A DNA stretch of 64,000 bases, taken from Cycas panzhihuaensis. Lineage: Eukaryota; Plantae; Cycadophyta. The DNA is taken from positions 96,107,741-96,171,740 of the forward strand of contig CM041465.1 of the NCBI GenBank assembly GCA_023213395.1, given 5' to 3'. The notes beneath the pieces are model-generated. The model was not told the DNA's origin. It saw only the letters and a list, made by a program, of their open reading frames with translations, and ran no database searches. This document shows positions 1 to 64,000 of this stretch, piece by piece; within the stretch, counting starts at the first letter, position 1, and the number at the start of each line of letters is the position of its first letter. Made by a program: the position numbers and the translations under genes.

Positions 1-329
1 CCTACCTCCCTGTAATAGCTACATGAACATATATATGTCCTAATTATTAGGATTTATCAACTACCATCCATTATAACTCTATAATATAGGTTTATCCTCC
101 CATTCCTATCTTTTATGACAAATTCATGGTATAATATTCCTACTCATTACATATGAAACACATAATTTCTCCCAAGTTTATTGAGATATTACCTTATGAT
201 AAATTAGATTTTGGGTTGCCCTAGGAATGATTATAAATCTTATCTCCTTGCCTAAATTTTAGAGGCCTAAAACTCCTTCTCAATGGCCTAGTTTTGCTTG
301 TTGTGTACCCTTTTAGCTAATTTTCCTAT

Positions 330-700
330 CCTATAAATCTTAACCATTAGTTTTCACATCACTTGGCCTTACCGATTACCTCTAATAGGGTTTTGGATTC
401 AAGTATCTTAATCATATTTTGGATTTTTTTATTCAACTCACTAAAATCCTTATGAATTCTCACTTTCTCTTATTAAATATATGGTACATACTAGAGTAAT
501 TCCATAAACTCTCTCTCACATTCATCTATTGACTCCTTCTTTACTTTAATTCATGAAAGGCCTTTATTTTCTTATCATAGTACTACTTAAAGAGAAATTT
601 CTATTTAAAATACATTATGATTTTTATCCATATTATGTTTATTTCTTAAAATTTCTATTTACATATTTCCTTTATACCTCAAGAACTCCTCTATTTTTAT
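330..700 (+). pseudogene. Possible highly decayed Ty3/gypsy integrase relic
   Basis: Broken-frame fragments LPL...QLTKS..HFL...FIPQ weakly resemble the chromovirus integrase pattern GLP...DRLTKSAHFL...FHPQ; very AT-shifted. Confidence 0.2.
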
Positions 701-889
701 TTCTTTAGGGTTAATGTCTTCTTAATCCTAATAGGTTATTTATGTGTCATACCTTAGTCTCTCCATCCTCTATCTAAAATAATTAGCTTGATGTTCCTAT
801 ACTTGCAGTTTAACTTGGCAACCTATTAAGCTACTAGTTTGTGAAGCCCTAATAATAATCCCTCAATACATAAACAAATGGAATCCTAT

Positions 890-1120
890 CAATACTTTGT
901 TATTACTATAACTCATAAGACCCTAGCAGTAACCTCTTAATATTATAATTTTTAAATTTTAAAAAGTAACTCATTAATATTATAATTTCTAAATTTTGGA
1001 TAGTAACTTGTCAATATCATAATTTTTTAAATATGGGCAACAATATTTCAATGTCATAAGTTATGAAACTCTTGTATCATTCTATCAATTATTATAATTT
1101 GTGAAAACTTAGCAACAACT
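890..1120. repeat. Degenerate 37-bp tandem repeat, about 5-6 units
   Basis: AGTAAC..TTAATATTATAATTT..AAATTTT units start at 928, 965, 1002 and ~1039. Confidence 0.75.
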
Positions 1121-2126
1121 GGTCTAGTTTTAGTCTTAGTAATTTTGTCAAATTCTTAGTAGGTTTCTAGCCTTAATGCTAGAAAATCTAATAAACCCTC
1201 TAATAGTTAAATAAATTCTAAGCCTACAAGCTTTAAATTAAGTTTTGAACCAAACCTTGATGGATCCTTTACAAGCTTCTAAAGTTGAAACCCCCTTATT
1301 AATTTCTTTGCTAGTATATACACTTTGATTTTGGCCACTCTAATAAACTCTTAGTAGCTTTCAAGCTTAATTACTCTAATGAATTTGACTTCTTTCAACT
1401 TGACTATTCTGATATGATTTATTCTTTTTGTAAGCTTCCAAACTTAGATATGATACCACAACTATCACAACTCTTCTATGCATACAAAGCTCATGACAAA
1501 TACCATGATGGAAACCTAACTTAGTTACTCAATAAGGAAAGTACCAAGTTGCCCAAAACTTGAATTTGTGAAAGCTTAGATTAAATATTACAATTTTAAT
1601 AGAAACACATATCCATTAGATGTGAAAAACTCAAGTGAATAGGGATTCTTATGTATTTGAAATAGATTTTCTTCTATCCATCATAATATAAATAATAAAA
1701 CACAAGAGAACATAGGTTTACATTCTTCAAATAGGATAAAATAAAAGAGATAAATTAAGGGGAAGATCTAATTATATTATTATAAAGAGATTCATTGCCT
1801 AACTAATCACAATCCTAAAGAGGAAAGTGCCCCCAAGCTAGAGCACATGATATGAGAATTAGACTACTAGTGATTCACTCTTTACTCAAGCCCCAAATAT
1901 CCCTTTTTAAAAGTCCTCTTTAAAAATATTTTTACCATTAGTTACTATTATAATATTTACACTCACTATTATAATATCTTGTACCTTTACACTCTTCTTA
2001 TCCTTTGAACCAAATCAAAGAATACCATTCAACACATGGCTCACTATTAAAGCAATCTCATTAGACTTTCTCATTGTGCAACTATGTCTCTCATACCATG
2101 CTAACAATTATAAATTATGATAATCA

Positions 2127-2580
2127 ATGCATAAGGGACTCACTCACTTAACCTTCATATATAAAAATAATTAGAGCATGGAGGACTTAGCTTAATCCTA
2201 TCTAAGTGATAATATCTAGAGCATAGGGGACTCAACTTAACCTAATATTAGTATAAATCCTTCACAATAATAATAGCTAGAGTATAGGGTACTTAACTCA
2301 ACCCTATCTCAGCCTATAAATTTTACACCCATAAGATAATCCAAGGAGATTGAGATAGTAGATCAATCACATGTACATGTCATTAACCAATCTAATTATT
2401 TCATGGGAAGATAGTGTTCACTAAGATAAATATAGAGGATTCACTAAACTCTAGTAATAGAAATAAGGATTCACTACGCTCAAGTTCCTTCTTAACACTG
2501 ATATTTAGTGCATAGGAGGCTCACTTAACCTTTATGTGCAAGAAATAGCCAAATCATAGAAGACTCAAGTCAACCCTATC
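2127..2580. repeat. Array of ~29-bp motif copies (consensus ~AGAGCATAGGGGACTCAACTTAACCCTAT) with variable spacers
   Basis: Copies at ~2127, 2173, 2218, 2279, 2507, 2551; weaker copies at ~2430 and ~2460. Confidence 0.65.
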
Positions 2581-3213
2581 TTAGAATCCTTTAGATAAAC
2601 TTCCCTAGAAGTGTTTAACTAAGTTATAATGGCTTAAATAGACTAAGCAATAGATGTCCAATAACTAAGCTTTAACTAAACAATTTTTTAGCCATCTTTC
2701 TTTAATTTTGTAGTATTTTCATGAAGAAAAATGAACTTTATCCAAAGTAGTTTTCCTATAAATAAAGAGTATGCTTTTCTTCCTTTGTCCCATAGTACTT
2801 CTTAGTGAAATTGTATATAATTCATGATAAAATTATTAATAGATTTTAGTACTTTCCTACTACCATGTTATTAAAAACTAGTACCAAATTCTAGGTTTAA
2901 GTCTTCCAAAATTTGACTAGTTTTTAGATTGCCCCTTTATAGAATCTACACTTTGCACTTTGCATCCAAAGCAAAACTCTTCTAATATCCAAACTTTTAA
3001 GAAAATTAAGAATCAAAAGTTATCTTCCCTTCTCACTTCTCTAGACTATACTCCCTTCCCTACATGATTTAGTTCTATCATTCTTTCCATTAAATCTAGT
3101 GGAGGTTATGGGCTTTAGTGCCTTAGAATAATTCACATAATAAATGCCATAAATACTCCTAGTTGCTATTGTCTTAAATAACTATTAACTACCCAACACT
3201 TTTATTTTCAAAG

Positions 3214-3650
3214 TGTTAGGATTATTAATGTTACTTTATGTTATTTCTAATGTCTTATTTAGTCACATATGTAATTTATTATTTAAGTGATTCTAATGTT
3301 TGATGTTTAGAAGTTAATTCAATATTATGTGAAAGGTCATTGAAATGCATAACCTTCAATGAACCTCTCTTGTTATTTATATCTTCTCCTAGATTCAAGA
3401 AGATGGTTCCGAGAATCTATGAGGTTGTCCAAAAGCCAGTTTCAAGATTGGTTTCATGTATGTAGAGGGTATCTTTAAGGTCCATTGTATAAGTCATTTT
3501 TTATTAATAATATTTAGATTTAGGAGGTGGTTTTTCTTCCCCGGAAGGGGTTTTCCACCTATCAATCCATGTGTACTTATGCAATGTCTTTCTCTTGTAT
3601 TTTTATTATTCCTGTGATCCAATGACATTGTACATGTGCCTATTCTCACA
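3214..3650 (+). mobile_element. Solo LTR (437 bp), same family as the LTR at 63398-63847
   Basis: TGTTAGG...CACA termini; perfect TSD CAAAG at 3209-3213 and 3651-3655; colinear with 63398-63847. Confidence 0.92.
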
Positions 3651-3676
3651 CAAAGAATGTCTCCTTATAGAAATAT

Positions 3677-5433
3677 GTTGGCTTTCATCTTGGCCCTTCC
3701 TCTTTTTAATCGCCCTTTTATTTTATACACTTTGGCAACTAATGAATCTATAGGGGCCATGTTAACCTAGAAAGATGACTCCAAAACCAAGAGGGTCATC
3801 TATTTCATCAATTGTACCTTAGTGGAAATAGAGTTAAACTACTCGCTAGTCAAGAAAGAATGCTTAGTGCTAGTTTATGCTTCCAAAAAGTTTAGGAATT
3901 ATCTCTTGGGCAATATCACATATATGATTGTTTAATCCAAATCCCTTGAGATATCTTCTAATACAAATTGACTTGATAGAAAGAACTGGCAAGTGGCCAT
4001 CCTCCTTCAAGAGTATGATCTAAAGATTATCAACTAAAAATCCATGAAAAGCATGGTAGTCATAAAACAACTAGCACATGCCCCCATACCAAACTCTCTT
4101 AAGGTTCCTTAGGGTTCTGTTTAAAGATTCCTTACCCGATAAACCTATATTAGCTCTTCATCAAACCAATGCCCATCCATTAGAAAATAGTGAATGGTAC
4201 GGCAATATAATTAACTACCTAATCCAATAATAATATCTAGCTAACACCAATAATAAGGTCAAGTTACAAGTTAGGGCCTTCACTCTATAATACTTCCTCA
4301 TAGAGAACATGTTGCATAAATGATCATTTGATGACATACTCCTTCATTATACTAACCTAAAGGAGACTAACTTAATTCTTTGTGAATGCCATAATGACAT
4401 TTGAAAAGGCCACTTTAAGGGCCAATCAATGGCCCAATGTATCCTGTGTATGGGTTATTATTAGCCAACCCTATTTAAAGACACCCATGCTTATGCTCAA
4501 CATTGTCGTCAATGCCAAAAGCATGCCAATGTTATGCATCAGCCTTCTAAGATGCTACATGCAATGGTCTCTCCATGGCCTTTTTCACAATGGGGATTGG
4601 ATTTTATTGGAGCCATTACTCCACCCATCTTGCCCCAACATAAATTCATCCTAATGGCTATTGAGTATTTTACTAAATAGGCTAAAGCAATCCCCCTATC
4701 TTTGAGGACAGGCAAAACTATCACTACCTTTATATATCAATATATTATCTACCGATTTAAGGTCCCTGACGTCCTTATTATAAATAATAGAACCCTATTT
4801 TATAACAAAGAAATAGATAAGCTTTATGAGAGATTTAAGGTCTCTCATAAGACATCATCCCCTTACTACCCTCAGGCCAGTGACCAAATTAAAGCTGTCA
4901 ATAAATCCTTAATTAGTATTCTCAAAAAGACTGTTAACCAATACCCAAAATATTGGCACCTCCAGCTTTATTTGATCTTATGGCTTACTATACTTTAATT
5001 TAAATGGCTACAAGAATGACACCATTCTCCCTAGTTTATGGGTTAGAAGTGGCTTTTCCCCTAGAGGTCAAAATCCACTCCTTAGAGGTGTCCCTCAAAT
5101 GGTTTGTTTACAAGGAGTGGTAGCATCAATCCTGCCTCCTTGACCTCAAAGCCTTAGATAAGAAATGTGTAGCAGTGTACCAAGCTAATTTAGCATCTAA
5201 AGCTAAGGCACAAATGATGCATGATAAACACCTATACCCTCACCCCTTAAGTCTTAGAGACCAAGTCCTCAAATTGGAATATCTACATAATCATTTGTCC
5301 AAATTCAACCCTAAATAGATGGGCCCCTTTATATCATCAAGAGCCTTAACAATAGTGCATATAGAATCACAACGTTAGAGGGCCTTGAGTTTGACAAAGT
5401 TATAAATTGTAAATTACTAAAAATGTTCTATAG
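3677..5433 (+). pseudogene. pol: Element A pol remnant: RNase H plus integrase
   Basis: RPFILYT..ESIGAML, KECLVLVYA.KKFRNYLLG, SPWPFSQWGLDFIG, HKTSSPYYPQAS, GLEFDKVIN..LKMFY; many stops and frameshifts. Confidence 0.9.
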
Positions 5434-6409
5434 TCGACCCCTTCTCCCTTGTTAGGAAAAAGGGGCAACTCCCCTCCACTTTGAAATAAGCCTAAACTAT
5501 CCTTTGTTTATGATACCAAATACCCTCACAAGGGACAGGGCATGTATTCAATCTTTGTCTCATTTCTACTTATTGCAAGGGATGGCAAGGCTTTCCCATG
5601 AGGATGCCAGAAGCCCCTCTAACAAGTCAAACCTTCTTTTAGTCCATCGGTAGTGGATGTTCTCCCATAAGAAATATTTCTCTACATCCACATCTGATGC
5701 CTGTACCAATCCATATCCATAGGTTGGATCAAGCCCCATGGGGGAAGATTTATTCAACCATAAATATAAGTTATCCCCTAAAAGAGCAAATAATAATAAA
5801 ACTCAACACTCTTTAAGAACCCTTGGGCTATCCATATCTATTGGGTCCTTTCCTTTTTATCACCCATGTTAGCATCTTAAGCTCCAAGAGAGCCTATTCT
5901 ATCTTCTACCTTGGGTATGAGTACCTCTATGTGAGGGCCTCCTTTCATTCCCAAGCTCTTTCCCTTATGCAGAGATAGTAACTAGGATTGCTACCCTCAC
6001 CTTGGGTGGTATGTGATCCCTTTACTTGAATGCTATATGAGATGCCTAACCATACCATGGTGATCATGTGTGTACCTAATGTGTGAGCTCCAAGCCATGG
6101 ATAAGGTAAAACAATACACCAAACATGATCTAAAGATCTCGCATACATGGATGTCCATTAGCAAGAACTAAAACTCATAACAAAAAAGGCACCAATCTGG
6201 TCCTCATCTCTATATATATAAGTATAGAATAGTGATATAATAGTATATTAGCATAATGTGCTAAAGGAAACCAAAATCCTTGTAGGGGGTGTACAACTAT
6301 CCTCTCAAATTAGGTGCATACATAGTACGGGTACCTCTTGGAGGCCTAATCTTTCCTATAACTAAAATAAATCATCATACAAAAAATCCCTAGAGCTACC
6401 TAGAGATAG

Positions 6410-8678
6410 TCATGGAGTGTCACCCTCAGGTTATCTTGTCCTCCATTCTGGGGTCCAGGTCCTCCCCAAGACTCCTCTTGGGTCACTATGAGGTCTAGGC
6501 CTTACTCTCCTCATCTCACATGTAGCTCTCATCCCTTGATCACTTGTGGGAAGGAGTCATCATATGTGTCCATGATGACTTGGCTACCATCTAGTCTACT
6601 AGCCTGTCATAGCATGTCTAGAGTTGATCTTGCTCCCTTCACACCTCAGCCAGTCAACTCTACATTACTTAGAGCTAATCATTCTCCCCTTGGACCTCAG
6701 ATAGTCATCTCTAGGCATCTTGGAGATGTGACTATAAGATTGCAATCCTTATATTGGCCCTTGTAGCCACCTATAGAGGCATTGCTACCACTAGAAATGC
6801 TCTCTCTCTTCTATGGGCCTCTAGCTCCCTCACCTAGACATACAATTAGTCCCTCTTTATCTAAAGACAAGCCCACTCCATCTACCTCTCATGGGCTTTT
6901 ACAACCTATATATCCCTAACCTTGAGTAGGGGAGCAAATATGGTAGTCTATAGGTACATTGACTCTAGCTCTCTAGTATCCACTATCAGAGGCTATCCCT
7001 TTGCATATACCTAAGGAAATAACTTAACCGCCACTTTATGGAGAAACTCTATTGTAATATGCTCTCCTACCAACCAAGCAATTATGTGTGTCAATAAGGA
7101 TACTAGCATGGAAATAATATTAAAAAACCCATTCAAGTAAATAATCATAAGTGAAGACTATAACTAAACGAGGAGGGGGAATACCTCTTAGAGTAGTCAA
7201 TGCCCTTGGTACCACCTCCTCTCTAATCCCTAGGACCTCCTCTCCCTTAGTGGCCATGGCTTCCTCACTAAAAGTAGCCATAGACTCATCCTCCTTAGGT
7301 TGGGTAGTTATATCTCCTCATTGGCATCATCCTCTAGCTCCATTGCTAGCTTTGTTGTAGCTTCTTCTCCCTCCTAGTCACTATCCCAATAAATAGAATA
7401 TATGGCTAGTGCATATAATCATTTAAGATTAGCAAATCTAAAGATGTGGTAGCCATCGACATACTAAACTGCTTTGGCTCTATGATACTCTTGAAATGGG
7501 AAGGCCATCAAGGGATAAGGGCATTGGCTAATATTGATTAAGGGCCTATCACTGGTCCTATTCCCCTAAAGTGATCAAAGAACTAGCACTGAAGTAGGGA
7601 GTAATAAGAGAAGTTGTTGTGTCCTACCACCTGAATATGGTCCAACTAGGCTATGATATTAGCCACTATTAGAGTGGCCTAGTCCAGCCTCTATCCCTTC
7701 TCACACCAACAGATGATCTCTATCCATCCTCTTAGAACATCTCTATAATTCTATTTCTAGGAAATCTTGAATAGAATGGTAAAAATAATGAGTTTCCTTG
7801 GTCAAGGAATATGTGCTACCATGATGGTTTGGATCACTACCCCACCGATCCTAATAGCCCCTACTATAGAAAAACCTATCTACCTCCTAATGTATTACAT
7901 CCATGTTAGATAAGACTCCCAAAATAGCTAGTGCTCCACTTGTTAAGATCCCTAAGATCCTTTGTACATCCAATGGGGTGATTATTAGGTCCCCAACTCT
8001 AGGTAGGTGGAACACGTGCCCCTGTGATCCTATAGTGGGATATGATATTAATTAGAAGTGCCTAATTGGAGCTGTACTATTATGATGCAATAACTTTGAG
8101 TAACCCACATTGCCTTAAGATGCCATAGTCCTAGTTGGTCATTAGCTCTACTAAAGCCAACATCGGTGCCTTAATGTTTTTATAGTTATCCACTACCATA
8201 ACTACCTATAATCTAACCAAGATACCATTGATTAGTTACCTACTAGTTAATAGGAGAAACCCCTCACTCAGATGAGTAAAAATAGATAATTTTTTAGTAA
8301 ATTTTTTTTTTTAAATATTAATCTAGCTGTGTACCACATAAAAGTTTATAGTACTACAAATAAATAGGCAGTCTTCAGTCTCCATCCCGTAGTTTTTCCT
8401 ATGGTATCATAGAAAACTCTGTGGTACCAAACATCTCTACCCTAAAAACAAAATGTTAACTCTAAACTACCTATGTTTGGACCTAAAGTAGGTCCATTAG
8501 GATTAGGGCACCCAAACACCCCAGTCCAACCTCTTAAAGGACCACAAATGGGTCATATTAAGCCCTAATATCCTAAAATAGGAACTACTTATCTACCAAA
8601 AAATATAAAGACAAAAACAAGAAAAAAATAATCTCAAAGTTAGGTTCCACTTATTGAGTCCACCTTTTCTATTGCCAT
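6410..8678 (-). pseudogene. Element A antisense PMD/coiled-coil gene (decayed, spliced)
   Basis: Exon 1 MAIEKVDS (8678-8655), acceptor at 8206-8207, then VVMVVDNYKN and VFHLPRVGDL; homologous to C 18143-20542. Confidence 0.8.
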
Positions 8679-9434
8679 GACATCTTCCAGATCTTGAAGA
8701 CTCCTCCCATATGATTATCTAGTAACTAGATCTCTCTTAGTAAGCATGTAAAGGCAAGGGAAATTGAGGGTGGCAGAGGGATTCTCTAACAAAATCAAAT
8801 GAGTAATGATGAAAATGAATTCTAGATTCTCCACCAACCTATTTTTATTCAACCTCCTTTGGTAGGCTCCCCAAAGATCTTTGCTCATTTTCCACTTTGA
8901 TGGAGCCATTAAGTCATTATTTTTGGGACCATTCCTATGTGCTTAAGGACCCAAGTCCTTTTTGACTCCTCGACATTATTTTTCTCACCATTTTATATGT
9001 AATATTGATGGTTTCTACCTTTCTCTAAGGTGGCCTTTACCCCTAAACACACTTGTTTAAAACCTTGTTAGTGCTTATACTCCTTACGTCTATATCAATG
9101 CATTGATCTCTCATTTTATGATTATATTAGCCCTTTTACATTGCCTAGCAAAATCTCACTTTCTTTTCCAAGATTTCTATTAGGTTTTCAATAAACCTTG
9201 AGCTTGATCGATAATTTCTTTGTACCATAATCTCTCCCTCCCATAGAGAAAATCCTTCGTGAGCCTCATTGCCTAGCTATAGGTCTCTCATGTCTTGTTG
9301 TTGAGTGGTTTTTGTGCTATTTTGACCTTTAGGACTCATCTCTCTTCACTCGAGTTTCTTTTCTCTTTGCATTTTCCCCCTATCAAGGGGCAATATTTAT
9401 TTATCTTTTGAAGTCACAGCCATTTTTCTTCTCT

Positions 9435-9845
9435 ATGGCCTTACTCATCTACACTAATGGAGGCAACCATAACAACCCAGGGCCCTCTACTATAGCCTAT
9501 ATCATCCATGATCCTTCTAGGCACACCCTTATACATTCTAGGATGTATTTACCTAAATCCATAAATAATAAAGTAGAGTATATGACCATCATTCAAGACT
9601 TTAACTAATGTGATTTATCTCCATGGTGGCCCCATTATCTTGCATTATAACTTCTAGATCATAGTATCTCAGTTGACCCAGGTCTATCAAGTGCTTTACC
9701 ATAGGTTGAGGTCTTTAGCTATGATAGCTAGATCCTTATTAGCTCATTCTCCTCAATTAACATCTAATATATCCCTCATGACCAAAATGTTGAAGTTGAT
9801 AGCCTAGTTAATCTCATCCTTGAGCATTACCTTTAGCTCATAGAT
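9435..9845 (+). pseudogene. Element A stand-alone archaeal-type RNase HI
   Basis: MALLIYTNGGNHNNPGPS...INNKVEY...YIPHDQNVEVDSLV. Confidence 0.85.
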
Positions 9846-10336
9846 GACTCCCTTTCGACCCAACAGGTTACCCATTAAAAAGGACCTTATGGATACTCCC
9901 CCTTTCTTCCTTCACCTCTAAAAGAAACTACTAACAAGGTAAAACTAGGGTGACTAAGACCTCCATCCACCTAGCTCTTGCCTTTTATAAGTATAACGAG
10001 GCATCCCCCCATCTCCCTAAAGGTTTACTTAGGTTTTAAAACCCTATTTTAGGGTCATGCCACTGACTTGGTATATTACTAGGACATCCCCCTTGGTTGA
10101 TACCTTTCCTTTTCACCTGCACATGCTTAGGATTCACTACCATACACCTTGGGATTAATTTGGTTATGCATATGTCTCCCTCCTTAGCTTGTACCTCTTG
10201 ATCATACACCTGTTGCAACACTCATTGCCTCTTTATGACCCACACATATTTGACTCCTAATTATTATTCATATTAATAGCATTTATATTGGTAGCATTCA
10301 CCATCAGTATAGCTTTAGAGTGATGAGGTTTTGTTG

Positions 10337-10348
10337 CCAAGGGGGTAG
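10337..10348 (+). promoter_or_regulatory. Polypurine tract of element A
   Basis: CCAAGGGGGTAG abutting the LTR start TATTTCCC; matches the PPT of C. Confidence 0.8.
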
Positions 10349-12424
10349 TATTTCCCAAATATTGAGAGTGGATCAGGAGATGATGATACACAGGTAAGTG
10401 AAGGTATGTATCTCTTCCTCCACTTTCAATTTTAGAGTTATATTATTGAGTTTAGGATGATGATTTGATGCATGTTTAAGGCTTTCTTGGTTTGCTTATC
10501 TCCTCTTTTACTAGTGATGATCAGGACTCTAATCTAATGGCCTCTAGAGCCTTCTATCGTGGCTTAACAATTGGTGAGGTGACCCTTATGCTATCCCTAT
10601 AACTCTATTTTTGCCAGTTTTTCAATCCATGGCTACTTATTTCATTTAATTTTCCACTTTGGATATATGTGGCATGTTGTTTAGTGACCATAGGATTAGT
10701 CTATAGGAGCTAAAAGTGATGAAATAAAGCATTGAGATTAGTTTTTGATAAGATGTTACAATACCATGTTGATTTTTGTTGGCAATAGTGGTATAACAAA
10801 GTGTTTATAGTATCACAAATAAGTTCATGGTATAGCAAAGCACTTCACAATATGACTATTACAATAGTCAGTCATAGCTAACAACATTCAAATTACATAA
10901 TTAATATCTCCCTACCAGGCCTAGCAGTTCATGGTAGGCCCAAGTCAATACACAATGGTCTAAGGAGGCCTCTTAATTCACCAAACTACTATTTTTTTAA
11001 TTTATTTAGAGTGGATTCATTTGAATGAAAACATAGTAGTCCATGGTTTTCTGGTGATGGTTTCTCACATAAAATTATCATCCAAACACCTTCAATTCTC
11101 TTATAAAACCCTTCATTTTTTATAGGGGATGGTTCTATGAGTTGTATTCCTTCATGAACTAAGATCACTTTCCATTTTTTAGGTTCAAATTTCATATATT
11201 CACATGCTTAGTTAGGCTTGGTTCACATGCCCATTCTTGGTTGAACTTGGTAGAGATCCTCATTCTTAATTTAGATTCACACTATCTTGGCTTTATTTTC
11301 TTATTCTTGAGACTCAACACCTTGGATTACTATCATCCTTGGCATAATTTTCTCAAGGATTGATGAGATTTGCTTTATTTAACTTTGAGCACTAAGCAAT
11401 TTCCATTATTTCATTGGAGGAGGACTTGGAAGGAGGCATTAGCAATCTCAGAGAGGATTGATGAGGTTCATTTGTATAACTATCAACTTCAACTCACTCC
11501 ACACACTTGGGTAATCCCCCTCCTTGATGCATGGTGTTAGATCTTCCTTATACAGACTCTTTATACTCCATTTTGGGCCATGTTACCATATGTTATAATG
11601 ATTTTACTCTAATAATTACTTAGATGTTCCTTGTTGCTATATTTCTATCTTTTCTTCATTGATTGTTTGTCAAGTTACATTGATTTTGGAAGGTTTCCCT
11701 TGGCTTAACTAAAGAAACCACCTATAATGAGGAGGCTAATAGCATCTTGAGGCACTCGTCACCCCTATTTCCTATATTTCACACTTTATTTCACTTTATC
11801 TCTTTATGATGAATGTACATAGTTATATATAGTGCATGCATTCCCTTAGTAGTGTATAGAAAGTAGTGTTATAAACTATATTATAACTATTATTAGTTTG
11901 GGTGACTTCCTAACTTATATACAAGGTAGAGACCAAAGCTTTCCAAGGAGTTAAAAAAAACCTAATAGAGGATCACATCTTCTAAGGTGAGCTCTCCCTT
12001 CTCATTTCATTTACTTCTTAGCATTGTTAATTTCTACTATTTGTATTATATTGCTAGTTTGATTTGGGGCAGGTAAGTGGAACCTCTTACCTTATAATAT
12101 CATAGCATAAGAGAGGCTACAAGGCGATGTTAAGGAAAGATATTCTTACTGATTACTTCTATTGTAGTTATTCCCTCCATCGTTTTCCTTATTTGCCTTC
12201 TTGCATTACGTTGGTTTCATCTCTTTTGTTATATATATTCACTACCCCCCTTATTTCCTTTTTTTTAAGGAAAGTGAAGAAAAGAGGGAAAAGAGAGAGT
12301 AAAGAAAGAAGGAGAGAGAGGGTTGTATAATTCTATTATTCTTTAAATCCCCCCTTTTTCCTCCATTCCTCCTTATTTTGATTTGAAACGATTACAAAAG
12401 GAAAAGAAAAAGGATAAAAGAGAG

Positions 12425-12479
<55 letters not shown>

Positions 12480-12978
12480 TTGATATTTCTTGTATATCAC
12501 TTTCTTTTGCACTACTTGGTTGTTGTTTTTTTTTTGTAATAGGTATATGAACAACCTATATTAAGAAAGAACCTTAAGTAGAATATTTAACTACCTCCTA
12601 GCTCAACATAAAGTAAAAGAATAATCCAAACCCTATAACCTTCTTCATCTATCCTCTCTACCATACCCCCTACCTATAAGGAGATCTTCCAAACCACCTT
12701 CCATAAGAGGATAGGAGAAGCCTTGCTGAGGCAACCTGATAACCTAAGGAAGCCAAGCCACCCATATCTCAAAGACTTATCACCCAAAAAACTTAAGACC
12801 TTACATGTGAAAAGGGGAACACACATCATGCAAGTCCCAAAGTTAAGCCCAAGTGGTGCACAGACACCCTTCTTAGGTAAATGAGAGCTTCGTTGTGCTT
12901 CTTTAGGTCCTTACACCCTAGGCCTATCACTCATAGGTGCATGGTTGACTCTTGTTACCCCTAGTAGGTACACTTCTA
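10349..12978 (+). repeat. 3' LTR of element A (~2.6 kb; termini decayed TG>TA and CA>TA)
   Basis: Starts after the PPT; the 3' ~1 kb is homologous to 46745-47727, which ends at a PBS. Confidence 0.8.
12427..12477. repeat. (GA)n microsatellite in the LTR of A
   Basis: About 25 GA units; homologous tract in the D LTR at ~47047-47079. Confidence 0.95.
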
Positions 12979-13290
12979 GAGCCTAATAAGCCTAAAGAGA
13001 ATCACCCACCTATAATAGGTAACACTCGAGAATAAAAGTAACCAATTAATTAGTCTTATTGTTATGTCCCTATGGGACATGGCAGATATCACTATAGAGA
13101 ATTATGCTAAAAGTGACCTAGCTTGGTTAGCAAGGGTATGGAGTTAGGGGTAGCAAGCCTAGTAAACTTGGGTAAGCTGACAAATAATAAGTTGTGAGTT
13201 ATTCAACAACATGATAGGGTTGTGCTTAACTTGTCATGCATTAATCAAGGCACTAATAATAATAATACACTTAATTTTATTATTAGATTC

Positions 13291-14050
13291 TAGAATTACG
13301 TCTATGGGATAGTAACTACACCTGGTTAAGATTGGGTTGGTCAACAGAAAGCTCTAGAATAAAGAGTCAATCTAAAAAGTGAAGGGAATCACCCACACAG
13401 GGCATCCTTGCATCAAAACATAGGTTCGGGACTCACGAATGGTGCACAACTTCCCTCTAAGTAACTTAGTTTTGGTTTTGGGGGTAGCACAAGTGAGGGA
13501 TATCCTTGGTTTCCTGAGTAACCTTAAAATGTAGGTCTTCCCACCCTTGAATGGTCGAAAGGGAAGGGCAAAACCCAATGAGGGGATGGATAGAGTGTAT
13601 GTAGGCAAGTGACATAGGAGGTATACTCCCATGAGGGTGGTGTCAAATAACCACCTCATGCACGGGACCAACCCAAAACAAAAGGTGTCAAGATTATTAA
13701 GTTGGTACGAATGTGATTGGGTTAGAGGAGGATGTACTAGAGGATAAATCCTCCTTGAACTAATCAACCTAAAGTGAGTTCAAGGGAGCTAAGGATGATG
13801 GTAAAATGAGCTCTCGTCATCCTACAGGCGAAGGAGTCTACCTTCGATGTGTAATAGTAAAATAGTGTTTAATTAACTATATGTGTAAACAAGAGATAAA
13901 AGAAACAACAAATATACTCTTTCTCATTCTTCTTTTAAATGTGAACCCTCACTCTCCTTTTACTTTAAATAAGAAAAAAAGGGGAATGATGAAGGCAATC
14001 TAATCTAGCACAAAACATACATGCTAAAGATGCAAAACCTAAGAGGTTGT
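13291..14050 (-). repeat. Element B 3' LTR, part 1 (U5 end)
   Basis: Aligns to 41749-42505. Confidence 0.92.
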
Positions 14051-16627
14051 TGGACGTGCGTCTATGGGATAGCTACCTAACTAATAGGTGTGGTGAGAGT
14101 GGGTGATGATATGATCGAAGGAGAGACCTATGAGGAAAGTAATTACCACACAGAGTGCCACGTACGCCAGAGCGCGAGTTCGGGACCTGCAATGGAATAT
14201 GGCTACTAAAAAGTGATCCTCCACCACTTCAAACAAAGGGTGAAGAGGCGTAGGGTTAGCCTGGGTTGACCTAGGGACAGGATTCTCCCACCCTTGGATG
14301 GCCAGAAGGGGAAGGAGAAGATCCAAGAAAATAGGTCAAGGGTGTGCCTAAACAAGCTAACTGGGTACACAAGCAACACAGGAGGCAAGAAACTTATGCA
14401 GCTAAGGAGAGGAGGAAAGGTGAAAAGGGTGGTTCCTATAGCCTTTCCTATGGGTAACAAAGATGCAAGTAATAAAACAAATAAAGCATAACCAAAAACA
14501 AAGTCAAATTTCCCTTTTGTTTTCCAATGTGTTAATTACTAAGAAAAAGTTCAAAAGGAAAAAGTCAGGTGGAGTAAGGCGTGCACCTGGACCAAGGGCG
14601 CACGTGACGAGGGCCTTCTCGAGGGGCACCAAACTACTCCACATGGTGCGTTGGATGCGAAGCATCGCGGCGGATTTGGAAGAGGGGCTCCCTTACCTTC
14701 CCCGGAAAAATACCAAATACGATGCCAAGGAAAGAAAGCAAGTAAATGCTAATAACTAAAGAAGTACGAAAGTATGATGTACATGAGAGCACTCACCAGC
14801 AACGGAGCTAACGGATAATATCCTTCGCGCTCTCCAAGCACCTGCAGACAACGGCAACCTCCCCCTTTCTGGGGAAAAGGTACTAACATGCAATAGCGAG
14901 ATTCTAACAATATATGTCTATATAATACAAATATAAGTCTAAACACATATATGTTAGTATCAACCCAACGATGATAGTATATAAAAGAGGGTAACCAAAG
15001 CGAAGGTAAATGACCGGTAAGCCTCAGAGTGGCCCACCTCTTGCAAAGAACACCCTAACCCCCCCCCCCCCCCCCCCAAAAGCCACAGGGCAGTGAGGGC
15101 AAGGCCAAGAGAGATGGCTAGAAATGGCAACAAGGAGGTGAAGAGGAGCCAAAGAACACCTACGGCGAACCGGGATGCTATGAAGAGAAAATCGGGCAGC
15201 CAGGAAGAGAGTTGGACAAGGACTAGCAGACTGACGCAAGTTGCCCAAACCTGAACCTAAGCCCTCAAACTAGCGCTGCAACGTGTGACAGTGCTAATTT
15301 CAGTGGCTAAGAGAGGGCCAACAAACCCTTGTTTAAGTGCCAAGGACAGCACAAGGCGAGAGGGAGGATTTGGGGGGCTTTAAGCCGCTTGAGGAGCATG
15401 GAAGGTGGTACGGAATCCACCCAGCTCCTTCCCAAAGTCTATGCCAACCCTCAACGCCATTGCCTTGAGCAACAAACGTAGGTAAGAGGCGTTATGATAG
15501 AGGTAAAACAACCCACTAAAAAGAAGAAAACCAAACTCACAAGGACAAGCAGGGAGCAAGCAAGATGGAGCATCAATATCATAAGAAAAGCAATTCAACT
15601 CAAGAAATACCTGAGCGGGAGAGGCAAGGGGCTTGCCTTAGCCAAGATCTGGTGAGGAGGGGCTAAGAAATCAGCCCAGATCTATGGTGTAGTAGGTTTG
15701 GGATCCTGCTAAGGGAGTTGGAAGGAGAACACCTGCACTTGGAACGCTTGAAGACTGCCCGGGGCAAGAATCTACTGAAATCTCTCCAAGGGGCCCTCTC
15801 CAAGGTGTGTGAGGGGCTGGGAAGATGTCCTAGCCACACTGAAGGAGAGTTGGGCATTGTAGGAGAGATGGAGGTCCTGTGGTAGCAGCAGGGCAGCAGA
15901 GAAGAGCAGAGCACAGCGTTGTTTCCTTGAGGAGCAATCCAAAAGTGAGCGAAAAAGTTCTTAAAAATGAGTCAAAAATGACTTAAGTACTCAACCCAAA
16001 TCCTAAAGCGAGTGATTAGGGTGCGGCTGGAAGAGAGTTAAGTCACGAGCCATATGGCAGTTTCGCAATAAATGCGAAATTACCACGGTGGATTTTAAAA
16101 AATAAATTAGAACAGTTGTACCACCGCAAACTCCACGGTACCGCGAATATTTCGTGATCTGGCAAAATTCTGCCATGCAGACCCATAGGCAAAATAGGCT
16201 GACCCGGTAGCTTAAATTTGAGGCGGGGCGATAAAAGGGCCAATAGGGGCTAAGACACCTACCAGGGGTAAACAAGCCAACAAAGCAGTCCAATAGAGCA
16301 AAAATAGGGCTCAAACAAAGGTGGCAAGTCAACCAAACAATGACGGGTCATCACTGCAGGCGGAGGTGGCGAGTGGATCCTGGAGGGAGGAGGACAGATG
16401 CGGGAAGTGAAGTGGCCACCAGGGTGCCACACTCGCTGGGAGTGTGCCCCTGCTATAGTCGTCATAGGCTAAGATAAGTGTAGACGAGGACAAAGTCGCC
16501 TACAATGCCACACACATGCAGACATGCAAGCAAACACTCATCAAATGAAAGTGATGATAAGGCGAGAAACATACCTATACTTACCTAAGTCGGTGATTCC
16601 GTATCCATTCCTGGAAGCTGGGAAACA
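14051..16627 (-). repeat. Element C 3' LTR (2577 bp)
   Basis: Direct repeat of 28084-30645; preceded by the PPT on the minus strand. Confidence 0.95.
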
Positions 16628-16639
16628 CTGCCCCCTTGG
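16628..16639 (-). promoter_or_regulatory. Polypurine tract of element C
   Basis: Minus strand CCAAGGGGGCAG followed by TGTTTCC. Confidence 0.88.
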
Positions 16640-17040
16640 CAGCAGAGCCTCACCGCTCGGAAGCCTGGTGCGATGGCGAATGCTGGCAACACAACTATCA
16701 GTAGTAGATGTGTATATAGATATATCAATCAAGATCATAATAGTAGGTAAGGGTGCCAGCGAGTGTCGTGGCAGAACACGTGGATACGAAAGCGGTGATG
16801 GAGATAACATAGGGGCTGCCTATGAGCCACCTAGGAACCGACTAGAAAACTAAGAAAGGTGAGGGGGCTGCCTCCACCACAAAAGATGCGGAAGAGCATG
16901 CATAATCAAGTGAAAGAGAAAGCAAAGGGTAGGTACTATAGTTTTACCTCATTAGTAACCAGGTTTCGGAGGTGCGAATGGATCGCGAAGCAAAGTGTGA
17001 GATGGCCTAGGGCTTGAGCGACAGGAGGGCGAGACAAGCC

Positions 17041-17460
17041 TCAGGGACGGTCAGCAAGGAGAGGAAGGCGGTGCTTAAGGATGAGGCGAACGAGACTATC
17101 TGCCTTAGCGTTGAGGGCGCGAGGGATATGCTGGATATCGACAGAAGAAAAGTAGGCCAGGAGAGATCCGGCGTGAGCAAGAGTCCTCAAGTGAGGGCAT
17201 CGCACCTAGTAAACCTGGGTGAGATGAGACACCATAACTTGAAAGTCGCAAAGCAGAACGATGGATCCGTGATGGAAACAGAGGGCATCAGTAAGGGCTT
17301 CAATAACAGCTATATATTCAGCTTCATTGTTAGTAGCCTCTGGGAGGAAGATCCTAGAGCGGAGGAGATCGTGTCTAAAAGGGCTACGGAGAATCCATGC
17401 AGTGGCAGAAGGTCCAGGATTACCGTGGCTTTCACCGTCGGTGAAGATGTAGATGGACAT
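17041..17460 (-). pseudogene. Element C stand-alone archaeal-type RNase HI (139 aa, one internal TAG)
   Basis: MSIYIFTDGESHGNPGPSA...TNNEAEYIAVIEAL...LCDFQVMV...QHIPRALNAKADSLV; all four D-E-D-D carboxylates present; single internal stop at 17206-17208. Confidence 0.93.
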
Positions 17461-17977
17461 AGGTGACACAAAATCGAGGCAATCAATGGGCAATGAAAGC
17501 AACACTCGAAAGGCAAGTAGAAAGTGGTTGTGAAGGGTAGGAGGACCTAGCAAAGAGGTTACCCAGGGTGAGAGCAAGCAATCTGATCACCAGTGGAGAG
17601 TGGTCGGAAGAAAAAGCCTCATGAGGCACCAAAAGGTCGCTTTAGAAAGCAAGACATGCCCCCAAGCAGGGGAGCATTCCCTTTGGGGGCCACAAGAGCA
17701 AGAAAGGGCTGCAGAAACGAGTCCAGGGCGACGAAATGAGCCAAACAAGTATAAACTCAGGCACGCATGGGAGTTGTGCGTAAAACGATGCAGAAGGGCC
17801 CTAGCAAAAGCGTGGTAATGAGGCACCATAAATGCCCTTGCAAGGGAGGGCAAAAAGGGCCTCAATAGAGCACAATGGGCGACAGGGCCAGAAGGCAAAG
17901 GTGACTAGGGCAACGAGACAGTCCCAATGGCTGTCGTGGGGCCAAAAACGGAGGGAGTGCCCGTTGGGGGCCCCGCC

Positions 17978-17984
17978 TATATAA
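17978..17984 (+). promoter_or_regulatory. Candidate TATA box of the antisense PMD gene
   Basis: GCCTATATAAGGAAA ~160 nt upstream of the exon-1 ATG; identical in B at 34373-34379; not conserved in A or D. Confidence 0.65.
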
Positions 17985-18142
17985 GGAAATTAACGGGAAA
18001 ATGGATTCATATTCACCGGCTGTCATACGAAACCAGAGCCATTTCCCTACATAGCAAAGCGCCACCCAACTTTGGAGGCACGCAGAGAGAGATCGGACAG
18101 TCAGATCGAGGCGGAGAGCCAACACCGGCCAAGCAGGACGAC

Positions 18143-20542
18143 ATGGCGATAGCGAGACCGGATCCAGTGAGTGGATATCACTAAACCCAGCCCATTTCAA
18201 AGTTCAAAGTTCATTGGTTTTTTTTACAGTTTTTGCATGGTTTTAGTGCCCCTTATGGGTAACCGGAGGCCTCTCAGAGTCTGAATCGGACCCAGAAAGA
18301 GGTAGGGACCTGGGCATTAGGGAGCCACAGTCTGGTCCCGTGGGTACCAGGGTCCACCGGAAGAATTTTTATTTTTAGGCGTAAATCCCTCTTTGGGGGG
18401 TCGCCATTCGTACCGCGGTAATGATCGCGATGCCGTGATCATTACCGTGGGACCCGATCACTGCGGGACCCGTGCCAAACTTAGTGGTACCACTAAGTTT
18501 GGCACTGACGGGCGTAAAAATAGGTACGAGGGCCAAAAGAGCCCCAAATCTCAAGCAGAGAGAGATTTGAGAGAGTGAGGGATGACAGTGACTGACGTGA
18601 AGCTAACTTTGATTATTTTTGGTGTGAACAGGCTGTCATCGCGGTAGATAACAGCGAGAACATGGGTATGGCCATGTTGAGCTACATGGAGATGGCGACA
18701 CAGGAGGATAGGGAGATCCTACAGAGGTGTAGCCTATACAAGGCCCTCAAGACACCTCAATATGCATCAGATCAGAGATTGTTGGTTGACATAGTGTCTG
18801 ATTGGGACAGGAGGAGACATGTGTTCCACCTACCACAGGTAGGTGATGTGACGTTCACGCCGAGAGATATCCGGCGGATACTAGGAGTTCCGGCGACAGG
18901 GAGGCTAGTGAGACTAGGGACGCTGCTTGCATCGAGGCGGCGCAGTGCAACCCTGTTCTTCATAGGAGCTGACAGATAGGAGGCGGAGGAGCCCCTCCGC
19001 ATCTTGATGTCAGGGATTCCTCGAGTGAGGAAAATGGTTATAATGTGCGTTCTGTTCTGGATTTCCTGGAAACATAACTATAGGGAGGTACCAAGTGGGT
19101 GGTTAGATGCAGTTCGCCACTGTGAAGCCGACGAGAGGATGGACTGGGCGACCCTGATAGTAGTGAACCTTGTCGCCCAGCTAGATACTATCAGGATATC
19201 CGGCAGAGGTGGGTTGTCATATAGCACACTGTTGCAGTGTTGGTTCTTCGATCACTTCGCGACAGTGGCACCAGTGGGGGGACCACAGCCCATCACAGAG
19301 TAGGCCCTGATGGTCCACAGGTGGCAAACTCAACTAAGAGCGATAGAGGATAAGGCCCATGTCTGATGATCAGTGGAGGCTACATCACTAGACCTCCTCA
19401 CCCTACCAGACTACATAGCAAAGCCCTATAGGATAGTGAGGTGGGATAGTGACGACGAGGTGGGCAGAGCAGGAGTGCCTACAGGCGATGACAGTGGGGA
19501 TGACGGAGATGATGGAGATTATGGCGATGACAGGGCCAGCTCGTCATGACCTGCAGGGGAGGCAGGTCCCTCAGGGACAGCAGGAGGCGCAGAGGGTCCA
19601 TTCGGGGCTGCCAAAGGAGAGGCAGGACCGTCAGGAGCGCAGGGCGAGAGCAAGGGACCCGTGACCAGGGCCCACAGGCTGCAGATCGTGATGGGATCCA
19701 GAGGGACGAGAGCTGGGCACACCCTTGCGAGGAGGGAGGCCCAAGCAGAGGAGGTGCCAGAGGACGAGGTACCCATGGCTGGCGGAGAGCCAGGAGGGGA
19801 GGATGCCGCACGACCAAAGGAGCTGGCGGCCACAGCAGGTGAGACCTAACCCTTTCTAGAGTCATTTAGTATCCAGATAGATGTTTAGTTTGGTTTGATC
19901 ATGGTATATGGTGAGATATAAACTGACACATGGCATGTTGTATTGGCAGGTGCAGCGGAGATCCGGAGATTGATAGAGGCTGTGGCAAGGGAGATATTCC
20001 CTCAGGTATACGCAAAGGGGCAACCACCCATCCAGGCAGGAGATGAGCCTAGAGTGGCAGGTGCCCACACAGAGGCATTCGCCCCATTGGTGAGGGCAAG
20101 AGACACATGGTCTGTAGAGTCCCAAGAGCACGTGACATCCCAGGGACGACTGCAGTAGGAGAGGGATGATGCGAGATGCGAGAGGGATGAGCTACACGGA
20201 CGGGTATAGGCTCTAGAGGCACAGAGCGGAGCAGGCGGAGATGTCGAGAGCATGACACAGCTAGCAGTGCTCACAGAGTGTCTCAGGGGAATAGAGGAAG
20301 CACTCCAGGGAGAGAGGGATCGTATCCAGGCCCGATATGATCAACTGGTAGCACAGATGGTATCGAGGTCAAGCCGGAGTAGGACACATACCCTCACGGT
20401 GGCGATGACCCCGAGACAGTCGAGAGATAAGGAGAGCGAGGCGGGCAGCTCGCGGAGGCCCAGGAGGAGCCTTGGAGGCATGTGGTCCCCAGGAGAGGGA
20501 TCACAGAGACCAGGAGATGGTACCCTAGGAGCGGGGCAATAG
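18143..20542 (+). pseudogene. Element C antisense 3-exon gene (18143-18166, 18632-19838, 19950-20542), ~607 aa: Plant Mobile Domain, acidic/Gly-rich linker, coiled coil
   Basis: LLVDIVSDWDRRRHVFHLPQVGDVTFTPRDIRRILGVPATG and DWATLIVVNL...LLQCWFFDHF match PMD (PF10536) motifs; GT-AG introns with CTAAC/CTGAC branch points keep the frame; 7 in-frame stops, no frameshift. Confidence 0.9.
18472..18505. repeat. Perfect 34-bp palindrome in PMD intron 1
   Basis: GTGCCAAACTTAGTGGT|ACCACTAAGTTTGGCAC. Confidence 0.95.
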
Positions 20543-20675
20543 TAGAGTAGGATATGTATATATGGTTTTGACAGGGGAAAGCACGGCCTCTAGGGGGTCA
20601 TATATAGGATCATATGATTGTACCCCCCCTACAAGGACACCAGCTTCCTAGATGTATGATGTGACATGATTTTTG

Positions 20676-20680
<5 letters not shown>

Positions 20681-20731
<51 letters not shown>
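20681..20731. repeat. (TA)25 microsatellite in the PMD gene 3' UTR
   Basis: Read directly. Confidence 0.97.
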
Positions 20732-20733
<2 letters not shown>

Positions 20734-21245
20734 GGTAATTGGAACCCCATTTGGATATGAGATGCTGTGTATAGGTCATGTGTGGTAGACATGTATGTTT
20801 ATTTTGTGCATTATAAATGTTATGCTATGGATATTTTATGTTGTGAATATTTTATTGTATGATGCACATGTTTCCTTCCATGTATGGCTATATGTCTAAC
20901 AGGAGCACACACACACGTCGTGAGCAGAACAACAGAGAGGTGTAAGGTTAGAGGATAGAGCGGCATACACGTCTACGGAAGAGCATAGCGAAATATGCGA
21001 AGGAAACGACAGGTAGGAAAGAGAAGCGACCATGCTCCCAAGCATCTTCCTGATTAGGGAATGCCCAAGCAGGATGACAAAAGTTCCCGAGAGGGTACGG
21101 GAACACAGGTTCCATGGAAGGAACCGGAAAGAGGAAGAAGGATCCATCTTAAATTGCCATTCTACCCGTGGTTGGGAAGAATGGGGACAACCTAAGATGG
21201 TAGTTTAGGCTCATTTCATAGCAGGGCGAAGGGATCATTGAAAGA

Positions 21246-24200
21246 TCACGCATAAAACTTCTTAAGGAATTTCCCATTAACAGCTTTCTCAAATTCAAGC
21301 CCTTCTAGGGTGGCTATCCTGTAGGTACCATTATCAAGGGATTCGATAATGATGAAAGGACCAACCCATCGGGGTTTGAACTTGGTCAAATGGTCATGGA
21401 GATATTCGAGCTTGAGGACGTGGTCCCCAGGAAACAAAGGGCGGGAACGAAGATGTTTATCGTAGGCCCTCTATGAGTGGGCTTTAGATGCCAGGTTAGC
21501 CTGATAGGTGGCTAAGCGTCTCTCATCCAAAGCTTCAAGGTCAAGCAAGCGAGCCTGACGGATCGATTCTTCGTCGATGAAACCTCGAAGGGAGACTCGC
21601 AAGGAAGGAATCTCCACCTCCAGCAGGAGTACCGCCTAATCTTCAGACCCGGGGAGGCAGGGTCATTCCCGTGGCGGAACGGATAGAGGTGTGGTAAGCC
21701 CACAAGGAGGAGGGCAACTGAAGGTGCCAATCCTTTTGGGATTGAGCAACGATTTTCTTGAGAATGTTGACAAGAGTCTTCTTAAAAGACTCCACTTGGC
21801 CATTTGCTTGAGGGTAGTAAGGGGAGGAAGTCTTATGAGAAATTTCAAACTTCTCACAAAGCTCATCCATCTCCTTATTACAGAAAAGAGTTCTATTATT
21901 AGTGATTAAGACGTCCAGAATTCTAAAACGGCAAATGATATGCTGCTAAATGAATGTGGCAATTATTTTGCCAGGAGTAGTGATCAAGGGAATGGCCTCC
22001 GACCATTTGGTAAAATACTCCGTGGCAGTCAAGATAAACTTGTGCTGCGACGAAGAAGGTGGGGAGATAGCCCCAATGAGGTCTAGTCCCCACTGAGTGA
22101 GAGGCCATGGCGAAACAATGGGATGCAGGGCCTCGGAAGGCACATGGGAAATGTTGGCGTGTTCCTGACATTGCTGACATTTCAAAGTAAAGGCGTGAGC
22201 ATCCTTAAAGAGGGACGGCCAAAAATAACCCATGTAGAGGATCCTCTGAGCCATAGACTGGCCCCCAAAGTGACCTCCACAAATGCCGTGGTGGCATTCG
22301 CGAAGCACCTGGTCGCCTTCATGCAAGAGTGAGGAGGATCCCATCGAAGGACCTCTTGTATAATACCTCATCCACGAGGAGGTATTACCTGGCAGAAGTC
22401 TGGATATGAGATCTAACTTTACTACTAGCGTCGGGGCGGTATTGCTGCTGTGTAAGATACCACACTATGTCACCATACCATTCATCGTCAATGAGTGGAT
22501 GGGGAGAAGCTCCCTAAATCGTCAAGATAGACTCATCTGGGAGAGAATCGTCAACGAGAGTACCAAAGAAGTTAGGGATAGGGGCATCCGCGAGTTGCTC
22601 GGCTACTATCATTCCCTTCTTTGATTTCTAGTTAACGATATGGAGGTCAAATTCTTGGAGTAGGACGGCCCAACGACCAGCCCTACCCATCAAATCTGAA
22701 CGAATTAGCAAGTATTGCAAAGGATCGGATTGAACGATCACCTTGGTGGTGTTGCCAAGCAAGTAGTGCCTGAACTTCTTAGTCGCATGGTCCAAGGAGA
22801 GGCATTCCTTCTCGGCGAGAGAATAGTTAATCTCAACAGCCACAAGAGTGCGACTGATGAAATATATAGCTCTCTCGGTTCCTGAGTCATCCTCCTGAGC
22901 TAGCATGGCGCCCAAGGATTCGTCAGTCGCCGAGGTGTATAGGACGAAGGGCCTATCGAATCGAGGAGGTGCCAACGTAGGAGCGGAAGCTAGGGCTTCC
23001 TTAAGTCCTTCGAAGGCCTTTTGGGTCTTGTCAAACCAGGCAAAATGAGCTCCCTTCTTCAATAGGTTCATGAGGGGTTTAGCGCTTACAGTGAAATCGG
23101 CTAAGAAGCGCCTAAGAAAACCAAGCCTCCCTAGAAACGACTTAATCTGTCGTTGAGTTCTAGGTGGCGGCATGTCAAGGATTGCCCTGACCTTATCAGG
23201 GTCAATCTGAATTCCTTGTTTGGGTACAAGGAAACCAAGGAGTTTACCCGAGGTAACGGCAAATACACACTTGAGCGGATTTAGACTGACGTGATACTTG
23301 CGGTATCGTGAAAAGATGGCGCGCAAGTCGGAAGGGTGATGGGCCCTAATGCGGGAGAGACCCATCATATCGTCCATGAAGACCTCCAATGTGTTATCAA
23401 TGAGGTCATGGAAAATGAAATGCATGGCTCTTTGGTAAGTAGCACCTGCATTCTTAAGGCCAAAGGGCATCGCCTTGTAGGCGAAGGTACCCCAAGGAGT
23501 AGTGAAGGCCGTCTTATGGCGGTCTTCGGGAGAAATTTAAATTTGGTTAGAGCTGAAGAAGCCATCCATTAAGGACATCACTTCAAATCTGGTGGTGTGA
23601 TCAATGATTTGATCAAGGAAGGGTAACAGGAAATTGTCCTTGGGACAAGCATTATTGATGTCATGAAAATTGACACATATACAGATTACCCCGTTCTTTT
23701 TAGCAATGGGGACGATGTTGGAGACCCACTTAGGGTAGTTAATGGAAGTGATAAGCCCAGCGTCTAGAAGCTTCTCAACCTCCATTTTGACGGCGGTAGA
23801 GAGCTTTAGGTGAAGGGGACGCTGCTTCTGGCACACAGGGTGGGCGCCAGGAATGGTGGTGAGGTTATGAGTGACAATGGAGGGGTCAATTCCCTTCATG
23901 TCAGCATAATCCCATGTGAACACGTCTCGGAACTCCTGGAATAGAAAGGAGTACTCCCTTATCTCATCAAGGGAACATTCCAACCTAACCTTAATGACCT
24001 TGCCCGGGGCCAAGACTATGTCTTGGGTTGCCCCCATGCACATGGCATTGCCCTCCTTGAAGTGGAGAGGGGCAAGATCAATGGGAGGAGGAGGAATAAG
24101 AGACGAGATCAGATCGGGAAGCGTGGATCCGATCGTGAGGATCTTCTGGTGACCAAGCATGTGGTGACTAGAAGGCAAGTTGGGCGTAAAACCTGCCAGA

Positions 24201-27200
24201 TGCTCAAGGAGGACTTCGTCATCCTCGAAGTAATCCACCCCATGGATGACCTTACTTCGAGTAGAGGAAGCACTGGAGGTAGTAAGAGCAACGGTACCGT
24301 GATGGTCGTCGGGTTGCTCAACTTCCTCGCGGGAATCTGAAGGAAAGCCAAGAAGATGCTCCTTGGAAGGAGCGAAAGGCAATTCTTCAAAGTCATTACC
24401 TATGGGGGGTAATGAAGAAGAATAACTGACGACGGGCGAGTCAACATGAGCGATGACGTGGGATATGTATGAATAGTTAGCCTTACCAATGAGAGAGATC
24501 CTAGACGGGGATCTAGAATGAGATGGGTGCGGCCTACTGGCACAGAGGAAAGAAACGGGGTGAAGACAATCCTCGTCTTCGTCGAGTGACTCGTCGTCAC
24601 TAAACGAAGCAAGGTACCTGTAACTCCCAATGCCAATAAGAGCAAATCGCATGAGACTAGGGGAAGAAGATGCGGGATCTTCTTCGGATGGGTTAGGTAT
24701 ACCAATAGAGCAAGCTGAGGCATGCGTGGAAGGACCTTGGTTTGTCAAACTGGCGGAACGAGTTTGTTTGGTGAATGGGCGTTCGCGGGAAATCACTCTC
24801 ATCCATCTGTCATGGACGAATTTAAGTTGTCCCCAAAGAGTCGAGCACACAACTCCCATTTGGTCGAGCCATGGACGACCTAGAAGGAGGTTGTAATCCA
24901 CGTCAACGTTGAGGACTACAACGTCAGCAAGAACGGTCTTACCCTCAAGGGTGAGCGGAATCACGACAGATCCCAAAGGGGTCTTCTCGCTACCATCATA
25001 ACCTTGGCATCGCTAGGGAACAGGTTCCAAGGCAAAGATACCAAGCTCTTGCATGACACACAAGGGCATGGCATTGACAGAAGAACCATTATCGACAATA
25101 GTCCTCCAAAGGGTACAATTGGGTGTATCGATAGTGATAGTGAATGGGAAGTTCCACTGACGTTACCTTTCACCGGCGGGAGGAAGATCCTTAGGGTCAA
25201 ATGAGATAATGGGTCCACAACCTTAGGTGACACCCAAAGCATAGATAGGCGCATCACTCGATGCTAAAGCTTCCAGGAGGAGGGCCCGCTGCTCGGGACA
25301 ACTCCTCAAAACGTCCATCAAGGACATTCCTACAGCGACAGTATGAAGCTCGTCCACGATGGAGAAGGGCTTACCCTTCGCGGTAGGTTGGGTAAGTGCC
25401 CTTCAGAAATCGTAACGACCTGGGCGTACAGGAATAGCCTTGGAAAAGAGAGGTATTTCCAGAGGAAGGTTCTCTGGAAGAGGGTAGGAAGGAGCGGAAG
25501 AACAAGACGCTCCTGTTGCTTCCTTAGCGGCTTGAGATCACGTAAGGGCGTAAGTAGGAGTTGCTTCAAGCAACTGGATCACCTTCTTCCCCTTGTTCCG
25601 GGGTCACGAAGGTGACGGGCTGCGACGGCTAGGAGAACGAGAGGAGGAAGACGAGTTCCGGGCACCCTTCCCTTTGTCGTGGGAAGGACAGGGATCAGGT
25701 GATCTTCCTCTGTTTCGGTTACTCTTGGTTTGGGTGTTGCAATCATGTTCCCCATGTTTAGGGAACAGATCCTTGTGAACTGGTTGGTCCAAATTAGGCC
25801 TTGAGGCCCGTTTGGGGGAAGAATCACGTCAAGGGGCATCCTTGGGATGCTGGGCCCTACAACGCGAATCGTCGTGGAAGCACTCCCCATGAATGGAGCA
25901 CCACTTCTTCTCAAGCGGAGGGTCTGACCTTCTCCCTTGAGAGGACTGGGCGTTTCCATTCCTGGGGAGAGGAGCTTGGGTTGTTTGTTGGACTTGTTTA
26001 TTGGATGTAAGGGATGAAGGAGCCTGAAGCTTGAGTTCCTTCATCGTACACTCGAATGAGCGTATGGCCGATGTGAGAGGGTTTAAAGTCCTCTTAGTCG
26101 GGTGAGAGGAAGATCGGGTAGGTTGTGAAAGTTTGGTATCCTTGGTTGGGGGTGGTGCCTCACGGCGCTGTGAGGGCTTAAGAGGTTTCTTGAGACTGGC
26201 TTAGATCTCAATAGCCTCCAACGCCAAACACTTTGCGATCGCAGAGTCACATGTGGTTGCTCCCATCTTGAGGACTTCCACATGAACTTCGGGACGAAGT
26301 GCATTGACGAAAAGGTCTCGCTTCAGCTCCTCGGGCAATGTTGCCTTAGTGGAGTGAAGCAAGTCGTGAAATCGCCACACAAAGTCACGATTCATTTCAT
26401 CGTGACCTTGTTTGAGTGAAAGAAGTGACTTCATTCCACTCTCGAATGGACGGGCTACATCAAAATAGTTGATGAACTCATCCACCAATTACTGGAATGA
26501 ATGGATAGAATGGGCAAGGAGATGGTAGAACCACTTGAGGGCATCACCCTGCAAGGATCGCGGAAATAATTTCATTAAAATGTGGTCGTAAGCCTAGTAA
26601 TCGATGTATGCCATAGAAAAACTATGCACATGCTCCGCCGGGTCTTGCGACGAAGTTCCATCGAATCTAGGAACTTTAGGGGGATGAGGCGGCAGATTGG
26701 TTCTTAACGCCTCAATGGAAAGAGGTGTTGACCTAAAGTCCATGAAGGGGCGTGCCCTTGCCTAGACCGTAGGGTCAACGAATGTCATAGTAGGTAATGA
26801 ACAAGAAGCGGATGGGGGTGGAACACCCATCCCTCCTTGAGGAAACGCCCCTTGCTGAAAAGAGGCGTGGGGGTAGGTGACTTGGAAGGGAGTCAGGTTC
26901 CCTTGCGAAGGCACAATGAATGAGATTACATTGGATGATGGGCAAGACGGATATGGAACTAGGTTCTGCCCATATGGGCCACCCGTAGGTGGAGCGACCC
27001 CATATGGGTGTAGCAGATCCACCCCATAAACCGGGAGATGGCTTCCTCTACCCTACCCCCAAGGCTGAGAAGTATACCCTGGGGGGATGTAGAAGGAATC
27101 ACCAACGTGTTGGTTTTGAGGATGTGTGGGAGCGGATCCCACATGACTAGTGGTCGGAAGGCTAGTAGGACCGACAGGCCTACTAGGAATGGTATGCACT

Positions 27201-27910
27201 ACATTAGGGGATGGCACATTAGTTTGGTTAGGGATGGGTATGCTAACCTTCAATTGAGGGAAAGACACACCAAGGGGAGATCCTGAAACACTAGGACCTC
27301 GATGAGAAATGGAAGGCACGACACGTGCCCCCACTACGAGAATAGGAAAGGAGTGGGACACATGCGCAGGCACAAAGGGATTCGTTCTCAAAGGAAGAGT
27401 AGATGAGGATGAGGCATGCGGGGGAGGAGCGGAAGAGGAAGAGGCTCCTCCACGGAGGGCACCCTCAAGCCATCTAAGACGCGGTTGCAAGCGTTCCGTG
27501 CGGTGACACTCGTTGAGAGCTTCAACTACGTCAACGGGAGGGGTTCCTACATACTCGTAAGAGGTAACTGGGACCTCGAACAAAGTAGTTTCCTTGTAAT
27601 GCTCCTCATAAGAGTCACTGACTACATGGCAAGTCTCAAGAGGAGTGGATCCTTCTACGGCATGGGTAGAGGGATGGACATCGAGCGAGAGATGTTGGTC
27701 ATTTGGGTAATAAAGGGGTTCATCACCCTCTTGGGTGGACCTGGGAATAGAGGAAGGAAAAGCATGAGTTTCTAAGGTTGAAGTGTGGTAGGCCCAATAG
27801 GAAGAGTATCCCTCCATAGTCAGATCAGAATCTGACAAAGGAAGAGGGTAATACTCAGGGTCTTCTAACAATGGAGGTAGACCGCGCAAGCGACGAGAAA
27901 AGCATCGCAT
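21246..27910 (-). pseudogene. gag-pol: Element C gag-pol polyprotein (GAG-PR-spacer-RT-RH-INT, no chromodomain, no in-pol aRNH)
   Basis: Single frame from ATG 27910 through gag (KLFPRSLQGDALKWF, CSIHGECFHDDSRC), protease (IVDNGSS, LLLGRPWL), RT (MPFGLKNAGATYQR, EVFMDD) and RH (EKECL); integrase (HHGICGGH..CQQC, WGLDLIG, YYPQANGQ, WVGPF); many nonsense stops, frameshifts near 22330 and 21650. Confidence 0.96.
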
Positions 27911-28064
27911 GCAAGATCAACCAACAACATTAGGGAAAGAGAGAGAGCTGTAAAGCACACGCGTTAGGGGTTGCCCAATGTAGAGATCGAAATAGGTATA
28001 AAAGGATTACAAGAAGGTAGCGAAACCAACGGAAGAGAGCGGAAACTAGCTCCCTTACTGGCAG

Positions 28065-28082
28065 TCCCCAGTATGGTCACCA
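28065..28082 (-). promoter_or_regulatory. Primer-binding site of C, tRNA-Arg-like
   Basis: TGGTGACCATACTGGGGA, 1 nt after the LTR; resembles the Tat/Ogre Arg PBS TGGCGACTCCACTGGGGA as I recall it. Confidence 0.85.
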
Positions 28083-28083
28083 G

Positions 28084-30645
28084 TGGGCCAAGATCTGGGA
28101 TAGCTACCTAACTAATAGGTGTGGTGAGAGTGGGTGATGATATGGTCGAAGGAGAGACCTATGAGGAAAGTAATTACCACGCAGAGCACCCTGTGTGCCG
28201 GAACGCGAGTTTGGGACCTGCAATGGAATGTGGCTACTAAAAAGTGATCCTCCACCACTTCGAACAAAGGGTAAAGAGGCACAGGGTTAGCCTGGGTTGA
28301 CCTAGGGATAGGATCCTCCCACCCTTGGATGGCCAGAAGGGGAATGAGAAGATCCAAGAAAATAGGTCAAGGGTGTACCTAAACAAGCTAACTGGGTACA
28401 CAAGCAACACGGGAGGCAAGAAACTTGTGTAGCTAAGGAGAGGAGGAAAGGTGAAAAGGGCGGTTCCTATAGCCTTTCCTATGGGTAACAAAGATGCAAG
28501 TAATAAAACAAATAAAGCATAACCAAAAACAAAGTCAAATTTCCCTTTTGTTTTCCAATGTGTTAATTACTAAGAAAAAGTCGGGTGGAGTAAGGTGTGC
28601 ACCTGGATCGAGGGTGTGTGTGATGAGGGCCTTCTTGAGGGGCACCAAACTACTCCACGCGGTGCGTTGGATGTGAAGCGTCGCGGCGGATTTGGAAGAG
28701 GGGCTCCCTTACCTTCCCCGGAAAAATACCAAATACGATGCCAAGGAAAGAAAGGAAGTAAATGCAAATAACTGAAGAAGTATGAAAGTACGATATACAT
28801 GAGAGCACTCACCAGCAACGGAGCTAACGGATAATATCCTTCGCACTCTCCAAGCACCTGCAGGCAATGGCAACCTCCCCCTTTCCAGGGAAAGGGTACT
28901 AACATGCAATAATGAGATTCTAACAATATATGTCTATATAATATAAATATAAGTCTAAACACATATATGTTAGTATCAACCCAACGATGATAGTATATAA
29001 AAGAGGGTAACCAAAGCAAAGGTAAATGACCGGTAAGCCTCAGAGTGGCCCACCTCCCGCAAAGAACACCCTAACCCCCCCCCCCCTCCCCAAAAGCCAT
29101 AGGGCAGCGAGGGCAAGGCCAAGAGAGATGGCTGGAAATGGCAACAAGGAGGTGAAGAGGAGCCAAAGAACACCCACGGCGAACCGGGATGCTACGAAGA
29201 GCAAACCAGGCAACCGGGAAGAGAGTTGGACAAGGACTAGCGATCGGGACTTACGCAAGTTGCCCAAACCTGAACCTAAGCCCTCAAACCAGCGCTACAA
29301 CGTATGACAGTGCTGATTTCAGCGGCTAAGAGAGGGCCAACAAACCCTTGTTTGAGTGCCAAGGATAGCACGAGGCGAGAGGGAGGATTTGGGGGGCTTT
29401 AAGCCGCTTGAGGAGCGTAGAAGGTGGTATGGAATCCACCCAGCTCCTTCCCAAAGTCTATGCCAACCCTCAACGCCGCTGCCTTGAGCAACAAACGTAG
29501 GTAAGAGGCACTATGACAGAGGTAAAACAGCCCACTAAAAAGAAGAAAACCAAACTCACAAGGACAAGTAGGGAGCAAGCAAGATGGAGCATCAATATCA
29601 CAAGAAAAGTAATTCAAATCAAGAAATATCTGAGCAGGAGAGGCAAGGGGCTTGCCTCAGCCAAGAGATGGCGAGGAGAGGCTAAGAAATCAGCCCAGAT
29701 ATGTGGTGTAGCAGGTTTGGGATCCTGCTAAGGGAGTTGGAAGGAGAACACCTGCACTTGGAATGCTTGAAGACTGCCCGGGGTAAGAATCTACTGAAAT
29801 CTCTCCAAGGGACCCTCTCTAAGGTGTGTGAGGGGCTGGGAAGATGTCCTAGCCACACCAGAGGAGAGATGGGTGTTGTAGGAGAGATGGAGGTCCTGTG
29901 GTAGTAGCAGGGCAGCAGAGAAGAGCAGAGCACAGTGTTGTTTCCTTGAGGAGCAATCCAAAAGTGAGCGAAAAAGTTCTCAAAAATGAGTCAAAAATGA
30001 CTTAAGTACTTAACCCAAACCGTAAAGTGAGCGATTAGGGTGTGGTTGGGAGAGAGTTAAGTCACGAGCCATGTGACAGTTTTGCAATAAATATGAAATT
30101 TCCATGGCAGATTTTAAAAAGCAAATTAGAACAGTCGTACCGCCACAAACTCCGCAGTACCACGAATATTCAGCAGACCACGAAAAATTCGTCAGAACCC
30201 GGAGGCAAAATAAAGCCACCACCTTAGGCCGGGGAAGATGACAAAAAGGGCCAGTAGGGGGCTGAGACACTTACCCGGGGGTAAACAAGCCAACAAACAG
30301 GTCCAATAGAACAAAAATAGGGCTCAAACAGTGTGGCAAGTCGACTAAACGATGATGGGTCATCACACGGGCGGAGGTGGCGCAAACCGAGTGGATCCTG
30401 GAGCGAGGAGGGTAGATGCGAGAAGTGAAGTAGCCACTAGGGTGCCATACTCACTGGGAGTATGCCCCTGCTATAGTCGTCATAGGCTAAGATAAGTGTA
30501 GATGAGGACAAAGTCGCTTACAAAGCCACACACATGCAGACATGCAAGCAAATACTCATCAAATGAAAGTGATGATAAGGCGAGAAACATACCTGCACTT
30601 ACCTGAGTTAGTGATTTCGTATCCATTCCCGGAAGCCAGGAAACA
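28084..30645 (-). repeat. Element C 5' LTR (2562 bp)
   Basis: Direct repeat of 14051-16627; followed by the PBS. Confidence 0.95.
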
Positions 30646-30650
30646 GTTGT

Positions 30651-32909
30651 ATACAATCAAACTGAAAGAGGAAGGTGATATCTCCTATCTCATGCTCTTT
30701 CCTAAAATGTAAGTGTAGCATGCATATGCAAAAAAGAAAATACAAATTAGTTCCCTTTTCTCCTTTTCCTTTATGTTTTTATTATGCAAAAATATAAACT
30801 TAAAAGGTAAGAAAAGAAGAGAGCCAAGAAAAGAGGAGGGTGGCGTACCTGAAAAGTTATACGGCTGAAACAAGGTTGTTGTCTTGCACCACACTTGCTT
30901 CTCCTTTTCCTTCCCCCAACATACAGGAAGTATAGAGTGATGGCATTGGGGCTCCTTTACCTTCCCTGAATTGCAAAGAAAAGGCAAGAGAAAACAAAAA
31001 GAAAGTCTATGAGAGAAGCAGAAAAGACCAAGGAAAAGAAGGCTAAGAGACATAATCAGATTGAAATGTTTCATCCTTCTCCATAAGTAACTTGGTAAAA
31101 CCTATAATCATAAAGGTTCTCTATCCTATTCCAAGGGGTTACTAGAGTGCCAAACAAATATATATACATAGCTATGAAATGCTAAGAATGTTGTAAGTAA
31201 AAGCACTTTAAAGCAAGTAAATTTCCAACCAAGGAAACAACTCCCAATCTTCTCAAAAGTAAGTGACACAAGACAAAGGACATGGATGGTTAGCCTTGAA
31301 ATGGCTAACCCTCCAATGAGTACACCTCCACATTGCCTTTAATCATAAGAACAGTAGTTTGGGATAGCCTAATGGTAGCAAATGATGAGAGAAACAAATT
31401 GCATATGGTTTGTAAATACCATCTATGTTACAAGTGTTACTATGTGCAGCAATTTATAACTTTGATCAATCCAAGACCCAAAGTCAATATGTGATACTAC
31501 TCAGGGCTGGAAAATCTACCCAAGTGAGGTGCTCAGTCCTAGAACCTAAGAAAGGCATAAGAGGAGGAGAGGAAAAGAGGAGAAGGGGGTTGCCCTTCAG
31601 GAGTAGGCCTAGTTGGGTATAGAACCCACCTTGGCACCTTTCTCTCACTCTTTGAGGACCTCTCCTCATAGCCTCCTTAGAGAAACCAAGAGAAAGTAGG
31701 AAGATAATGTGGACAGAAAGGGAGGAATGGAGGGAATGCCTCCTATACGTACTGAAAAGCTATAAAATAAAAGATATACCAAGTGATCCAATCTCTTTTA
31801 AGGAAGTTTAAAAGGAACAAAATAGAATAAACATGAGGTGGTACCAGCTGGGTTGGATTAGTGATAGGTTTGCATAAGAAAATAATAGGAAATGATAGAT
31901 CTATGGTTCTTATAGGTGGATCCCTATGAGAGCTATGAAACCTAAAGAGAAATTTGCTGAAACTTGTTGATAGAGCATGGAGGTGAGACTTGGAGTATAT
32001 CCTTGCTTGGAGAAGCTTATCCACGAGCCTGCTACCATGGATTTGAGCTAGAGGAGGCAAATCTCAGGCTAGGACATAGGAATCTCAGATGTTGCAGGGT
32101 GTTCCTACAGAAAACTACTTATGAAAGTAAGAGAAGAGAGGAGAGTAGGTGGAAGAAGAGGAAGAAAATGAAGTTCTTGCAGGTTTTATACCTAACCCTA
32201 GCTTAATTAGATGATTAGGGTTAGGCTAAGACATGGGGGATGACTAAGACAAGTGGCAATTTCATGAAACAAGTGAAATTTGCCACAGCAAACTTAAAAG
32301 AATGATTTGTGATAGTTGCTCCATGGCAAACTTCATTGTATCACAAAGTTTATTGCAATACCATGACATTTACTATGGTGCAGTCATAGAAGCAAAAATA
32401 AGAGAAGAACAGGTACCTGGGAGCCCTAAAGGAGGGTACCCCAGGTCTAGGAGGGGTTGACCCTTTGTCCAAGTGGCTAAGGACAGTCATATAGAGAGGA
32501 TGACCTAAATCAAACGAGGTACTGGGGAGGTAGGATTCCCAAGAAACTGCCAAATGAATAGGAATGCACTAATCACACCTAGCAGGGCACTAAGAGCTGT
32601 GATGTGGCAAAGAGGATGTGAACGGATCACATGGGTTTGTTGTCGCTTGAGACAATATGGAGGTACATAATAGGGTTATGGAGTACCATGGGGATGCTTG
32701 TCCCATAGATTGTCGTAGGCTAAAAGATTATCAAGCAATATGATCAAGCAGCGGATGTAAGATGATCACTCAAATGTATTAGTCATTTGTACAATAAAAG
32801 GAAGCTTTGGTTTACCTTTCTAGAGAAGTAGCAAAGGCAAAGGATAGAAGCATACATGTACTTACCTAAGTTGACTTTCTAAGAACCCATTCCTAGTAAC
32901 CGGGAAATA
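30651..32909 (-). repeat. Element B 3' LTR, part 2
   Basis: Aligns to 42506-44800; PPT (minus strand TAAGGGAGCAG) at 32910-32920. Confidence 0.92.
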
Positions 32910-33412
32910 CTGCTCCCTTAGTATTAGAGCCTTGCAGCTCAGAGGCATAATGCAATGGGGAATGCTGGAAACACAGTGTTAGTAACATATATATATATAT
33001 AAACAAATATAGAAATGGTACGAGCCAAGGGCGATGACAAGTGTCATGGCAGAACACGTGGGTGTAGAGGCAAGGGAGAGATAACATAAGGGATGTCTAT
33101 ATGTCATTGTATAGACAACAAGCAATGATAGCAGATGAGGGGGTTGCCCTCATTATGAGAGTATAATAGAAGGGTGGTGAGGACTACACATAAGATTAAA
33201 TAGATGTCATGAACAAAGAGCTATGTATAGACATAAGCCAAGAATAATGAGAGTTGCATGAAGAAGATGCTGAGAGTAAAGTAAGGAAAATAAATCTAGT
33301 GTTCACCATAGTTTAACCTTATTAGTGGCCAGCTTTTAGAGGTGCGAATAGATTATGATATGAAGAACAAGGTGACCTAAGACTTGGGTGCCTGGGCGAC
33401 CAAACAAGTCTC

Positions 33413-33835
33413 TCAAGGTGGGTAGATAAGGAGAAGAAGGTGATGCTCAAGGATGAGATAAACCAGGTTGTTTGCCTCGATGTTGAGAGCCTGAGGAATG
33501 TGTCAAATGTCAATAGATAGAAAACAAGCCAATAAGGACCTAAAGGTCAAGGTAAGGGCTCTCATGTGTGGGCACCGTACCTTATAGACCTAGGTAAGAT
33601 GGGATACCATGACTTGAGAGTCACAAAGGAGGATGATGGGTCCATGGTGGAAGTGGAGTGCATCGATAAGGGCCTCAATAACAATTGTGTACTCATTTTC
33701 ATTATTGATGGCCTCAACAAGGAAGATCCTGGAATGTATAAAGTCATGTCCAGAAGGGTCATGGAGAATCCACATGATGGTAGAAGGGCCTGGATTACCA
33801 CAGCTTTCGCCATTGATGAATATGAGTAATGCTAT
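33413..33835 (-). pseudogene. Element B stand-alone archaeal-type RNase HI
   Basis: ALLIFINGESCGNPGPS...INNENEYTIVIEALIDAL...LLCDSQVMV...HIPQALN; start ATG mutated to ATA. Confidence 0.88.
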
Positions 33836-34539
33836 GATAAAAGAATGGAGGTCTCAATAGAGAAAATATTGATAGGATTAATGGGTCAAAAGGACTTAAC
33901 AATGTGAAACAATCATAGGGCAGGCTCAAGTGGCAGGAAGACCCAGAGATGAGGCTACCCAAGGGTGGAGGAGACTATCTAGCAGATGGAAAAGAATCAG
34001 CGATGAAAAGACCCCTCCTGGGGTCCCAAAGGTCACTTAAAGAAGTGAGGCACAGTCCCAAGTGGAGGGATGCTTCCGTTGGGAGCCCCAGAGGTGCAAA
34101 CGGGTAGTAGAAATGGGTTCAGGACAGTGAAACAAGCCAAATGAGTATAAACTCGAGTATATATGGAGGTGGCATGCAAAACAAGGTAGAGGGGGCCTCG
34201 TAGGGCCAAGGAGAGGGGCACCATAAATGCACATGAAGGGTAAGGAGAAAAGAGGGCCATGAAGAAGAAATGGGAGATAGACCCAGAAGGAAAAGGTGAT
34301 CAGGGAAGAGAGATGGTCCTAAGGGCTTTCGCGGCAAGAGAAATGGAAGAGGTGCCGATTGAGGCCCCTGCCTATATAAGGAAAACTCGACAAAAATGAG
34401 ATTCATTTTCATGGGCTTGTGACCGATTCAGAGCCCTTCTCCTTATGCAGAGGAGTGCCGCTGACTTCGAAGGTATGAAAAAAGAGATCAAACCATCAGA
34501 TCGAGATGTAGGGACAGCCGGTGAGACCAGAGAGATAAG

Positions 34540-37000
34540 ATGGTAGTAGTGAGGCTAGATCTAATGAGTGGATCACCCCCTTCCTAACCCATCTTATCAT
34601 TTAAGTTTAATGGATTTTTACTGTTTTTTAGTATAGTTTTTGGCTCCTTCTGGGAAGATGGCAATCTCCTGGAGTCTAAATTAAACCTAGCAAGAGGGAG
34701 GACCATGGCATTAGGTAGCCCTGGTCCTGTTAGACCTAAGCATGGTCCACCTGGATAAAACATTTTGATTTCTTTTTTGGTAGGAAACCCCCCCAATGTG
34801 GGGGTATCACTGGCCCCATCGAAAAGATTACAATGCCACGAACTTTACCACGGGGCCGCTAAGATTGTGCTAAAAACTCAACGGGCTCTATTGTAAACTC
34901 TGTGGTACCATAGAATTTAGCACTGTGCAAAGGTAGTCAGACTGAAAATATAAGGGATGGCCTAAAGGAGTGCTAAACCTTAATCAGAGAGGAATGAAGG
35001 GCAGTCCTGAAGGCAGGCAGGCATGTTTAGATGAGTTTTAACTGATTTTTGGGGTGTTTTACAGGCGGTTATCATGGTAGACAACTACGAAAACATAGGG
35101 GTGGCCATGCTTAACTTCATTAAGATGATGTCTCATGGAGACGGGAAAATGTTGGGGAGGTATGGCCTATTGAAGTCCATCTAGACACCATAGTACGCAT
35201 CTGATCAGTGCCTTCTAGTGGATATAGTCTCACACTAGGATCAATAGAGGTATATATTCCATCTCCTCTAAGTGGGAGATGTCACAATCATGCCAGGAGA
35301 CGTCTAGAGGATCTTGGGGGTACTCACAGTAGGAACAACAGCATCGCTAGGGGCATTGCCTAGCAATGACGCTCCATATAAGGAGGCATCGACCTACTTC
35401 ATAGGTCAAGACCAGTGGAAGAAAAGAGGCATTCCTGTACAGAGTATGATCATGTCTAGGATTCCTCGAGTGAGTAAGTTAATTACATTATGCATTCTAT
35501 TCTAGATATCCTAGAAACAGAACTATAGGGACATACCTAATAGGTGGATGGACACTGTGAGGAGATGCAAGGATGGGGAGAGGCTAGATTAGGCTACACT
35601 GATAGTGGTAAACTTGATCACCCAATTAAATGCCATCAAGGTGGCCGGGAGAGAAGGATTATCATACAACATGCTACTACAGTACTGGTTCTTCGATCAT
35701 TTTGGGGCAGTGGCACTAGCAGGAGGACCACATCCAATCTTAGCATGGGCTCCCATGGTCCACAAGTGGTAGACTCGATTCAGGGGGACCAAGGACCAGG
35801 CACAAATTCGACGCTTGGTGGAGGTGACATCACTAGACCTCCTCACATGGTAGACTATACAACAGATCCATATAGAGGGGTGAGGAGGGATAGTGATGAT
35901 GAGGCAGGAGGAGCAGGAGGTACCCCTGGCAATGGAGATAATGATGATGGGGGTGACAGAGGTGATGGAGCTGACCCATCAAGGGAAGTAGGTGGAGAGG
36001 CAAGTCCATCAGGGACCAATGGAGGATAAGTAGGGCCGTCAAGAGCTGCAGGAGGAAAGGCAGGTCCTTGAGGGACTACAAGGAGAGGTGGAGCGTGGAG
36101 CCCCCTAGACACCAATCTGGAGGTTGAGGATAATGGGGACAGCCCAAGCAGCAACAACACTAGCTGAGGAGGGAAAAGGTACCCTAGTGGGCTAGGTAAT
36201 CAGTGAGGTGGTACTAGAGGAGGAGGTACCAGCAGGAGGGGGAGGACCCGAGGAGAAGGTGATCATCTAAGGCAGGGAGCTGATAGTCCCAATAGGTGAG
36301 ATGCTAACTTTTCCTATCATCTTTTGATCACTAGATATCTACTTACTTTATTTTGTTTGGTTTGTTCAGTATAGATATATGGATATATATACTGACAAAT
36401 GGCATGTTGGATTTTGCAAGAGCAGTGGATATTCATAGGTTGGTTAAGGCATTAGTCTGAGAGATGTTCCCCTGGGCCTACGCGAAGGGGCAACCTCCCA
36501 TCCAGGTAGGAGACAAGCCACAGTCAGCAGGGCCACATATGGCAGCATTTGCCCCATTGGTTAGGGCTAGATACGTGTGGGTAGAATAGTCCCAGGAGCA
36601 TGAGGCATGACTGGGATGGCTACAAGGAGAGCTGGATGTGACTAGAGCGAAGAAGGATGCTCTACAAGGCTAGGTCCAGGCACTAGAAGCTTAGGGAGAA
36701 GTAGGTGGTGATGCAGAGAGTTGCATCAGGGTAGCAGTGCAGTAGGAGCAACTCTGAGGGGTGGAGGAGTTACTTCGAAGGTAAGCCCGATATGATCAAG
36801 TTGTGGATCAAATGACATCAAGGTCGTCGCAGAGTAGGACTCATACTCATATAGTGGCGATGACCCCGAGGAGGCCTTGGGATGAGGGGAGCAAGGTAGG
36901 GAGTTCCTAAAGGTGCAGGAGGAGTTTGGGAGGCATGTGGTCCCCAAGAGAGGGATCACATAGACCTAGAGATGATACCCCAAGAGCAAGATAGCATTAG
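34540..37000 (+). pseudogene. Element B antisense PMD/coiled-coil gene (spliced, decayed)
   Basis: Exon 1 MVVVRLDL at 34540-34563, acceptor TTTTACAG at 35064, donor AG/GTGAG at 36296; IFHLL.VGDVTIMP and LLQYWFFDHF motifs. Confidence 0.87.
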
Positions 37001-37776
37001 AGAGTAGGAGATACCAGTTTTGACTTGGGAAAGCACCAGACCTCTAGGGAGTCACCATATGTTACCACATGATTATATCCCTCCCTGTAAGGATTTTAGC
37101 TTCCTATAGATGATGTACCATACCATTTGTATGATATGACACATTATGATTTTATGTATATAGATGGGGCCATTGGTGCCCCATTTGATATATGATGATG
37201 TGTGTGATGACACATGATGATGGATGATGTTGCATTCGCTTTTATATATATATATATATTTATGTGTATATATGTGAGGGTGCACGGATGCATGAGGGGC
37301 TATAGATTATGATGTTTTGAGTTAATTAATACATGGTTTGTGTTTGAGGTTTGTTTGGGTTGCACGCACTTCCTTTCATGTAGGGCTACATTCTTAGTAA
37401 GTGCACACATGATCACCATGAGCATCAGCGATGGACATACGTGAGGCTAGGGGATAGGGGGGCATATATATCCACATAGGAGCATAGCAGAATATGCAAA
37501 GGAAGCACTAGCGAAAAAGGGAGTGATGATCCTCCAACATGCCACCCTAGTTGGGGACTGTTTTTGGGCTTAGGATCAACAGGGACAACACACCTAATTA
37601 GGACGACAGGGCCCCCAAAGGGAGAGGACAAGCGATTCCGTGGGAGGAACCCAGAAGAAGCTAGGAGGTCACCCTAAACTACCATTCTACCTGTGACTAG
37701 GAGGAATGAGGATATGCCTAGGGTGGTAGTTTAGGCTCATTTCAAAGTGCAATGAAAAGGGAGAGGTGTGCCTAGC

Positions 37777-40700
37777 CTACACAGGAGTAGGGATAGTCAC
37801 ACATAAAATAGGAGATAGGTGACGAAGGATAGGCCCCGTGTGGCTAGGCCTATAAGAAAACTTGTTATGGTTGGAACCAGATGAGTGTGATGGATATAAC
37901 ATGTAAGAGATCATGTGGTAAGGTTGCATCTGAGTAGGAGCGGCTCTGGTCCTGGGTGAGGATCTAGAGCGTGAAGAAGAAGCACCTCTACAAGTGGCTC
38001 GTCGAGGCAGACGCCTACATGAAATCACTCGGGGAGGGAAAGAAGGTGAAAGAAGTGACTGGTTCAGAACTAGCATCTTAGGAGCCAATGTAGAATGAGG
38101 AGAAGAGGGAACATAAGATTTGGATATCTCCCTAGGTATGCATGAAACCAGGGTGACATGCCAAGGAGGGGGCTTATAACCCTCACTATCCAACTCAGAA
38201 TCACCCATGATGGCTAAGTAACCATAATTACCTACACCAATAGGGGTAAACCTGACTAAGTTTAGCTCATGACAAGGCATAGGTTCCAATTGATGAAGGT
38301 TGGCCTCTTAAAACTGAGGCCCCACAGAAGGGATAGCCTCCTTAGGATCACTATCTCCATCATTGAAGATAACTTGGCAGGCTGGATGAGAAGTGTGAGA
38401 TGGCATAGGCTCATAGGCGACAACCTTAACTCGTCCTTCATGGACAAATTTAAGTTGCCTCTAATGTGAAGAGTATATTGCTCACATTTGGTCAAGCCAT
38501 GGTCGGCCCAATAAGAGGTTGTACTCCACAGTGATATCAAGTACAACAACTTCAACAAAAATGGTCTTCCCTCCTAAGGTAAGGGAAATGGAGACTATCC
38601 CTAAATGGGACTTCTCAGTCTTATCATACCCTTGGCATTTCCAAGGAACAGACTCAAGAGCTACTATGCCCAGCTCCTTGAGCATGCGCACAGGCATAGC
38701 ATTAACTGAGGAGCCATTATCTACGATGGTCCTCTTTATAATAAAATTAGGAGTGTCAATAAAAATGACAAATGGGTATTGTAAAAGCTTCTCCCATTCA
38801 CTGGGAGATGGGAGATCTTAGGGATTGAATGAGATGATAGGTGATCCATGAGAGGTAGCACCTACTGCATAGATGGAAGCATCTTGTTGGCCAAGAGCTT
38901 CAAGAAGAAGAGTGTGTTGCTTAAGATAACTTCTCAAGACATCCATCAAGGACATCCCCGTGGTGACAGTGTTAAGCTCATCAATGATAGAGAAGGACTT
39001 CCCCTTCACAGTAGGTTGGGGAAGATCCCTTTGAAAATCGTAATGGCCAAGATGCACGAGAATAGTCTTATGAAGTATAGGGACTTGTAGAGGAGAGACC
39101 TCCAGAAGAGGATCAAGATGAGATATGGATAAAGAGGTGTCGTTCGCCTCTTTGATTGCTTAAGACTAGGTTAGAGCATACAATGGAGTAGTCTCAAGCA
39201 ACTAAATGACCTTATATCCCTTGTTTCAAGATCATGAAGGTGAAGGAGTACGATGATCAAGGGAACCCAAGGAAGAGGATGAATTCCTCGCACCCTTCCC
39301 TTTAACTTGTGAAGGACAAGGGTTTAGGGATCTTCCTTAGTTCTAGTTGTTCTTTTTTTTATGGTTATAATTATGTTCCCTATGTTTGGGGAAGGGATCT
39401 CTATAAATGAGCTAGTTTAGTTTAGGCCTAGACGCCCATTTGGGGAAAAAATCACGTTGCAAGGCAGCTCCAAGACGCTAGGCCAAGTACTATGAATCTT
39501 CGTGGAAGCATTCTCCATGGATGGAGCACCATTTCTTCTTAAGGAAGGAATTGGGTTTCCTTGCTTGAGAGGACTGGGTGTTGCCACCCTTAAAAGGAGT
39601 ATTTTGGGAAGCCTGGTGGACTGGCTTATGAGATGTGGGGGATGAAGGAGCTTGGAGTTTGAGCTCCTTCATAGTACATTTGAATGAACGTATGGCTAAA
39701 GTGAGAGGATCTAAGGTCTTCTTGGTAGAATGAGAAGAGGACCTAGCAGGTTGCTAGGTTTTAGTTTCTCGTGGTGGTGGACGTGCCTCATGTCATTATG
39801 AGGGCTTTAGAGGCTTCTTGAGTCCAGCCTGGATCTCTATGGCCTCGAGTGCCAAGCACTTTACTATGGAGGAGATACACATAGTAAACCCATCTTAAGG
39901 ACTTTAATGTGGACTTCTAGGTGAAGGGCATTGACAAAGAGATCCCTCTTCAACTCCTCAGGCAAAATTGCCTTGGTGGAATGAAGAAGGTCATGGAAAC
40001 GTCTCACAAAGTCACGATTCACTTCATTGTGACCTTAATTAAGAGACAAAAAGGATTTCATCCCACTCTCAAATGGACAAGCAACATCACAATAATTAAC
40101 GAATTCATCCACGAGCTGCTGGAATGAAAAAATAGAATGTGCAAATAGGTGATAAAACCACTTGAGGGCATCACCTTGAAGGGATCATAGAAAAAGCTTC
40201 ATGAGAATGTGATCGTAGGCCCAGTAGTCAATACATACCATCGAAAAACTATGGACATGCTCTACTAGGTCCTGCAACAAAGTCCCATCGGATTTGGGGA
40301 CTTAAGAGGGTGAAGTGGTAAGTTAGTTCTTAACACCTCGATAGATAAGGACGTTGATCGATAGTCCATAAAGGGGCATGCCCTTGACTGGACCATGGTG
40401 TCAATAGAAGCTGGAAACGATGGTCAATAAGGCTACCTAAATCCTCCTTGGAGGGTTTGGTTTGAAAGAGGATACTGTCCTCCCACTATCTGGTGAGAAG
40501 GCACGAATCCCACATTCGAAGAAACATGCATAGAAGTAGATGGGTGAGATGTACCCATCCCTTTTAGAGAGAATTCTCTTTGTTTAGAAGAAGCTTGAGG
40601 GAAAATGCCTTGGGAGGGAGTTGATACTCCTTGCAAAAGTGCAATGTGAGGTGCCACACAGGATGGCAGAAATGAGGTGTGAGGGACTAGATTTTACCCA

Positions 40701-41587
40701 TATGGGCTACCTGTGGATGGCGTGACCCCATAAGGGTGCAAAGGGTCTACCCCATAAGTAAGTAGGGAGTTCCCTTTACCGTGCCCCCACAGTTGATTGG
40801 TATAACTAGGAGGCACATAGAGAGAAGAGTCCCTAGATTGGTGTAGGGAGTATGTAGGGGCAGGCCCCACGTGACTAGAGGTAGGAGGACATGCAGGTCC
40901 CCTAGGTCTAGTAGGTGATGGATAAACGATGGTGGGAGGAGGGCTAGTCATTTAACTAGATAGGGGCATGCTCAACCTGAGTTAAGAAGAAGACATACCC
41001 TAAGTGGTTCCCAAGGAATACACACCTTAGGGAGAAGAGGAGAAGGTGAGAGGTAGGCTCATTGTAGGTAAGGAAATCGAATGGGATAAGCGAGGTGAAG
41101 GAGACATAAAAGAAGGAAGCATAATGCTTCATAAGACATTCTCAAACCACTTAGGGTGTGGTTGGAGATGTGCGGCTTAGAAACATTGACTTAAGGCTTA
41201 TACTACATCAGCGGGAGGGGTATCCACCTGATCGTAAGAGGTGGAAGGAACCTTGTATGAAGTGGACCCTATAAGATGATCCTCACGGGGCTCACCATAA
41301 TGGTGGTGAAACTCTAAAGGAGACAAAGGCTCTACTTCATGAGTAGAGGAATGGTGAGATTGCCGGTGTTACTAGTCACCTGGATAAAAGATGGGATCCT
41401 CACTTCCTTAGGTGGATACTTGGAAGGAAGTAGAGAGCACAAGGGAATCATACACATAAGCATGGTATGTCCAATCTGAAAGAGATCCTTCCATAATCAA
41501 ATCAGGATCTGATATAGGAAGGGAATGATATGAGGGTTCTTCTAACAGTAGAGTTAGACCTCATAAGCGACGTGAGAATCATCACAT
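37777..41587 (-). pseudogene. gag: Element B gag-protease ORF ending in the PR-RT spacer; RT, RH and INT absent
   Basis: KKWCSIHGECFHEDS, IVDNGSS, LLLGRPWLDQM; then joins directly to the post-pol motif at 37725-37743. Confidence 0.9.
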
Positions 41588-41729
41588 GCAAGTTTTGCCT
41601 ATGTGATAAAAGAAAAGAGAAATAAGGTAGTGCACACATTGGGGGCTGCCCAACAAGAACAAAAGGGAAAGCTACTAAGAGGAAGTAGCACTAATAGGAA
41701 GGGAGAAAGACTAATTCCCTTATGGCAGG

Positions 41730-41747
41730 TCCCCAGTATGGTCTCAA
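41730..41747 (-). promoter_or_regulatory. PBS of element B
   Basis: TTGAGACCATACTGGGGA next to the LTR end. Confidence 0.8.
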
Positions 41748-41748
41748 G

Positions 41749-44700
41749 TGGGATCATGTCTATGGGATGGTAACTACACCTAGTTAGGATTAGGTTGGTT
41801 AATGGAAGGCTCTGAAATAAAGAGTCAATTCAACAAGTGAAGGGAATCACCCGCATAGGGCATCTATGTGTCGAAACACAGGTTCAGGACCCACAAATGG
41901 CGCATAACTTTCATCTAAGTAACTTAGTTTTGGTTTTGGGGGTAGCACAAGTGAGGGATATCCTCAGTTTCTTGAGTAACCTCAAAATATAGGTCTTCCT
42001 TCCCTTGGATGGTTAGAAGGGAAGGGCAAGACCCAACGAGAGGATGGATAGAGTATATGTAGCCAACTGGTGCAGGAGGTACACGCCCATAAGGGTGGTG
42101 TTAAATAACCTCATGCATGGGACCAACCCAAAATAGAAGGTGTCAAGATTATTAAGTTGGTATGAATGTGATGGGGTTAGAGGAGGGTGTACCAGAGGAT
42201 GAATCCTCCTTGAACTAACTAACCTAAAGTGAGTTCGGAGGAGATAAGGGCAATGGCAGAATGAGCTCTCACCATCCTATAAGTGAAGGAGTCTACCTTT
42301 GATGTGTAATAGTGAAATGGTGTTTAATTAACTATATGTGCAAACAAGAGATAAAAGAAACAACAAATATACTCTCTCTCATTCTTTTTTCAAATGTGAA
42401 CCCTCACTCTCTTTTTACTTTAAATAAGAAATAAAGGGAAATGATGGAGGCAATCCAATCTAGCACAAAACATGCATGCTAAAGATGCAAAACCTAAGAG
42501 GTTGTATGCAATCGAATGGAAAGAGGAAGGGGATATCTCCTATCCCGTGCTCTTTCCTAAAATGTAAGTGTAGCATGCATATGTAAAAAAGAAGGTACAA
42601 ATTAGTTCCTTTTTCTCCTTTTCCTTTATGTTTTTATTATGCAAACATGCAAACCTAAAAGGTAAGAAAAGAAGAGAGATAAGAAAAGAGGAGGGCGGCA
42701 TACCTGGAAAGTTATGCGACTGAAACAAGGTTGTTGTCTTATGCCACACTTGCTTCTCCTTTTCCTTCCCCCAACACGTAGGTAATGTAGAGCGATAGCA
42801 TTGGGGCTCCCTTACCTTCCCTGAATTGCAAAGAAAAGGCAAGAGAAAACAAAAAGAAAGTCTATGCTAGAAGCAGAAAAGACCAAGGAAAATAAGGGTA
42901 AGAGACGTACTAGGATTGAAATGTTTCATCCTTCTCTATGAGCGACTTAGTAAAACCTGCAATCACAAATGTTCTCTACCCTTTTCCAAGGGGCTCCTAG
43001 AGTGCCAAATAAATATATATACGTAGTTGCAAAATGCTAAGAATGTTGTAAGTAAAAGCACTTTAAATCAAGTAAATTCCCAACCAAGGAAACAAATTCC
43101 AATCTCCTCAAAAGCAAGTGACACAAGATAAAGGACGTGGATGGTTAGCCTCAGAATGGCTAACCCTCTAATGAGCACACCTCCACACTGCCTCTAAACA
43201 TAGGAACAACAAGTTGGGATCACCTAATTAAAGCAAATGATGAGAGAAACAAATAGCATATGGTTTGTAAATACCATCTATATTGAAAGTGTTACTATGT
43301 GCAGCAATTTTCAACTTTGATCAAGCCAAGACCCAAAGTCAATATGTGATACTACTCGGGGCTAGAAAATCTGCCCAAGTGAGGTGCTCAGGCTTGGAAC
43401 CAGTGTAGCAAGAGGCTACATACATTCATACCAGTGATTGCCTCTTTCTGGGAACTCCCTGGTAGACCAAGAAAGGCACAAGAGAAGGAGAGGAAAAGTG
43501 GAGAAGGGGGTTTCCCTTGAGGAGCAGGCCTAGTTAGGTATGGAACCCACCTTGGCTCCTTTCTCTCACTCTTTGAGGACCTCTCCTCATAGCCTCCTTA
43601 GAGAAACCAGGAGAAAGTAGGAAGGTAATGTGGATAGAAAAGGAGAAATGGAGGGAATGCCTCCTATACGTACTGGAAAGTTGTAAAATGAAAGATATAC
43701 CAAATGATCCAATCTCTTTTAAGGAAGTTTAAAAGGAAAAAACATGAGGTGGTACCTACTGGGCTGGATTAGTAATAGGTCTGCCTGAGAAAATAGTAGG
43801 AAATGATAGATCTATGGTGCTTACAGGTGGATCCCTATGAGCACTATGAAACCTAGAGAGAATCTTGCTAAAACTTGTTGATAGAGCGTGGAGGTAAGAC
43901 TTGGAGCATATCCTTACTTTGAGAAGCTTGTCCACGAGCTTGCTATCGTGGATCTAAGCTAGAGGAGGAAAATCTCAGTCTAGAACATAGGAATCTCAGA
44001 TGTTGTAGGGCGTTCTTGTAGAAAATTGCCTATGAAAGTAGGAGAAGAGAGGAGAGTATGTGGAAGAAGCGGAAGAAAATGAAGTTCTTTTGGGTTTTAT
44101 ACCTAACCCTAACTTAATTGGATGATTAGGGTTAGGCTAGGACTCAAGGGATGACTAAGCCATGTGGCAATTTTCTCAAAAAAGTGAAATTTTCCATGGC
44201 AGATTTAAAAAAATGATTTGTGATAGTTGCCCCATCGTAAACTTTATGGTACCGTAATATTTATTGCAGTTCAGTGACAGAAGCAAAAATGAGAGAAGAA
44301 CAGGTACTCGGGAGCCCTAAAGGAGGTCACACCAGGTCTAGGAGGGGTCAACCCTTTGTCCAGGTGTCTAGGGATAGTCATATAGAAAGGATGACCTAAA
44401 CCGGATGGGGTACTGGGGAGGTAGGGTTCCCAAGAAGCTAACAAATGGATAGGAATGTACCAATCATACCTAACAGGGTACTAAGAGCTATGATGTGGTA
44501 AAGAGGGTGTGAACGGATCACACGGGTTAGTTGTTGCTTGAGACAACATGGAGGTTCATAGAAGGGTTATGGAGTGACATGGGGATGCTTGTCCCATAGA
44601 TCATCCTAGGCTGAAAGAGTGTCAAGCAATATGATTAAGTAGCAGATACAAGATGATCACTTAAATGTATCAGTCAGTCGTGCAATAAAAGGATGCTTCG

Positions 44701-44800
44701 GTTTACCTCTCTAGAGAAGTAGTAAAGGTAAAGGATAGAAGCATACATGTACTTACCTAAGTCTACTTACCAAGAACCCATTCCTAGTAGCTAGGAAATA
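41749..44800 (-). repeat. Element B 5' LTR (3052 bp)
   Basis: Matches the joined 13291-14050 plus 30651-32909. Confidence 0.93.
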
Positions 44801-45304
44801 GATTCCATAAGCAAATACACTCTAGGGTAAATTAAGATATGCCTTAAATAATCTTAGATGGTCTAAGCTATTGTAGGAGGGCTAGGGATCCCAAGGATAT
44901 CCTCGTAAGTATGGATGATCAATGCCATGGGAAATGTAATAGTAGCAAGAGATTACTCAATATATGAAGGGAGTAAAGTGGGAATTAATTGACATCACTA
45001 AGACTTAGGCTTGTGTATACACTTTAATTGTAATAATAGGTTAAACATGAATCCCATAAGTGGCTTTGTATTAGTGTCCTAATAAGTTTCCACTATTTAT
45101 TTTTGTCCCTAAAATGTTAAGTAGGTTTTGATCACAACTAAGGCCATAATGGATCCAAATAGCTAGATTTACAAGTCCTAAATAAACTACCTATGTATTC
45201 AGACCCAAAATATAAATAGTTAGTGGGGATGAAGCTAATATGTGACTTGCCCTAGATACCAAGAAGGCGGTGAGAGGTGTACACACATACACACACACAT
45301 ATAA

Positions 45305-45448
<144 letters not shown>

Positions 45449-46744
45449 TTTTTTTTTCCTTTCTAACATAGAAAAGAGCCATGGTGATTAGCCAACTCAT
45501 GGGGGACTAGGTAAACCAAAATATGATAGTCTATTTTTAACAAAGCAAAGACATAATGGGACTTGACACACTAATAAAGAGGGTTGAACCATGGGGGAAA
45601 CATAGACAGTTCATATGAGTGATCTCTAAGCATTTTTATATAAGACATGAGTGGAATGAGATCCTCAAAGAGGCAACCATGGGAATCTTAAACCATCTAC
45701 TACAATGAGGATAAAATGGGATTGTTATCAAGGAGCACATCGCATGAGATAACTATAGCGAGTACAAGTCACGGGTCACAATACTGGGTCACTTGAAGGC
45801 CAAAAGATCATACACAGAAAGCTAAAAGAGAGTAGTAGGAATTCTTATGGCTTGCAGAAGGAGATGTTGATAGTAATGAAGGGTTTGTATGCTAACAATG
45901 TGATAAAGAAGAAGCCACAACACTAAGAGAATTGGCTATAAGGATGGTTATACATGAAAAAGGGTTACCTCAAGGTCTAAAAGGGGCCAAAGTCATTCAT
46001 GAGAAGAAGGGGTTGAGTAATATCTAATAAGAGAAAGGCCTATTAGGCTATGAAGTTTAGATTCAGGGTTGTAAAACAGTCCAATAGACTATAAACAATG
46101 ATATATTAGGAGATAGTTATCTCAAGGTGATAAAGGGTGATTGCAAGTCATAATAGGGATCATTAATGACTTGTATTAATTACTAAAAAATGGGGTACTT
46201 AGGTCATAAAATAGAAATGAGTAGTGGAGTGAATACTAATAATGATGACATAAGGGTGAAACTCAAGCAAATAATGTCCTAATAAGATAAATAGGAGACA
46301 AAATGGATACTTGAGGGCTAAGTTATAGCCTTAATAAAAAAGGGAGTTTGTTTACTTTTAGGTTTTCCTTTTTGTTTATGAGTTATAAATTTTGTAAAGG
46401 AAACCTAACTATTTTTCAACCCACTGACCTTCTTAGAGTGATAATAAGCAAATTGATCATCGAAATTGAGCATGGGTGGATTTGTTAGACTTGGGATGAA
46501 GCGATGGCTAGGTAGACACCAGACCTAGTAGGCCAAACTCATGACTTCCCTTGCAATTTTGATTTTTCTTTTTTTTGAGGGGGGGGAGGGGGGGGTTTAA
46601 TAAGGCCATACCCTAGTTTTTGTGTTTTTGGCTAAATCAAGTCTAATTTGGGCTTTATTTGAAGAACAAAATGAGAATGCAAGACTTTGTTTACTTGGAG
46701 CAAGACTTGAATAAATCCACTATGTTTGTTAGAGTAGGGATTAT

Positions 46745-47043
46745 ATCCCTTCTCATTTTGTTTATCTCTTGGCATTGTAAAATTTTTTTTTTTTAATATT
46801 ATGTTATTAGTTTGGTTCAGGGTAGGTAAGTGGTGCCCCTTACCTCAAAACATCTTGGTAGAAAAGTGGTTATAAGGCAATGTCAAGAAAAAGGATTCTC
46901 ATTGGTCACCTCTATCACAGGTACCTTTACCATCTTTCTCCTATCTCTATCTCTTGTTGTACATAAGCTCCATCTCTCTAGTTATGTATATCTTCTATTC
47001 CCTTTGTTTTCCTTTATTTAAAAGAAAGTGAGGAAAGGGAGAT

Positions 47044-47085
<42 letters not shown>

Positions 47086-47727
47086 GTAGAAAAGAAAGAA
47101 AGAGTTACATAATTTCATCCCTCTTCAAACTCCCCCCTTTGTCCTTTATTCCTCTTTATCTCGCTTTGAAACGATTACAAAGAAAAAATGAAAGAAGAGA
47201 GATTAAAAGAGAAAGAAAAGAGAGTGAGATTTGATATATCTTGTATATTGCTTTTGTTTTTCTACTTGATTGTTTCTTCTTTTTATAACATGTATATGAA
47301 CAACCCTCACTAAGAAAGAACCTTAAGTAGGATACATATTTACCTTTTAACATAAAATAAGACAAAGTAACAACCCAAACCCTTTTGTATTCTTCATCTA
47401 TCTTCTCCATTATGCCCTCTCCCTTCGAGAGGGTCCCTTTTGACCATCTACCATAAGAGGATAGGAGAAGCCCTACTTAGGCAATCGAGTAACTTGAGGA
47501 ATCTAAGCTACCCATATCCTATACACTTGTCTACTACTAAAACTTGTGGCCTTATATGTAAAGAAGGGAACACATGCTACATAAGTCCCAAATCTATGCC
47601 CAAGTAGCGCACGAATGCCATTTCTAGGCAAATAGGATCTATTCTACATCCCTTAGGCCCCACACCTTAGGCCTATCATCCACAGGTATGTAGTTGCATC
47701 TTGTTACCCCCAGTAAGTGTGCTTCCA
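46745..47727 (+). repeat. Element D 5' LTR (recognisable 3' part)
   Basis: Homologous to ~11995-12978; ends CTTCCA before the PBS. Confidence 0.8.
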
Positions 47728-47728
47728 T

Positions 47729-47746
47729 TAGTGACCATACTAGGGA
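47729..47746 (+). promoter_or_regulatory. PBS of element D
   Basis: TAGTGACCATACTAGGGA, a decayed version of the family PBS. Confidence 0.8.
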
Positions 47747-47895
47747 CTCGCCAGTAAGGACACCTTAGGTTTCCTTTAGTTGCCTTATTCTACCCTCTTC
47801 TTCCTTCATAGGGTCTTATTAGGGCATTACATTATTCCATAACTCTCCTTTTAGATTTATTCTCCTACTTGTAAGGTTCTTAGGTAAAGATATGA

Positions 47896-50800
47896 ATGTG
47901 ATGTTTCTCTCATTGCCTACATAGTCTCCTCCCTTTAGAAGTAGATCCATCTTACTCCCCTATTACTACATCTGACCAAGAGTCCCTAGTGGAGGGTTAC
48001 CCTTCTAATTAGGCTAGTGACCCTTGTGTTTCAAATTAGCCTCATTCCAAAGGGCCTTCCTCCTATTTTGATCTTACTTAAGTTGGTGAGGATCTTACCT
48101 ACTATCACATTGAAATAGTTAAAGGATGCTAAAACCCTTGATTGCTTCTTATGCATGTCATAGGAATCCATCAACCTAGGGATCCCGCTTCATGTTATGA
48201 AGGTGTTCCCCTAAACTATCCATCTTATTTTGATTAGTAAGGGAAGGTTTCCACCTCCCATGACCATTCACATGCTTCCTATAGGGACATAGTTAAAGCC
48301 TTATAGGAGTGCTCTGAGGTTGTAATTATGCAACCCCTCCCTAAGTGATTGCATAGGTTCCTTCAAACCTTAACTCCCCCATCTTCCATTGTTCCCCCTC
48401 CTTCATCTCTCTCTTCCACTTCCTTTACCTTGCAAGATGTAGTTCCAATAGGCCATGTTTCCACATGCAGCCCTCCTAGCCAACTGACCATTCTAAGTAT
48501 ACAAACCCCTCTAATGGGGGTAAGTATGCCCTCACTTTTGACAAATATAACCAAACCTATTACCACACCTACCCCTTATGATGCCTCGATTGTGCCCTTT
48601 CTTATAAGCCATACAGGATATAGGGGCACGACTTTCATCTATGTATGGCCACCACCCATGGGCCCTTCAATCTTTATCCCTCTAAGATACACATCTCAAC
48701 CCTAGGGGCATGGGGGATCAAATCCCCTTCTGACATATGGGGTTGATCCCCTTCATCCTTATGGGGTTACCCCTCCCCTTTGGGGTTTTTATGGTGGGTA
48801 AAACCCCATTTTCCATCCTACATCCTATCAACTTTGTTATATACCTCATGTAGGTACTTCCTCACATGTTTCTCTCTCCTCTCCTACAGGAGTGTCTCCT
48901 TGACCTTTGCACCCCCATGTGGCTTACCCTCAAGGTGTGGCAAGACCCCCTTGTCTACCTCTTTATTCAATGATCTCCCATGCAAGGCCCACTTGCTCAT
49001 GCCCACCAAGAGGGATATCCTACCCTCCTACCTCTTATGACCCTTTCTAATAAGGGAACTATCCCCATGACACCACCCCTTACTCACTATATGTAGGAGG
49101 TGGGCATCTATATTCAACATTCCCCCATTCTTATGTTGGTTTGTTGGCCCAATTAGGGACCCATCCTTTTGTTGACTATCAATCAACTCCTTTATCCATT
49201 AAGGTGTTAAGAACCAACTTGCCATCTCACCCTCCCAAGGTGCACAAATTTGAAAGTGCCTCTTCCCATGACCCAACAAATCATGTCAGAGTGTTTATCA
49301 TGGCATGCATAGATTATTAGGCTCATGATCACATTCCAATGAAGTTTTTTTCTCAATCCCTCTAGGAAGATACCCTTAAGTCATTCTATTGTATCCCTGC
49401 CCACTCCATTTACACCTTTGAATAACTAGTTATAAATTTATCAACTACTTTGATGTGGCTTAACCCTTTGAAAGTGGGGCCAAAGCCCTCTTATCACTTA
49501 AACAAGGCCACAAGGAGCTCAAATGTGACTTTGTGAGGCAATTCCATGACCTCCTCCACTCTTCTAAGGCAACTTTACCTAAACAGATGAAGAGGGATAT
49601 CTTTGTTAATGCCCTATGCCCCAAGGTACATGTGGAAGTCCTCAAGATGGGAGTAATGATGTGTAATTCTTCCATAATTAAATACTTGGCACTAGAAGCT
49701 ATTAAGATCCAAGCAAGTCTCAAGAAGCTCCTAAGGTAATCGCAACACCATGAGGTAGCCCCTCCACCACGCGACTAAAAGGGTTAGCAACAACCTCTAA
49801 GGGCTCTTACTAGTACAATTGATAAGACTATGGACCCTTGTACCTCTATCTTATATTCCTTTAAATATATAGTCTAGGATTTAAAGCTCTAACTAACCTA
49901 AGCTTCTTTAGAATTGCACTGACCTATGCACCAAATATCCCAAACTTTTCCACCTAAAGGTGGGAGTGCCCAAACTTCTTAAGGGATGAAGGCAAGACCT
50001 CCTCCTCAAAAGAAGTATTATTTCGTATATGGAGAATACTTACACGAGGATTCATAGTGTTGGTTGCAACACCCTGAGCTTGTACCATACTATGATTCCT
50101 CCTCTAAAAGGGCCTCTAAGCCCAACTTAGAGTAGCCTATTCACTAGGACCCCTTTCTAAAGCATGATGAATAAGATTAATCTACCCAAAGTAAGAGGGT
50201 AATAAATAGAAGGTACTATGTTACCCCTTAGACCAAGCAAAGGGGAAGGGACCAAGGGATCTGTCCCCTCTATTGATCCCAAGATCTCAATGCCCTTTAT
50301 CCTCTAAACCTAGTAACAAAGGGAAGAGGGTGATCCAAATGCTTGAGATAACTCAAGTGTACCCTGTCACATAATCTCAAGTTATAAAGGAGGCTGATAA
50401 AGCCTCCACCTCATAACAAAAACCTTCCATAGACCACCCACCTATAAAGATACCTATGGTCTCAAAGACCATCCTTATCCATCCTAGGCAATATGACTTC
50501 TGAAGAGTACTTCCTTAACCTACTAGGAAGGGGAAGGCATTCTCTATTATCAAGGAGCTTCACATTATGTCTATAGGCATGTCCTTGATGGACATTGTGC
50601 AGAGTTATCCCAAGTAATGGGCTCTTCTTCTATAGGTCCTTGGTTAAAATGATGTCCCCATCTATTTTGTGGCCATGACCTCTCAAGGTTCACCCATTAT
50701 TTCTTTTGACCTAAGGGACCTTCCTTCTACCAGTGAGAGGGAGATCCATTGGAACTACCTTTTCACCATTACTATTAACACTCCTAAGTTTACTTTGAAG

Positions 50801-53800
50801 AGGATTGTTATAGACAATGGCTCTTCAATAAACACCATGCCCATATGAAAGGTAGAGGAGGTAGGTATAGGAGCTCTTGAATTAGTCCCATGGAGGTGCC
50901 AAGGTTATGATGGTAGTGAAAAGATACCCTTAGGAATGGTAACACTCCCACTTACCCTAGAAGACAAAATGGTGCAAAATGATATTATGGTCCTCGATAT
51001 TGATGTGGACTATAATCTCTTATTAGGTCACCCATGGCTTGACCAAATAGGAGCCATTTGCTCTTTTAGGTGAGGACAACTCAAGTTTGCTCATGGAGGG
51101 CAAATAAAGGTTGTCACCTAAGAACCTCCTCCTAACCAAGCATCTCACCAACCATGCTAAATAATCTTTAGGGCACCCAATGAGGTTGATGATCCATTTG
51201 ATACATTGATAGCCAACTTCTTTGATATTGAAAACCCTCAAGAGGGGGAGGATACACCTCCATCACAACCAAATTTAGTTTATTTTTCCCCATAGGTGTA
51301 GGAAGCTATGGGTATTTAGCCATCTTGGGTAACCATGAGTCTGATGATAACTATAAAGAATCACCTCGTCAAGTATCCCTTCTTAACATGTGAAGCATGC
51401 ATGTCTCTCATCCCCTTGTGCATCCCATATTCTAGCATAGGACCCATGTGGGCTTAGATGATTGTTGCTTAGCCATCATGGTTAGGCCTCCTCCTATTTC
51501 ATCCTAATATCCATGTACTATCAACCTATTAATGCACATGGACCCCCAAATCACTTATTAGCATTCTACTTTAGAAGCCCCTTAACCCCCATCGTCCTCC
51601 AAAGAAAATGAGGATGTTGAATCTCTCTTTTATTGTGATAAGTCTATAATTTATGATTTAGTTCCTACCTAGCACATCTCTCCTTGAGAAAGAACATTAT
51701 ATCATAAGAGGGTGCACTTTAACTCTTTAGAAGAGTCCCCTTACTATTATGACTAGCTAGTTGATTGCTACGAGCTTATCACTCCCCTGCCTACTTCCCA
51801 ACCTCCTCTTAACAAGACTATCCATGGGATAGATGGCTTTCAAAATGACAAGGCTTTATTTCAACATCTAGTGGGAGTTGTACCTAATTTACCTTTTGAG
51901 CATCATAGGCTAGGTTTTTGGATGTGCTTAGTTATTGGGTTGTCCCTAGCCAAGCACAATTGACCAGCACCTCCTCCCCATCTACCTGTTGACCAAGCCT
52001 CCTTTCACTTTGAGGAAGGGAATGCTATGTATATGGGGGCCACCAAGGGCATCGTTCTTATCCTTGAAAAGGTCATCAAAATTAGAGTAAAATTCTCTCC
52101 TTAAGATATGGAGCTATATACCAAGTTATTTCATAAGTTCTATAACATCTTCATATAGGACTATTTAGATATGAAGGGTATAAACCCTAACATAGTTATT
52201 TATAACCTTACCACAATCATGGGTGCTTACCCCATGAGGTAAAAAATAGTTCCCCTTACACCTAAAACTATTAGTTGTAGTCAAAATGGAAGTCAAAAAG
52301 CTACTAGATGCAGGCCTCATCACTTCCATTAACTACCCTAAATGGGTCTCCAACATGATACCTATTGCTAAAAAGAACAAGACCATTAGAATTTGTGTTG
52401 ACTTTAGAGACATCAATAACATGTGTCCTAAAGACAACTTTTCCCTTCCTTTCATTAATTAAATAATTGATTATACCACCAGCTTTGAGATTATGTCCTT
52501 AATACATGGCTTCTTCAACTATAGCCAAATCCAAATATCTCTTGAGGACCACCACAAAACAACCTTCACTACTCCTTGAGGGATATTTGCTTACAAAGTC
52601 ATGTCCTTCAGTTTGAAGGACATTAACTTTACCCAACAAGGGCTATCTAGTTTATATTCCATGACCTCATTAACAATATTCTTAAGGTCTTCATGGATGA
52701 TATGATGGGCCTTTCCCAAAAAAGGGCTAATCACTTTATAGATGTTAGTGTTATATTTATGAGGTACCACAAATATCATGTTAGCGTAAACACATTTAAA
52801 TATGTCTTCATTGTGATAGCTAGCAAACTCTTAGGGTTCCTTATTTCTAAATAAGGAATCTAAGGTGACCCTAATAAGGTTAAAGCAATAGTTAAGATGC
52901 CTCCCCTAATGATGTAATAATAAATTAATTCATTCTTAGGGAGATTAGGTTTCTTGAGGTGTTTCTTGGAAAACTTTACCATTAATGCCAAAAATTTGAC
53001 CAACCTACTTAAGAAGGGGACCCCTTTTGTTTGGTCCCCTAAGGCCCAAGAGGCCTTCAGGAGCTCAAACTCAAACAAACCCTTATGCTGGCCCCTATCT
53101 TGGCCCCTCCTCTTTTTGACTACCCTTTTATTCTATATACTTTAGCGATCAATGAATCTCTAAGGGCCATGTTAGCCTAAGAAGATGATTCAAAAACTGA
53201 AAGATTCATCTATTTTATCAGTTGCACCTTAGTGGCAACAAAATTAAACTACTTACCATCTAACAAAGAATGCTTGGCACTAATTTATGCTCCTATAAAG
53301 TTTAAGTATTACCTCTTGGGAAACACCACTTATGTGATCATCTAATTTGATCCCTTGAGATACCTTATGATACGATCAAACTTGACAAGAAGGTTTGGCA
53401 AATAGGCCATCCTCCTATAAGAATATAATATAAAAATTATCAACTAAAAATCTAAGAAGGGCATGGTAGTTGCAGAACAGCTGACAAACACTCCCATACC
53501 AAATTCCTTTAGGGTTTTGGTTGATTATTCCTTACCTCATAAGGCTATTTTAACTCTTTAATAAATTGATACCCATCCATTAGCTAATAGCGAATGGTAT
53601 GGTGATATTATTAACTACCTAACCCAATAGTAATATCTAACTAATGTCAGCAATAAGGTTAAGTTATATATGAGGGCCTCTGCCCAATAATACTTTCTCA
53701 TAGAGGATGTATTGTATAGATGATCATTCGATAGCATTCTCCTTTACTATGTTAACCTAGAGGAGACTAACTAAATTCTTTATAAATACCATAATGGCAT

Positions 53801-54660
53801 TTACAAAGGCCACTTTTGGGGCTAATCAATGGCCCAATGGATCTACATATGGGTTATTATTGGCCAACCCTATTTAAAGATGCTTATACCTATGCTTAAC
53901 ATTATTGTCGATGCCAAGAGTATGCCAATGTTATTCATCAACCTTTTGAGGCATTGCATGTAGTGGTCTCTTTGCGGTCCTTTTCCCAATGCAGATTAGA
54001 TCTAATTAGAGTTATTACTCCACTCTCCATGGCCCAACATAAATTCATCCTTACTGCTACTAAATATTTTATTAAATGTACTAAAGCTTTCCCTTTATCT
54101 TCAATGATAGGCAAAACTATCGCTACTTTCATATATCAGTATATTATTTGCCAATTTGGGGTCTTTGACATCCTCATTACCGATAATGAAACCTTGTTTT
54201 GAAACAAAGAAATGGATGAGATTTATGAGAGATTTAAAATCTCTTATAAGACTCCATCCCCTTAATACCCTCAAGCTAGTGGCCAAATTAAGGCCTTTAA
54301 CAAAACATTAATTATTATTTTTAAAAAGACCATTACCCAATCCCAAAAGGATTGGTGCATCCAGCTCTATTTGGGCTTGTGGGCTTACTATACTTTAATC
54401 TAAATGGATATGGGAATGACACCATTCTCCCTAGTTTATAGGTTAGAGGTAATATTACCCTTATACCCCTAGAGGTCAAAATTCCTTCCTTGAGGGTATC
54501 CCTCAAAGGGCTTATTAATAAGGAGTTGTAGTGTCAAACTCGCCTCCTTGACCTTTAAGCCTTGGATGAGAAATGCTTGGTAGCATACCAAGCTAATTTG
54601 GCATCTAAATCTAGGGCATAAAGGATGCATGATAAATACTTGCACCCTTGTCTCTTGAGT
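47896..54660 (+). pseudogene. gag-pol: Element D gag-pol, heavily decayed; integrase C-terminus removed by a ~0.4-kb deletion at ~54660
   Basis: RQFHDLLHSSKATLP, VIDNGSS, LLGHPWLDQ, KVFMDDMMG, HKFILTATKYF. Confidence 0.92.
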
Positions 54661-55430
54661 CCTCTGTGAGTGATGGACGTTCTCCCAAGAGTGATATATC
54701 TCGACATCCATAACTAATCTCCTTATTCATCCAAAGCTATGAGCTAGATTGATCCCCATGGAGGTAGATTTATTTAATCATGAGTATAGGCTATCACCCT
54801 AAAGGTGCAAATAATATCAAAACTCACTACTCTTTAAGAAGCCTTAGACTATTTTTACCCACCAGGTTCTTTTACCTTATTAGAGCTTGTGTTAGCACTA
54901 TGAGCTCCAAGAGATCCTAGTTTATCTTCCACCTTGGGTGTGAATACCTCTATGTAAGGCCTTCCTTTCATGCCCAAGCTCTTTCCCTTATGTAGAGGTA
55001 GAAGCTAGGTTTACTACCCCCACCCTAAGTACGCATGTAATCCTTCTACCTAAGTGCCACATGAGATGCTTAACTACACTGAGATGATCATGTGTATGCC
55101 TAGTATATGAGATTTAAGTCATGGATAGGGTAAAGCAATAATGCCAAATACAAATCAAGGAGACCACCTAAATGAGTATCCATCAATAAGAATTAAAATT
55201 CATAATAGAAAGGGGACCAATTTGGTCTTGGTCTCTATATATATAAGTGAAATAATGATACAAGAGTACATTAGTGCAATGTACTAAAGGAAGCCAGAAT
55301 CCTTACAAGGAGGTGTACAGTCATCCTCTTAAATCAAGTGCATATATAATATAGATAACCTTAATAGTCTAAGCTTTCTTGTAACCAAAATAAATCATCA
55401 TATAAAATCCTTGGAGTTGCCTAGAGATAG

Positions 55431-58319
55431 TCATGTGGTGTTGCCCTTGGGATGTCCCATTCTCTATCTTAGGGTTCATGTCCCTCTGAGACTCCTCTTG
55501 GGTCATTGTGAGGTCCTTGTCTCTCTCTCCTTATCCTATATCTAATCCTCATACCTTAATAACCTATGGGAAGGAGTGGCTATATGTGTTTGTGATGACC
55601 TAGCTGACATCTAATCTATCAGCCTATTGTATTATGCCTGGAGTTACTCCCACTCCATTTGCACCTTAGCCAGTTGACCCTGCATCTCCTAGAGTTTATC
55701 ACACTTCCCCTGGACCTTAGAAAATTGCCTCTATGCATCTTTGAGTTATGACTCTATGACTGTGATGCTTACCTCAACCCCTGGAGCCACATGTGGAGGT
55801 ATTATTACTATTAAAGGTTCATCCTCTCTAACTTGGGCCTCCAACTCTCTCACCCAATCCTATAACTAATCCCTCTTTATCTATAAATGGCCCTACTTTA
55901 TCTTCCCCTCTTAGGCTTTAGTAGCCCATATGTCCCTAACCCTAAGTAGGGAAGAAAATGTGGTAGTGTATGGGCACATCAACTCTGGCTCTTCGCTATC
56001 CACTATTGGAGGCTATACCTCCACATAGACTCAAGGAAACAAGTTGACCACCGCTTTGCATACCATCTCTATCATAATACCCTCTCCTTCCATTCAAGTC
56101 AATACATGTGTTAGTAAACATACTATCATGGAAGTAATATCAAATAAACCACTTAATAAAAAGATGTAAGTAAGAATTTGCTGACAGGGAAAGGGGAGTA
56201 CCTCTCGGAGTAGTTGATACCCCTAGTGTTACCTCCTCTCTAACCCCTAGGATCTCCTCTCCCTTAGTAGACATGGCCTCCTCATTAGTAATAACTATGG
56301 CCTCATCTCCCTCTAGTTTGATAGTTACATCTCCCTTGCTAGTCTCATCCCCTAACTCAATTACTAGCTTTGTTATAGTGCCTCCTCCCTCCTTGTCACT
56401 ATCCTAGTGGACAGTGTAGTATGGATGGTATATATAGTCTTCTAAGGTCAGTAAATTTAGAGATTGGTGGCCACTGACCTACTGACCTACTCTAGCTCTC
56501 TAATGCTCTTCAACTAAGAAGGACATCGATGGATAAAAGGCTCAATAGCCAACACTAGTTAAGGCCTATCACTAATCCTACTCCCTAAAAGTGAACAAAA
56601 AACTAGTACTAGAGTAGGAAGAAAAGCTATCACATCCCATCACTTTAATTTAATCCAGTTGGGCTATGATGTTGGCTATTATCATAATGGCCTAATCGAA
56701 CCTCTATCCATCCTCACATCGATGGATGGTCTCCATCTAACCTCCTAGGACATCCCTATAGTTCTATTTCTGAGAAATTTGGAATAGAATAGTGAAAATA
56801 ATAAGTTTCCTTGGTTGAGGAGTGTGTGTTGTTATAATGGTCCTAATCATTATTCCATGTTAATCCCACTGACCCCTATTATAGAAAAATTAGGCCACCT
56901 TCTAATGTGCCACATCAGTGCTAGGTAAAACCCCCAGTATGTCTAGTGCTCCACTCATTGAGAACCCTAAGATCCTTCATACATCAACTAGGATGATCGT
57001 TAGGTCCCTAACTCCAGGTAGGTAAAACACATTGCTCTTATAGTCCCAATGAGAAAATAACACCTATTAGAAGTGCCTAGTTGGAGGCGTACTATTGTGA
57101 TGTGACCACTCTAAGTAGACCATATTACCTTAGGACATCCTAGTCCTAGCCAATCATCAACTCTGCCAAAGCTAACATCAGTTCCTTGATGTTTTCATGG
57201 TTATCCACTACCATAATTACTTACATTCTAACCAAGATATCACCAGTTAGTTATCTTCTAGGAAATGGAAGAAACCCCTATCTTAGATGGGTAAAAATAA
57301 GATAAATTCTCAAGAAAAACTTTAAAGAAAAAATATATTATGTTCTATACCACAAAAAAGTTCATGGTACCATATATAATCAAGGGTCCATAGATTACAT
57401 ATTGTAACTTTTTTTATAGTACCACATCTATGTATATGATACCATAGAAAAGTTTATAGTACCAGGTATTACTACACTAAAAGTAAAACATTAACACTAC
57501 ACTACCCATGTTTAGTCCTGAAAAAAGTCCATCAGTGTTGAGTATATAATAATAATATATAAGGAGGCTAAAATTGTGACTTATTTTTTACATAATTTTC
57601 CCCTCTAACTTTTCTTGGTAGGCAGTAGCACCCCTTGATTGGGGGGATGCAAAGGGATGTTAGAATTTCCTCCTACAAATAGGGGTTCAGGGTTAATATC
57701 CCATAAAACAAAATTTTAGGATTCAAAACTTATCAAATAATAAAGAGAATTAGGGTCATTCATCAAAAAGGCCCTAGATCTAATAGTTGAGATTTTGTAC
57801 CTTCTTATAACACTTTTTATGTAACTTGAATTAGTGTAATTTATATTGTGGGGTTGTTGTTGTTATTGTTGTTGTTATTGTGAGAACTTTATGGTAGTTG
57901 TAATATAGATTTCCATTCTTAATCAATAAAGCTTGATACCTTTCCTATGTAGATGTTTTCTTAGCACCCTACTAGGGTTTTACCACATTAAATTTTGTGT
58001 ACTTGGTAATGCTTATACTTTTCTTGTGTATGTGTTAAATGATCTTTGGTTTATATACTTACATTTGATTACAATTTTGAATCATGTTTTTGTTATAGAA
58101 TATAATAGATCTTGGTGGCAAATTTGGCTTTTTAAAATCAAGTTTTCTCAACAATCAAGACTAGGGTACCTTGAAATTTGGGGACCCCAATCGGGTACCA
58201 CTAGGCCCCACTATCCTAAATAGGCAATGCCTAGCTATCAAAAAGCATAAAGACATAAAAAGAAAAAAACTAGCTCAAAGCCAGGATCTACTCATTAGTT
58301 CTACCCTTGCTATTGCCAT
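55431..58319 (-). pseudogene. Element D antisense PMD gene; intron 1 interrupted by a solo LTR
   Basis: Exon 1 MAIARVEL at 58319-58296; VFYLPGVRDLTI PMD motif near 57000-57030; colinear with A 6410-8678. Confidence 0.8.
57536..58153 (+). mobile_element. Solo LTR (618 bp), unrelated family, probably Copia-like
   Basis: TGTTGAG...CTCAACA inverted termini; TSD ATCAG/ATCAA; flanks rejoin to the sequence seen uninterrupted in A at ~8490. Confidence 0.85.
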
Positions 58320-59553
58320 AACATCCTATTGATCTCGATGACTTCTCCCATGTAATGATTTGATGGTTGGATCTCTCCTAGAAAACTCATGTAGGTGAAG
58401 GAAATCGGGGATGGTAGATGGATTTTTTAGGAAACTCAAATAGGTGATGGTAGAAATTAACTCTAAATTCTTAATTGGCTAATTTTTATTTGATCTCCTT
58501 TAGTAAGATCCCCAAAGCTCTTTGCCCTTTTTCCATTTTGATTGAACCATTAGATCAGAATTTTTAGGACCATTCCTAATTAAGGATCTAGGCCCCTTTT
58601 GGCTCCTATACATTATTTTCCTCACTTTTATATGCAATATTTATTGTTCCCACCCTTCTCTAGGGAGGCCTTTTTTCCCCCAAACTCACTTGTTCAAAAC
58701 CTTATCAGTGTTTATACTCCTTATATATGGGGACTGACTTAAGATCTTAACATTTGATTTATATTTATGTTTATTGATATAGATATGCATTAGTCACATC
58801 TGATTATTTTGGATTTAGTTATAATTCTTTATATGTACTTGATCAATATTGTAATATAAATGGCATCATGGCACATATATAACACATAAAACATGATTAA
58901 ATGTAACCAACAAATGCTAGTTTATACTCATGGAGGAGTCTCACACCTCTATGGGGATTATCTAAGGGGGAAGAAAGCTTGTAATGGAGTAGATGGTGTC
59001 ATGGTAGACATAAGATAGTGGCACACCTTAAAAGGCATAAAATATATAAGATCAACATAGTTTATAATCTTTTCAAAGTAAGTTGGTGGTTTTAGCTCTC
59101 ATTATAGCCAAAGGCATCATGTTGGATGCAAAGTTGGGAGCAACCAATGGGTACAATAACAAGGATGCCTTAACAATAGTTCCTACTCATTTCAAAGGAA
59201 AAATAAAAGGGAAATAATAGAAAATAAAGATTGTATAGGTAATAAAAGAAAGCAAAGGGTTTTTTTTTTAGCTAGTTTTATATTTTTTTTATTTTAAGGA
59301 TAATATTTATAAGTGGCAATTTATACTCATGACAAAGTATAATCTAGTTTATGCTTATGGAGAAGCATGATGCCCTTGTGGGACAAGACTCTACTTATAT
59401 CAAAGCATCAAATGATAATATAAACTCAACAAAAAGATATAATCCTAATAAGGATAAAATGTGATATAAGTTGAAAGTAATTTAGGCTCATCTTAGAGAA
59501 AGATGGTAGTTTAGGCTCATTTTAGAGTAAGACTATGCATAGTGAGAGCAACC

Positions 59554-59945
59554 TTAACTGTAAAATTTTTTTGAGAAATTACTTATTGATAGCTTTCCCA
59601 AACTCAAGGCCCTCTAGTGGCATAATACAAAAGGAAATGTTAGCTAGACCCTAAAGAATAATAAATGGTCTAACCCACTTAAGGCTAAACTTTTAGAGGT
59701 GCTCATGTAAGTACTCAAGTTTGAGGACCTTCTCCCCTTGGGCAAATTGCTTAGGCCACATATTTTTGTCATGCCCTTTTAGGACTTGATCTTTGATGCT
59801 AGATTAATTTGATAAGTGATGAGGTATTTTTCATTTAAGGCTTCTAGATCAAATACATGGGCTTGACAACACCATTCTTCATTAATGAAACCCTTCAGTG
59901 ACACTCTCAAGAATTGCTTCACCAAAATCTGGTCCTCTATTCATT
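59554..59945 (-). pseudogene. Integrase C-terminal fragment of a related element (E)
   Basis: KFSLKWVRPFII...PLEGLEFGKAINK.FLKKFYS then stop, followed by the family post-pol motif twice. Confidence 0.85.
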
Positions 59946-59949
59946 TATA

Positions 59950-62900
59950 TGTATCTTATTGATTATTTTATTTGATCATGGTATTAATTAAGACTACATT
60001 AAATCATTTGAAATATCATGTTATGCTCCTAATTGAGTTGATGTGATATTGGTGATATGTAATATTGGTATTGATGATAATTGATGATTAGATAATAATG
60101 TATGTATTATTATGTCTTCTAAATGCCAATGAATAAAATTATAGCAATAAAATCTTCACTTTTGTCTATTATAACCCACTTTTCCTTTTAAAACACCTTT
60201 TTGTTTTCATTGGTTTATCTTGATTTTATAGTTTTAGTTATCAATTTATAAAGTTTTACATTTGTTCTTAATGGATCACTTATTCTAGGATATTTTTGTC
60301 TTTAATGGAGTCATTTTTCTCTTGTATTCTTATCAATATTTAACATTTTATTCTTATTCTTATCAATTTCTATATTTCTTATTTTTTCATATTTTTTATG
60401 TTTCCAAAAATATGATTTTATTCAAAAAATATAACAGATATATTTTATGAATAAAATTACATTATCCATCCTTTATAAAATGCGATTGATAACATTTTAT
60501 GAAGGAAATCACATTTTTTATTATGACCATGCAATTTTTTTTAGTCAAGCACATCATTTTCTCTCAAACTCTACATGTTGCCACCTAGATTTCATGTTAT
60601 CATCTCTTCCTTAACTCAAAAACTATAGACTCAAGAGGATAGAGTGTTGTTGCATCTTTGGAGATAAGAAAGAAAGTGAAAAAGTAAGGATCAAGAGAGA
60701 AGATATTTAGAGACTTGGAAAATACTATTGAAATTGTGTTTTCTAAAATTTATTGAGATGTTTATCCTTTGCAAAGCCTTCATCTAAGCTCTAAATCTCC
60801 TATCAGAAGTTTGGTAATGTTTTTTTGTTACTATCTTCTTTTTTTTTTTTGAAGGATTATTTATCATATTGGGCCTTGTTTATGTTATCTTCTCCATCTT
60901 AGTTCTAGTTTTTATTATAGTTGTTATTTCTTTGAAAAAATCTTGGCTAAAACATTAGCCATTTGTGGGATTTTTAGAGGTTGACTATATAGAAGAAAGA
61001 TCCTCCTCTTCATTATTATTTTATAGCTTCTCCCTCATATTCTCCATAACAGTCAAGTTTTCCAAGAAATTTTTGTCTCATCCCTCTTATTTTGGTGTTG
61101 GTTTTGTGATATCTTTACAATTTATCCTTTTGGCTATCTATTTTAAAAGGAAGCTTAGTTTTAAAAAAAGGGAAGATTGCTATCCTAAGGCACAACTATG
61201 TTGATTTTCATGGAGAAATTATGTGGTTATTTGGAATGCCTTCTTGATTCTTTACTTTTCCTTTCTTCTTATAAAAGATTACGCAAACTGAAGAGATTAG
61301 AAAGGATATACTTTGCATGTCTTTTTCAATGCTTCTTTTATGAGAGATGGAATGAATTTATTAATGTTTATGGTTGTATATTTATGAATTATTAATTCTT
61401 TCCATACTTTTATATTTATGTTCTTAATAAATTATATGGGCAATTTTTTTCTTACATGTTGATTGTAACTCTTGCATGTCACATTCTATGGTTTGCCATC
61501 TTACTTTGGAACCTTTTCATGTTTAAAAGTTCCAAATTCTATTGAAAAATCATGCATGTAAGTGGAAGGGACTTAAGAAGAAGCTTCGTGCACCCTTAGC
61601 CTTTATCATTAGGGTATGTATAAAACTTTCTTTTACAAAGCTTGTTTTTATATCTTTTCATTTAAAATAAAAGTTTATTCAAGAAGGTTAGGAAAAGGTT
61701 TCTTTTGATTTTAGAAAGGATTGCTTTAAAAGGTATATAAAGAAGAAAAGTATGATTTTTTTTTGCTTTTGGTGTGATTCTCTTTAGTTCTACTAGTTTC
61801 TTCTTTCATATGAATTGGTCTTATAAGTGTATGATTACATGATTATGTTCATCTTTCCTTTCTTTAATTAAACCTGAAACATTGAAAGAGATTAAGGAAA
61901 GGATAGAAACAAAAAACATAATTAATGTAGCTTTGAACTTAAATCTCCTCCACCTATTTGTATAAGTTAGTATATTCTTTCACTGAGTCACAACCACATA
62001 TTCTAACCTCTCACTTTTAAATCCATTTTTAACCATAAAACACAAATAAGTAGAGACTTCTTCTTGAAGAGTTAGTAAAAGTGGTTCTAAGGTCCTTGTA
62101 GGCTAATATATCTTTCATTGTTATATAGAAATAGAAGAAGCATAAATATATTAAGAGATAATCAACTTAGACCATTTCCAAAGCAACCATCTTTTTGGCG
62201 ACCATATTGGGGAGTTGCCTTTTATTTTAATTTCTATGTCATTAGTAATACACTTTTAAACAATAGAGATAACACCATCATCCTAATGAAGAAGATCATT
62301 AAGGCTTCAAGGTATTCCACCAAGCTTTGAGTCTCAACACTCTTATCTTACTCAAGAAGTTTCATCAACTCACATAAATCCTTCTAAACATCAAGCATAT
62401 GATACTTATTTATATCCATCTAAGGAATCAAACCACTTGTATAAAGTACCCATTGAGAAAACGTACCCTGAAATACCCTCTTAATTTATTCGTAGTATTT
62501 CTCTTCCTACCTCTTCTTCTATTCAAGGAGAGTCCCCTCTTTTTCAAGTACCCTTATCATACTTTGAGCTAGTCCTTGTGAGAGTCCATTCTCCTATTCA
62601 TATGCCTAATTACCATGATCCTTTCCATCCTAACACTTATACTATGTCTACTTCTCCTTAACATTGTTAATTTAATCTACTTTGTGAGGAGTATGAGTCA
62701 ATATAAGTTGAGTCGCCTAGTATACTTAAGGTGAACTAATCTCCTTTTCCATCTCATCCTCATACACCGAGAACTCTTTCTTCTTATTTTAGAAACATTG
62801 GAGATAATAGATCTATTCATTCTCAACCTCTTGTTTCACCTCATTTATTACAAGAGTAAGTGCACCCTACTCATGTTGTATCCTTTATACATGAGATACT

Positions 62901-63397
62901 TATTAAACCTTCTATTCAAAAGAACCCTACTTCTTCTCATGTTTCTATATCTCATTACGTTGGTCCATCCTCTTCTATCCCTTGACTAACATATTTATAT
63001 CCTGGTAAACTAACTTCTTCATGCTATATTACCATTTCAACTTAACCTAAACAACATGTTTCTCATGGAGTTCTTTCTCAAAATATTTGGCTCTCTCTTT
63101 TTACTCTCAAACTATCTAATCTTATTTCATTGTCTAATCCTACTTTGAATGTTCAAGTTGTTCATTCTCATCCTATGATTATTCAATCTCAAATCATTTG
63201 AACAATTAATCTTAGTTCTTCATCTCATATTCTTAGTTCACTTCCTTAATAGATTTCCACCTATGTTTTCTAATTATTATATACCTCAAACTAATTCTAT
63301 AGTTATTCCATCAGATTGGTTTAACCCTTCACAACTTCTTCCTATTTATTCTATTCCTTATGAACAACAACCTACTTCTTCCTTGGTCCTTCATCCA
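59950..63397 (+). mobile_element. Element F: very decayed probable 5' LTR, PBS and start of a gag-like region
   Basis: Family-type PBS at 62196 followed by Ser/Pro-rich broken coding-like sequence (ESPLFQVPLSYFE, compare C ETTLFEVPVTSYE); left boundary is a guess. Confidence 0.5.
62196..62213 (+). promoter_or_regulatory. PBS (tRNA-Arg-like) of element F
   Basis: TGGCGACCATATTGGGGA. Confidence 0.8.
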
Positions 63398-63847
63398 TGT
63401 TAGGAATATTAATGTAATCTTTATGTTCTTTTTAAAGTTTATATTTAAGTCACATGTCTAAATTTATATTTGAGTTATTATAAGGTTTAACTTTAATGTT
63501 TGTTAATTATCTTATGTGAAAGGTGGTTGAAATGCAGAACTACATTTTAACGAACCTTTCGTTGTATAAATTCATCTCCTAGATTCAAGGAGATAGTTCC
63601 GAGAATCTAGGAGGGTTGTCTAAATGCTTTTTATAAGGTTGGTCTAGTGGTCAGGTGGTTTATGTATGTGGTCTTCTATTTTTCTCACTTTGCTTAATAA
63701 AACTACGAATTTAGGAGGTGGTTTTTCTTCCCCAAAAGGGGTTTTCCACCTGTCAAACTGGTGTACATGTGTAGTGTTATCTTGTTACCTGTGTTTGCTT
63801 ATTTTATGATCCTGTGATTACATTGTACATGTGCCCATCTTTCTACA
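63398..63847 (+). mobile_element. 5' LTR (450 bp) of a short-LTR element (Copia- or TRIM-like) that continues beyond the window
   Basis: TGTTAGG...TACA; homologous to the solo LTR 3214-3650; followed by a PBS rather than a TSD. Confidence 0.9.
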
Positions 63848-63859
63848 TGGTATTAGAGC
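63848..63859 (+). promoter_or_regulatory. tRNA-iMet PBS
   Basis: TGGTATTAGAGC, one C>T from the canonical TGGTATCAGAGC, flush with the LTR end. Confidence 0.88.
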
Positions 63860-63965
63860 ATTCCACTCGAAAACATTTGGTTCAAACTCACTCTTGATCA
63901 CATAACCATGTATCTCTTTGGCCTGTTGCAGAAGTAGCTCCCAAAGTATTACTGAAATAAATGAC
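63851..63965 (-). pseudogene. PLS-class pentatricopeptide repeat fragment (end of L motif, start of S motif)
   Basis: LQQAKEIHGYVIKSEFEPNVFEWNALI versus the typical LEQGKEIHGYIIKSGFESNVFVGNALI. Confidence 0.8.
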
Positions 63966-64000
63966 AAAACTAGTAAAAAAAAATTAGGGGTGGTTTGCAA

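Follow-up and report, generated by a model that had tools for sequence, protein, structure and literature searches.

The 64,000-nt window of Cycas panzhihuaensis DNA analyzed in this study contains, between pol and the 3' LTR of a Ty3/gypsy retrotransposon, a region (16585-20880) in which an antisense PMD/coiled-coil gene stands opposite a sense RNase HI ORF. A first-pass annotation had interpreted this pair as a regulatory system encoded by the element, and the locus therefore raises the question of whether the two genes form such a system or belong to the equipment of a known retrotransposon lineage. We consider it very probable that the region is the ordinary 3' accessory part of a post-integrase Tat Ty3/gypsy LTR retrotransposon, a placement made by architecture alone.

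Four copies in the window were compared, namely, a nested element (N), the outer element that it interrupts (O), an element on the left (P), and an element on the right (Q). N (14051-30645, minus strand, 16,595 bp) is inserted inside an LTR of O, and its LTR ends and 5-bp target duplication (GTTGT at 14046-14050 and 30646-30650) were read directly; the region of interest is its 3' internal part. The 3' LTR of N (14051..16627, minus) shows 90.4% identity to the 5' LTR (28096-30645) in a self-blastn comparison and is adjoined by a polypurine tract (AAGGGGGCAG on the element strand; 16628..16637, minus), and a PBS-like TGGTGACCATACTGGGG (TGG) is found 1 nt after the 5' LTR. O (13291-44800, flanked by GATTC) has a length of ~14.9 kb when the nested N is subtracted, and it has kept the cassette (33416..36979) despite the loss of RT, RH, and INT, as the first-pass annotation had observed. 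Its RNase H lies on the minus strand (33835-33416), with the start decayed to ATA, and its PMD gene runs on the plus strand from 34540. The plus-strand element P carries the cassette at 6465..9850 (PMD on the minus strand from 8678 and RNase H on the plus strand from ATG 9435), and Q, also a plus-strand element, carries a PMD gene (55908..58319, minus). Similarity between Q and its relative P stops near 58723, ~400 bp beyond the PMD start and before the expected position of the RNase H, which Q lacks for this reason. The four copies represent two subfamilies, and the PR-RT ORF shows at best 45 to 48% identity to named relatives. All four copies are old and inactivated, and even the best of them, N, carries seven premature stops in the PMD gene and one in the RNase H.

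The order of pol, antisense PMD, and sense RNase H is identical in N, O, and P, and the start codons of the two genes are 683 bp apart in N (~680 bp in the first-pass annotation), 705 bp in O, and 757 bp in P. The proposed head-to-head pair of separately encoded genes is thereby borne out in three copies, and Q retains the PMD half.

The pol gene of N gave Pfam matches to RVT_1 and RT_RNaseH_2 at 22631-23470 and to Integrase_H2C2 at 21949-22371, all on the minus strand, and ends on the same strand with an integrase C-terminal SH3-like piece (21246..21437; Pfam), the stop being at 21246-21248. No second RNase_H match was found in the ~260 nt between the native RH and INT of N (22631 to 22371). 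The fourth catalytic D of the native RH is replaced by E or K in these copies, which agrees with published reports that native RH has degenerated in Tat elements, and aRH is regarded as its replacement (PMC10508981). N combines an RT-native RH-INT order, a separate aRH past INT with none between RH and INT, a 5-bp target duplication, and an antisense PMD ORF at the 3' end, and the lengths of N and O are within the range of the post-integrase Tat elements. This lineage is known as TatIII in REXdb, as structure #3 with clusters Tat H and Tat I (Biryukov & Ustyantsev 2023), and as lineage III (Ustyantsev 2015). An aRH encoded by a separate ORF outside pol defines structure #3, which occurs in conifers, Cycas, and Ginkgo (PMC10508981), and such an ORF has been termed "solo aRH" (PMC13468544). 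In lineage III of the gymnosperm Tat elements, the 3' end carries a PMD eORF in antisense orientation (Ustyantsev 2015, PMC4408406). For TatIII, an aRH after INT, a 5-bp target duplication, a mean length of 14.7 kb (about 12.7-17.3 kb), and an eORF-3'R are described (PMC6317226), and its PBS corresponds to tRNA-Arg in 64% and tRNA-His in 15% of cases (PMC6317226, supplementary file 5).

The RNase HI ORF of N (17041..17460, minus, sense to the element) comprises 140 codons from ATG 17460 to the stop at 17041-17043, and its ATG sits 3.8 kb past the pol stop. It scored 34.9 bits against Pfam RNase_H (cut-off 25.8), and the closest solved structures in a PDB search were 4e19, the archaeal RNase HI of Halobacterium, and 3u3g, a 140-aa stand-alone enzyme. 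The D, E, D, and D residues are present in N (read as TDG, NNEAEY, LCDF, and IPRALNAKAD, the last containing the conserved Arg motif IPR..N..AD), and the reading frame is interrupted by one in-frame stop (17206-17208) without any frameshift. The ORF is a type 1 archaeal-like RNase H whose catalysis is predicted from these residues. It resembles the solved stand-alone type 1 enzymes in fold family, length, N-terminus, DEDD residues, and C-terminal Arg motif, but it is borne by a retrotransposon and is not a cellular gene. When the RNase H piece was used in a word-indexed search of proteins, the single match was bacterial, and the nearest relatives by cluster membership were found only on short Logan and ENA contigs.

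Between N and O, the RNase HI ORF aligns without gaps over 420 nt, with differences of 0.26/0.21/0.49 per codon position; the dN/dS of the ORF is 0.09. Beyond the ORF the profile is flat; over 39 and 80 codons upstream of the ATG, the differences were 0.49/0.41/0.44 and 0.55/0.44/0.41, respectively. Constraint therefore starts at the ATG and finishes at the stop, and the earlier description of a stand-alone sense RNase HI holds. An alternative is that the RNase H is not free but forms the C-terminus of Pol, a long sense intron spanning the PMD gene being removed, as in Ogre, to fuse integrase to aRH. Ogre relatives do splice an intron for Gag-Pol (cited in PMC4408406), the aRH of lineage III was placed "at the very C-terminus of putative Pol" (Ustyantsev 2015), and published reports on the aRH position have been called "controversial" (PMC13468544). 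We nevertheless regard this fusion as unlikely because codon constraint ceases at the ATG and because of two further observations. In N, the ~47 nt that precede the ATG contain no AG, and N, O, and P have no conserved splice acceptor in common. In addition, the ORF has the N-terminus typical of stand-alone enzymes, with a conserved Met that is present in N, P, and the independent database relatives P0002-P0004.

The PMD gene of N (18143-20542, plus, antisense to the element) was modeled with three exons, all splice sites being putative. Exon 1 (18143..18166, plus) has eight codons, and its ATG is present in 4/4 copies in local alignments. Intron 1 (18167..18631, plus, 465 nt) begins with GT in N only (AT in O, P, and Q), and its YAG acceptor is found in three of the four copies. 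Exon 2 (18632..19838, plus) encodes the PMD domain (~18740-19300), followed by an acidic and Gly-rich linker, and contains five of the premature stops. Intron 2 (19839..19949, plus, 111 nt, GT...AG) contains in-frame stops and lacks the codon periodicity that is seen in exons 2 and 3; its donor GGT is invariant in 4/4 copies, and the AG aligns in N and P. Exon 3 (19950..20542, plus) carries the other two premature stops and ends in a double stop. A 47-residue helix with a readable heptad pattern was predicted in this exon (residues 8-54, ~20231-20371; pLDDT 95-98), which supports its assignment as a coiled-coil tail. Two variants of the model were rejected. A start at ATG 18662 conflicts with the ATA, ATT, and ATC found there in the other copies and with the 10 conserved codons between the YAG acceptor and this ATG; a donor for intron 1 located 4 nt downstream shows GT in 4/4 copies, yet its use would put N out of frame.

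The pieces of the spliced model were searched separately as natural sequence, with the exons unjoined and the stops not read through, rather than as a repaired consensus. PF10536 matched in two colinear pieces (profile positions 4-63 and 124-192) with 21.9 and 16.7 bits, each below the cut-off of 34.9 because the stops split the domain. In a comparison of ESM-Atlas features, 30/30 matches were PMD clusters (the best scored 0.94 and had 193 features in common). The PMD matches, the predicted helix, and the GT/AG evidence for intron 2 agree with the spliced antisense PMD/coiled-coil gene of the first-pass annotation.

PMD is found in MULE DNA transposons as well, and the cassette might accordingly be a functionless passenger, either a nested fragment of another transposon or host genes captured by chance. 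Gene capture by LTR elements is known (PMC7264820). However, the position and order are kept in the four copies of two subfamilies with 45 to 60% identity at the protein level (in Q, for the PMD half), and no long inverted repeats were found at the edges of the N cassette when arms up to 60 bp apart were searched. Moreover, differences between copies concentrate at third codon positions within both ORFs and nowhere around them. The dN/dS check that had been suggested, performed between copies within the window, gave 0.09 to 0.25 for both ORFs against ~1 in out-of-phase frames. Purifying selection acted on both ORFs during the diversification of the family, and a passenger origin is highly improbable.

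The divergent spacer between the start codons of N (17461..18142, 682 bp) contains conserved islands in a three-copy alignment, one of which is AGTATAAAC (17748-17756). A canonical TATA box, TATATAAGG (17978-17986, plus), points towards the PMD gene ~160 bp upstream of its start and is conserved in two copies. No promoter signal pointing towards the RNase H was found in the sequence. The promoters and the expression of both genes are therefore, like the splice sites, read from sequence and putative; antisense aORFs may possess a promoter of their own (PMC7264820).

A GGTACC-centered motif, AAACTNNNNGGTACC, occurs in the LTRs and in PMD intron 1, with 10 matches against 1.1 expected, and 0/100 shuffles reached 10. 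Its LTR copy at 16128..16142 lies in a ~70-bp block of homology shared by the N and O LTRs, and counterparts are found at 30147-30161 (5' LTR of N, with one mismatch) and 44239-44253 (5' LTR of O). The LTRs of the second subfamily also contain GGTACC-centered palindromes, with other arms. A duplicated LTR fragment was considered as the source of the motif and rejected because the LTR and intron 1 share no larger block, nothing beyond 15 nt being common to them. Intron 1 of N additionally contains inverted repeats (18410-18453) and a perfect 34-bp GGTACC-centered palindrome (18472-18505), and a twin hairpin is predicted there (z = -6.5) in N only. Of the palindromic sites put forward in the first-pass annotation, the short motif common to LTR and intron stands; the extended palindrome is perfect in N alone, and the version in its relative does not fold.

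These sites bear on the proposal that the pair is a self-contained regulatory module, in which PMD would bind the GGTACC palindromes and RNase HI would clear RNA:DNA hybrids, tuning or countering host silencing. The motif recurs in both LTR and intron 1 much more often than chance would produce, palindromes with the same center and different arms recur in the LTRs of the second subfamily, the predicted coiled-coil tail could dimerise the PMD protein on a palindrome, and MAIN and MAIL1, which are PMD proteins of the host, have a role in silencing (cited in PMC9289625). It is equally possible, however, that two promoters or enhancers have reused a site for a host transcription factor, and the extended palindrome is not conserved. 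Reverse transcription is also a simpler role for the RNase H because aRH is regarded as the successor of the degraded native RH (PMC10508981). We thus consider such a module improbable. A more specific form of the idea, in which the PMD/coiled-coil protein would be a dimeric DNA-binding regulator of palindromes in the LTR U3 and intron 1 and, with the RNase HI expressed from the same spacer, would form a circuit controlling element transcription or chromatin, is speculative and similarly doubtful.

The accessory region of a post-integrase Tat element, the reading that we prefer, was compared with known systems. In Tat structure #3, the aRH likewise forms a separate ORF beyond integrase, a PMD eORF lies antisense at the 3' end, the catalytic core of the native RH is altered, the target duplication measures 5 bp, and the elements are ~13-17 kb long. 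The parts of its descriptions that were accessible contain no statement that PMD lies between pol and the solo aRH in head-to-head orientation, and they do not mention PMD introns or a coiled coil in the lineage. Tat/Retand elements (maize Grande gene23, rice RIRE2, and Silene Retand) likewise have an antisense gene between pol and the 3' LTR, which in maize Grande has an internal promoter and a nuclear product (PMC7264820). They differ in that aRH is inside pol between RH and INT, no solo RNase H accompanies the antisense gene, and several encode Transposase_28 instead of PMD. Ogre (Tat lineage IV) also combines a PMD/coiled-coil extra ORF with introns, but this ORF lies at the 5' end and reads in the sense direction, the sense transcript carries the intron between gag-PR and pol, and aRH is within pol. 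Structure #4, or pre-capsid, elements of mosses and a clubmoss have an independent aRH ORF outside pol as well, whereas theirs is upstream of gag and no PMD gene is reported. The host regulators MAIN and MAIL1 have only the domain family in common with the PMD gene. Accordingly, the view that the combined architecture was undescribed does not hold for its parts, which are already published for the Tat lineage (PMC10508981, PMC13468544, PMC4408406); the head-to-head order and the shared motif are absent from the lineage descriptions in the portions accessible to us.

On this basis, an intact post-integrase Tat element of this family would encode gag and pol (PR-RT-native RH-INT), followed by two extra genes past the pol stop. 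The PMD gene would be made solely from the integrated DNA copy through its own TATA promoter in the spacer, and its introns, lying antisense in the genomic RNA, would for that reason not be lost during retrotransposition. The PMD protein may be a nuclear accessory factor, like the products of other Tat antisense extra ORFs such as Grande gene23. The solo RNase H, encoded just upstream of the polypurine tract, would probably be translated from a subgenomic sense RNA that arises by splicing or by internal initiation, and it may act in trans as the RNase H of reverse transcription.

The question of how reverse transcription could make use of an RNase H that is not encoded in pol has been raised in the Tat literature. 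To this question, the copies described here add a solo RNase H ORF that is bounded by its own ATG and stop, was under strong purifying selection, and is arranged head-to-head with an intron-bearing antisense PMD gene. The short palindromic motif common to the LTR and the intron is a candidate for protein binding.

Self-comparison of the window resolved four related Ty3/gypsy elements, here called N, O, P, and Q. The LTRs of element N (14051–30645; 16,595 bp on the minus strand) share 90% identity, and the element is flanked by a target duplication, GTTGT, at 14046–14050 and 30646–30650. N is inserted within the 3′ LTR of element O (13291–44800, minus strand), whose LTRs are 86–89% identical and whose target duplication, GATTC, lies at 13286–13290 and 44801–44805; both duplications are clean and 5 bp long. 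The true LTR ends in this nesting lie 14 nt outside the first blast boundary. Two relatives on the plus strand flank the pair, namely, P (~3200–13290), whose 5′ part is missing, and Q (~44800–58700). The internal regions of N and O are 65–70% identical, and P and Q, which are 72–77% identical to each other, are both more distant from N. A PBS-like TGGTGACCATACTGGGG is located 1 nt past the 5′ LTR of N (28062–28081, minus strand), with a decayed counterpart in O (41723–41742, minus strand). The plus strand is purine-rich across N and O (14000–46000; GC skew +0.1 to +0.27, AT skew up to +0.30), so the sense strand of these elements is pyrimidine-rich.

The stretch studied here lies in N, between the pol end and the 3′ LTR. 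Pfam placed the RT and the RNase H of pol itself (native RH) at 22631–23470, the integrase zinc domain at 21949–22371, and an integrase SH3 piece that runs to the stop codon 21246–21248, all on the minus strand, and found no second RNase H between RH and INT of N. The fourth catalytic Asp of the native RH is Glu in N and Q and Lys in P, a sequence change that fits the published degradation of native RH. At 3.8 kb beyond the pol stop, N carries a solo archaeal-type RNase H (aRH) ORF of 140 codons on the minus strand, running from an ATG at 17460 to a stop at 17041–17043. This ORF scored 34.9 bits against Pfam RNase_H (cut-off 25.8), retains the D, E, D, and D residues and the Arg-containing C-terminal motif, and is broken by a single in-frame stop (17206–17208) with no frameshift. 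Among solved structures, its best matches are Halobacterium RNase HI (4e19) and stand-alone RNase H proteins of 140 amino acids, and residue 3 of the ORF aligns with residue 4 of the solved stand-alone relatives. When searched against 1.8 billion protein representatives, the ORF had 1069 matches; the three nearest are short ORFs with 55–58% identity. In all three, a Met lies within two residues of the N ATG position (aligned query 40, 42, and ~40); this Met is internal in P0002 and is therefore not imposed by ORF calling. The catalytic TDG, with its Asp codon at 17437–17439 in N, is TNG or ING in both O and P, where the Asp codon (33812–33814 and 9456–9458) has become Asn at a CpG.

Selection was measured pairwise on the natural copies using Nei–Gojobori estimates. 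Between N and O, dN/dS was 0.09 in the RNase H, 0.17 in the plant mobile domain (PMD) part of the neighboring antisense gene, and 0.25 in its tail. The first-pass annotation had named a dN/dS near 1 as refuting its finding, which survives this check. Out-of-phase frames in the same alignments gave about 0.8 to 1.7, and among the alternative frames only the antisense one with common third positions was also low, as expected. Against P and Q, synonymous sites were saturated (pS 0.7–0.84, pN 0.27–0.34). A second test used a global nucleotide alignment of N and O that does not depend on the protein search. Differences at codon positions 1/2/3 were 0.26/0.21/0.49 within the RNase H ORF, gap-free across 420 nt, and flat in its flanks (0.49/0.41/0.44 in the 117 nt upstream; 0.36/0.38/0.37 in the 3′ flank). 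The PMD exons showed the same asymmetry, which was absent in intron 2, upstream of the PMD acceptor, and past the PMD stop. The low dN/dS and the asymmetry bounded by the ORFs indicate that both ORFs were protein-coding and constrained during subfamily divergence. An RNase H joined to Pol by splicing is disfavored because constraint starts sharply at the RNase H's own ATG; no conserved splice acceptor was found ahead of the RNase H.

The PMD (PF10536) gene occupies one plus-strand frame of N (18632–20542) containing seven premature stops and one stop-rich insert of 111 nt. When the exons were searched separately, piece by piece, two colinear pieces matched profile positions 4–63 and 124–192, both under the gathering score owing to a stop that interrupts the domain, and 30 of 30 ESM-Atlas feature matches of the second piece were PMD clusters. 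The insert (19839–19949) starts with GT and ends with AG, its removal preserves the frame, and its donor GGT is invariant in all four copies; intron 2 is thus a well-supported prediction from sequence. As the start of the gene, ATG 18662 was rejected, since it is not conserved and is preceded by ten conserved codons reaching back to a YAG acceptor at 18631. Conservation across the spacer peaks in an 8-codon exon from ATG 18143, whose ATG is kept in four of four copies. The exon is followed by GTGAGT in N; O, P, and Q have AT at this donor, its G having changed to A where the opposite strand has a CHG site. Intron 1 is accordingly a supported but weaker prediction. The adopted model has three plus-strand exons, at 18143–18166, 18632–19838, and 19950–20542. 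The tail is predicted to fold as a single 47-residue helix (pLDDT 95–98), and the 3–4 spacing of its hydrophobic residues agrees with a coiled coil. The linker (19420–19700) encodes an acidic run and then a Gly-X-Y-like, collagen-style stretch, with a 9-bp repeat detected by TRF at 19495–19530; its weak N-versus-O periodicity (0.39/0.47/0.50) indicates that it evolves almost freely. The interval from the PMD gene to the pol end contains a (TA)25 microsatellite (20681–20731), ~140 bp past the PMD stop. Independent copies have often decayed in parallel through transitions at CpG and CHG sites, as in the RNase H Asp codon and the intron 1 donor; mutations common to copies are poor evidence of ancestry here.

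The two genes are head to head across spacers of comparable length; their start codons, put ~680 bp apart in one copy by the first-pass annotation, are separated by 683 bp in N, 705 bp in O, and 757 bp in P. In the three-copy alignment of the spacer, one conserved island is TATATAAGG (17978–17986), which N and O have in identical form ~160 bp ahead of the PMD ATG; two more TATA-like boxes also point to the PMD gene, and no promoter box pointing to the RNase H was found. Intron 1 of N contains a perfect 34-bp palindrome centered on GGTACC (18472–18505) and a second inverted repeat (18410–18453), which as RNA are predicted to fold into twin hairpins (z = −6.5), whereas the homologous stretch of O shows no folding (z = −0.3). 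The conserved part is the core AAACTNNNNGGTACC, for which the window has 10 sites compared with 1.1 expected, a count reached in none of 100 shuffles. Its sites are in intron 1 of all four elements and in the LTRs of N and O, where they lie ~500–550 nt into U3, within a block of ~70 bp that can be aligned between otherwise diverged LTRs; LTR and intron 1 have nothing in common beyond the motif length. The claim of a palindromic motif common to cassette and LTR therefore holds for the core and not for the extended palindrome. The GGTACC motif is real and probably functional. LTRs of the P/Q type have, at homologous positions (12071–12092 and 46824–46845), a 22-bp palindrome of their own whose arms GGTAAG/CTTACC enclose a decayed GGTACC; it is a second, differently armed version of the N/O LTR motif. 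The earlier suggestion of a putative regulatory circuit, in which the PMD protein acts on the palindromes alongside RNase HI, is coherent, and a coiled-coil dimer could occupy a palindrome. The simplest role for the solo RNase H, however, would be to stand in, acting in trans, for the weakened native RH during reverse transcription. The PMD protein may be an accessory factor, its antisense, intron-bearing mRNA being transcribed from integrated copies.

Element O retains gag and the protease region without RT, RH, or INT, and it still has the cassette, which is interrupted by many stops. This retention had been noted earlier and stands; as a sign of need, a single dead copy carries little weight. 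In Q the RNase H is missing because the stretch similar to P breaks off at ~58.7 kb, some 400 bp beyond the start of the PMD gene. Beyond this point lies an unrelated integrase fragment on the other strand, a C-terminal piece (59567–59737, minus strand) of yet another related element, which probably derives from the insertion or rearrangement by which Q lost its RNase H.

Elements of this kind are already known. The text of Ustyantsev et al. [quoted passage not shown] In Neumann et al. 2019 (PMC6317226), TatIII has its aRH after INT and a 5-bp target duplication; its elements average 14.7 kb, and 18% of them carry reverse 3′ extra ORFs. Structure #3 of Biryukov and Ustyantsev 2023 (PMC10508981), from conifers, Cycas, and Ginkgo, is an "aRH in a separate ORF," placed "upstream of pol" in the text yet drawn and later named post-integrase. 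Prokopeva et al. 2026 (PMC13468544) use the term "solo aRH" and refer to "controversial reports" on its membership in pol, and a review (PMC7264820) covers antisense extra ORFs with their own promoter. A PMD gene between pol and the solo aRH, PMD introns, and the GGTACC motif are unmentioned in the text of these papers. Thus, what the first-pass annotation observed is confirmed, with a refined gene model, and its interpretation is partly supported, without the novelty. N, O, P, and Q are best read as further, dead members of an already known Tat lineage, to which they add modest new details: the gene order, the PMD introns, the selection boundaries, and a motif common to LTR and intron.
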